Shown piece by piece: positions 1-54,049 of a stretch of 54,049 bases of DNA. The stretch covers positions 186,001 to 240,049 of the forward strand of contig RSEE01000100.1 of assembly GCA_003971905.1 (NCBI GenBank), given 5' to 3'. The translations under genes were made by a program, and so were the position numbers. The notes beneath the pieces are model-generated. The model was not told where the DNA came from. It saw only the letters and a list, made by a program, of their open reading frames with translations, and did not search any database. How positions within the stretch are numbered: the first letter of the stretch is position 1; every line of letters begins with the position of its first letter. Source of the DNA: Moniliella sp. 'wahieum' (Eukaryota).

Positions 1-1921
1 GGCGCGGGGAACTCAGGGCCCGGAATGGTGTAGGTGGACGAGTACATGAGGTAGGCTCCTGCACTCACTGCCACTCCGAATGTGGAACCGACCATCTGGC
101 CTAAAACAACGTGCGCGGCGAGGCCCACCAAGTGACCCGTCTTGAGATCTTGCAGCAAGTCGCCCGCTTGCATCGCCCGGCCTCGGCGATCGCACCAGCA
201 ATCAAGTTGGCCACCACATTCCGGCTGGATCAAGGCAAACAGGACCTGGACCAGCTTGCCAATCGACGAGGTCGGGTTCAAGTCCGTCTCGCCTAACGCT
301 CGCACGCCCAAAATGGCCAAAAACGAAGACAGAATCACAGCCAACACGGTGGCCCACCATGCGATCCCACGGGGTCCAAATGCCAATGGATCAGTACCAC
401 ACACAGTGCAGTGGACCAAAGCAGGCCCCATGCAATCCACGAAGGAGGCACAAGGCGACTAGCAGGTTCATGCTCTTCATCTACCGCAACGCGGATGCGC
501 GAGGAGAGCGTACGCCACTGCTGTTGCTGCTGCTTCCCTCTTGGGTGGCGGACAAGGAAGCGTCCGAGGTGGGGGGAAGACGAGTGTAACCAGTCTCCTT
601 GCTAGAGCACCAAGCCTTGATATCCTGCCACCCATGCGCCGCACCAAGTGCCACCAGACCCAGCACCGATTCCGCCGACATGATCGCCAACGAGATCCAC
701 ACAATCCAAGCCCGCGCGCCCGTTTCCCCATCGAGCGGTGCGCCCTTGGCCCAGCCGCACTGGGTCGCCAAAGGTGAGAGGAACGCCCACCCAACAAATG
801 CGCCTGCCGTCATGCTTAGCGTGGTAGGAAGACCCATGATGATGCCCTGGCCGACATAGGAAAAAGAAGGAGTAAACCACCATCCCCATTTGCGGGCGAG
901 GCCTACTGGCTGGAAGTGGTTGAGCGGAGCGAGAGCCATGTCAAACACAGGAATGGCGTAGAGGACCGGGAGGAAAAAAGAGGCAAGAGTAAATACGGTG
1001 CTCAGGCCAAAGCTCGCAAACAAAGCATTCCACCCAGCCGGTTCTTCCTTAAGCTCCGACGCGGCAGGTGGAGCAGGAAGAGCGTTCTGGCTTGAAGTGG
1101 CCTGAGTCACGGCAGGAGTGGTTCCCACCGCCCCATACCCCGAGGGGCGAGCAGCAGTGTCAACTTCAGGCGCGGGCGCCTGAGACCGAGTGGCAGAAGC
1201 CTCCTCCAACCGAGATTTCACATTTTGAGCCGTTTCGGCAGAGACTGGGTCGGTAACCAAAGGCCGGCGATGCAGAACAGCAATCAGCTGCGCTGTGGCC
1301 GTGCCTGAAGGAAAGCGAAGTTTTTCTTTAGAATAATGGGTCCTCGGAGCGGCGAGGCGAAAAAGACGCCAAAATAGGCCAGACCGATGCACCAGATGGT
1401 GAGTTGAAGAGGGGAAAAGTGAATGGGGCTCACGCCATCACGCACGGGGTCCAGTTGCCCCAAAGCGGGCACAATGCCCACCAATCCTGCCGAGAGCGGC
1501 ATGCCGCCGACGGCAACAGTGGCCTGGACCAGTGTGTTCTCTGCTGGCGTGAATGGTGCGTGTGAAAGAGAGTACGGGAAATGGCGGGAGGGATGGCCTT
1601 AAAGATGCCAAAACCGAGCAGCAGCGCGGCCTGGAGCGAGGCCATGGTAAATCCATCGCCTCTGCAGCCCAAAAAGGTATTGGTAAAGCAGATGAGGGTG
1701 CCGACGGCAAGGCGACGACGAGGCCGCGCAGAGTGAGGTCGTCGTTGGTGGGGGTGGTGGTGTTGATGCCGAGGGCGGGGGGGCGGGGGGAGGGCGTAAT
1801 CCGTCGCGCGCACCTCGGGTCGGGCGACTGCGGGGGGACTGGGCGTGTGGGTGATGGGCATGGAGCGCGGGGTCTTGCCAAGGCGCAGCGCCATCGGGGA
1901 TGGGGCTGGGCTCAAGGACAT
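1..1921 (-). CDS. OPT-superfamily oligopeptide transporter (YGL114W/YSL-like clade); 3' end lies beyond the window start; frameshifted
   Basis: Fragments across frames join into typical OPT motifs: LTLRGLVVAL, GTLICFTNTF, MASLQAALLLGFGIF, PFTPAENTLVQAT, GGMPLSAGLVGIVPAL, YFGVFFASPLR, KEKLRFPSGTATAQLI, WWFTPSFSYVGQGIIMG. The start is placed at the ATG of MSLSPAPSP (1921) and is tentative. Confidence 0.88.
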
Positions 1922-2422
1922 GGCAGGGGGGCCATAGACGGAGGGTGGGAGCTGGGCGAGGAGGTGGGTGGTGGCCAGGGCGATGGAGCACGCGACGGTT
2001 TCCCTTTGCTCCCCTGGCTCGCACGCTGCCTCACACGGCCTCGCATCCGCCGCATCCCTCGGCACAAAAAAATGACGACTGCGGGCGGCGCTCGGCCGAT
2101 TATCGATTACGCTCGCCGCCGCCAGCACGGCGCCCGTGTCTGTACATGGTCTTCCGGAGATAAGGCAGCACATGGCGCTTAGGCTCAGCCGTGACTCACG
2201 CGTCACGCGCCACGTGCCACGCTTGACGCGCCGTCCGCCTTCGGCCACGGGCCCAGTCACCAACGCAAGAAGCCCCGTCCAGGCCTTCTCCTCGGGTGTG
2301 GGTTCCTGGCTGTAGGCATACAAGTCGGAGATGAGATCTGAGAAGGGCCCACGGCAATCATTGGCAATCAATTATCATTTATCACCTCGTCTTGCTCGCC
2401 TTCGGCCCGCGGCATGCTAGTA

Positions 2423-4281
2423 CTACACCTGCTTGCAGAGGGTGTACCCGCGCGCCACCTGCGCCGAGCACAGCTCCAGCTCCAGCGCATCGACAACACC
2501 ACGCCACCAGGATGCCAAGCGTGTCGCCAAAGCCCACACACCCGATGCGGAACTCGTGCTCCTGCGTCGCCCGCACCGCCGCCGTCTCGGCGCTAGCTGC
2601 ATCCTCGTACTCCTCCTCATCCACCCTCGGCGGCGACATGCCAATGTGGTAGAGACTGATACACTGTCCACCCCACGCACACCATCCGTTAGACATACGC
2701 CAGCCACGAAAGAACAAAACAGAACAGAGCAGAACAAGACTAACTAGGAAGCCGCCGGCCAGCCCTTCGACCGCGATCAGCACGACGACCAGCGAGGGCG
2801 CGATGGATGTTCGGAACCAATGAAAGACCGCTCGGTAGATAGAATGACGAGCAACGTGCATTGGCAAACCGCAGGCGCCCACAGCCACTGGCGCGGATGG
2901 CAGGCAGTTTGAATACCGACACGGACGATCGGGAGAGAAAAACAAAGGTCTGGTAGCACAGTTGGTAGAACGCATAGTAGTCGGCTAGTTTCTTGTAAAT
3001 GCGCGACAAGAGTGGGTGCTCAGCACTGCTGGGTAAGGGGTATAGGAGTACAGGGCTGACCGCTTGGTTAATCAAGTACTCCGCCAAGTACACTCTGCCC
3101 TCGTCCTGTCAGTAGGGTACAACGTGCACGAGAGCCTGGGGGAGGCCCTGGCACAGGCCTGAGCCTCCGGCCCGAACTGAGAAACGTACAAAAATAGAGG
3201 CAAAATGTATGGGAGCAGCATTGGTTTGAGCAGCCCCAGCTTCTCGTCCAAAGATAGCTTGACCTGCTTGGTCGTCCTCAACAAGTGGGGTTTCGTACGT
3301 TGTTGGACCCGCATCGGGAGCCACGGGGGCCGAAGCGACCTGGTCCAGTACCTGCAACTCATTTTCCGCCTCCTCCTCCTCATCAGCATCATTAGCATCG
3401 TCATGAGCATTGAGGTTGTAGTCGTCACTTTGATGTCCGGAGACGGGCTCCGAGTAGGCACAGCCGAATACAAGCTTGATTCTTGCTCGGCCTGAACAGT
3501 GGCAGGAGAAGGGAGGATGAAAAGATAGGCTAGGATCATTCCCCATGGCATAGGGGATAGAATACTGAGCCCACCCTTAACCCCAAAGGGTCGCACAATC
3601 CACCACGCACCCTGCACCTACCAGGCCGGCCCCGCCAGTGCCGGATGCAAACCAGCCGACGCCATGCCCCGAAGCGCCAGCATGCGAGTACCGAGTAGAC
3701 AGTTGGAGGAAAGTTAGTTCACCTAGACCGGAGCTGAAACTGGCCAGAGCAATGCCACACAGTCGGACGACAAGGGAAGGTGTGAGGGCAATCATCTGGG
3801 TTAGAAACGACGACAAGTCAGCAGCCACAATCCAAGAAAAAAGGGTATGTACAAAACGTACCATCAACCCTACAAAGCTCATAGTAGAGCAGATCCAGAT
3901 TCGGCGCGCATACCGGACAGTACCCGTCAGAATATAGGGAAGAGGGCTTTGGATATGAGGCAGGAGCAATGTTGACGCACGCGACTACCCCCGTTGGCAC
4001 GCCCGCCGGAAGGAGCTCGAGAGCAGCAGTAAGATGACGACGTAGAGAGCATTGTTGATGACGCCAAATATGAAAAAGGCAGCGGCGAGGCGGGCCAGAG
4101 CAGGATGGGTAGGGGTGGACAAATGAAGACGAGGGCACCAGGCGCCAGTTGTTCAGGCGGGAGTTCATCGGTGGCAGCAGCGATCGCGGCACCGGCGGAC
4201 CGGGAGGCGTGGCGGGGGCGTGGTGGTAGGAGTCGTGGGCGTAATCGACGCGTCACGCAGCTGAATGGACTCGGGGGGCAT
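2423..4281 (-). CDS. BTN1: Battenin / CLN3-family vacuolar membrane protein, with introns and frameshifts
   Basis: Motifs: FFIFGVINNALYVVI, GIALASFSSGLGELTFLQLS, GWFASGTGGAGLVGA, YILPLFL, YLAEYLINQAV, DYYAFYQLCYQTFVFLSRSS, EHEFRIGCVGFGDTLGIL. The C-terminus is LCSAQVARGYTLCKQV*. The start ATG (MPPESIQL) is tentative. Confidence 0.93.
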
Positions 4282-4816
4282 CACCACGGCGCGCCGCGCC
4301 GTATTCGCTCGACTTGGGGGGGAGGCCAGGTGGGGCGAGATGGTTTGGAGAGAGCAACCAAGGTCCCACACAAGGTGTCAATTGAATTGAACGTTCATCC
4401 TACGCCGCCCCACTGGGCCAACATTTTAATGTTTCATTTTCCTCAAAAGTCAATGTCCACTCGTGGTTTGTGGGGGAACGAAAGTTGATGGGATGTGTGG
4501 AAGAGTGCGCATGTATGGACAGTTAGGACAGCATAGCAAGTACTGGTAGTCGCGTTCAGGGTAATCATTTAGCACAGTGCCTGTAGACAGCGTCGCCTAC
4601 CTCGCACCATCACAGCCACGTCCACACCACCACGCAACCTCTAGTGCGGCTGCACTCCCTCCCCTCCAGGACACATCGGATCTTGTCTTGCGGCAAAAGC
4701 ATCTCTACACACTGACCTTCCCCCCAGCACAACAATCTCGGCCCGCCTCCCCGCCTCCCCGCCTCCCCACACACTTCCACTTGAAACCTGCTGCATCACG
4801 ACTACCCCCCGCTAAT

Positions 4817-6713
4817 ATGACGCATCAAAGCATTCATGCTGAACGTGATGACTGCGCACATCGAAGCACAGTGACTCCGCCTGTTGTTGAGCAAGAGCAT
4901 GCAGCCAGTGTACGTCCGGCCAGCAACAGCCAGATGGCCCTTCCCCACGCACCCGACCGAGGTGTCGAAAACAGCATTCAGCTGCTTCCCCCGCACAACC
5001 CCTCAATGCCAGCGATGTTGCAGAGTTGAAGAAGCAGGTCACGAAGGCCCTCAATCGCCAAAAGAAGGTTGGACATTTGGGTTCCAAACCTACCGGCGAG
5101 TGCATGCTGCGTCTTTTACTGCAAGTCATATTGAAAGCCGGATTTAGCATCAAGCTCCCAGAAGAGGTTGAGCCACTTCGTTTTGACCAGATCAATGGCA
5201 CCAATCAGCGTGTATGAGAGGATCCTAACCGCCGTGGACACGGCGTACTTCACCGAGCTTCGTCGCCTAGGTGAGATTGATCTGAGACGAGCGTACGAAG
5301 CCGGTGTCAGAAAGAGAAACTATGCCGGATTGTCATTCCTGCGTGGTAAACACGGAAGTGCTCTCGTGAAAGAAGTCCTTCAACATGCCAAAGCCCGGTT
5401 TTATGACGACTTTGACAGTTTTTGGTGCTTATTACCAAATGGCTTCGCTCAGGTGGACACTGTCGTCAATGCTTTCCTCGAACGCAAGCGTATTGGGCAT
5501 GGGCACATTCCCTCTTCTCCTCTTCAGGTGAGACAAAGTGGTCCTGAGGGTCCTGTAGAAGAAACTGAAAGTACCGACCGAACCATCCACGAACCCTCAC
5601 ACCCCGAGAATGCGGCCGCCCATGGTGGTATGACCGCGGAGGATGCTGATGCAACATCGCCGGACGAAGAATATGGTACGTTGCAGTACGAAAGTGTTCT
5701 GGTCGCAGAAGCCAATATGGTTATTGAGACGGATGTATACCTGAAACAGATGACCATCTATGGATGGCCCTACACAGAGCTAGGGAACAAGCCTTGCAGG
5801 AAGACCAAGATGGTGATCACCAATCACTCAGTTGCATCTCCCCTACGCAGTCTACCTCCAGTGGGACAGAGAGTAACGCAGTCCCAAACGACATTGCCAA
5901 AAATGATGTGGACATTGGTTCTTTTACGGACGACAGACCACTGGAGATCGAATTGAAGAATCGTCGTCGAATCACCAACAGACGAACGGTTACCCGAACC
6001 TCTCCTTACCCTGCAACAATCCTCCAGAAACAAATGATCTCTTGCCAAGCTGCTACCTCAAACCCCAACTCCTCTCATTCTCCCTCGCCCCCAAAACGAA
6101 CGCAGATCCGAACATGGCATCCCCGTCGCAAGTGGTGCAAAACACAGTTGAAGCTGAAGACCCTATCCATTTCACATCTGAATTTCCTAACCGTGACCAC
6201 AGCGTCAAACTGGAACCGCTCCTTCCTCAAGCTTCGGGAAGTGATGATCGCCTTAGGGCGCTTCCCGACAACGGACTTGTGCAGCCCAATACTCTCCTCG
6301 ACGAACTGAAAGCAGCTTTTGCGCGAGACCCATTCGGGGACATAATATTGTGAACGACAATCGCATACGTCACATCATTCCAGTGCGTTTGATCCTCTTT
6401 TTGGTTTTGTGCTTTGGCCAATCTTGCGGTCGAAAAACAATGGCTAACAGTATCCTCTCTGTCGAAAAAGTATCTCTTGTCTGGAGGAGTAGATTATCTC
6501 TATGCGGTCTTGAACAATCCTGAATCTGGATGTCAGAAAAGAAAGCCACGCCGCTCCGTTATGGAGACTATCTTCTGCGACACAGGTCTTGGAACCGCGA
6601 CCCTGTACAGTCTCTCCAACTACAGGATCTTGCCTTCAAAGGACTCGTCCAAAAAGCATTCAACACGACGAGTAATCCAGCAGTGTGATCAAGACATCCA
6701 TAGCCAGATATGA
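4817..6713 (+). CDS. Orphan hypothetical protein, possibly one frameshifted or spliced gene; no family recognised
   Basis: A chain of same-strand overlapping ORFs (4577-5029, 5026-5217, 5168-5956, 5764-6309, 6042-6353, 6414-6713). It has a globular-looking segment (YERILTAVDTAYFTELRRLGEIDLRRAYEAG...VNAFLERKRIGHG) followed by acidic, disordered sequence. GC is visibly lower than in the flanking genes. Boundaries are uncertain. Confidence 0.4.
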
Positions 6714-6992
6714 TACATATCCAACCCTTTCGTGAGGGGTTTGTGTCAGTTCGTACCCGCGCTATTATACCTTTCGGTTAGTCTCAACGCCTACCCATAT
6801 TCCTTTTTTCCTTCTTTCTCTCTCTTACCGACCCTTTCAATCGCCTTATTGTACAGTTTTGCTTGGCCTTATTGTCTTTGCCCGTAGCCTAGTTCCTCTT
6901 CCTCGCTTAGGCAAACTAAGACGCTTCAGCTCCCCCTCTCTTTTCTATACTTGTGACCTGTTCCCTTTTCGGCCTCGCTACCCTACCCCTAA

Positions 6993-7074
6993 TTCTCGTT
7001 TTCTTTCTCGTTTTCTTTCTCGTTTTCTTTCTCGTTTTCTTTCTCGTTTTCTTTCTCGTTTTCTCTCGTTTTCT
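6993..7074. repeat. 12-bp tandem repeat (TTCTCGTTTTCT) x6 plus a partial copy
   Basis: Read directly: six exact copies at 6993-7064, then CTCGTTTTCT. It lies just downstream of the DUR3 stop. Confidence 0.97.
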
Positions 7075-7179
7075 ATCACTGTGTTTCCCTAAGATTCAGA
7101 AAATGGAGCTTGCATTATAACTTGAGAAAGAGAAAAAAGGAAAAGATGATCGATGCAACCTCAATAAGAGTTACACGTT

Positions 7180-9547
7180 TCACTTCCTTTTCACGTCACG
7201 GAAGATACCCGATACGATGGCGCGGAGCGCTGTTCGTGACTCCCAGATGGGGAGAATGACCACGATGAAGCTGCAGAGGAAGAGCCAAGCAATCATGATG
7301 CCAATCCAAGCAGCGAGCCCAGTCCCCGTCCAGATTCGCTTTGTCAACGCCATGCATGGGATGAAGACCAGGAAAGAAAGGAGAGACCACAGGAGACTTG
7401 TGTGCTCCAGACTGCCTCGCGATCGAGTTTGTCCGGGTCCAGTCCGGCGGCCAACACATACTCATCCCCTGGCTGGCGGATCCGTGTATAAGTGGCCACC
7501 TCCAGGTCATTGACAGTCGTCACAATTGCCTTGTCGTCCACATCGGGGTCTTGGATGGTGTTTTGTCCAATCCAAGCGCCGTGGCTTCCTCTCTGGCCAA
7601 TTCGAGCTCCTGACGAGTATTGTGAATGTCATTCACCTGGTGACCCTGTGTGGCGGGAAGATGATCAGCCATGACCTCGGGTGCGTTCAACCCCCGAGTC
7701 TCCTCAAACGAGTAATTTTCCGGCCATAGGAGAGAGGTTGCAACGACAAAAATGACCGGCGTAAAGAACGAAAGGAGGTTGGCGATCACTTCGGGAATGT
7801 CGGCACTGGTCGTTTCCAGGTTGATCTTACCTTCGTATGACCAGGTAGACACCATCCAGGAAAGCATGCCAATCGCCAATCCAAACACTGCACCTCCGGT
7901 GCATCCCCATTTGTTGGCCTTTTTCCACATGATGCAAGCCGACATTGGCACCCGGCTGGTGCCACCCGATGCCCGTCATGCTGTAAAGCCTGGTGAGACC
8001 AAAACGTTAGCCGAACAAATTAGTACGCATCAGACACCAGTGGCGGGAAGGCCCCAGGCCTGAAGACGCACCAGCCCATGGATACGCCGACACGGTTCCA
8101 TATAAGTCCGATAATGGCAAGAAACAAAGCCCAAACAATGATCATGATGTGGCTGCTGAGGAAAATCAGACGCGGAGAAGCCTCCGGCTTGACGGTCTTG
8201 ACAATGTTGTACGCAAAGACGGAAGAAACGCCAACCAATTGAGCTGAGGTAGCCGAAGTAACGGCCAGATACAGGAGGATTAGAATGGCACGGGCCCCCG
8301 CTTTTCCCATTAGAGCGCCAGCAGCGGCAGCGGCAGGTAGTCCAGCTGACACTTCCTCTGGAGTTAAGATCGGCATTGCTGGTCTTGGTGCACCAAGGCT
8401 CTGCCGGCCAATCCCAAAGCCGAAGCCATAGTCATTGGCACGGCAACCAGGCAATGCCACCAAGCATGAAAGCTCGGGACGCTTCGGGCCCACTAGACAA
8501 CGCTCTTTGGGAGTAGGATTGATCGTTATAAACGGTAGCCATACCAGATACTGCTGTCACAATGGCAAAGTAGAGACCATTCAAACTTCGCATGATCAGG
8601 TAGGCCCACCCGCGTTGCCGCTCGCAGGCTCGATCTCGGCCGCACGGCTCAAAAGTCGAGCCATTTCGTATGGTGATCCAATCTTATCGTTGGTCGAGTA
8701 CACAAAATGCGAAGCTGAGGATCATAGCAACCAAAAACCGTGTGAGAGTAATCGGCCAACAGGGTGCTGCGCATACCCCCACGAGCGTATACACGGCCAC
8801 GCTAATTGGAGTGATGAAGAGAGCCGCAATTGTCGGCATGCCAGTCAACGAATTTACGGTGGCACAGCCGCCCAGAACAAGCATGCTTCCCACTAGCACG
8901 TTGGTGCCGATGGCGAAACAGCCAAAAATAAAGTGGGGCACTTCTCCCCAGCGTTTCTGAATCACTTGGAGATAGGTCGAAACGAAAGGGGCGTTGCGCT
9001 TCAACCGATTGGCTAGTATGCTGAACAACAATACTTCAATCGTTCCTGCAGCTGCATACCTAATGGCACAGAAGAAGGAAAAGGGAGTGGAGGTGGTCAA
9101 TACTGATACTCTCTCGAAAAAGCCAAATGGGACACCGGAATGCTGTGCTTCGTTTGGCGCTTCGTGCCGTAAATACATCCAATACGTCCAATGTGCCACC
9201 CACATCAAACAAAATACTGGCGTGATTTCCTGGGGTCATAGAAACGCGACATACCAGTAGGCTCCCGACACGCCATATTGATAACTCTGACTACTACTCT
9301 GAAGTAGAGTCGCAGCCCATGTCCATGCCGATACAATGCCAGATGCCATGAGGCCAGGTTTGACGCTGCGGGATGCAGACAAGAACTCGTCGTTGCTCTT
9401 GAGGTTGTTGTGAGTGTAGCGTTGCTGAAGGAAGGTAATGGCAAGCATGACCACGGAGAAGCCGATGCCCAAAGCGATTACAACGGCCCAGCCCGTGCTG
9501 GGTTCAAGAATTTGCGTGGACATACTGGCGGTGGATCCAATCTCCAT
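7180..9547 (-). CDS. DUR3: Urea/polyamine active transporter (SSS family), multi-intron, frameshifted
   Basis: Motifs: SNDEFLSASRSVKPGLMASGIVSAWTWAATLLQSS, YGVSGAYWY, YAAAGTIEVLLF, KRNAPFVSTYLQVIQKRWG, TNVLVGSMLVLGG, EEVSAGLPA, AVTSATSAQLVGVSS. The C-terminus is ILPIWESRTALRAIVSGIFRDVKRK* (TGA at 7180-7182). Confidence 0.96.
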
Positions 9548-9781
9548 GTGTTGGATGCGTTTCTTCTTTTGCTGTGTTATATAGTCGCAGTTGCTGTGTG
9601 CATCAATCTCTCTTTGGCCACAAGATCGGACTGTTGCGGTCGAGCGAGGTGTAGAGAAAGTAGGGTGCTCAAATGGTGGTGGGGGTCAAAAGGCAAAAGG
9701 TGAAGGCAGTCCCTGCCTCAAAGCCATACATCAATTCATTTGTATTAGCCGAGGGAGGCGAGTAGTACTATAGATCAGAGA

Positions 9782-9946
9782 GATATCAGAACTAGATATC
9801 AAGAAGGGTAAATACCAGTACTCACGCAGTGGTGCAGTTGTTCGCTGTTTTTGATAAGGCCGCAGATATCCCGACCCAGCTCTAGGTCAGTGTGGGAGAT
9901 AAGTGGAAAGATGTTCGGTGATCGATAAGCCGATTAGAAAGATAGG
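9782..9946. promoter_or_regulatory. Cluster of GATA elements upstream of DUR3 (putative AreA/Nit2/Gln3-type nitrogen regulation)
   Basis: GATAAG at 9853, 9898 and 9924; GATATC at 9782, 9795 and 9865; GATTAG at 9932; GATAGG at 9941. All lie about 235-400 nt upstream of the ATG. Minus-strand TATATAA at 9577-9583. Confidence 0.7.
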
Positions 9947-10113
9947 TTGTTTACGCGGTTTATGGGCTTGCCAATATCATCATGCGCCGTACTCTCGGCG
10001 CAACGCGTAATTATAGCGGTTGTCTGCTGTATACTTAAGGGCGTACCCTGGTGAGCCACAGTACTGTCAAAAGTGCATAATGCAGCCCCTCAGGCTTCTC
10101 AGGGTCTCAGATG

Positions 10114-10170
10114 ATCGATGATCGATGACCGGTGTAGTTTGAAGAGCTTGAAGCTTGAAGCTTGAAGCTT
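10114..10170. repeat. 7-bp-period palindrome arrays: ATCGAT-g-ATCGAT-g-ACCGGT, then (AAGCTT-g)x3
   Basis: Hexamers start at 10114, 10121, 10128 and at 10151, 10158, 10165. Confidence 0.85.
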
Positions 10171-11241
10171 TTGAAGGGCCGACGGCCTCATCGGTCACCT
10201 GGGTCACCGCTCACCCCCCGCGCACCACCATCGCACCAATCTCCGCGCAAGCACAGCGATGATTGATTATCTCGACCACTGTGAGTGACTGCATTTTGTC
10301 TCGCCATTCATATCACCGGATCGCCTCTACTGCCTTGATTTCGCTCTCATTTTTGAAAGAAGGCATGGGCTGGTGCGGGCTGCTCTCCGGACAATGCCCC
10401 AAGCATGAAAATGTGTCCCGTAACGCGTAAAGCGTGCAAGTATACTCTTCACTTTGCTGCGGGCAGGCCGGTGACCTACGGTGCTATTTACATCAAGTGA
10501 ATGAATAGGTGCCAAATGACTTCTTCTGTTCACACACGATGTACGAAAGTCCTTACGGTGGCCAAGATTTATCCGTACGAGACTGGGAGAGCTCCTCGGC
10601 GCTTTTGCACACCAGCGTTTAGCTCCGGGAGAGAGCAAGAGCGACTATAATGCGGATACGAGCCCGCCGGGCCGGCTGCAACCGCCCCGCCCCAGCTTGC
10701 TCAACATTCTGCCCACATAGGTAGCGGCATCTGGGGTGGGGGTAACTTGCCGAGTTCGGCCTACAGCCACACCCACTGGGCCTTTGGTGCGCTCTCGTAG
10801 TGTTGTTGTCCGTTGCGAGAACAACATGCTGTGGCGCGCCCTGGCCATATGGACAAGGGCAAATTTTTCATCGGCTCATGCTGGAAACTAGATCAAATAA
10901 GGCGGGAGTCCGTTGTGCCCCCATGCACCAATCTAATAGACCCATTACTGTCGAAAAGAGCTCCACGAAGTCTGGGTTGCATGTGTGAAAAAGCATGGAT
11001 TTGCTGTGACAAGACAGCGGGAAAAGGGTTCGATTGTAGTAACCGTAGGAGAAAGAGGGATGTGATGAAAAAAGGGATGTCAGGAGAAAGAGAGATGTGA
11101 GGTGTGATTACAGGAGGCCAAAACCGGATGCTGAAAGGGAGTCGGACGACATAGAAACGAGGAGGGGGAAACGGGTAAGAGAGGTTGACCATATGCCAGC
11201 AGTCGAATGGAAGTGATTTCAGGTAGTGAGAGGTTCAAAGC

Positions 11242-14200
11242 TCAAGCTTCATTTGAGCCCACGGGCTTTGAAGCGCGCTTGAAGGAGAGCCGGCCCAGCA
11301 CTCGGCGGCACCCCGCAAACGGGTTCAAGGAAATGTTGCTGCGCTTAGTGAGCCAGAAGATGGGACAGGCAACGCCTGAAGCAGCGATCTGTCACGAACC
11401 ATAGGTTAGCCTTCTGTACACAGTACACACACGACTGGAGATAACGCACAAAACAAATCAGCACGCCGAATGCAGTCCACGGTAATTGAAGGGCATGTCC
11501 AGAGTCTTGAGGAAATCATCGCCAGTGGCGTACTGGCAGTAGTCACACAAGTCCGTCGCGTTCGGGTTGTAGATCCGGCCGCCGGCCTCGGTAGCCCAAG
11601 CGCCAGCGTACTGCCCACATGTTTGTCCTGGGGGAGGGATAAAGTGGAAGAGATCAGAGCGGGCACACCACTTTCCGACCGTGTAAAATGTTGCCCACTT
11701 GGCCTCGGACGTAATGGGCGATAGGGTTAGCCCAGTACACCGCCTTCCAGATCCCAGGAAGAGAGCATGTGGAATGACGCTGCAAACATGAGGGTTAGTC
11801 ACGATGAAAGCATGTCATGGAACGGCATACTTACACTCCGTTGGCAATAAAGAGCAAGGGAAGGACCAGTGGTACACCCTGGGACGCGATAGTGGCAGTC
11901 GGTGCGGTGCACGCGACGAGAAGGAGAAGACCAAAGCATAAACCGACAGGAGAAGTGTCATAAGGTAGAAGTAGCCCGCCCGCCAGGTTGCCTCGGAGTA
12001 GAATGCAATGTAGAATGCTGGGAGGAAGCTGGAGTAGGAGTCACAGTTAGCGTACGGTAACACAACATATAGTGAGAGAGGACGATAGACGTACTAGACA
12101 GTGGCAGTCAGGGCAGCCAGTGGGAGAGCGAGCGCAATCATGCTCACAATGAGCACCCACCAAGCATAGACCTTGCTTTTGTCCTCGCGAGCATCAAAAA
12201 TGTTGGTCAACTCGAACCAGCGGGCTAGGATACTGTTGATATAAACCGGAATGAAAGCAAAATCAAGATGACGAGGAAGGCCCCTCCTTGCAGCCCATGC
12301 ACATTCCAGTCCATATGAGCGTAGAGGGCGGACCCGACAAACCGGTGAGAAGTATCTGTTGTATAACAAAAAGAGGGTGTGAGCCAACAGTGCACGCAGT
12401 CAACCGAAATCGCAGACATAGGAAACGTACGAGAAAATGAGCGAGTATGTAAAGGAACGTCACGGTAAGCATCCTTGTATTGACGAATGACCACTTCCCG
12501 AATCTGGGTCAAGGCTGGGGCGGCGAATTCGCCGGCCAACTCGGGTTGACAGCATCACCTGCGAACTTGCTGCGACGGCATTCGTTTGTTCGATCATTGC
12601 TTCCACCTCGCGCCGTTCAGGGCTGGCATCCCACACCGAGGACCAGTGTCTCGTGGGTCGCGTGTGGTCGCTGTCAACTCCAAAATATATTCGGCGACGT
12701 TGTCGTTGGGTCACAAGGAGGGGCATTAGCACGTTCGAAATAGGAGCGAATCTTGTTGCTGTTGCGGGAAGCCATAGCCAATGCCTCGTCTTTGCTGTTG
12801 ACCACACCCTGGTCACCAATCTCGCCATTGTACACTACCCCCGGCCACCGTTCTGGAGAAGAAGGCACCGGTCGAATTGCTGGAACAGGTCTCACTGGGC
12901 TGGTGGATGGTGCAAACAATGGCTTGGCCGGACTGGGCCAAACGACGGAGCAAGCGACAGATTGCTGCACGCCCTGCCGAGTCCAGGCCACTGGTCGGTT
13001 CGTCAAGGAAGAAGAGCGAGAGAAGGCTTAGCGGCAAGCTCAACAGCAATTGTCACTCGTTGCGGCGCTCAATGCTCAGACCTGCACCGGGCTGGCCAAT
13101 CAACGCATCCTGCAAATCCTCCAGCTCAAGAAGCGCAAGATCTCATCCACATCGCGCATTTTTGGGCATGCGGAACGGAGTGTGGGCTTCGTAGCACGGC
13201 CGAGAACGCAATTGCTTCCCTCACCGTCTGGGTCGGGAGATGGATGTCACCCTGCATCACGAACCCGACCGTCTTTCCAAAGGATGCAGGCAATGGACCC
13301 CCGTCAACCTCCACCTTTCCTTCCATTTTCCCAAAGTTGATCCGTTGGGCAATAGCGTTCATCGCCGTGGTCTTTCCAGCTCCCGAAGACCCCATCACTG
13401 TCACAAAACGCGTCAGCTTTTCTGTTCCATACAAAGATGTGGGCGCGTACAGCCATAGGAGGAATCAACAAGCAATCATTTCTCCAGCCAGGCCGCGCCA
13501 AGCCAGAAACTTGGTGCAGAAGCTCCCTGCCATTGTCAAGGGTGAGGTTGAGTCCCTCCAAGACAGAACAGGACGGTCGTCGAAGTTCGTCTGCGGAGAA
13601 GGCATGGATCCGGCGTCGTGCGCAAATGAGGAAGACCGGGACGGTACCGGAGTACTGTCGTTATCTGGAATGGAAGACGGGTCTTTCCCTGCTTCTCCTC
13701 CAGGCATTCGGCGTAGCGCGGCGAATAGCCTCCTTGGCCCGCTTGGTGCGGGCGAAGACAGTGACTGAGGCTCCGCTTCCCCAAAATTGTCTCGGAGGCA
13801 ACGAGAGTGACCAACAAGTATAGTGCAGAGAATGCACAGGAAATCCCATGGCACGTCCAAGGTGGTTCAATTTGTAGCCATAGGCCGCCTGTAGGTAGTC
13901 TTTACCCGGCACCACAATCTCCCCGGTCGACTGCAGCCAAGAGACAGGTCTGGTACCGAGCGTCACGGAGCTCTGAGAAAGGGGCAATGGAAGTGGGAAC
14001 ACAGGGGATATTTTCCCGGAAGTTGTTGGCCATCAAAGCTTCAAGAATGTATGCCACATTTCCGACGTATGACAACCACACACCCCCAACCCATCTCACG
14101 GCGGGCTGGACATAGCCACAATAGATGAAGATGACGTTAAGTGCCAACGTGCACCATCTGTTCATGATACAGTCAGCCCCCAAAATACCTGAGAATGACG

Positions 14201-16304
14201 CAACGGAGCAGAAGGATCCAGATACTCACCGGATAGCCTCGCTGAAGCCAGGAGACAATGCACAAAAGGCACGGTACATTTGCGTGATTGCGTAGGTACC
14301 AAAGAACGTCAGAAGCCAAAAGAGGGCCCATGCCTCACCCTTTACGCGCAGATGAGATAGGAAGTACAGCACAACTAGGGGACAGAAGAGTCAGTATAAA
14401 CATGGATAAATGGATCAGACATGAAGTTAATCAACGTACTGCAAAAGGGGGTAATGAGCAGGAAGATGTGAGGGATATCGGCGATGGCACGGGCAATGAC
14501 GGTTGCAGAGGGTCGAGCAAACCCAAATCGTTTGTGGCGGTCGAGAATGGTGCGACCGTTGACAGCAATCCAAACTTCGGAGAGCATTGACCATCCGACA
14601 AAGACCGAGGAGAAGGAAAGGATACCTGCAGCAAGGAACGCTCCCTCCGAATCGTTTTTGGCATTCCAAAAGAGTGATCCAATATAAAGCGGCACGATCG
14701 TAGCGGTGATAAGCTGGATGACATCCCACCGGTTGGCCCACTTCAGCAGCAACTCACGGCGCATGACCGCGTCAACTTGCTTCCAAAAAGGCACAGTAAA
14801 GTTGCTGGCCTTGCGCACCCCGTTGTTCTTCTCGCTACGCACATGTTTCTTGAGTCCATCCGCTTCTTGCATTTGTCCTGCTGTAATCGCACCGAGGTAG
14901 TCCGCATGCTGAGCTTGGAGCTGGGCATAGAGTGGGCTAGCAATCCAAGCAGCCTCACGCGATGCTGAATCCTGCGGCGCGCGTCCTTCAAACCCTTCCC
15001 GCACTACCATCTGCTGCGGATCCGTGACGGCAGTGACAAAGTCGCACGTAGTTTGGCGTGGACCGGCGTAGTAGCCCAAGTCAACAAAGTATTGGCGCAC
15101 TTGGTCGCGGGGGCCGTAGTAAATAACGCGTCCTTGGTCCATGACAGCAACCATGTCAAACTGGACAAGGATACTTTCACTAACCTGATACAAGGTGACA
15201 AGGAGAGTACGCTGCGATACATCTGCAATCAAGCGAAGCGAACGGGCATAGTCTAGCGCCGTGGAGGCATCCAGGCCACGGGTGGTGTTGTCGTTGGCTT
15301 GAACCGCAGCACGGGTGGCCATCGACTCGGCGATGGTCACTCGCTTCCGTTCACCCCCAGAAACACCACGCACCGTCTCATTCCCAACGATGGTGTCTCG
15401 AACGTGGGGCATACCGAACATATCCAGGTAGACGTTGACCAGTTGTTCGATAAACTCTTCCCGCGTCTGGCCCCCACGGGTGGTAGACCGGGGCACCTTG
15501 GACCGCAGAGCGAACCGAAGCGTCTCGGCTACGGAAAGTTTAGCAAAGTGATCATCCTCTTCACCCAGAAAAACGACCTATGTTACCAGAATGGCTGTCA
15601 GTACACTGTCACAACAACCCCTCGCGAAGCCAAAAGAGAAAAGATAGGAGGCCGACGTACCTCGCCACGGAATTTGGTCTGAATCTCCTCGGAGGAGAGG
15701 CCACCGTAAGTGATATCGCCACCCGGAGTGACCGAAGGATCAAGCGAAGAAGTGATGGCTTTGAGGAAAGTAGTACATCCGGATCCAGGGCTGCCGAGCA
15801 CGAGAAGCATCTGTCCCGCACGGAGCAGGCCAGTGGTGGGGTGGATGATGTGAACTAGGTCCTTCCCGCCAGGTGTGAACTTGCGGAGGGGAGGTATGAG
15901 GGTCGATAGAATGTTCCAAGGATCACGCCAGACCGTGTTCCCGATCGCGATGGGCGTCGTCTTGACTAACACACCCCCAGCAACAGCCTTAGCGGGGGCG
16001 ATACGCTCAGGTTGGTCCACGCCACGCCCAAAGGCTTGGTGTCGGTGGGGGACTGATGGCTCTTGGCCAACAGAAATTTGCGAAGGTTGAAGCCGTCCTC
16101 ATTGTCGTTCTCGTCTCCCAATTCAACAGCGTCAGGGTTTGAGCCTGCATGGGAGAGAGTTTGAGCAAGGCTGCGTGCCTCCTGCTCGGCCTCCACTTGC
16201 TCAAGATGAAGGCGTGCCTGAGGAATATCCACTGCGTGAGCAGCGGCTTCGCCCCATGTGCCGTCGACGGCACTTACAGTACGCTCAAGCGCCTTTTCAC
16301 CCAT
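11242..16304 (-). CDS. Full-size PDR-type (ABCG) ABC transporter, NBD-TMD-NBD-TMD, with introns and frameshifts
   Basis: NBD1: degenerate Walker [10 protein letters not shown], signature [25 protein letters not shown]2: [50 protein letters not shown] Cys-rich loops: [24 protein letters not shown]. The stop is placed after ...KPVGSNEA*. Confidence 0.95.
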
Positions 16305-16454
16305 TGTGCGTGCTCAATAGATGTGGAACTCCGTAGGAACCGCAATTTAGGATGAAAGCTTGGGCTTGGCTGAAGGCGCTCAGCCTGGTGGTTTAAGGCA
16401 GCGATAAGCGAGAGGGCTTTTCCTGGACGGTATTCTTCAGCATCGGACCGATAC

Positions 16455-16461
16455 TTATATA
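16455..16461 (-). promoter_or_regulatory. Putative TATA box of the ABC transporter
   Basis: TATATAA on the minus strand about 150 nt upstream of the ATG at 16304. Confidence 0.55.
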
Positions 16462-17252
16462 CCTCGCCTCAATTGGCCTTGATCCTGCGCGAAAAGAAAT
16501 CGCACACTCAGTGGGCCACAAGTCTGGATATAGCGGGTGTAGGCAAGGAGTTATCGCCGATCGCGCCGGTCGACCGTTCGACCCGCCCGGGATGTGCAGG
16601 CGTTAGTATGAAGAAGGGTTCAGCCTGGGCGTTCAGGCTGAGTCCAGGTGTGATGCAATGGAAATATTACGTCGCCACTACTCTTGTCCTTCAGCGCTTC
16701 GCCTTGCCATCAATGATCATCGATTCTCGATCATGCACATGTGCACCTATCGATCATTGACGTTTTTTAATATGTTACACGTGAAACCCGTCAAACATTG
16801 GGCGTTGCACTGACATGTAACAGGCAATCTTCTCCCGCCGGCATCGGCTAGCACTCGGCCTCGGCCTGAAAGGACGCGGACCTCGAACCGCCTGACGCGT
16901 TACCTCGGCGGTTTCTGCCATGTCTTAGATGCATTGGTTCTCCGGATGCCGCCGTACGCTGCACGGGTGCCCCCCCCCAGGGCTTAGTCAGGCTCAATCC
17001 CGGCTCCTGGAACACGGCGATTGCGGACTGTTACAACCGCTCCCCCTCGGTGTTTAGCAGGCGTTGCAGGCGAAGCTGGGGCCTCTGGCCCCGCTTGCAA
17101 AACTTTTCACAGGAGAGGCGCTGTCGATGATAGCATTGTCAAGACATTCCACCCATCCACCATGGGAAAACGAAAACATGCTGTGACCATGACATGTGAC
17201 GGTGAGGCGCCCCTACCGTCTCCTGCCGATGAATGATTAATGAAATTCGACA

Positions 17253-17287
17253 AGCGATAATCGATAACACGTCACGCGTCAGATCTC
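17253..17287. repeat. 7-bp lattice array AGCGAT-a-ATCGAT-a-ACACGT-c-ACGCGT-c-AGATCT-c
   Basis: Five consecutive A-N4-T-N units start at 17253, 17260, 17267, 17274 and 17281, each with a different core. Confidence 0.8.
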
Positions 17288-19788
17288 AGAAGGCGCCTTC
17301 GACGTCCAGCGCGCTCAGCCTGTGAGGCTGAGTACTCCAGCTGAGTGCACCCAGAGTGTGGGTTTCGATCCGCTACTGAGTGTACTGGAGTCTCAGTACG
17401 GAGTTACTGAGCCTTCACTGACAGCGCGTGGCCACTTGTGATATACGCAACTGGGACCTGTTACATAGTGACAACTACCACAACAGAGAGAGGCCATGAT
17501 GGTGGCGACAGCAGCAGATCAGGGCCCTTTTTTGGCTCCACCATTTCCCCCCCAAATCGGATCTTGTGTGGGCGAGTACACGGGTGGACGTGGTGGATAC
17601 ATGAGTGCGGGTGAGCGCCGCGGTGATGCATCCAAGAAGCGTGCACTTATTCGACTTCTCGATGGTTGTAACATGATCATGTGGGCGTTAAATTTTGGTC
17701 GTACAGTGCCTTCCCGTCTCCACACGCCATGCTTCACACATAGCGGCACCAAAAGGGGGGGGGGGCACGTAAGTTGAGCGCTCGTTGAGCGCAGAGCGCC
17801 TCTTCTGAGAAAGGCCTGATAAACTATTTCACATTTTTCTCACGACAAAATGCATATCCATACTTGAAGCGTGAGCGCTTGAGCAGCCCACATGCAGCTT
17901 TCCTTCCCTGGTGGGATATGTCTCATCGTGTACCACACTTTCGGGGACGCATATATGGCCTTCCTTGTCCCCGAACTCCTTGAGCCCTTCGACCTGTGGT
18001 CCACCAGGGCCCTCCGTTCCTCTCCTGCGGGTGTGGCATGCACATGTGAAGCTTGAAGCTTGAAGAGGCCTGAAACTCGAAGGATCACCGGCACCGGTCA
18101 CCTGAGGCGTAATTAATGATTGTCGCAGCCACACCGGTCACCCGAGATCATCGATCAAGCTGAGTTTTGTCAAGCACACAACAAACCAGAACTGCAATGG
18201 CATGCAACACTACTGTGGGCGTTCAGTGTTATGGAGAAGGGCTCATTCGTACCCACGCGCTACCTCCGGTTTGGAAGAGAGTAGCGGCGTCGGAGGGTCC
18301 TGACCTACTGGCGGATCCGCTGACTTCTTAAACGGTTTTGACACCGCAGTACTCCGCGGATGAGCCGGTCGGTTTTGGCCGTTTAATAACCCCGTTTCTT
18401 AATGCGTAAACGTTAAACCCTGGAAATGACATGACTAGTGACTGCGCACATTATGTGGTGTGCAGGACTATGGTGGAACGGTGGAAGATGTATAATGATC
18501 GAGATCAAGCAATTGCCTCTTAAGGACTTGGTCCTCTTTCCAGAAATGACTGGGATGACTCGATGGCCGCGGAGATTCTGTGACCTTACACGTTGACCTA
18601 TATGATGGTCATGCATCACTGCTGACCGAGGTGGAAGTGACCTCGTGTGTGAATCACACTTTTTTTTCGACGTGTGGCGTTTTCGACTCCATGATAACTT
18701 CTGGATTCGCCACCGCCTTCGGATGTCCATGGACCACCATCTCCATTTGCTCTGCTCTTGAGCTCCTCCTGATGGACGTTAATAGATGCTGGACCCTTGG
18801 TTACACGGTTACTTGCATTACATGTTACACGTTACATGATCGATCCGGCACCTGCTTGGTCAGGCGCCTGACTGGTGGTCCTATGATTCCCTCCTCTCCT
18901 TCTTTCCTCTACCTGGTCAGGCTTATAGTAGTCCACTGGGCATACCACTGTCCGTATCAAGCTGCATTTGAATCACCATGGCACTCAGTGCTGCTGTCCC
19001 AAGATTTTGTGATAACTCGAGGATCAGACTGCTAGAGAGTGCGACTTAGGAAGAGATATTCCTACCGGCTCCAGCGTGAAATCTGGGAAGAAGAATGCGC
19101 CACAAGGACCCCCCATTTGGGCCACCGGCGCCACTACACCAGTGTGGCACCCCAGAGACTGGCTGCGAGATGTCTGAGCCAATAATAGAGACTAGTATTA
19201 GTCCGTGGGGTCTCTATGAGACTCAAGTTAGGGCGAAGCGCAAAGCCCCGGGACATGTGATACATGTAATGTACAGCGACTGTTCATTAACATTGGCGCG
19301 GAGTTTACCGTAGTAAGGCTGCGGTAAACAAACGCTGAGTTATAACCTAGCCTGCTCAGCGCTGAGTATAGAAGCGCTGAGCCGCGCTCAAAACGCCATG
19401 TCGGCCACCCTGGGATCATCGAGATCATCCTCTACAAATCATGACCACCCCCCCCAGCCAGATTGCAGTCGAGGCGGCAGCCATCTTGTTGATGAGTAAA
19501 ACGTGGCTCATCGATCATCGGGCTCGTCGAGCTAGATCGACGGGCTGGCGTGTGCCGCTTGTTGACGCCAAGCCCCCGTTTAGGAAACCAGAGAAATCGC
19601 CAGCAGGTCAGGACACTGTTAGGACGACCTTCTTCGGCGCAATAAACCACAGCTCCATGTATACGGGACTCGGAGCTCAGATCGGACCGAAGCCATGGTG
19701 ATCCTCTCGATCGCGTGTATCCATACCTTTCTGTGCCCCTCAACCCTCAACCCACGCCTCAGGCCTCATGGTCTCATCCTTATCCTCC

Positions 19789-22067
19789 TCATCCTCCGCC
19801 TCCACATGCCCTTTCACTAGGCGCGGAGCTTCCGCATCCTCCAGCTCCTACGCTCCCACACTGTCCACGGCCCGCACACGACGCGAATCCGCCTATGGAG
19901 GCACAGCCACCTGAACCACATGAGCCTGCACCCACCCACCACACCACCACAGGTCCCAGCTACGCACCCTCCAGGACATCGCTGTCCACGGCTGCGCACG
20001 CAGGGTTGCCTGCATACATGCCCGAAGCTGATCCGGCCGTGATCCACGGGTCGGGGCGGTAGGGAGCAGCATACGGTACGTACGCAGGATAGATACCCCA
20101 GGCCAACGAGCTGGTCTCCGTTTCGCCCCCCATATGTTCCCGTTTCTCATCCGATGCCGGGACGAAAAAGCAAGCCTCGTTGTGCCGGCGCCGTTTTGTT
20201 GCCTCAGCCTGGGAGAGGAGACGGAGGCGCCTTACGGTTTCTTGTTGTTGTACAATCGCTTCATTCCCCTCGGTCGGGATGGCATTGTGGGCCGAAATGT
20301 GGGGAAAGTGTTTGGGCCGGCTGGGGTGGGTGGCGAGGTGGGCATGGAGCGCATCTGAGTTGCTTTGTGTGAGAGGCTGTCGAGGACGAAAACAAGAGGG
20401 CTGGAGAGATGCGGTTGGTCTGGCCTTCCCGTACAGCTTCGCAGTACCAACAGGTACACTCTGAGTACGGCTGACCATTGGTCAACTTGGTGTATCGCTT
20501 GGCGGTGAGCTCAAATCCATCGCTCAACCTACCCGAGGCGACCTTGTCGTCATGGTTGATCATTCGCTTCATATGGTGCTTCGTGTAGCAGTAGTACCGT
20601 TCCGGCGAGAGTTGGTGGGTGTGCCAGGCCAAGTCAACGTCGAGCGTAGGCACCGCAAGATCCCCCGGATACTGTTTGATAATATTAAGAAAGTGGTGTA
20701 CTTGTTGATCAATCGGGCAATCGTTTGATCCAGTGCAAATGAGTGCAGCCAATCAATCTCGTCCATCTTCCGGACAAATGTACCTTGTCGTAGCACAGCC
20801 CCGACCAAGTCCAGACCAAACGGCGACGAGTTTTCCCAATAGCGCGACATCATTGATCGAATACTGACGCGTCGTACTTTGGCAGTAGCCCGGGTGACGG
20901 GTTGACATTGTCCTACAGCTCGTAGAACCGCTCGGTCCGAGCAGCCCGCCTGGATCACATCACGCACGATGGCCATGGTAATGTGTGGATAAATGCTGAG
21001 ATCGAGCTTCTGAGTGAGCGGGGCTCTGACCCCGTACTTCAAAAAGTTGCTCCCATAGGACTGGAGCATGATTCTTCGGCCGGTGCCTGGAATACGGCCA
21101 TCAACGCAAAGATGGTTCCCGGCATCGCCTCGTCCCACGACTTGAGCTCGCAAAGTCGGCGCGAAACTTTTCCACACGCAGGTCATCGTGGGTGATACAA
21201 GAGCCACAGGAAGTGCAGTGGGTTACCATGTTGTAATCGGTAAAGCCGCGAGTGGCGTGGAACCAAGGTTTGTCCAAGTCGCCCAGTCGCCCCCGGTCGC
21301 CCACGGTACCTCTTGCTCATTCTTGCAGCGTGGACACTTGATTTTCTTACCGGCCTTGTCTTCCTGGTTGCGCCAGGTACATCCTGTGGCCCGTTCAAAT
21401 GCTTCGGCCGCCTCGGCAGGAGGGAGATAATCAAGCGAATCGTTGATGCAGGCATCAATCAGTGCCCAAGGGAAGCCTGCTTTCCACACCTGCATGTGCC
21501 CCGTACGAAGGCAATCTTCAAGATAGATGACGGGATTAAGGCAAAACGCATGCCAGACCATTAGTACATCGAGTGGAGGGAGATTCTGGGTGTTCCACAG
21601 CGGCGAGGCCGACGGCGAGGGGGTGGTATTCATGGCCTTTTCCATGTCAGTGGCCGACTCCACCATCTCCACCGTGAGGACCGTGCATGAGGAGGGTAAG
21701 CAAGCATTCCAAAACCGCTCAAACCGATCTGCCGCTCGCGCCACGTACACCGCCCAGCGCTTTTCTCGCATCAACGCCAAGCCTCTGTTTCGATCGTCCT
21801 GACTCCTAAACTGAAATAGCACGTCCTCATCGCGCAGCCCAAACAGACCATCCACATGGGCAATCGAGTCTCGCAGATCGGCAAAGACAGCGAGCAGGCG
21901 TAAATGGGCAACGCATTCGTCTGCTGTGATGGTCTGTGTGGTGTCGTTGGGGGCGATGCGGGGGAACGTGCGGAGAGGTAATGGTAAGCTGTAGGGCGGC
22001 GGAGGGTCGTCGGGAACTGGGGCGAGGGCGGGGGCCCCTTCTCGGTTTTGGAGGAGGTGGCAGTCAT
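19789..22067 (-). CDS. Glycine-rich domain-containing (GRDP/DUF1399-like) protein, copy 1; frameshifted
   Basis: Motifs: REKRWAVYVARAADRFERFW, LPPLDVLMVWHAFCLNP, SPFGLDLVGAVLRQGTFVRKMDEIDWLHS, AVPTLDVDLAWHTHQLSP, INHDDKV, YSECTCWYCEAVRE, HISAHNA. The Cys/Gly tail ends ...ERACGGGG*. Confidence 0.88.
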
Positions 22068-23649
22068 AAGAGCGGTGAGGCTACTCGGCGTTAGTGCGAT
22101 GGGGCAAGTGCTAGGCGGGAGTGCGGTCGAAGGGGTTGAAAGGAGGGGGGGAGAGGGCTCAGTCGACGGGAGATGAGTAACTGAGTCCCAAGTCAAGAGA
22201 GAGGGGACAATGGTTGATGGCAAGGTAAAGAGAGGTGAGCAAGAGAGACCTCAGGTATGCCCCAACAAAGAGTGAGGTCACTGCTGAGAGATTGATAGGA
22301 GTGGCCGATGGTTTGGCCGGAGGTTCTTGCATCGCGGTACTCAGTGCATCCGCAGTTGCGGAGGAAAGCCACCTGGATGCCATCGGCACGGGAAAAGGAT
22401 ACAGGCCCAGTGCCCCTGCTTGGCAGGCACACTGGTCCTCTGCATCGCATCTCAGATCTCCACAATCTCACTTTGACACGCCCACATTTTCCGCAGCCGA
22501 GCATAGGAGTGTGGTGCTGTGGCTGCTAGCCGTATCCACATCGGGTCTACCACCGGCAGATAAAGTACCGATGTTCAAATGTCGTAACTGGGAAGCGCTG
22601 GGGCAGCTGATGAAGTGACATCGCACACGCTCACGCCCATTGCCACCGCCCCCCACTGTCTCCGCAGCCGACACGGAGGCATCCTGTGCTGGCGACGTTT
22701 ACTAGTACACACAAGTGACGCGTTACGCATTACGGAGCGCAATTACTAAGCCTATCCCATGGGGTACCTACTCTGTTAACCTTGTGTAGCTAACTCTACT
22801 ACGTACGTACTGACTCAACCCAAGCACTAATAAACAGGGTTCTTAGATTTTCCACGCTACGCCCAGCTGCGCCTTTGTGATGCAATGCAAGTGAATGGAG
22901 TTGTCGCCGGTCTAGCTGGGCTACGTGAAGGTTTGGCCTCCCGGGCAAGCTGTCGGATCAGTTGATCACCCAGCTCGAGCAGTGTTCCATTTTTGTGGAT
23001 GGGAACATGAACGGTGAGGCCGAAGGAGGAGAGGGGGCGTGGGTAAGCGGAAAGCGAAGCCTGAGAAGAATGAACAAAATCAGGGGATGGTAGTACAGAG
23101 AAGAACGCGCCGAGGCGGGGGGTGGGGGTGGGAGCACATCGGTTGGTTCGCGCGTGCCGCTGCCCCCCCCCCGACTCTGGGCACACGACGAGAAAAGCCC
23201 AGGCAAGTCGTCCGAGGCTCGTCGTTCGAGGATGGTAAGGGGGCAGGAAGACGTAGCCACTTGGCCCAGGGAGGGGAGAATCCGGTCTGGGTAGGTGCAA
23301 GGTGCACGCGTCACGCCAAGGACGGGCTGCGGAGCAAGCCGACTGGCCCGCTGCGAACGAAAAGACGGGATTGCCCGGATACAGTGGGAAGAGAACAGGG
23401 AAAATGGAAGGGGTAGTGACCGAGAGCCGGAGGGGGGTCATGAGGAAACGAAATGGGGAAGGGTGAGATCTGAGAGTCCTGAGAGAGTGAGAGGCAATCT
23501 TGGACCAGAGCATCTGCCGAGAAGACCAACACGGGCAAATGAGAAGCCCGATCGATCGGTGTGGAGAGAGCGGTCGAGGTGAAGGTGGATGGTGATGGGT
23601 CGGGAGGTGAGCTAGCGTTGATCAAGGCAGAGGTCCAGAGAGATGGCAG

Positions 23650-24924
23650 CTACCCTGCCCGCGCGTGGGCGTGGGCGTGAGCATGGGCATGGGCACCAGG
23701 GTCGGAGGTGTGAGGGCTGGCAGTGTGGCCGGTCTGCTGAATGATCTGGATGACGTACTGTTTCTCGTCGGCAAACTGCTCATCGTCACGCTCGTTGTGG
23801 AAATCAGAGAGGAACGTCACTAGTCGATCGCGGTTGCGGCGCAAGATGTGTTCCACGGCCGGAGGCTTGCGCGGGTTGGCGACAAAGACTTTGAACACAT
23901 GAAACGCCTCGAACTGAATGTTCTTCGACCGGTCCTTGAGCAGGTTCATCATCAGCTTCAGATTCTGCTCATTGCCAATGTACCGCGTCATGACCGAGAA
24001 GTTGGTCTTGTCCAAAGGATCTCGCCGAGGAGCTTGAGCGACTGTCGCTTCGTCACATAGTTGCTGCTGTTGAGCAAGCCAGTGTACATGGCGATAAAGC
24101 GATCGTAATCCCCTTCGAGAAAGGCGGCCACCATGGGCTTGTGCCTGGTGAGCAGGTCCTTGAAAGCACTAAACGCATCGCACGATACGCCAAACGAGGT
24201 TTTTTCAATGTAATCGGGGAATGTGTAGAAACTGGAGGGTGGGGGGAAGGAGGAAGGGGCAAGCAAGGTCAGCTTGTCTTTGCAACAGTCTCGGCACTTA
24301 GGGGAGGCAACGTACTTTTCCGAGTAAAGGAGGATCTTGGCGATCGACTCGTGCCGGATCATCTCCCTGAGGATCATGCCTGTATTGAGAGCAGTGTCGG
24401 GGTGGGAGTAGCCACGAAGTGCGAGGAAGATGATGTTGGGCTTTTGGGTAATGTACTCGACAGTGGGAAGGCGAGAACCGATCTGGCGGCGCAGCAACGC
24501 CGAGAAAATCTGGACCACATCCTTGCGAGCCTCAAACTCGAGACGCCAAGAATGGTGATGAGGACACTGAGTGTATCGTGGGTGTACATCTCCTGGGCCA
24601 GTTGGGCCACCATTTCGGGCTGGGGATCACCGCCCTCGCTGCTGCCCCTGCCATGCCGGCCGGGATCTCGTCGCCCTGGAGCAAGGCCTTGATGTGAATC
24701 AGGGTGCGGGAGACGTCCTCTTCGAGGGCTTTCTGGCGGGAGGGAACAGTGGGGAGGGGCGCGGGGGGGCGCTGTTGGCGGCCGGGTTGGAGGAGACGAC
24801 GGCGGTCGTGCCGGGGGCGCCACCGGGGGGCGGGGGCGGCGGCATCGAGCTTGGCGAGTGTGTCGTGGAGGTGGCGGACGATGTCGGCGGGGGTGCGCTG
24901 GCGGGAGCGGAAGATGAAGTTCAT
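23650..24924 (-). CDS. HYM1: MO25/CAB39-family scaffold (RAM/MOR network)
   Basis: Motifs: [86 protein letters not shown]. One intron at 24315-24232 (GTACGT...CAG). Confidence 0.96.
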
Positions 24925-25276
24925 GGGGGGCAGGCGGGGGCGGGGGCGGGTGGGCGGGGGGGGAGGGGTAGATGTGCGGAGAGGAGACCAGGGCTGGGAG
25001 TGCTTGAAGCTTGACGCCGGCTGAACACAGGGTGGCTGTGTTCTCCACCCCTCAACCAAACCACGCCAACCACAGCAACACCCGCCAACACCGCCAACAC
25101 CCTCCCTCCACACGCGACCCTGCTTACCTAACCCTGAACATTTCAGCCTGCTCTTCTTCTTCAGCCCGAGCGCTGATCTCACCGATGACGCAGCCGAGGG
25201 TTGACGTTGACCCGCTTACCCGCCGCGTCTTTTTTCTTCGCTGCCTTCCGCCCGTCACGCAGTGCCGGTGGGAGCC

Positions 25277-26777
25277 ATGCTGCGGGCAAGCCAAGCGGTG
25301 TTCAAGGTGCGCAAGGGCGTCCCGCGCTTCATTGAGCGTCTGCGATCCGACCCCTTCGTGCGTGCGCGCGAGACGGGATGCAGCCCGGCCGGACCAAGCT
25401 GCCCGTTTGGGCCCCCCGACGCGCGAACCAAGAACAAATCCAAATCCAATCCAAAGCCGTCCAACACCCCGCTCGCTCCGCCTGCCCAGCGCAGCCCACA
25501 CGACGCGAACCAAACGGAACAAGGTCCTTCCTCTCCTTCCTCTCCTTCGTCCCGTCCCTTTAATCCCCCTCTCCATCTCGCCCGCCTCGCCATGGACGAC
25601 GTGACGTCCTGGCGGGCCCGATCGGCATTCAAGTTGATGGAGCTGCAACAAGGCACGCGGATGCTGGCCCCGCCGCTGAATGTGGGAGGTGGCGCAGGGT
25701 GGGCGCGGCGATTGACCGAGCTATCAAAGATGAGCGGGAGGTGCGGGTGGAGGCGGTGCATTGGCCCGGGGCGCGCCCTGCGGCGGACGCGGGGAGACGG
25801 GTGGTGCCTTGGATCCTGGTCGATCTCGGGGCTGCCCCGGGAGGATGGAGTCAAGTGTGTGCGAGGGCGTTGGCATGGTGGGAAAGCACACGCGCACGAA
25901 ACGTCAAGTTGGGCTGGCAGGTATTCGGGATTGACTTGTTGCCCGTGTCGGATTTGCCTGGCGCAGCGTTTCTCAAGGGAGACTTTTTGGCGCAAGACAC
26001 GCGCAAGCAGTTGCGTAATAAGATCTTGTCCGCCCTTCCTGCCCCTGACCCATGTGCTGAGGGAGTTCCCCCGCCGCTTTCCGTGCCGCTGCGTTGACAC
26101 CCAGTACGTCGGTGTTGAAAGACGCCAAGACGGGCGAAGTGTTGTCAGGGGGCTTGGTGGATGTGTGCTTGTCGGACATGCTGGGCAACATCTCAGGGGT
26201 CGATTCACGCGACGAGACGATTTCGATTGAGTTGGTGGATGCAGCGTTCCGATTTGCAAGGAGGACATTGCGGTGGCCACCACCCTTGCCGCACGACGCT
26301 CCGCTCAGTTCCAAGCCGCGACCGTGGGAAGAAGAAGAGGAGGAACGGTTCGAGCCTCCGCCTACTCGAGGCCATTGGGAAGAGGATATCGAGGAGGAAT
26401 CCGATCCCACACTCTCCACCGGGCACACGGCCAAGGAAGCAAACGAGGCTAGCGACGAAGGCAAGGGCAGCCGAGAGACCAAATCCATGCCCCGCATACC
26501 TAGGACGACGTACTTTGTGGCCAAGGTGTATCAAAGCAAGTTGTCCGAACACTACATCCAACAAGTGTTGCGACCCTTCTTTGACCGGCTGGTGATTGCT
26601 AAGCCTGAAGCGTCGCGGCCCGTATCGCGAGAACAGTTTATCGTTGCGTCGGGCTTTCGTGGGCCTCAGGCGGCCGATTATGGCGCGCTGCGCGAACGGT
26701 TTGCAGAAAATACGGTGTCTGAGGCACAGCTGTGTTCGGCTGCCTCGGCCCCATTCAACTATCATGCTGTACTTTAA
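25277..26777 (+). CDS. MRM2: FtsJ/RrmJ-family rRNA 2'-O-ribose methyltransferase, MRM2-like (probably mitochondrial)
   Basis: Motifs: DPFVRAR, WRARSAFKLMEL, VDLGAAPGGWSQV, GIDLL, LKGDF, VDVCLSDM, FVAKV, KPEASRPVSREQFIV. The K-D-K-E tetrad is intact. The basic N-terminus MLRASQAVFKVRK resembles a presequence. Confidence 0.9.
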
Positions 26778-27145
26778 TATACACCTCTACCATATCTACC
26801 CTCTTCGATAGCCACAGAAAACGGAGGTTCATCGTATTTTCCAACGTTAGGAGGATAACGAGCGTACCCGCTCAGCGGGCGGGGTATGGAGTTGGTCTCT
26901 TGGCCAGCTGGGGAGGGGAGATAAACAAAGGGTGCACAGGTCGCCATGTGCGGATTCTGACAAAACACCCAAAGCAGGAAGGGTGTCCAGCGAGCCATGT
27001 CCAAGGGGAGGAGGAAAAGCGAGAATCAACAAAGGACGACCGCGCGGGTGAGGCAAGGACCATCAAACACGGGTAGGTCATTGGGGAATTAGAGGCAAGC
27101 ACCAGGGCAAGAAGAACGACAAAAAGGCTGGGTCAAGAACAATTG

Positions 27146-29188
27146 TTAGGACTGAGTCTTTTCTTCTTGCTGGGCATTCAGCGGCATCACAGTGAAGTCA
27201 GCCTCGACTGTTAACCTCGTCTGCTGCTGGGGAAGCAGAGCCATCAGGTTCAGGGTTGAAGCAGAAGCAGAAGCAGACCCCGTCTTCTCCTCAGTTGGAG
27301 CAACAGGTACGGAAATTGTTGTGTCGGCTTGCTCATGTTCTTCCGAACTGGACTGGTCCCGAGGACGAGCAGGAGTACGGGGTAAAGTGGGCGGAGTAGC
27401 AACCGCTGGAGAGGAGGGAAAGCGGGTGTGATGGGCGTCCCGGCCTTTTCATCCTCCTCAGGCACAGTGGCGGGGGAGGTTTGCCTCTTCCTGCGGCACC
27501 CATCAAGCCCAACGAACTAAAGTTGACTCCAAGAGCGTGCGGTGCTGCCTGCCCTGGTACGCACGGGGGTTGGCGGCGGCGGCGCGCCTCCATGTCGAGA
27601 GGAAGGCGTGGGGGACATGCGTCGACGGGGATTTGGTATCGCCAAGCTCTTCGGACGGGACAGCCGTTGTAGCTCTTCGCCACATGGAGCCGAGTTTTGA
27701 AGACCAGGATTCAGTAGGTTGGTGGGTTGGCCTGCCATTTGACGGGTGCAACGTTGGAGCTTCATCTCCCGGTTCGAGGGAGGCAGTAGCATCCACAGGC
27801 AAGGGGGGCAGGTGCAAGCGCGTCCCGTCTTTCTGCCCGTTCCGATCGGACGAAGGCGTGGGCAGGGCAGGGTCGGACGGGGCCTGTTCGGGGGCAAAAG
27901 AGCAATGTACTCCTTGAGAGCTTTGAGACAAACATCAGATGCCCAACGGGCTTCCTTGACCTGATCCAATTCGTCTCGCGTGTTGCCCAATTCGATCCGA
28001 AGCCGTTCCAACTCAGCGCCCCGAGCGGTAAGTTGGGCTTGAAGACGCTCGGTTGTCAGAGTGGATAGGCCGGACGGTAGTCCATCTCCACCAAGCCCGC
28101 CTGTCACGCCTGTACCGAGCATACGGGATCGACGTCGAGCCACATCTGCCGCCTCCTCTACATCGGCAGCAGCACTGGATGAGAGGACAGCGCTTCCCGG
28201 GCGTGGACTGTGTGATGGGAGGAGGTGGTGCTGAGGGTCGGAGAACGGGGACGAACAGAGGGAGCAAAGCACTGAATCCGCTCACGCTGCTTGAGGTTCG
28301 GCGGTGCGCTTTGGCGGAGGTAATGCCAAGACCGACAGGAGGGGAAGCTTCACCCGAAGTGAGAGAGGAGGAGATGCACGCGTAGCAGGGGTGGTGACGG
28401 GCGAAGTGCCACTGATAGTAGGGGTAGTAGATCCGGAAACAGGACTGCCACTGCCAGCGGTCGGGGCGGTGGGTCCCACCCAGCAACGACAGATGCCGCA
28501 GCTTGCGGTCGGTCTGGGAGGATGCAGCGGTGGGGGGAGTAGGGACGTAGCCGGAGGACGTGACAGAAGAAGGCGTGCGCGCGTGGCCAGTGCGGCCGAA
28601 GTTGCGAGCGGCAGCCATGGAGATGGTGCCATTGGGGCCAAATGCAAGCGATGCGCGCTTGGAGGCGCGCTTTGCCCGGGCCTCTTTGGCCTCGGCAGCC
28701 GCTGCGTCGGGATCATCAACCAAAGAGGCTGCAGAGAGGGCGCCAGCAGACGTGAGAACTTGCTGCGAGCGGCGACGTTCAGCAATGGCCTTGCGCATGC
28801 TCTCCCCTTCCTGCTGAAGTTGCATGAATGCGCGGCGCGAGTCGGCCAGCCGCAGACGTAAGTCCCGCACGGTATCAGCCTCGGTCTCGGCCCGCCGCAC
28901 CGCCGCATCCCGCTCCTCACATACACGATCCAGCTGCGCACGCAGCAGGGCGAGCACTTGGTCCTGCTCCTGGCCGTCGTGCTGGGCAGCGGCTGCGAGC
29001 GCAGTATCATCGGCATCTTGGGCGGCGCGGCTGGCGAGGCGGTCATGGGCGAGGGTAGTGGCACTGAGGGTGCGGGCCTGCCAGGCGGCATGGACACGCA
29101 GCGCAGCAATGACGTGACGCAGCTCGTCGGGGCTGTCGCTGCTGTCTGCGTCGGGGGTGGGGAAGGGAGGAGCGTCGGCGGACGACAT
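27146..29188 (-). CDS. Hypothetical coiled-coil protein with low-complexity linkers
   Basis: Long minus-strand ORFs 28013-29269, 27517-28272 and 27503-27931 with heptad-like segments (LRAQLDRVCEERD...LRLRLADSRRAFMQLQQE; LERLRIELGNTRDELDQVKEARWASDVCLKALKEYI). The first ATG is MSSADAPP and the stop is placed after ...NAQQEEKTQS*. Confidence 0.75.
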
Positions 29189-30071
29189 GGGCGGGGAGGG
29201 CGTGGCCGAGGAGTAGCTGCACGCTGCGTTGCGTTCCAGAGGTGGTGTTTGCTCTGTCGAGGCAGCCACGGGGAGCAGCAGGGGGCGCCGCAGCCCGTCG
29301 GCCAGCCACGGCGCCTATCACGCATTGTGCGTCTGCATCATCCGCGCGTCACCGACTGAGAAAATACTCACCGGCCATCCGCATCCCACACCGCGTGGAG
29401 CAGGCGCCATTCCAGTGTGCCTTTTGGTTAGCGCACCGGCCCTGTGCCTCTGCACGCGAGCATTCGCCTCTGGGAGCCTCTCGCCTGCCTCTGCTTTTCC
29501 TTGCTCGTTTCAAATTTGCTTTTAGCTTTCACCGGTCACCGGTCACCTTCCGCTTAGACCTTCCATCTTTCATCTTCCCTCTGTCAAGTTGCGCATTTCA
29601 AATTGCGCATTTCACCCCCTCGCAGATCGCGCATCCACTGGCCTCTTGTCTTGTCTACAGGGAGACGGCGCTCCAGTCCGCCCCCACCCCACATCCGAGA
29701 TGGCTGACCCGCTCCGAGCCTCCCTGCCTGCTTTCTGCCCCCCAAGCATCGACCTGCACGTTATCGTCCCAACCTAGAGCCTACCCTATTATGTGTTAGG
29801 CATGCCAGGTCCAGAGAGCAGAAGCAAAAATGTCCGTGCGAATGATATTAGGACGTCGGCAGGGTGGTATGGCCAGCCAACACAGAACACCATATATACG
29901 CGTCTCTGAGGGCACTTCCCACCATTACCAACCAAAACGACCCAGGGAAGTCCCGGGGGAGGGGGGAAAAGAAAAAGACAGACAAGTCACAAATCAACAT
30001 CCTAGCTGCACAACATATCCATGCCCCGCCCCTCCTCCGGCGCACACCCAGCGTAGCAGCAGCCGTACGGA

Positions 30072-30572
30072 TCACAACCAGGGAGATACGGAACTGCATC
30101 TCGAGGTGGGCTTGCATGTCTTGAAGTAAGAAATGGGTAGGGCCAGTCCAGTGAAGCTGGAAACACCTACCACGTTGGAAGCAAAGCAAACTTTGCTCGG
30201 CTCAAACACTGACCGCACATCGCCCTCGACAGAATGGAACCACTTCCCAACATCCCGCTCGGCCACAGCCCCTGTCGCAGCCGCCGGAGCACGCTTGTGG
30301 AAGACGGAGGAAGCCTTGGACACGTCACCCTTAACGTCCGATCCGATCGACTTGAAAAGTCACCGATTCCGCGCTCTTGGCCAGCGGCGGTCGCCTGAGC
30401 CGGCGCAGCGTACGCTAATACGGCATTCAACCGTGCCGGTAGGTTAGATTCATCCGTCACCAGAGAAGCGCGAGCGCCAAGCAGGAAAAAGAAAGGAAAG
30501 AGAGGTCAGAGAGAGTTGCAACGTACCGGCCGACGCGCCAAGGGCGAGGAAGGCGAGGATAGAGAGACGCAT
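30072..30572 (-). CDS. Small secreted protein, putative Kex2-processed two-repeat propeptide; 3' end uncertain
   Basis: Signal peptide MRLSILAFLALGASAAYA, split by an intron at 30526-30415 (GTACGT..CTAAC..TAG). Adding one T to the T4 run (plus strand 30355-30358) gives APAQATAAGQER-GIGDFFKSIGSDVKGDVSKASSVFH-KR-APAAATGAVAER-DVGKWFHSVEGDVR. Confidence 0.72.
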
Positions 30573-31381
30573 TGTAGTGTTGGGAGTACAACGGGGTAGG
30601 GGAGGGAGAGGTACTGAGTGTAAGGGAGATGAAAAGGTGGAGGTGAGAAGGGAAGAGGAGACGGCAACGCAGAGCGAGTGGAAAGAGGGGGAATTATAAG
30701 AGCGAAGCTCAACCCTAGCAGGCCCCAGGGCGGTTTCTTGTTCGTAACGCGTAACGTTCGCCCGAGGAGCCACAGATGGGCCGCTCTGGGTGCTCGCTCG
30801 CGTCGGGAGCGCAGGACGGGGGCAGTATGCAGACGGGCCAGCCACAGCCAGCGGCAGGTCTGATAGGTCTTGTAGCTGCCGCCCCCTCGGCCTCATGGGT
30901 GCATGGGGTAACTATCAGCACATCAGCACATCAGTCAGCCATGCGATCAGCGACGCGAGCGACGCCGGTGCTAGAACCGGGGGAGGCGTCTGATGCATGA
31001 TGTCCTTGCCCTGCCACACAGGATGGGCTGAAGCCGAGCGGGGGTGGGCGAGCGGGCGGTGAACCTGGGAGCGAGAGCTGGGGAAGCGCAAACGGGGCCA
31101 TGACGCAAATTGCGTCATATTTCACATATGAAAGTTTCATGTCAGTGCCTTAGGCCTTAGGCCTTACGGACCTTGTGGCGCCGATGCACCACTTCCTCTT
31201 GATCTAATGCTGCTTCTTGTTGGTGGCCACTGAGTGCCCGATTTCAAGCCGGCTGGGGGGAAGAAAACTATACACTTAACCGTTTTGAAGACCCCCGAGA
31301 CCCACAGGTTCCCGTGCAAGTCACCGGGACTAGTCCCTTGGTCACCTCAGAGGCGCCCTCAGACCACGCTCACTTGTACTA

Positions 31382-31428
31382 ACAGTTGAAGGTTGAACTT
31401 CAACGTTGAACGTTGAAGCTTGAACCTT
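31382..31428. repeat. 7-bp lattice array ACAGTT-g-AAGGTT-g-(AACTT-c)-AACGTT-g-AACGTT-g-AAGCTT-g-AACCTT
   Basis: Read directly. One unit is 1 nt short. The units at 31402, 31409, 31416 and 31423 are in exact register. Confidence 0.85.
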
Positions 31429-31802
31429 CTGGCTCCGACTAAGAACACTACATTCGTCTCATCGGTAGAGCTGAAGGTAGGAATGCCCATTTCGATCATC
31501 GATCATTGCACAAACAAACGCTGCGCCTATCAGGCCCTCAGGTGTAAGATGTAAGACTGCTCCATGTCTCTGCAGTCTAGGACAAGATTCGGAAGAATCA
31601 CATACAGGTGTGGCCGACGAAGACCTGGTAGCTCTCCGAGGTAAGTTTGGACGTTAGGTGCGGGGCACTGGGCGCTGGATTCAGTCGCCAAGGGTGGAGG
31701 AGGGGGGGGGGGTGGAAGGTACAAAAGATAGGCTCAAGCAGATTTTCGTAGTGTGGGAGAGCATCTACAGCGAAATGGAGCAGGGGCGAAAGGAAAGGAA
31801 AG

Positions 31803-31839
31803 GGAAAGCGGAAAGCGGAAAACGGAAAACGGAAAACGG
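31803..31839. repeat. Heptamer tandem (GGAAAGC)x2(GGAAAAC)x3 downstream of LAS17
   Basis: Read directly at 31803-31837. Confidence 0.9.
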
Positions 31840-32024
31840 TTGTTTTGGGAGCAAAGGGCCTGAAACGGGCGTGGGTACAGGAGGAAAGGGGGGGGGGACA
31901 AGCTAGACCAAAGGAAAGGAGAGGAATGGGAACGGAATCCTGAATCCTTGCAAAAAAAAAACACAGGCAGGGCACCAGTACCTCGACCTACCAAAGTTGG
32001 ATAGTTACCTAGCGATGGTACGGC

Positions 32025-33531
32025 TTACCAATCGTCTTCAGAATCCTCATCGTCCGAATCGCCCATTTGACCTTTACGTTGGTTCAACGCCTGAGCCAAA
32101 GCGTCTGCCAAGCGGCCGGGGACTCATCTCCGCCCCGGCAGCTGCGCCAGCGGCCACCCCAACCGCCCCACCCGCCGCAGCACCCGCTGCTACCCCACCA
32201 GCATTCGGGCCGGGTGTCTTCTTCAAATCGCGAATGGACTTGCCTTGAATACTGGCCAATAACGCGCTCCGCCCATCTTGCGGCGGCGGCAGGCTGGCTA
32301 GTGTGTTGCCGCCACCAGCCGCGGGTGCCGGGGGAGGCGGAGGCGGAGGCGGCGCGCCACCTGCTGGAGGCGGCGCGGTGGGGGCGGCGGTGCACCCCCC
32401 ATTGGAGGAGGCGGAGGAGGCGGTGGCGCTCCCCCAGTCGGGCTGGAGGCGGACGAGGCGGAGCAGGAGGACGCGAAGCTCCGCCGGCCCGGGACCCGGG
32501 TGGAGGTGGCGGTGGCGGGCGGTGCGGCACCTCGAGAGGCCTTCTTGCCTCCGCCCAGTGGAGGGACGGCGAGAGGCAGAGGGAGGGCAGGCGCAGGTGG
32601 AGCTGGTGGCGGCGGAGGCGCAGATTGAGCAGGTGCCGGGGGTGGGGCGGGGCAGCCGGAGCAGCGGGAGGGGGAGGGGGCATCGTCCTCGGGGCACGTG
32701 GGGCCGCAGGCGCCGGCGCAGGCGGCGGAGGAGGAGGGGACGGGGTATGGTACTGCACCGCTGGGACTGAAGCAGAGGCATGGTGGTCGTCCGAGTGGTG
32801 GGTGCGACTGGTGTGGGGCATCAAAGGGTTGCCCAGGAGCCCCTCCAGCTGCCCCCCCCCTGTCGTGGGTATGGTTGGCTGAGTTGGTACGGCTGTGGCC
32901 CCCCGTAGGTTCGAAAGCAACGATGGTTCCGACCCTCCCTTCTCACCCGATCCCGAGGAGCCGCCAGTCTTGATCACGAGTGCTTCGAGCATGTCGTGGA
33001 AATGTTCAGGGTGGCCCGCTGTGCTATTGGTGTGGGGGGCAGAGGCGCCGCGTCCGAACAGTTTCTTGAGCGTACTACCACCAGACGCCTTGGGCTTAGC
33101 TGAAAGGGGGTTAGTAGGAGAATGGTGAAGCGAGAAGGGGAAAAAAACGTACCATACTTTTGCTTGTTGCCAATCTTTTTGGCCAACACTGCAGCTTCGG
33201 CTTCGTCGGCAAAGGCAAGGCCGACGAAACACTCGTCGCCCTCGAACGTATGGAAAAAGGTGCGGTCCACATTGTAGACAAAGCCCTCGTACATCTCCTG
33301 TTCCCACACCACGCCGCGGGAACCCAAGTCGACGAGCTTGAGGTAGAAGGTGGAGCGGTCATAGTCACGCACAAAGGCAACAACGCCCTCCAAACCAGTG
33401 AAGTTCCAGGCGGCAGAGACCTGGGGCGGGGCAGCGTACAGACGGGCTACCGTGGCAGTCACGATCTTGGCGCCGTCTGAAGGCACCGCCGCCTTGACGC
33501 GGTTCTTTTCGGCAGTGGTAAGGGTGGGCAT
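32025..33531 (-). CDS. LAS17: WASP-family actin nucleation-promoting factor (WH1, proline-rich, WH2, acidic)
   Basis: WH1: KIVTATVARLY..VVWEQEMYEGFVYNVDRTFFHTFEGDECFVGLAFADEAEA. Poly-Pro region, then WH2 DGRSALLASIQGKSIRDLKKT, then an acidic end ...DSDDEDSEDDW*. Intron at 33152-33100. Confidence 0.95.
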
Positions 33532-33781
33532 GGATGGTGGATGCGGGTCCAGAAGGCGAGCGGCAACGCAAGCGCCGCCCTGGCTGCTTGCCTGCGGCGT
33601 GCTACGCAGCACCGCTCGCCAGCCCCGCGGGCGCAGGAGAAGGATGACATAAGACAGTGGCCCTGTGCGCCCAGCCCACGCAAACCCACTGGGCCATATG
33701 CAACCCTGAATCTACCTATCAGCGCAGCAGCCTTCGCAGGCCATGGCCGCGCTTGCAATTTCAAGCGCCCCGTCCCCGCTC

Positions 33782-33815
33782 ACATGTCACACGTCACGTG
33801 TCACGCGTCACGTCA
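33782..33815. repeat. 7-bp lattice array ACATGT-c-ACACGT-c-ACGTGT-c-ACGCGT-c-ACGTCA
   Basis: Units start at 33782, 33789, 33796, 33803 and 33810, about 250 nt upstream of the LAS17 ATG. Confidence 0.85.
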
Positions 33816-34714
33816 TCATGCATCATCGCGCATCGACGTCATCCTCACCGGCATCGGTCACACCTCTGTCACTGCATGTTTCTCTCGACTACTGTACCAT
33901 CCTTTGGATGGCCGCAGGCTAATGGGACAAAGCGACCGAAAAGCAGACCAGCCATAATCTCACCACCCTCTCCAGGTGCCACGAGTCGAAGTCCATGCAT
34001 CCAACGCTGTTACGCTGTCTTGATGGGAGAAAGGAAGCCACCTCCCTGTTGCCGGCATCCGCCACTCAGACTGAGGGTTGTTTTGGCAAAACTCAATCGA
34101 GAGAGAATGTGTACAGTCGGCGTGCGTGCGTATCGACATTGGGGCTGCTCCAAAGCAGATCTGGCCAGAGGTTGCATGGCTTTCCACTCTACAAAATCCT
34201 ATTGCCAAAGGTACGACCCATCATTTGATGAAGACTTTTTGTAATAGGTGCCATGTAGGCAAGTAGCTAGACGATGGGGGGGGTAAGCTCCCACAGCCAA
34301 TGTTAAACGTCAAACGTCAACAAACGTTAACGAGGAACCGTTTACAACGTTTAGTCCTTTCCCGGTCCTCCTCCGTAGCGCCACATGCACATCCTGCCAT
34401 CGAGCCGTCCTTCGGTCGGGGTTGGTGGTAACTAGGGCAACTCCGGTAACTGTGCCAGTGCCCCCTGGTGGCTCGTTTGCCAGGGGTTGATGAGCAGGCC
34501 GAGAAGGCCATTCGGAGCTTGGCGACACAGTCGTTCGGCTCGTTTGCGCGCACCTCGCTGCGCCGACGATGAGAATGTCAGTACTATCGTACTGATGAGT
34601 AAGTACTAAGTAGCACTGCGACGGCGTTGCTGCGACTTGCTCCCCATCCCGAGACGATAAGATGATGGATGGATCGGTGATGCGGCGTCGTTGGGGTCGG
34701 AGTTGGACTGGATG

Positions 34715-34769
34715 ATCGATGATCGTTGCGCAATGATTAATGACGCGTGATGCGTTATGCGTTACCGGA
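34715..34769. repeat. Longest 7-bp lattice array (8 units)
   Basis: ATCGAT g ATCGTT g CGCAAT g ATTAAT g ACGCGT g ATGCGT t ATGCGT t ACCGGA, with units at 34715 + 7n. Confidence 0.8.
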
Positions 34770-35341
34770 TTTCCGGTTAGGGGCTCGGCGCTCGGCCTTA
34801 GGCTTAGCTCAGCCTCGGGTGTGATGCATGTGAGGCCGAGGTACCTGCGTCGGCGTGGGGCCACAAATCGCCTGACAGGAACAGTTGATCGCTGCTGGAT
34901 CGCTTCGTCCAGCACGCCCCGCGCGCCGCGCTCGCGCCCAGTCTCGCGCCCTCTTCTGTTGCTCGTTGCGCACGTTGCGCTCGTCGCGCTCGTCGCCCCT
35001 TTCGTCACTTTTGCGATCTCAGGCCCTACCATCAACGTACCCTTCTGCTCGTCTGCGCCATCCCAACCCCCCCTACCCCCCCTGCCTACTACTTACTGTT
35101 GTACTGCGAGATAGCCACAACATTGAATGTCGTCCCACATCCTCCCATGTCAGAGCACCTGCCGTCCAACTCCGAAGACAGTACCCCGCACTCGACATAT
35201 TCTCCCGCCGTCTCGCTGCCTCTCCTCTTCTTTGTACCACCACCACTCCTGGCCGGCGGGTCGTTTTCTACATCTCCAACTGCACTTGCCTTGCACTTGC
35301 TCACCAACCCCCCTCTATCCCATCACTATTACCCCTGCAAC

Positions 35342-37608
35342 ATGCCCTCCGAGACCGCCTCTTCCCCTCCCCCGCCCTCTGGCCCAGGCGAAGCTCCTCC
35401 GGCCTACGCCCCGCACCGCCGCACCTTCCCCCACATCGCTGCCAGCGACACCTCCAAGACCGTCACGCCTGACGAATGTGTTGCTCACTTGCGTCTGCTC
35501 GCTGTCTTTGCCGACTTGCGCGACTCGATTGCCCATGTGGATGGCTTGTTTGGGCTGCGGGACGAGGATGTGCTGTCCAAGTTTGAGAATGAGGACGATC
35601 GCAACAAAGGCCTCGCGTTGATGCGGAGAAACGGTGGGCGGTGTATGTGGCGCGAGCGGCCGATCGGTTCGAGCGATTTTGGAGTACTGCTTGCCGTCAT
35701 CGGGGCCTGTGATCACAGTGGACACTGTCGACCATCCCACTGGTTTGGCCGATGCCATGAAGAGTACCAGGACATCATCCGACCCGCCACTGTGGACCAA
35801 GAACAACTTACCGCCCCTCGACGTGTTGATGGTCTGGCACGCGTTCTGCCTCAATCCAATTACCTATCTCGAAGACTGTCTCCGTACGGCCCACATGCGG
35901 GTATGGAACGTGGGGTTCCCCTGGGCTTTGATTGACGCCTGCATCAACGATTCGCTCGATTACCTCCCTCCCGCCGAGGCGGCTGAGGCTTTCGAACAGG
36001 CTACTGGCTGTCTCTGGCGCAACCAACAAGATGAGAGAGGCAAGAAGATCCAGTGTCGCGCTGCACACAACAGCAGGAAGTCCCCTGGGCCACCGGGGGC
36101 CCTTGGGTAAACTCGAAAAGCCGTGGTTCGATGCTACCAAGGGGTTTACCGATACGAACTTTCTTGTTAACTGCGCGTCATGCAGCTATCGCATCACGCA
36201 CGATGATCTGCGGATGGCCAAGTTCCGTGCCGATTACAGTCAACTTTCGACGGCCAAGGTTGCCATGCCTGGGACCATTCTCCCGTTTGATGGGCATCCG
36301 CCGCACGAGCCGTCGATGGTGATGCGACAGTCGTATGGGAGCCACTTTTTGTTGGACGGGGTCCCAATGACGTTGGGAGAAAAGCTCGACTTCAATGCCT
36401 ACCCCCACCTTACCATCAACGACGTGCGGTATGTGCTCGAGAAAGGGTGCGCCTCTCGTGCGACGCTACGTAAGGTAGGAGGCTCCCAACCAGTCCGGCG
36501 GGATGTGGCCATTGCACGGCGCGTCAGCATTCGGTCCATGATGTCGCGGTACTGGGAAAATTCGTCTCCGTTTGGGTTGGACTTGGTGGGGGCCGTGTTG
36601 CGCCAAGGAACGTTTGTCCGCAAGATGGACGAGATTGATTGGTTGCACTCGCCTGCATTGGACCAAACCATGACGCGTCTGATCGACAAGTACTCAGTCT
36701 TTCTCTTGATCATGAAGAAGTACCCTGGTGACATGGCGGTGCCGACGCTTGACGTCGACTTGGCCTGGCACACGCATCAGCTCGCCCCAGCACGGTACTA
36801 TTGTTACACGGTGCACCATATGCAGCGGATGATCACCATGACGACAAGGTATCCTCAGGTCGGTTGAGCGATGCGTTTTGAGTGACGTCGAAGCGCTATA
36901 CCAAGTTGACCAATGGTCAGCCCTACTCGGAGTGTACGTGTTGGTACTGCGAAGCGGTCCGGGAAGGCCAGACCAGCCGCGTTTCACCTGCCCTCTTATT
37001 TTCCCCTCCACCGCCTCGCACGCACGAACCAACTCGGACGCTCTCCATTCCAATCCCAACGTCCACCATGACAATCCCGAACGCAACGCCCACATCTCGG
37101 CCCACAACGCTGTGCCGACCGAGGGAGACCGTGCGGCGTTGCGCAAAGAAGAAGTACGCCATCGTCGGCTCGTATCCAAGGCCGAGGCTGCCCAACGGCG
37201 CTTGCACAAGCGCGGCTTACTTGTCGCCTCGCCCGACGAGAACGCAGGCGGGGCGAGTCGGAAGCCACCGCGATGGCCTGGGGCATCTACCCGATCTACA
37301 TGCCCTACTACGCCCCTTACTACCCCGACCCATGCATCACGCCGGCTCAGGATCGGGCATGTACCCGTGCAACCCTGCGTGTGCTGCCATGGGCGCCGGA
37401 AGTGTGGGCGCATGTGTGGCGGGGCCTGTGGGGGTGCTGTGGGCGGGGCGGGTGTGGGAACGGTGGTGCGGCTCGGTGGGTGGATTCAGCGCGTGCTCCT
37501 CAGCTGGTGGATGTGGGAGCGGAGCGGCGGCGGTGGATGCGGAGGCGGAGGCGTGGCGGTGGATGCGGTGGCGGTGGCGGAGGAGGAGGCGGGTGCGGGG
37601 GATGCTGA
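35342..37608 (+). CDS. Glycine-rich domain-containing (GRDP/DUF1399-like) protein, copy 2; frameshifted
   Basis: Motifs: ECVAHLRLLAVFADLRDSIAHVDGLFG, LPPLDVLMVWHAFCLNP, LDLVGAVLRQGTFVRKMDEIDWLHSP, VPTLDVDLAWHTHQL, YSECTCWYCEAVRE, HISAHNAV. The tail is ...GGGCGGGGGGGGGCGGC*. It is colinear with copy 1. Confidence 0.9.
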
Positions 37609-37891
37609 ATCGGGCTACCGCTGGCCTGTGGGCATATGCCCAAGTCAGGCGAAGGTACTGTACTTATGCACTGCTATGATTTTGTATCCAGGAAGATGAC
37701 AGTATACTTCGGGAATGGGTGTACCGTGGACATGTCTTAACTCTCGCAGATGGCACATAGGGATGAACAGGCAGGATTGAAAGGTGGTGGTGTGGTGGTA
37801 CAGCCGCAACGGGCCCAATGGCGAGCCAATCCAGATCTCTCCTTCTTCGATGGTGTATGTGATATGTGTTCTTCCGTTATCCTTGTTATAA

Positions 37892-37972
37892 GGACGGCTG
37901 GCGCAATGGTAGCGCGTCTGACTACGACTGGTTGTAATCAGGAGGTTGCAGGTTCGACCCCTGCGTCGTTCG
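37892..37972 (+). tRNA. tRNA-Arg(ACG) with a 9-nt intron (37928-37936)
   Basis: Acceptor GGACGGC/GTCGTTC, D-arm GCGC-AATGGTA-GCGC, anticodon stem TCTGA/TCAGG with loop CT-ACG-A^A, T-arm GCAGG-TTCGACC-CCTGC. A Pol III terminator (T7) is at 37994-38000. Confidence 0.95.
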
Positions 37973-38354
37973 ACCCGACACGGGCGTCCATTCTTTTTTT
38001 CTTGCCGTTTTGCTCCATCAAGTCAGTTCACTAGCTCTGAATTTCTCCTCAAAGTGAATGGACGGTAGCTGATTAATGGATACTCTGAATGGGATAGGAA
38101 GGAGTCCTGACCAGGCCGTGCTAGCCTGTGACCTATGACTGATCCCCTTTATCTTGGCCTTGTCAAGTCAGCTAGTCCCAGGGCGTGTGCTGGGAGCTCC
38201 GACAGCGTGTCTCTCTTCGGTGCAACACATGTCCGGCGCACGGCCCGGCCCTCATGCATGCCACTCTGCTCTGGTCGATCAGAAAGAAGGCTTGCCTGAC
38301 TGCCCACCCACCCATCACTGTTTGTTGGTCGTGCCATCCACCCTCTTTCCCACC

Positions 38355-38871
38355 ATGCCTACCGCCTACAGTACCCCTGACGCACCAGCCGCTTTGGGTC
38401 CCTATTCCCAAGTCATTGTGCACGAGGCCACTCAGACTGCCTATGTTTCCGGCTGCATTCCGCTCGACCCACAGACCGGCAAATTGGTTGATGGTGGCGA
38501 GGAGATGCTTCAGCCCTGGAGTGATTGAGAAGCAGACGGAGCAGTGTTCAAAAACTTGTTTGCTGTGCTTAAGGCCGCTGGGGCAGAAAAGTCGTCGGTG
38601 CTAAAGACGACGGTGTTCATCAAGAACATGGAACACTTTAAGCGAATCAATGCTGTATAGAGCAGGTGCGTGCATGGGATATTTCTCTGCCTCACCCCGA
38701 TTGTCTTGCATGCTTAGTACCATCCCTCATACTGACTTCATGTTTCCCCACATTAGGTTTTGAAGGCCACAAGCCTGCCCGCTCTGCTGTCGAGGTCGCA
38801 CGTCTTCCTCTCGACGTTAGCATTGAAATTGAGTGTGTTGCCGCGGTGGTCAAGCCCCGGGCAGTGCCTAG
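38355..38871 (+). CDS. ridA: RidA/YjgF/YER057c enamine-imine deaminase
   Basis: Motifs: APAALGPYSQ, AYVSGCIPLDP, VLKTTVFIKNMEHF, HKPARSAVEVARLPLDVSIEIECVA (catalytic Arg present). Intron at about 38666-38757. The stop is 38871 if a homopolymer slip is assumed, otherwise 38983. Confidence 0.93.
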
Positions 38872-39598
38872 AGGACACCAGCACGGTGCTCATCTTCCCC
38901 GCTGCCCCCTCGCCCCTCGCCTCCTGTACACAGACGTACACCTAGGTGGGGGGCCATCCACCACCGTATCTGCAATGCCATAATATTTGGTTTTCTCTTC
39001 CTTGCAGTCATTTCGACCGCAGTGGCCAGCACTGGTGATGATGCATCCAGCTCCTATCATTCACTTTCCTTCTGTTTCCTGCGTTCCTTCATCATGCACG
39101 TTGAACGTTAACGGTGCGGCCACCGGCTTCTTGGTAGGCACATGTGACAGACAACCACCACAGGGGGGTGTAGCTTGTCTTGTCGTTTGGATCTCCCCCC
39201 CTCAGTTGTCTGCACCTGGCTCTGCGTTGACGTCTGCTATCCAGCTTGCTTGGTCCCATCTAACTGGGCCCTCGCCCATGTCGGATGCTTCTGGATTGAG
39301 CACCTCCAAACTCCAGGGGGAAGAGACGAGCCGCAGGGACTAGTGTGATATGGGACGGGAGCTAGGGTGGCACGTGACGCGTGACAGGGCCGGCTGGCGG
39401 AACAACGGTCAGAGCAGAGAGCGGAATGGGACAGGTGAGGCCTGGGGGACAGTGTGTGCCAGTGTCCGAGTTGGCTGCCGAGTGCCTCCAAACCAGTCCG
39501 GTCACGTCGCGCTTTCCGCCGTGGAGCGCCATTGGCCAGCTACCACCACCACCACCACCATCGCAGCTGCCCTGCTCCGAGCCGCTGCCCCCACCACC

Positions 39599-42500
39599 AT
39601 GGCTTCGGCTGCCACTGCCCCCGCTGGTGTCAGCCCCAGGCATATGGACTCACCCTCGACACTGCCCAAGCCGCCCGCTTGGCGCCCACACAGGCCGCCA
39701 AGGTGGCTGCTCTCCAGGCCCAGGCTGGCCTGCACGCCCAACTCGATCCCATTTCCCTCGCAGACCAGAGCGCCCACGCGTATGCCCAGAACCCCGCTTC
39801 TGGTGGTGAAGTCCATGCCAACTATGTCTCTACCCTCGATCCCCAGGCCCGACCATGACTGGCGTGGACCCCCGCATGGACACTAGCATGGAACTTACTC
39901 CGGATGAATCTGTGGGTGACTACGACCCCCTATGCTGCCCAGTATGCGGCGGCGAGTATGACTACGAAATGAAGATGAAATCGACGACGACGCCGACTAT
40001 GACGATGGACGACGACCTTTCTTCCTCCCCTTCCATCCCGGACGAGAACATTGACTTTGATTTGGTTTATGCCCTGCACAACTTTATTGCTACCGTCGAG
40101 GGCCAAGCGACGGTGCAAAAGGGAAACAGCCTGAGGCTACTCGACGACTCGAATTCGTACTGGTAGGTGGAACCTGCTGGACCACTACCGTTCGTTGTGC
40201 TGACGCGTTTGTTTTACCCAGGTGGCTAGTGCGGGTCTTACCCACTCAGGAAGTCGGCTACATCCCTGCCGAAAACATTGAGAGTCCTTTTGAGCGTCTG
40301 GCCCGCCTCAACAAGCATCGTAACGTCGGCCTCTCTTCGGCGACAGCGGCGGACCAGGTGCAAGTAGAGGAGAACGTTCACTCTTCGTATTTGGTCAAGA
40401 CCCGGGAGCACCGCGTCCAACTCCACCCTTCCTCGGGCAAGCTATCGGCGCTCTCAACCCGATTGGCTGGGCAGATGCCCACACCCTTGTCCGATCGACG
40501 CAAGTCAACCGTTATGTTTGGCAACTCGACCGTGCTTGAGCTGAGTGATCACGAGGAATGGTCCGAGTCGGATGAGGAGGGTTACTACGACGACGAGGAA
40601 GGAAACGAGGAGGAAGATGAACACGAAAACGAAGATGAAACGCGATGGAGGGCGGGGGAGAAGCTGATGCGAGAGATGTGTCCGAGATGGACAATTTGAC
40701 GCCTGAACAGCGTATGATCTTGCAACAGCAACATCACAATGCTTACTTGGAGCAACAACAGCAACTCGCCCACTATGCTGCATATGGCCAAGTGCCCGAT
40801 ACGAGCCGCGACTCGGACAGCAGTGCTCAGCTTTACCAAACGGGTGGGGTGGATTACACCCAGGGTCCGTATGCGCTCCAAAATTCCGCTCAGGATGCGC
40901 ACCCTGAGCTCTCTCATGAACAGGAGCACTACGCTCAACAGGAGCAGCAGCAGCAAACCTTGTTGGCTCAAGAAGGTCCAACTCCCATGGCCCCAGCAGC
41001 AGCAATATTTCGAGCAACATCAGCAGCAACAACCGCAGCAACAACCAGCAGCAACAAACGCAGCAGCACCAACAACAACAGCTGCAGCCTACGGAATTGT
41101 CCCAGCAGCAACAATACTTCCAGTGGAATCAGCAACAACAGACGCAGCAGCAACAGATGCAGCAACAGCAGCAGCAGCAGTCTACGGATTTGACCTCACA
41201 GCTCGCGCAAGAGGGCGAGCCCAAGCCAGTACTGGAGGCGAGAGCTTTACCTCCCGGACAATCAGATGCTGGGGCACGTTTCTCCCCCGATCCGCGGGAG
41301 ACTTCACCGAGCCAGGAAGTTGGTATGCGTTCTCGCGACAGCATTGGTTCTGTGATCTCGGACACAGGCTCAGGGTCGTCCAATGCCGAAAAACAGAACA
41401 AAAAGCGGTCCAGCGTGTTTGGGATCTTCTCCCGGCATAAGAAGGAACGCCGTGCAAGCCAAGCTTCCTCGTCGGGGAGCCTGCAGTCTCAAGAAACAGA
41501 TTCGGGCGATGGGCCGGCCCAGCTGCCTTCCATCAGTGTGTCAAACTCCCATGACGCCCCGCAGATGAGCATTTCGACAGCCCCATCGGAAGGCGCCGTG
41601 CCACCCGATCGCCGCGGACGTCCTTGCAGCCTGACAATAGCCGTCATTTGTCCATCTATGGAGGGGTTCCATCGCCGGGTCCGGCGGGCCGTCCGCTTCA
41701 GGTTCCGGACGGCCTCGGCCCGGTAGTTTGGTTATCCCTCGAGGCGACGTATCGGTGCCGATGCTCAACGTGTTGCGCGTCTTTGCCGCTCCTGAACTTG
41801 ATATCAGTGCAACTACAAGACCGTCCTTCTCAACGATACGACGACAGCACACGAGATCGTCAAACAGGCAGTTCAGCGGTTTGGTATTCGCCGTCGTTCA
41901 GCTCAGTCCACCAGTACGAGCGGAGACGGCCTTGGTACCGATGGGCCGGTTGACTTTGCCCTGCTGATGCGCATGGTTGATGGGGAGGAGCGTATTCTCG
42001 CCCCCGACGAGGTCCCACTCAAGGTTTATGAACACATTACTGAGCACGAGGCTAATGCGCTCATGCCCTCCGTCCGTCGCTCCAGCGTTGGCTCCATATC
42101 ATCTGTCGCATCCAATCTGAGCGCCAAGTCGGCCATTACCAAGCTAACCATGACTTCAGCGACGACCATGCTGTCAAGTTCTTTCTCACGCGCCGAACTC
42201 GTCCTGGCATGGTAACCAGTGGATCTGCTCATTCGGTCGCGGCATCTTCTACAGGGCCACCTAGGCCAGCGGATACGGAAGCGGCAATGCGGTTCGGTGT
42301 GCGCGTCCTCATTTTCCCCGACGAGCTGCCTCGTTCTCTCGCCTTTGACCCATCTAGTTCCGCCATTGTGCGTCGGACCATGCTCTCCGGCCTTTCCCGT
42401 CACGGGAGCTCAGGAGCACAAGTCGCGGTCAATCGGATGTCAACCCGCGTTATCGAGAAAAGGTGCTGACTATCCCGCGCACCACAACCGTTGCCGAAGC

Positions 42501-44605
42501 GATTGAACTGGCCCTAGAAAAGTTTGGTATCCCTCAAGGTGTTGTTGAAGGAGGAGATGAGGAGGAAACCAGGCGGCATGGTGATGAGGAGGACGAGGTG
42601 ACGATCCCTTATGGCTTGACGCTTGACACTGGCGACAACGAGCAGCACCTTCGCCCCAACTCGGTAGTATATGAGGCGTTCCCATCGCCCCCTGCTCTGC
42701 GCAACGTTGCACGCGACTCGTCCAGCGGAATGGATCGTCGAAGCTTGGATAAGCACGATGCTCACCATCCTAGCTGACATGCGCAACACCGACCCTGTCC
42801 TTATTCTCCGACAACAACAGCACATTCAATCGAGCCTCAGTGCACCCATCAGTCGTACCGCTCGGGCTTGGAGTCCGACCGAGCGGGCGTTGGCGTCCAA
42901 GCGCGATGCCCAGCGTAGGAGCCAACTCGAATGGTTCGGACCTACTCTGACTCGATGATGCGGGATGCGGGGAGCAGCGAGACCAGTATGCGGGACCCTA
43001 ACAAGGCAGTCTCTAGCTCGTCTCCCTTGGGCCAGGAGGCACCACAGCCTCCCACTCAGGCTTCCAATGAGCAGCCTCATTCCGCCACGGCGCAAGAGCG
43101 GACACATGAAATGATCGTGGCTCAGCGTGCTAAAGCTCGTGCTTTGGCACTTGAAGCGGCGGTGGTGCCAGCACGGCTGCTGTTGCTTCCTCGGCACGGG
43201 GAGAGAATCGAGAAGCCAATACTGTTGACCAGGATCCCACCAACTTAGGTCGTGACCCTTTTGCTTCTGACGACGACGAAGGCGACGATATCAATGTCAT
43301 CCTGGACCATGTGATGGACGGAACGGAGGAGGACACGCATGGCTCGTCCCCCCGTCCTTCCTCCCAGGACATGGGCTTTGCTTCGATTGCAGCCATGACA
43401 CACAAAGCGATGTGGGTGAGAGGAGAGCTCTGCCTTACCTTCTGGCCACATTTCCGATCATGCTACCGAGGTGGACATCCCCACTTCTGCTCTGGAACCT
43501 GTCGCACCACTCACCCCCCGTCGCCCTCCTCTTCCAGGGTCCGGGACGGGCACACGAGAACTGTTGACGGAACCAAATGAGGCAAAACAGGGTGAGGACA
43601 GGTCTGCTGCCACGTCGGTCCTGGATGTGCCAGGCGCATACACCTCTACTTCGGCCAGCCCCGCCCCGAGTTCTACTCCTGGTCAGGAGGACGCGCACGC
43701 CGGGACTGTGGCGGCTGGTGCAGGCGCTTTGGCCGCTGGGGCGGCTGCTGGGGTGGCGGCCGTAAGAGCGGCGGCGAGCCCCTCGCCTCCCTCTGCGTCT
43801 GCTTCGGTCTGCTTCGGCGCCTCCTTCGGCGCCTGTGCCAATGTCTGGATTGGGGAGCACACGCAGTGTCTCCAACCCTGTTGTTCGAACGCCCCGCCCA
43901 CCAGCTTCGCCGGTCACCGCGTCACGCATTCGGGCGGGTCAGGCTCGATTCGGTCACAACAGGTGATGTCGCCGTCCTTTGCTTCCCCGCCCAACTCTTC
44001 TGCTCCGTCCCCTATCTCAAGTCGCATAACACCTGTCACTGCGCCGGCCGGATCCGTTGGTCATCGGCGGACTTTGAGTTCACAAGGCGGTGTCACCAAG
44101 ACCGACATCTCGACCCCTCCCCCTTCGGATGGGACCGGTCGTCGCTCAGGGGCTGGGAGCACGCTGGGCCCGCTGAGCCTAGACCATCTGTATGCCGTGA
44201 TGGACGCGGCTGCTCACCCGTCCGTGCGACCAGGCAGCGCCGTTTCGCTGTCCAAGCGCGACTCGCGCAGCTTTAGTGGGACTAGCCGGCGCATCTCTCG
44301 AATGGTAGAGATGACCCCGACACTTGGGTGGTCCTCCACCTTCTCGGACGGCGCCTGGCCCGACATTCAGTCGATCAAGGCCGAGCAAGCGCTACAAGTC
44401 GGCGGAATGGGCGGACCAGAGGCGATGCTTGTCCATCTATTTGCCCCGCCCCTGAGCACCGTGGTCACCCTGGCCTCGCCCAATGGCGCAGGCACGGGTG
44501 TCGCCTCCCCCCATCTCGGCGCGGTACCTGCAGATGGACAAGGACCTGAAGCAGGTGGACCAAGCATTGGACCAGCTACTGGTTGACGCGCTGCGGCTTG
44601 CCTAA
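39599..44605 (+). CDS. tea4: SH3-domain cell-end marker, Tea4/Bud14 family; frameshifted
   Basis: SH3 region: DENIDFDLVYALHNFIATVEGQA..LLDDSNSYW|WLVRVLPTQEVGYIPAENIESPFERLARLNKHRN. PP1-docking-like KSTVMF. RA-like segments (VLRVFAAP, TTTVAEAIELALEKFGI). The C-terminus is KQVDQALDQLLVDALRLA*. Confidence 0.9.
40724..41180 (+). repeat. CAG/CAA-rich polyglutamine-coding tract within tea4
   Basis: Dense CAA/CAG runs, e.g. QQQQYFQWNQQQQTQQQQMQQQQQQQ. Confidence 0.85.
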
Positions 44606-45063
44606 CTCGCCAGGGCGTAGCTATCCGAGCCAATGTTGTGCCATGGCCCTTTTCCTTATGTAGCGCCGTCGTATCGTGTTTTGTCTGTTCTTCTCCCATG
44701 GCTATGTATGGATTTCATCCACCATCCGACGATGTGGAAGTAGTTGAGGATGTCGGTATATGAGGGGGGATTGTGTCGGCTCTCATCTTCGGGAAGCACA
44801 GAAGAATCACGAGACCATAACCTGCGCCTTGGGTGGACGCCGCGCGCACGGGCCAGTCATCGCGTCATCTGCATCATCGAAGGGGGCAACGCAGCATGGG
44901 GCCAGTGATCCGGGTGCAATTTCAATGGCGACCCACTTTGCTGTTTTGCGCGCTGGGCGAGTACCGTATTTGCAGCAGCAATTGCCACCTCTGCTGTCTG
45001 TTCCCACCGCCACCGCCACCACCGTCATCGCCCCCATCGCCGCCCTCGCCATTCCCTGCTCCC

Positions 45064-48000
45064 ATGCGTGCTGAGGGAATGCGTTTGGCTGCCCGCGCGG
45101 CCCGTACGCCCCTGGCTGCGTCGGTGTCCGCTGCTCGTAGTGGCGTCGGCGTCGGCCTTGGCGCCTTGCGCCCCACTCCCACATCTTCGCGCGCCGCATC
45201 TGCTTTCTTTGCGCGTCCTGCCCGTTCCCCGCTTCTCACCGTCCGCCCACGTCCCATGGGTGCACCCTTTCCGCTCACATCTCCCGTCATGCGACACATG
45301 AGTGTGCGCGCAATCAGCTTCCGCTTTGTTCCCCGCTTCGCCTTTCGTCTCCTCCGCCTCCCCGCTGCGCTTGGCATCACAGGGGCTGGGGTTTTGACCT
45401 ATGCCAGTGGTAAGCTTGATGACGCACGTGCCAGGTTGGAGGAGTACTATCTCCTTGCCGAGGGTATGGCCGCTCAGGCGATCGGTACAGCTGGTGCGTG
45501 GACCTCTGAGGCTCAAGCCCAATTTGGTGCTTGGGTCGACTCTCTCGACTTCACTGCGGCCCAGGAAGCCCGAGACGAGTGGATTGATCTCGCTAGCTCG
45601 ATGCGTGAGCGGGCGCACAACTTCTTTGCAAGCCTGGGAAGCACAGACGAATCTGGCTCAGGTGCCAACTCCTCCGGTTCCTCTTCGTCTTCCTCTGGGC
45701 CTGGGGGCAAAGGCCCAGCAGCTGCGTTGGCTGCCTCTCTTTTTGCCAAATCGGGCGAGGAGGAGCAAGCGGGTGAGGATGATGAAGAAGCTTTCGACTC
45801 GGAAGATAGCGCTGCAAGTCTGATGCACCTCACACGTCAGTTGATCGAGGTGCGCAACATCCTCAAGACGATTGATCATACCGGCGAAGAGATTGCTCTT
45901 CCCTCGATTGTCGTGATTGGCTCCCAGAGCAGCGGCAAGAGCTCGGTGCTGGAGGCGATTGTGGGTCATGAGTTTTTGCCCAAGGGATCCAACATGGTTA
46001 CCCGTCGGCCCATCGAATTGACCTTGATCCACACCAAGGCGACGGGTAAGAAGGGGGACGTGGTGGAGTACGGTGAGTTCCCTGGTACGGGCTTGGGCCC
46101 GATTCGTGACTTCCGTCAGATCCAAGAGCACTACGGGATATGAACTTGGCTGTGCCTAAGGAGCAAGCCGTGTCGGACGTGCCTATCGAACTCCACATCC
46201 ACTCACCCCACGTGCCCGATCTGAGCATGATCGACCTGCCCGGCTACGTCCAGGTGGCTGGGATGGATCAACCAGATGAGTTGCGGGAAAAGATTGAGAA
46301 ACTGTGCGAGCAGTACATTGCTCCTTCGACCAACAATGTGATCCTCGCGGTTTGTGCGGCAGATGTGGACTTGGCCAACTCGCCTGCGTTGCGGGCCAGC
46401 CGTAAGGTCGACCCACTTGGCCTTCGCACCATTGGTGTGATCACCAAGATGGACCTTGTTCCCCCCGAAGTGGGCGCATCGATTCTTTATGGCAATCGGT
46501 ACCCTCTTGCGCTGGGCTATGTGGGTGTGGTAGCCAAAAACCCAGTTTCTCCTATTAAGAGTCGGTTGGCCCGCAGCCATCTGCGGTCGGGCGTGTCGTC
46601 GTTGACTGGCTCGGTGGAACAACAAGAGGATGACTTTTTCGCCCAGAACGCGGTGGCGTTCCAGCCACCGCTTAAGGGGCGGCACGCTGGCGTAGAGCCA
46701 CTGCTAGGTACGGACGCCCTTCGGCGGAGGCTGATGTCAGTGCTGGAAGAGAGCATGGGGTCGAGTTTGCAAGATGTATCAACGGCGGTGCAGATGGAGC
46801 TGGAGGAGGCGGCATATGCATTCAAGGTGCAGTACAATGACCGTGCCATCTCGGCCGAGGCGTATGTTGCCGAAACGATCGATGCGCTCAAGCACCGTCT
46901 CCAGCTACTTGCCGATCAACTGGGCAAGCCTCAAGCCCGTGCACTGCTAAAACATGCCTTGGACGAAAAGGTTCTCGACATTTTGGCTCAGATGTACTGG
47001 TCTGACACGTACCCTTGAGCTGTGCGCCGCAGGGGATGCCAAGATGCTCCCTCCACCCAAAACGGCCGAGGACAAGGAGAAGATTGACGCCGCGTTGGAT
47101 CGGTACTGGACGTACAAGCTGGATGCGTCGACCTCAGCCCTGACCAAGGCCGGCATTGGTCGGCTCAGCACTCAGATTGTTGTGGATGCGATCCGGGCAG
47201 AGTTGGAACGGCTGCTCGTTTCCGAGCCGTTTGCGTACCACCAGTCCACTGCCGAGCGGATCGAGGCATTGGCGGCGGGCATTCTGCGGGAACGGTTTAC
47301 GCTAACGGCGGATCAGGTTGAGAATGCAATCAAGCCGCTCAAGTACGAAGTGGAGATTGAGGATCGGGACTGGGACGCGGGACGCGCCGATGCAATGACC
47401 CTCTTGCAACGGGAACTGGACATGTGTTCTGAAGCGGGCAAGCGTCTCCGGTCCACGATCGGCAGGTCGCGCTTGAATGCAGCGGTGAGCCATGTGAAGG
47501 AGTTGGACGAGCGGCAGCGGCAACGTGCCGCCGCTCGCTGGCGGGCGATCAAAGAACGTTCGGCCCCCCAGACACTGCTCCTGCCGTCGACGAGGACGTG
47601 GAGGCCGACGACCCTCTTCGCCCCGACTATAACGCCGCTTTACTCGGAAAGGCCCGCGAAGCCATTTTCCTCGATGCTCGGGCTGACATCCTAAAGAGGC
47701 GGTTAAAGTCATTGGGCTCCAAGCGATGCAAGGCCGGACCTGGGGTACAAAGTGATGCGTACTGCCCCGAGACGTTCCTCAATGTAGTGGCGGACAAGTT
47801 GACCTACACCTCGGTCATGTTTATCAATATTGAGTTGCTCGCCGAGTTCTTCTACCAGTTCCCGCGCGAGCTAGACACGCGCCTGGTCCAGGAGTTGAAC
47901 CGCGGAGAGGTGGAGTCGTTTGCGCGGGAGAACCCGGTGGTGCGGGATCACCTGGATCTGCAAGGACGCAAAGAGAAGCTGGAGCTGGTGCAGGAGAAGC

Positions 48001-48080
48001 TCGACTCGCTCCTCCATCTCTACCAGGGCAAGACGGTACCATTGCGTTCGCAGCCCAAGTCCAAGTGGTCCTTTTTCTAA
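45064..48080 (+). CDS. MGM1: Mitochondrial dynamin-like fusion GTPase
   Basis: Motifs: [104 protein letters not shown]. Arg-rich presequence. An alternative start is at 44925. Confidence 0.97.
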
Positions 48081-48580
48081 AGCCCAGCTTTGCTTTGCTG
48101 GCATAAGCACCCTGATGGCATTGCATCCGTGCTTGTTTCTGCCCTTCCTCCACGCACTGCTTTGCCAGTCACACCCTCCCTACTCTTTGCAAGGTTCTCT
48201 GTTCCCTTCGGACACGCCCTTCCCTCGTCTGCTTCTCGTCTTCCCCTCTCTCCGTTTTCACGGCCATACCACGTCTATACATATCCTTCTTCTGAGCTAT
48301 CTGAGGCCGCAGCTGCACACATATAGAGGGCATGGAAGGCTCGAAAGACCAAATGGCCGTCTTCTGTATTCCGCCAGGAGCATCCTTTTGGGGTAGGCGT
48401 CGAAGCCGGGCAACGGGGGGAGGGACGCGTGCAACGGGAATCCCAGAGACCCCGTCTGGGAAAGAATGATAGGGGCAGGTGCACCGAGGTGGGCCGAATA
48501 AATGCAAGGACCACGCTGACCAATTTTGCCGTATCTCTCTCGTTGTCCACCTGAGGAAGGGAGACCGAGGGACACACTCT

Positions 48581-49141
48581 TTAGTGGTGAGTGTCGACCT
48601 TGTAGCCCACAAGGTGCCTCCGACCAATCTGCGCAAGGGGGTGAATTGACGTCAGTTTCTGCTGAAGCCTTGACTATGAGGAAAGGGTAAAGGCTACGCA
48701 CAATCTCTCCCACCTTGAAGAAGCCGTAGGCCTCAAGACCATACAGCGCCACCGTCTTCCACTGGCCATTGGCGGCGATCGAGTTCCACCAGCCAATGTT
48801 GAAAGCATTGGCGTAAAACGTCTGGTACGCCGCCTTGATCTGGGCAAAGCTGGTCGGGGGCGCCAAAGCCTGGCCTTGGTACACCTGCTTGGCCACCTCA
48901 CCAGCCACCTTGGCATAGTACCACGCCGGCTGAGCGACAGCTGTGCAGCAATGCAAGTTAGTGCGGAGGAAAAAGCAGAGAGACCGAGACAAAACACGCA
49001 CCCTCGGTCTGGCGCGCAACGTTGAGGCCAGCAGCCTTGGCCTTGGCGACGTAAGCCTCGACGTTGTGGCGCGGGCGAAGAGTGGATGGCACGCGCCTGG
49101 GCCGGGGCGCGGCGGGCAGCCTGGCGGAGGGCAGAGAGCAT
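48581..49141 (-). CDS. ATP20: Mitochondrial ATP synthase subunit g
   Basis: Presequence MLSALRQAARRA; YYAKVAGEVAKQVY; LAPPT; YGLEAYGFFKVGEI|IGRRHLVGYKVDTHH*. Two introns. Confidence 0.95.
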
Positions 49142-49706
49142 GGCAAGCAGGCGATGCGAAGAGGCAGATGCCGATGGTGGTGGGACGGCGGCTGCGCTGC
49201 TGGCGGCGCACCGAGCGAGAGCGGGAGCGCTGAGCCGGAGAAGCCCTTCCTGCGCCCGCTCGCTGGCCCCCTGCCCGTCCTTCGCCCCGCATGGCGCCAG
49301 CCTGGTCCCGCGCATTCGTGCTTACAAAATAGCCCGGTCCGACCCGACCCGGCGCGCAGCTCAGCACTGTGACCAACCCTAGCAGCCGCACACTGTCCTC
49401 CTGCGATGCAGCACTGGAGCAGCCCATAATTACGGGCCCCATCGCCCTACTCGACCATCTAGCTGTGTTGCCATCCATTCAAGCACGATGTTGCGACCAC
49501 GACGAGACGTGCGCTCAAATATAAGCAGTAAAGCACGATCAAAGAAGGGCAGGGGGCATCTCCTACACGTAAACGCGAGGGCATGGGCCGAGATTTCAGC
49601 ATGGACGAATGAAAATCGAGGACTGTGTACAACGTATAAGAACCCTCCGTGGAATCCTTCGGATCTCTGCACATGTATACAGGTGAAATTGGTGATACCA
49701 GGAGTG

Positions 49707-52236
49707 TTACTCCCTGGAAATCGAACGCACCTCCTCCTCCAGCTCATCTTCCGCACAAGCCTCAGCTTCAGCCTCCGACCCCACATCTTCCGCCATTCGG
49801 GCTAGCACGCCCTCCGCTTCGCTCCCCCAGTCGGTGCGGAGGATGAGCACAATAAATCCAGTGGCACCCACCATGAGACCGATCCACAAGCCAAGCCAAA
49901 TTCCCTGCAACCCCCAATCCGCATAGAGCATCAACGCGCCGCCAATGGGCAATCCAACCACGTAGTAGGCAAAGAGGTTGATCACCGCGCCCTTGCTCTG
50001 CCGTCCGCTGCCACGGAGGATACCGGCGCCGACACCACAGATCCCGTCGGCAATCTGGAACGCGCCCACGTAGGGCATAATCGTTGCAATCATCGCCACT
50101 AGTTGGGGTCAGAGGAGAAACCACCCCCCTGGTTCCGGAACAGAATCATCGCCGAGGAATTGAGCAGGCCGCAAACTAATGCGCCTACCATAGCAGTACG
50201 GGTGGAGAGGGCAGCCCAGTAAGGCTGGTTGGCACCCAGTAGATTACCGATCCGCACCGCCGATGCGACACTGACACTAAGCGGTGTTGATACGTCAGGC
50301 TGCAAGTAACCAGCAGTACAGACTGCGCCGCCAGCGCCGACGTTCCCAGCATGGATGACATGAGATTCGCCACCTCCCATGCCCACCACTCGGCTGCCAT
50401 CGCGATCGTCGATGAGAGACCGAGACTCCAAACATCGACCAAACCCTTGACCTCAAGCGCTTTACGCGTGAGGCCTTGCCACGCATCGCGAGGGGCCACC
50501 CAGCATTGGAACAAACCAAAAACAAGCATGATGTAGTAGGACAGCACACTGGCCACTGGCGCACCAATAAAACCCAGTCGGATCCGGTCTGGTCCGTAGA
50601 CCAGTAGGATCTGCGCGGGTACATTGAATGCCGAAGCCACGGCGACAGCGATGGTGGGTGCATGGAAAAGACCCAATGCTTGGAGGTAGCGACGAATGAT
50701 TTCGAACCCACCAAAGGCAGGGAGAGCAAGGGAAAGTACTTCGAGGTACCGCGCCGCCAGCGCGGACACTTCAGGGTCTTGCCTCAGAGCAAGTAGAAGT
50801 CGTTCAGTGTTGAGCCAAGTGATGATGATCGGGATAAGGAGGAAGGCGATTAGGATGCACATGCGTTGGGTCCAAATGCCCACTGTGTGCGGGTGAGGAG
50901 AGCTATAAGCCGCAGGTAAGAGCGAATCGAGGGCAGAAACCCAACCGGAAATAATAGAGAAGCCGGTCACGTTAGCCGTCATGGAAGCAAGAGAGGCGGC
51001 AGCCAGTTCTGAATGGCAGATATTTCAGCAGTGTCAGTCCATGATCCCTCGATCCCGTCAAACAAGTAGAATGGAGATGCGTACGAGTTGTGCCAAGATG
51101 TCCGATGGCAAAGACGGTCACCACGCTGAGCGACAGCTCAAGCAAATGAGTTCCCAAGATGGGTGCAGTGTACCACGCCAATGTCTTGGCTTCTTCTCTA
51201 GCGGCCCCAGGGCCAGGGATTGCTTGGGATAAAGATTCGTCTGACGACGTGACCGATTCGGCGTCTTCCGTTGCATCAGGTCTCGAAGAAGTGGGTTTCG
51301 CGCCCTGGCCATTGGGCACAACGGGGGAAGGCGCAGCACCGCCGTACGAAGGCGTGGGCGCGTCAGACACAAGTGGCGTGCGCTCATGAGCATGGCCACC
51401 TACCCGCTCAACGTCAGTAGGTGCAATGCTGGAGCGGCGGATCTGTTGCTTGGTCTGAGCCACATCGGCCGGGCGTGGAATAACTTCGTTGCTGCTGCGG
51501 GACCAGCGACGCTCGGAGATGGGTGCACCCATTCCACCGAGTCGCTGCTGGAATGAGCTGCGGCGGCGCACGATGCCCGGGTGATGGGCAGCACCCGTCG
51601 CCGATCCCTCGGGGGGCAATTGGCCGGGGGGGTAGTGGTTGAAGGTACTGTTGCTGTACCTGCTCAATCGGAGGCGGGTTGGGTTCGCCACCGAGGATCA
51701 TCTCGCGGTACCTCCTCGTGATGCTCGAAGCGCCCGGGCTGTGGCTGGCGCTCAAAAAGGAAGAGCGGAAACTGCCGCCTTGTGGGGGCGGATGCTCTCG
51801 GCCCCGCCCTGCAGGCATCACCATAGGTTGGGCATGAGTTCCATAGGAACGCCTGTTTCGCTCAACCGAAGATTCGCGGCTGCTCGCACTGGCTGAGGGG
51901 GGCAATGCTGGCCCCATCATGGCCATGACCGGGTGGAGCAAGGTGGGATGGGTGTTGATCAGGGGTGCGTCGAGCACGATGAAGGGCATGTCCCACATCA
52001 CTTAACGGCGCAGTGGGCGTAAAGTGCGGGTCAAACACAGAGCCTGACTGGGAATACCGCTCGACCGCCCGCCGAGCTTCGTCTAGCTCACCCTGTTCAG
52101 CGGCCTCGTCGGACTGGGCGAGGCTGTCGTCCGGACCATGGAACGGTCTAAGGGTAGTTCTCGGCGCCTGGAGCAGACCATAATCACGGGGCACGCTACC
52201 GGGAGCGGAGAACTGGCCCCGCGAGTTGACGGACAT
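49707..52236 (-). CDS. MATE-family efflux transporter (ERC1-like) with a long disordered N-terminus
   Basis: Motifs: TANVTGFSIISGWVSALDSLLP, RRYLQALG, LGFIGAP, MAAEWWAWEV, RIGNLLGA, FQIADG..GILRGSGRQSKGAVINLFAYYVVGLP. An N-terminal HERTPLV resembles a vacuolar dileucine motif. Confidence 0.94.
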
Positions 52237-52873
52237 GGCGATAGTGTGTGGGGAAAGGTGATGGAAGAGCGATAAAAGCAGCCAGGAAAGTGGATGGAGT
52301 GTGGCCTTACGCTGGCCAAGAGTTGAGTAGGAGGGGAGTATAAAGTAGTGAATTTCAAATAGTGCTCAGCGTTCCTTCAGCTTCAGAGCTCCGTGTGTGA
52401 CGCGTCAGCGCGTCAGCCGACGGCGGCTCAGACAGCTGAACTAGTGACTTGGCGGGCCGCGCCTGTTGCCCTATGCTGGCTCAGAACCGCAGCTTGCCCT
52501 CTCCAGACTCGCGATTGTGCCTCCCTCGGGCCTTGGCCTGAAAGGGGGGATACGTGATTAATGATTAGTCGATAACAGAGAATCCGATACCAAAATGTTG
52601 CGCACTGCGCGCTTGGGGCGGCCAACGGGGCTAGCGTAGTACTAATCGTTATACTGACGACAGCATTGACGACATGACCATTAATCGGCGCGTTGTCGCG
52701 ACATTTGAACACATTAACATCCTTTAGATCTAAGGGCCGATTATGGGGAGAATGGCAGTGAATATTGATGTCCCTGACATCCTAGTGGAAGGTGACCAAT
52801 TTCGTTACGGCGTTAGAAACACGTATCTCTAACGTCTTCTGTTGTTCGCGGTTGGGCCGTAGCGCGTAGGCCT

Positions 52874-52920
52874 AAGCCTTAGGCCTTACCGGTTACCGGT
52901 TACGGATTACCCCGGTTACC
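52874..52920. repeat. 7-bp lattice array AAGCCT-t-AGGCCT-t-ACCGGT-t-ACCGGT-t-ACGGAT-t
   Basis: Units start at 52874, 52881, 52888, 52895 and 52902, followed by degenerate CCGGTTACC. Confidence 0.85.
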
Positions 52921-53295
52921 TACCAAAAAGTAACTACGTAAGTAGTGGTACACTGTTGCGACGGTGACTGGCTTCACCGAGATCGCGGTGCACTTCCAGC
53001 CTCATTAGCCCCGAGGCTCCGCGGGCTCCGAAGACTGCTGATGCGCGCGTACCAGCGTAAGCCAACGCCTGTATCCCTTGCTGTTTCCTACCACCAACGC
53101 CTATCTCTCGCCCGCAATCGATAGCCTACGCTATTATCCCAAACGCTTCAGCATCCATTGCGGTCTCTATAGCCGAGTGGACCAGGGCGTCGCTACAATA
53201 CCCTCACCAATGCCCTCGGTGGTCTCCTGGAAAAGGTGATGTTCTGAATTAGTAGTGTGAGGTATTGCGAGCGGTGGGTGAGCCTCGTGATGGCC

Positions 53296-54049
53296 CTAGA
53301 TAGTAGCACTCAGTCCAGGTTGGTCGTCTTGGTCGCCAGACCCGGCTCCCGTAGTCAGACGGAGGCGGTGGCGGAGCCAACTTCTCGCCCAACTTCTTGT
53401 CCAGGTAGGCATCCGCCTCGTCGGCCGTCTTGAATGGCCGCCGACCCAGTGCAAGACGCATATCCTCCCGGGTGATCACCTCCTTTTCCAGTAGCAGCTT
53501 GGCCACTTTCTCCACATCCGCCTTATGTTCCGTTAGGAGCGCGTAGTTCGTTCGTGAGCCGCGACGACCATCTTCCGCACCTCATTGTCCAGGGTCTCGT
53601 TGGTTTTCCGAGTACGGCTTTTGCTGCGTGTCCTGATCTTGACGGTAAGAAATGGGGCCGAGGATCTTGTTCATCCCGTAGGTCGCGCAGATCTCATAGG
53701 CCATCTTGGTAATCTTGGACAGGTCGTCTTGTGCACCGTGGTGATGGAGCCGAAGAAGATTCTTCGCTCACCCGGCCACCGAGGGTCATGCACATCCGGT
53801 CCGTCAACTGCTCGGTCGAGAAGGAAATTTCTCTTTGGGCAGGTACTGGGCGTAGCCCAACGCGCCCACACCACGTGGGATGATGCTCACCTTGAGCAAA
53901 GGATCGGCGTGTTCGAGGAACCAGCCACAGACGGCGTGGCCAGCCTCGTGATACGCCACGTCTTCTCCTCGGGGCTCAACACTCGGCTCTTTGCGCTCCA
54001 ACCCGGCAATGACCCGTTCAAAGCTGCTCAAAAGTGCGCCTCCTCAACG
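53296..54049 (-). CDS. AFG3: m-AAA protease subunit (AFG3/YTA12 family), C-terminal peptidase M41 part only
   Basis: Motifs: [79 protein letters not shown]3 versus YTA12 cannot be distinguished from this fragment. Confidence 0.93.

Follow-up and report, generated by a model that had tools for sequence, protein, structure and literature searches.

Kex2-processed repeat proteins of fungi (KEPs) have been catalogued in several screens. In Le Marquer 2019, a KEP had to give four or more fragments at KR/RR or KK and to contain three repeats (PMC6339444), and in Umemura 2020 it had to have at least three repeats bounded by dibasic sites (PMC7329392). The automated screen of Vogt 2022 set a minimum of two sites and three pieces similar to each other, and a manual RADAR screen was added to it (PMC9769878). 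Most KEP-derived peptides are described in the last of these papers as having no known function (PMC9769878). In Ustilago maydis, Rep1 is a precursor of 652 aa whose 12 repeats are set off by Kex2 sites; the peptides that it yields are 35-53 aa long and assemble into amyloid-like fibrils (PMC4617103, PMC3133707). According to PMC8528282, Kex2 requires Arg at P1, tolerates Glu among other residues at P2 and prefers an aliphatic residue at P4. Cleavage after a single Arg was observed when KEPs of Coprinopsis, a basidiomycete, were expressed in Pichia (PMC9769878).

The gene analyzed here lies on the reverse strand of a DNA stretch of 54,049 nt, called the window (C100:186001-240049), in an assembly of 69.5 Mb and 223 contigs. 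It is almost certainly a real gene, for a putatively secreted precursor, that has been under selection. The best explanation of its sequence is a functional two-exon gene with a product of about 86 residues, organized in two modules that each consist of a spacer ending in ER followed by a predicted helical core. Our preferred reading, to which we assign a probability of roughly 0.4, is that this product is a Kex2-type precursor that would release neutral, surface-active helices. A sequence-only reading had pointed to a hidden secreted precursor with two modules and amphipathic cores, and this is supported by the signal-like N-terminus (judged by eye), the intron and the modules, which are all in place. 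We also agree with it that the gene is hidden from annotation, as the frame breaks within the gene at the T run 30358-30355.

The gene shares with KEPs the signal-like N-terminus, similar repeated modules between Arg-ending sites and linear cores free of Cys. It differs from them in having two repeats instead of three or more, one unconserved dibasic site, a monobasic ER as the conserved site and, for each core, a pro-spacer of its own of 12 aa. Judged on this layout, it is a gene that would work like a KEP but lies outside the published criteria, with too few repeats and one dibasic site. The KEP architecture proposed earlier thus stands as a layout of a known fungal kind, but not as membership in the class so defined. 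All three automated KEP screens would miss the gene, while the manual RADAR screen of Vogt 2022 might not.

With the Rep1 repellents and the Hum3 repeats, the gene shares the design of a secreted precursor cut into amphipathic peptides, the cutting and the surface role here being proposed ones. Compared by description only, it differs from Rep1 in its size of about 86 aa and in its two predicted helices, one of 17 and one of 25 aa. No named relatives of the gene came up in the protein searches (word-index, HMMER). In K2PP effectors, as here, the signal peptide is followed by a pro-region that is short and disordered and has a non-canonical site of the xxER type at its end; they release one folded domain (PMC8528282), whereas here the pro-region is duplicated along with a predicted short helix. 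In precursors of the alpha-pheromone type, the spacers are made up wholly of X-A/X-P dipeptides (STE13; PMC9769878, PMC6339444), while the 12-aa spacers here follow this pattern for no more than their first one or two dipeptides.

Gene structure and coding sequence

A second copy of almost the whole window is present on contig C141 (53,195 nt aligned, with 1,614 substitutions and 697 indels). Further paralogs were sought in the assembly, and repeated searches returned the same two places, the window locus and the C141 copy. The features of the gene are listed in Table 1.

Table 1. Features of the putative precursor gene, in window positions
Feature	Positions	Strand	Description
TATA box	30693..30698	-	TATAA starts at 30698, 126 nt 5' of the ATG; same in the second copy; putative function
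Exon 1	30527..30572	-	46 nt (15 codons + 1 nt); ATG at 30572 in ACAATG context; most of the putative signal peptide
Intron	30415..30526	-	112 nt; GTACGT donor, pyrimidine tract, CTAAC branch at 30447; the sole AG is the acceptor
Exon 2 start	30407..30414	-	End of the putative signal peptide; A-x-A site before residue 19
Spacer 1	30371..30406	-	12 aa; starts with AP, ends with ER; rich in Ala/Thr/Gly; not amphipathic
Core 1	30297..30370	-	25 aa, the break counted as one unknown residue; predicted amphipathic helix; net charge 0
Frame break	30355..30358	-	T run in both copies; probably a systematic assembly error
KR	30291..30296	-	Only dibasic site of the gene; the homolog has a single Arg after His
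Spacer 2	30255..30290	-	12 aa; starts with AP, ends with VAER
Core 2	30204..30254	-	17 aa; predicted amphipathic helix; charge -1 (second copy -2); SVF end
Stop position	30201..30203	-	Probable; a stop in the second copy, whereas the window sequence reads on
3' stretch	30072..30200	-	Probably 3' untranslated, outside the protein

There is a C/T-rich leader after the TATA box, ahead of the ATG, whose sequence context is a strong one for a start codon. The hydrophobic run encoded in exon 1 covers residues 3-13, with a Kyte-Doolittle mean of 2.43, and Arg2 is present. The secretion signal was judged by eye from Arg2, the hydrophobic run and A-x-A, and has a typical look; the -3/-1 rule is the basis for placing signal peptide cleavage at A-x-A. 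The canonical intron seen by the sequence-only reading was confirmed at the sequence level (30526-30415, with the GTACGT donor, CTAAC and a single AG), and its donor, branch and acceptor are identical in the second copy. The two spacers, the two cores and the KR junction of that reading were all recovered at the positions it had given them.

With the break counted as X, modules 1 and 2 align with a score of 56; shuffled sequences average 18.6, and none of 10,000 shuffles reached 56. When the spacers were aligned alone, 37 of 10,000 shuffles scored as high, and the similarity between the cores alone is weak (458/10,000). Both copies carry two modules, and the homolog fragment described below has one and a half.

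On the comparison of both copies and the homolog, the coding sequence is one of about 86 codons that ends near 30204, about 130 nt short of the gene drawn earlier. That gene extended to 30072 because the frame of the window remains open. This was not borne out, as the second copy stops directly after core 2, at the residues where the homolog also ends. The T run that closes core 2 differs by one base between the copies, and in the second copy the stop comes right after SVF. A possible second donor (GTCAGT near 30213) had also been suggested, but the second copy differs there and a second intron is not needed. The length of about 86 codons therefore follows from the stop of the second copy, the end of the homolog and the unconserved donor at 30213. 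Beyond the stop, four of the seven changed codons are synonymous in the same frame, which speaks weakly against an untranslated 3' stretch.

Homolog and sequence searches

A HMMER search of 1.84 billion protein representatives gave four matches, and one homolog, P0006, was kept. It is a fragment of 43 aa with 58% identity (E 2.2e-5) in which the order of spacer, ER, core and SVF end is maintained, and it is known only from Logan contigs (one member, six contigs). No other outside homolog was found in our searches. The remaining three matches (P0004, P0005 and P0007) were dropped, being long repeat proteins with scores summed over repeats. Word-index protein searches with the window piece at near lengths returned no match; with P0006 at longer lengths they returned two candidates, none of which scored, and with the alignment A2 two candidates, P0006 being the only relative. 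A2 has three rows and leaves out the first five residues of core 1.

None of three queries matched Pfam at E<=10. The PDB profile search with A2 (E<=10) gave no peptide match and one chance match to a nanobody (E 0.62), and two queries of the ESM Atlas gave no usable match. None of the 21 viral contigs scanned had a match. In a metagenome scan, one of 415 pattern matches passed (L013) and was rejected as a chance hit in AT-rich DNA that has neither signal nor repeat context. A search for the peptide words in the literature and in two supplements found none; the Umemura tables apparently list accessions and not sequences. The peptide family looks undescribed in the literature searched, which was mainly open-access, and the sequence tables in KEP supplements may bear on this.

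The frame break at the T run

In the assembly, the spliced stretch that begins with the ATG and ends with core 2 is 257 nt long, which is one nt less than a whole number of codons. The change of reading frame at the T4 run that had been noticed before was confirmed at 30358-30355. The accompanying claim, that the same type of error occurs throughout the window, agrees with our count of indels between the window and the second copy, 439 of 697 being 1 nt long over the 53,195 aligned nt. Codon changes and homology indicate that the frame break is very likely an assembly error. Downstream of the break, as far as core 2 extends, the copies differ at six sites, and five of these changes are synonymous in the restored frame, against one and none in the other two frames (P=0.007 for five of six at a neutral rate of 0.27). 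Upstream of the break there are two changes between the copies, one of them synonymous and the other from Ala to Thr in the putative signal peptide. If both copies had inherited a real frameshift, it would be older than their split, and the downstream stretch would have been left unselected. The five synonymous changes of six thus suggest that selection persisted after the copies split, which such a frameshift would preclude. In addition, core 1 and the last core of P0006 can be aligned through the break point with no gap (score 50, reached by 0/10,000 shuffles).

Other genes of the window served as controls. In nine gene stretches, the copies differ by 1.2-22.5 frame-shifting indels per kb (introns included). 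In Mgm1, choosing the longer allele at each gap yields a single frame of 1009 codons; none of the three breaks of the window is common to both copies, and nine runs of five or more bases survive. Shared errors are thus a minority. They do occur, however, in the PDR-type ABC gene, in which an A run near 13160 shifts the frame of both copies, CDR1 residues 890-967 being found in one frame and 970-1054 in another. This favors the error reading, although the control gene could be a pseudogene. In the N-terminus of Mo25, two C-run shifts are apparently common to both copies (by eye).

If the break were real, the gene would have been recently disabled in both copies, or another product would be made through the unshifted frame or by alternative splicing. 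The identical T run in both copies, the unshifted frame that stays open to 30169 and the lack of shared errors in Mgm1 are in line with this. We nevertheless regard it as very improbable, since the unshifted frame makes only one of the six changes synonymous and the homolog aligns across the break point. A rescue of the frame by splicing was tried and rejected: a GT donor was available in none of five one-intron models and none of 12 two-intron models, all of which need non-consensus GC donors.

Helix pattern and charge of the cores

The hydrophobic moment at 100 degrees is 0.383 for core 1 (97/10,000 shuffles), 0.492 for core 2 (228/10,000), 0.456 for core 2 of the second copy (248/10,000) and 0.550 for the last core of the homolog (17/10,000). 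The best helical angle of the cores is 96-104 degrees, and the moments of the spacers are 0.10 and 0.15. Core 2 and the homolog have hydrophobic residues at positions 2, 5, 6, 9, 13, 16 and 17, all at most 60 degrees from one axis. Core 1 repeats the pattern of core 2 with an insert of seven residues, and all of its hydrophobic residues lie within 64 degrees of one axis. Seven extra residues correspond to two turns, so that the helical register is kept. AlphaFold, run on the three rows of A2, predicted helices at 4-21 and 30-50 around a disordered spacer, at low confidence (mean pLDDT 59).

The side-chain charge is 0 in core 1, -1 in core 2, -2 in core 2 of the second copy and -1 in the homolog. 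The partial first core of the homolog, which is without its N-terminal half, has a charge of +2. About 41% of the residues are hydrophobic in core 2 and in the homolog. Each core of the window has one His, Cys is absent from the cores, and the SVF end is kept across modules and in the homolog. The sole amino-acid change within the cores between the copies is the loss of a Lys.

The cores had earlier been compared to antimicrobial peptides (AMPs) and to magainin. With magainin 2 they share a predicted amphipathic helix of similar length that starts with Gly. Matched by eye, the first eight residues of magainin 2 agree at five of eight positions in core 1, four of eight in core 2 and two of eight in the homolog. 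Magainin 2 has a net charge of +3/+4 (PMC8107365), and it and the cationic helical AMPs differ from the cores in this charge (0 to -2 here) and in their animal origin, with no homology found. The comparison was not upheld: it is weak because the cores carry a net charge of 0 to -2, and the likeness is lost in the homolog. As far as the sequences tell, the resemblance to magainin is convergent amphipathicity and no family trait.

The nearest physicochemical analogy is with the phenol-soluble modulins (PSMs) of staphylococci, which are bacterial and made without a signal peptide or Kex2 processing; no sequence match to them was found in the PDB and Pfam searches. What they share with the cores, as a physicochemical analogy only, is amphipathic helices of about 20 aa with surfactant properties (PMC4244807). 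The idea that the gene is the first member of a tiny fungal precursor family, cut at ER/xR into charge-neutral helical surfactants as a counterpart of the PSMs, is rather doubtful.

Proposed processing of the precursor

ER directly precedes the helix in all three spacers (two in the window and one in the homolog). The P4 residue is aliphatic at one of these three sites (VAER), the others having Gly and Gln. ER is a plausible non-canonical Kex2 site, as had been suggested before, with ER in 3/3 spacers and Glu among the residues described as tolerated at P2 (PMC8528282). The KR that was thought to join the modules is present at 30296-30291, but the homolog has HR there, with a single Arg, and KR is not conserved. 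Core 1 is closed by Arg in both the window sequence and the homolog. Cleavage into free cores is probable on the placement of these sites.

A single kexin was found in the assembly (L014, C165:23614-26874), with 67-72% GC and one copy, whereas the locus of the candidate gene has about 58% GC and two copies. Given these differences in GC and copy number, the kexin may belong to another component of the assembly, which may hold more than one organism. A peptidase of the DPPIV type is found on C73, with GC like that of the window. No DUF3328/UstYa, the gene expected near a dikaritin RiPP precursor, was detected among 31 window sequences scanned; the genome search gave 0 matches, and its control was also silent.

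Proposed function and alternatives

In the preferred reading, the signal peptide would be removed after residue 18, Kex2 would cut after the ER of each spacer and after KR, and Kex1 would trim KR. Two Cys-free peptides of 25 and 17 residues would be released. They are predicted to fold as amphipathic alpha-helices, with a face of Phe, Trp, Val and Ile opposed to a Ser/Gly face with balanced Lys and Asp. These peptides may coat hydrophobic or neutral-lipid interfaces, such as the boundary between cell wall and air, leaf wax or lipid films, as surfactants or repellents. With neutral to slightly acidic cores, interface coating is the most likely use, and not cationic killing. If the peptides are cleaved, the odds of a surface-active role are about even; this role is deduced from physicochemistry alone, the Pfam and PDB searches having given no sequence link to surfactant or repellent peptides.

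The same gene and processing could instead supply membrane-lytic or antimicrobial peptides, in the manner of candidalysin, which is a cytolytic peptide from a KEP (PMC9769878). A length of 17-25 aa, a clear helical amphipathicity and the N-terminal resemblance to magainin 2 (by eye) would suit this, and PSMs of the alpha class, of about 20 aa, are described as damaging membranes (PMC4244807). It is unlikely, considering that the charge of the cores is 0 to -2 against a mean of +2.5 for >1000 frog AMPs, and their hydrophobic share about 41% against 48-56% in frog AMP classes (PMC7459754). Moreover, the change between copies within the cores removes a Lys, and the A2 profile has no peptide match in PDB at E<=10. 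The cores could also be ligands, hormone- or pheromone-like, of a fungal or host receptor, and here the conservation of the SVF end across modules and homolog, the X-P/X-A dipeptides at the beginning of the spacers and the pheromone-like layout known in basidiomycete KEPs (PMC6339444) are suggestive. However, the STE13 signature is limited to the first one or two dipeptides per spacer, no receptor-like family was found in 28 other ORFs of the window that were scanned, and the polar face varies while the helical register is kept, which suits an interface better than a receptor pocket. A signalling role thus seems improbable to us. A last alternative concerns processing itself. The product may remain uncut at ER and act as a secreted protein of ~68 aa, or as two halves split at KR, with two helices and flexible, perhaps O-glycosylated linkers. 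The non-canonical nature of ER, the lack of an aliphatic P4 at two of the three ER sites, the unconserved KR and the Thr in the spacers would be compatible with such a product. The position of ER exactly at the start of the helix in 3/3 spacers and the Arg that closes core 1 in both sequences make it quite improbable, and this placement of ER and Arg is the pro-peptide pattern described in PMC8528282.

A conserved and selected precursor with two modules that relies on ER suggests that the KEP-like class is larger than catalogued. If the more far-reaching idea of a fungal counterpart of the PSMs is true, such precursors would be invisible to KEP screens based on dibasic sites and three repeats, and smut-related fungi would have one more surface-active system in addition to hydrophobins, the amyloids of Rep1 and glycolipids. 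As a counterweight, the layout is familiar, the family so far comprises one locus and one outside fragment, and the role is a predicted one. The cores are short enough to synthesise, so that it would be cheap to test whether they are surfactants, lytic peptides or signals.

Genomic neighborhood

A Pfam scan of the window found ordinary fungal genes around the candidate: OPT, ABC, Mo25, FtsJ, a WH1 protein, an RA-domain protein, Mgm1 and MATE. The candidate gene is flanked by a gene starting near 29314 and by the WH1 gene (about 32050-33550). Two ORFs of the downstream neighbor at 27520-29337 (-) were scanned, and neither matched Pfam. Scans for exact repeats and for bacterial promoters were uninformative. 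Intergenic tandem arrays of 7 bp are present on either side of the gene (29529-29547, 29560-29582, 31147-31166, 31385-31425, 31492-31506 and 31799-31839). The PDR-type ABC transporter gene at 12400-17000 has several frame breaks, that near 13160 being present in both copies. The stretch 44585-54049 of the window has 98.5% identity to the second copy (L010), with 99.8% in the MATE gene, compared to 87-96% elsewhere; loss of heterozygosity, or reads shared near contig ends, are possible explanations. The stretches 19935-22033 and 35419-37589 form an inverted pair of paralogs with about 72-73% identity, of a gene with a GRDP-like domain.

Follow-up and report, generated by a model that had tools for sequence, protein, structure and literature searches.

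The hAT element Ac/Ds makes 8-bp duplications at the target pattern nTnnnnAn. RAG and Transib duplications are 5 bp long, and the coding joints of V(D)J recombination are diversified by nibbling and N additions. Artemis, a precedent for hairpin opening whose yeast relative is Pso2, opens hairpins ~2 nt from the tip, leaving 4-nt 3' overhangs and 2-nt P nucleotides, and PIF/Harbinger elements use the target word TWA. Hairpins formed on the flanks upon excision are on record for MULE, hAT and Transib elements in one account (PMC5499845). For Ac/Ds in yeasts, a second study reports flank hairpins and P-nucleotide footprints, with Pso2 affecting the outcome, and explains the footprints by off-tip opening of the flank hairpins followed by end joining (PMC5873905). 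Target duplications in a third source measure 3 bp for PIF/Harbinger, 2 to 5 bp for the EnSpm-like lineage group that includes Transib, 5 bp for hAT5, and 7 bp for two basidiomycete elements, hAT7 in rusts and Kyakuja in Laccaria (PMC12730594).

We describe here a lattice of short scars in a fungal window (the whole 54-kb stretch of DNA that was analysed). These scars probably belong with the known P-nucleotide excision footprints; what is unusual about them is their uniformity, their density and a 7-bp geometry centred on T-N-A. As with Ac/Ds in plants, S. cerevisiae and Candida albicans, a duplication is kept at what would be the empty site, and short palindromic (P) insertions are centred on the presumed former junction. 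The differences are that TNA lies at the middle of the duplicated 7 bp (or 5 bp), and that the scars are natural, fixed, stacked in arrays and very dense, with an element that is itself only deduced. A canonical hAT signature, with its 8-bp duplication at nTnnnnAn, is not what the window contains, period-8 matches being at background and the T and A lying 2 apart rather than 5. One kind of footprint dominates here, whereas the experimental Ac/Ds footprints are described as heterogeneous (PMC5873905).

Other systems share single features with the window. hAT7 of the Pucciniales and Kyakuja of Laccaria are basidiomycete cut-and-paste elements whose reported duplication length equals the lattice period (PMC12730594), but they come from other subphyla, and neither a copy nor a transposase was found in the window. 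V(D)J coding joints and Transib or RAG excision resemble the proposed origin of the scars in having flank hairpins opened ~2 nt off the tip; unlike coding joints, the joint here is almost invariant. PIF/Harbinger elements share the T-N-A target word, but their 3-bp duplication cannot yield the second copy of the two bases following TNA (wx) that is present in every event here.

A 7-bp lattice outside Pfam-supported ORFs

The window has ~58% GC and carries eukaryotic nuclear DNA with fungal genes split by introns, including OPT, CLN3, a PDR-type ABC transporter, Mo25, FtsJ, a WH1 protein, two GRDP-like paralogues, Mgm1, ATP synthase g and MatE. Because the GC3 excess was not clear in the window, the coding mask was built from Pfam-supported ORFs, that is, the 27 of 192 scanned ORFs with a Pfam match (16,285 bp). 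The remaining 37,714 bp still include some coding DNA.

A first-pass annotation had drawn attention to hexamers of the form A-N4-T separated by single bases, best developed in an 8-unit array at 34715-34769. Its transcription of the array is identical to the sequence, and the T-N-A that it placed every 7 bp holds register in 7/8 units. The hexamers are strictly A-N4-T in six of the eight, whereas unit 3 begins with C and unit 8 finishes with A; perfect palindromes occur in 3/8, in keeping with the remark that cores are often palindromic. Fifteen further positions had been listed. Ten of them pass the strict expression (A....T.){3,} (10114, 10151, 17253, 18042, 22711, 29524, 31402, 33782, 52550 and 52874), four are looser T.A chains of at least three units that do not pass it (16712, 18820, 31152 and 34305), and 39377 is a two-unit site.

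Across the window, the strict expression yields 15 maximal runs. The shuffle comparison recommended by the annotation reveals a clear enrichment: (A....T.)x3 is observed 22 times, against a mean of 5.08 and a maximum of 15 in 200 dinucleotide-preserving shuffles, and (A....T.)x4 seven times, against a mean of 0.26 in 200 such shuffles. T..A at period 7 is the top non-triplet-multiple among two-letter lattices of period 5-9 (34 vs 5.0 expected), and the T.A autocorrelation over the whole window peaks at lag 7, as had been anticipated, with a value of 1.77. The 7-bp lattice is real and highly significant, and chance as its origin is ruled out by the shuffles.

The annotation had not noticed such runs in coding sequence, and indeed the Pfam-supported ORFs contain none (1.2 expected) and a lag-7 value of 0.85 with no peak. 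Outside these ORFs, in DNA that still includes some coding sequence, there are 22 runs against 3.9 expected (maximum 11) and the lag-7 value is 2.04 (100 shuffles for each partition). Likewise, 0/26 of the scar loci defined below fall inside Pfam-supported ORFs, though those ORFs hold 26.6% of T.A sites (P = 3e-4). We propose that scars are absent from coding sequence because of selection against frameshifts.

A stereotyped insertion at T-N-A

Every lattice unit can be shown, at the level of sequence, to derive from one stereotyped 7-bp insertion at T-N-A. The canonical product reads TNAwx + x'w' + TNAwx, or in its mirror form pqTNA + q'p' + pqTNA, which is a short direct target duplication plus two bases copied inverted from the flank. 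Such a 5+2 product contains an A-wxx'w'-T palindrome, and its two TNAs are spaced by exactly 7 bp. When the sequence is searched without bias for two copies of any 5-mer D separated by the inverted copy of its last 2 nt, the plus strand returns 39 matches against 3.3 in shuffles, and the period-8 analogues of this search return 0-1. In 24 of these 39 matches D is T.A.., a class of site that makes up only 4% of positions, and the remainder are mostly the same arrays, phase shifted by one or two bases. When the search is anchored on TNA, the geometry of 5 direct and 2 inverted bases yields 49 hits over the two strands, where 0.17 would be expected; other geometries (3-8 direct, 0-4 inverted) are near background, except for perfect 7-bp tandems (20), which are arrays.

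The origin of the variable cores is visible at the 86 sites where TNA is followed by four bases and the same TNA. The core is palindromic in 47 of these, against 5.4 expected, and the 47 comprise 13 different sequences. In 41 of them the palindrome half is an inverted copy of the adjoining flank dinucleotide. Of the 47 cores, 17 mirror the left flank alone, 16 the right flank alone and 8 both flanks; the other 6 mirror neither. The N of TNA tracks background (C 18, G 17, A 8, T 6). Both TNAs have the same N in 47 cases, while the second has the complement in 6 and 'other' in 7, and we therefore take the TNA to be copied directly, not inverted.

Since the cores are written from the flank, a sequence code and plain slippage are both disfavoured, and the cores point to a break whose end went through a hairpin. 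This counts against the suggestion, made in the first-pass annotation, that a polymerising or multi-module DNA-binding protein reads the lattice as a structural code. Of the hairpin/template-switch footprint that it offered as an alternative, it is the hairpin version that the mirrored cores and the 5+2 geometry favour, so that the earlier interpretation is partly supported.

Taking out perfect events one by one leaves a catalogue of 40 at 26 loci (Table 1), with one event at 17 loci, two at 6, three at 1 and four at 2. Around them lies a decay series, in which strand hits with 0 mismatches number 49 vs 0.2 expected, those with 1 mismatch 39 vs 5.0 and those with 2 mismatches 108 vs 50. The register is kept while cores change because each event adds 7 bp at the same TNA and the core is set by whichever flank is copied, a combination that slippage, as the annotation had argued, is unable to explain. 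The clearest example of changing cores in one register is 17256-17290, where CGTCA-cg-CGTCA (17270; left flank mirrored) and TCAGA-tc-TCAGA (17279; right flank mirrored) share one TCA. In the originally reported array, further units are one substitution off perfect (e.g. TGACG-cg-TGAtG). The ATGCGT units repeated at 34750-34762 look like copies of a unit that had changed before, so slippage, or duplication free of inverted bases, makes a small contribution as well. The lattice is thus best read, from its sequence, as a mutational record and not a signal.

Table 1. Scar loci catalogued in the window; the strand field is '.' for all rows.
Coordinates	Feature	Events and sequence	Context
2098..2343	Three single events	2098, 2196, 2332	Between OPT and CLN3 genes
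10110..10172	Two arrays, (TGATCGA)n and (TGAAGCT)n	Four perfect events; arrays mutually out of register	
10419..10430	Single event	CGTAA-cg-CGTAA	
17232..17290	Multiple events	Four perfect events	
17327..17346	Non-canonical scar	GCTGAGT direct repeat; spacer ACTCCA opens with 4-nt inverted GAGT	
17773..17790	Non-canonical scar	GTTGAGC direct repeat; spacer GCTC is inverted GAGC; net +11	
18047..18065	Array TGAAGCT x2.7	Two perfect events	
18146..18157	Single event	GATCA-tc-GATCA	
18407..18443	Two single events	TAAAC-gt-TAAAC, TGACT-ag-TGACT	
18818..18838	TTACATG TTACACG TTACATG	One perfect event and a decayed unit	
19508..19768	Single events	TCATC-ga-TCATC (19508), CCTCA-gg-CCTCA (19757)	
23464..23475	Single event	TGAGA-tc-TGAGA	
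25003..25014	Single event	CTTGA-ag-CTTGA	Mo25 / FtsJ divergent spacer
29529..29547	Array TCACCGG TCACCGG TCACC	Two perfect events	
30743..31002	Single events	CGTAA-cg-CGTAA (30743), TGATG-ca-TGATG (30991)	
31148..31166	Array TTAGGCC x2 + TTACGGA	Two perfect events	
31385..31425	Array of TGAACGT / TGAAGCT units	One perfect event, one indel	
31543..31556	Exact 14-nt tandem	TGTAAGA TGTAAGA; TAA central; no inverted bases	
33780..33835	Array TCACATG TCACACG TCACGTG TCACGCG TCACG...	Perfect events 33780, 33801, 33814	Immediately upstream of WH1-domain gene
34600..34611	Single event	TAAGT-ac-TAAGT	Same divergent promoter as 34711..34769 array
34711..34769	8-unit array	Perfect events GATGA-tc-GATGA (34711), AATGA-tt-AATGA (34732), then decayed units TGACGCG / TGATGCG / TTATGCG / TTACCGG	Divergent promoter between WH1 gene (minus strand) and GRDP-like gene (plus strand)
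39373..39384	Single event	CGTGA-cg-CGTGA	Position 39377 of the first-pass annotation
52555..52566	Single event	TGATT-aa-TGATT	Upstream of MatE gene
52877..52911	Array TTAGGCC TTACCGG TTACCGG TTACGGA	Two perfect events; cores from both flanks	

We further note some sequence preferences among the scars. GC, the dinucleotide that most often follows TNA, is never the wx of a canonical event, nor are AA, AT and TA. At 17773-17790, 17872-17884 and 17327-17346, where wx is GC (or GT), 3-4 nt are copied inverted rather than 2, a hint that the sequence at the tip influences where a hairpin is opened. The TGAAGCT arrays at 10147-10172 and 18047-18065 lie 7.9 kb apart at unrelated loci with different flanks, suggesting that some TNA contexts are preferentially targeted. 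A target logo from 39 inferred ancestral sites has nothing clear outside TNA, with site tracking that is imperfect and puts T at -1 in 71/78 symmetrised rows. Two long stretches without a Pfam-supported ORF, 6700-12400 and 16400-19600, have a lower G+C of 0.50-0.55 and are scar-rich; they may represent long intergenic DNA, unannotated genes or decayed mobile DNA.

Length of the target duplication

Two descriptions suit the canonical product: a 5-bp duplication with 2 inverted bases, or a 7-bp duplication of pqTNAwx in which the second copy lacks pq. A symmetric 7-bp target, nnTnAnn, is favoured, on few loci. Three clean non-canonical scars (17773, 17327 and 31543) repeat 7 bp with TNA central, and their inverted copies are 4 nt long in GTTGAGC-GCTC-GTTGAGC and GCTGAGT-ACTCca-GCTGAGT and absent from TGTAAGA-TGTAAGA. 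The last of these, the tandem at 31543..31556, fits a 7-bp duplication in which both hairpins would have been opened at the tip. Thirteen scars have a spacer of 3-8 nt that starts with x'w'; the two bases before TNA are also repeated in 6/13, against 1/16 by chance, although two of these six rows represent a single locus, once per strand, and two belong to palindromic arrays.

A 5-bp duplication of TNAwx would explain the canonical product equally well if one hairpin only was opened off-centre, the wx-end hairpin 2 nt off its tip and the TNA-end hairpin at the tip. All canonical events are exactly 5 direct plus 2 inverted bases, as this geometry would have it, and element groups with such duplications are described, e.g. 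hAT5 and the group containing Transib (PMC12730594). It nevertheless requires an asymmetric target and asymmetric hairpin opening at chemically equivalent ends. The three clean non-canonical scars also speak against it, and products without inverted bases are 7-bp rather than 5-bp tandems; plain 5-bp tandems at TNA are not enriched (4 vs 3.7 expected). We regard a 5-bp target duplication as unlikely, if still the most probable of the rival readings.

Excision footprints as the probable source of the lattice

The lattice probably consists of the excision footprints of a cut-and-paste element, whose existence is deduced from the scars. In this model, a cut-and-paste DDE transposon would insert with a 7-bp target-site duplication centred on TNA (nnTnAnn), and would later excise, each flank then ending in a hairpin, as happens with hAT, Transib and MULE elements. 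A host nuclease would then nick each hairpin 2 nt from its tip, giving the 4-nt 3' overhangs wxx'w' and q'p'pq. Strands ligated end to end would form a top strand of pqTNAwx-x'w'-TNAwx and a bottom strand complementary to pqTNA-q'p'-pqTNAwx, both longer by 7 and holding a 4-nt mismatch bubble between two paired TNAs, and replication or mismatch repair would fix one of the two products. The site left after an event, x'w'TNAwx, is palindromic, so that the overhangs of a second event would be cohesive and arrays could grow. One TNA reused with either flank would give different cores in one register, with point mutation blurring old units.

Ligation of this kind would account for the invariant +7, the near-equal use of left and right flanks, the lack of strand preference and the growth of arrays. 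From a symmetric target with a heteroduplex joint, a near-even left/right split in particular would be expected. TNAwx is repeated in 49/49 canonical strand hits, as expected of a direct target duplication kept at an empty site. Similarly, the joint bases are the inverted flank, as P nucleotides would be, in the 41/47 palindromic cores described above, and two scars carry 4-nt copies.

Several observations weigh against the footprint reading. A single product form accounts for 49 strand hits, with a handful of alternatives, which is more uniform than experimental footprints; Ac/Ds in Candida albicans is reported to have left 28 different footprints in 128 revertants (PMC5873905). With 40 perfect events in 54 kb, the scars are dense for an element of which nothing can be seen. 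Three clean loci carry the case for a 7-bp duplication, and the target nnTnAnn differs from the hAT consensus nTnnnnAn. A search of the window for direct repeats of D5 or nnTnAnn 7-mers enclosing inverted termini found no inverted termini within matching 5- or 7-bp TNA duplications, the hits being same-unit scar arrays and chance pairs. No transposase family is among the Pfam matches of the 192 window ORFs, and a repeat search of the window found no transposon-like inverted repeat. 

The annotation had thought a lineage-wide system possible, with the heptamers of Ustilago maydis as part of it. The single distant fungal contig (L001, 7.5 kb) returned by a metagenome scan with the Mo25 protein as query (59% identity) has 0 canonical events, too small a sample to bear on distribution in the lineage, and a sequence-index search returned no look-alike stretches in other genomes.

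Four other element-based readings were rejected by reasoning from the sequence. Remnants of transposon ends would have constant cores, yet the cores follow the flank, and remnants of LTR elements would keep TG/CA constant. A 3-bp TNA duplication leaves the second wx copy without a source, and an 8-bp hAT duplication requires three coordinated trims.

Competing readings without a mobile element

A host nuclease, for example a domesticated transposase or another site-specific enzyme with TNA as its recognition word, might instead make staggered hairpin-ended breaks at TNA in open promoter DNA and leave +7 repair products, with no mobile element involved. The window in which no element was found, the unusually uniform product and the clustering of events at 26 loci, 9 of them with 2-4 events, are all in line with such an enzyme. 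However, a direct duplication of 5-7 bp needs a staggered cut and fill-in with the ends held apart, as the insertion of DNA provides, and clustering is equally expected where each scar recreates its target. No nuclease is known to us that combines target duplication with hairpin formation. This origin appears quite improbable to us.

The lattice could also be a functional signal, with a multimeric protein or dimeric transcription factors binding phased palindromes that selection keeps in promoters. The runs are non-coding and mostly upstream, units of the form T.ACGCG / T.ATGCG stand in the promoters of both GRDP-like paralogues, and some cores (ACGCGT and CACGTG) match hexamers that we take to be factor sites. 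In contrast, there are 13 different palindromic cores, which together with the decay series by point mutation do not make up a defined recognition sequence for a protein-binding array. The flank predicts the core, the N of TNA is unbiased, and frameshift selection alone accounts for the absence from coding DNA. Selection for such a signal is therefore very improbable as the source of the lattice, which is unlikely to have a function as a whole; individual scars may have been co-opted as factor sites.

Ordinary 7-bp microsatellite slippage, or chance, has next to no probability: Tandem Repeats Finder does report ~20 short period-7 arrays, and a few units (the ATGCGT units mentioned above) resemble copies of a mutated unit, but 17/26 loci hold a single event and slippage explains neither the TNA rule nor the flank-derived palindromes, so that it is refuted as the primary cause and may add or remove units inside arrays.

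Implications of the footprint reading

If the lattice does consist of excision footprints, the ~40 perfect and many decayed scars in 54 kb would be a large natural record of one DNA-repair reaction, in which hairpins are opened 2 nt from the tip and the ends are then ligated directly. They would also imply heavy transposon traffic through the promoters of a compact fungal genome by an element that is not visible. A literature search returned no description of such scars in smut-related fungi. A conspicuous non-coding 'grammar' would thereby be explained without a new code, and the unit event provides a simple rule for dating and ordering scars. Each event makes a palindrome of 6 bp, the form that binding sites of dimeric factors usually take.

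A bolder possibility, which we put forward as speculation and consider rather unlikely, is an enzyme system particular to this lineage that continually writes flank-derived A-N4-T palindromes at TNA sites in open promoter DNA. It could be a previously undescribed, very active element that forms hairpins, or else a domesticated transposase without mobile DNA, and it would thereby be a major generator of new dimeric transcription-factor sites and of promoter turnover in these fungi. If such a system exists, the near-invariant +7 joint would reflect dedicated hairpin opening and ligation, not ordinary end joining.

The GRDP-like gene pair and other features of the window

Two GRDP-like genes (PF07173), at 19986-21973 and 35419-37392, lie in inverted orientation ~13-17 kb apart and are 73-86% complementary over ~1.3 kb, in pieces. 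From this similarity, they look like an old inverted gene duplication. Their promoters (34300-35450 vs the reverse complement of 21950-23100) have no alignment beyond a short heptamer stretch. Both upstream regions, at 22700-22750 and 34727-34765, carry TTGCGC followed by T.ACGCG / T.ATGCG heptamers, which could be a remnant predating the duplication, a shared control element or a coincidence.

Three further features lie elsewhere in the window. A 12-bp tandem repeat, TTCTCGTTTTCT, is present in 7 copies with 95% matches at 6993-7074, in a gene-poor region of lower G+C. CAG/CAA-rich coding repeats at 41013-41180 specify a glutamine-rich tract within an RA-domain gene. Between Mo25 and FtsJ, a G-rich tract of ~44 nt (GGGGGCGGGGGGGC-like; 24925-24968) could form a G-quadruplex.
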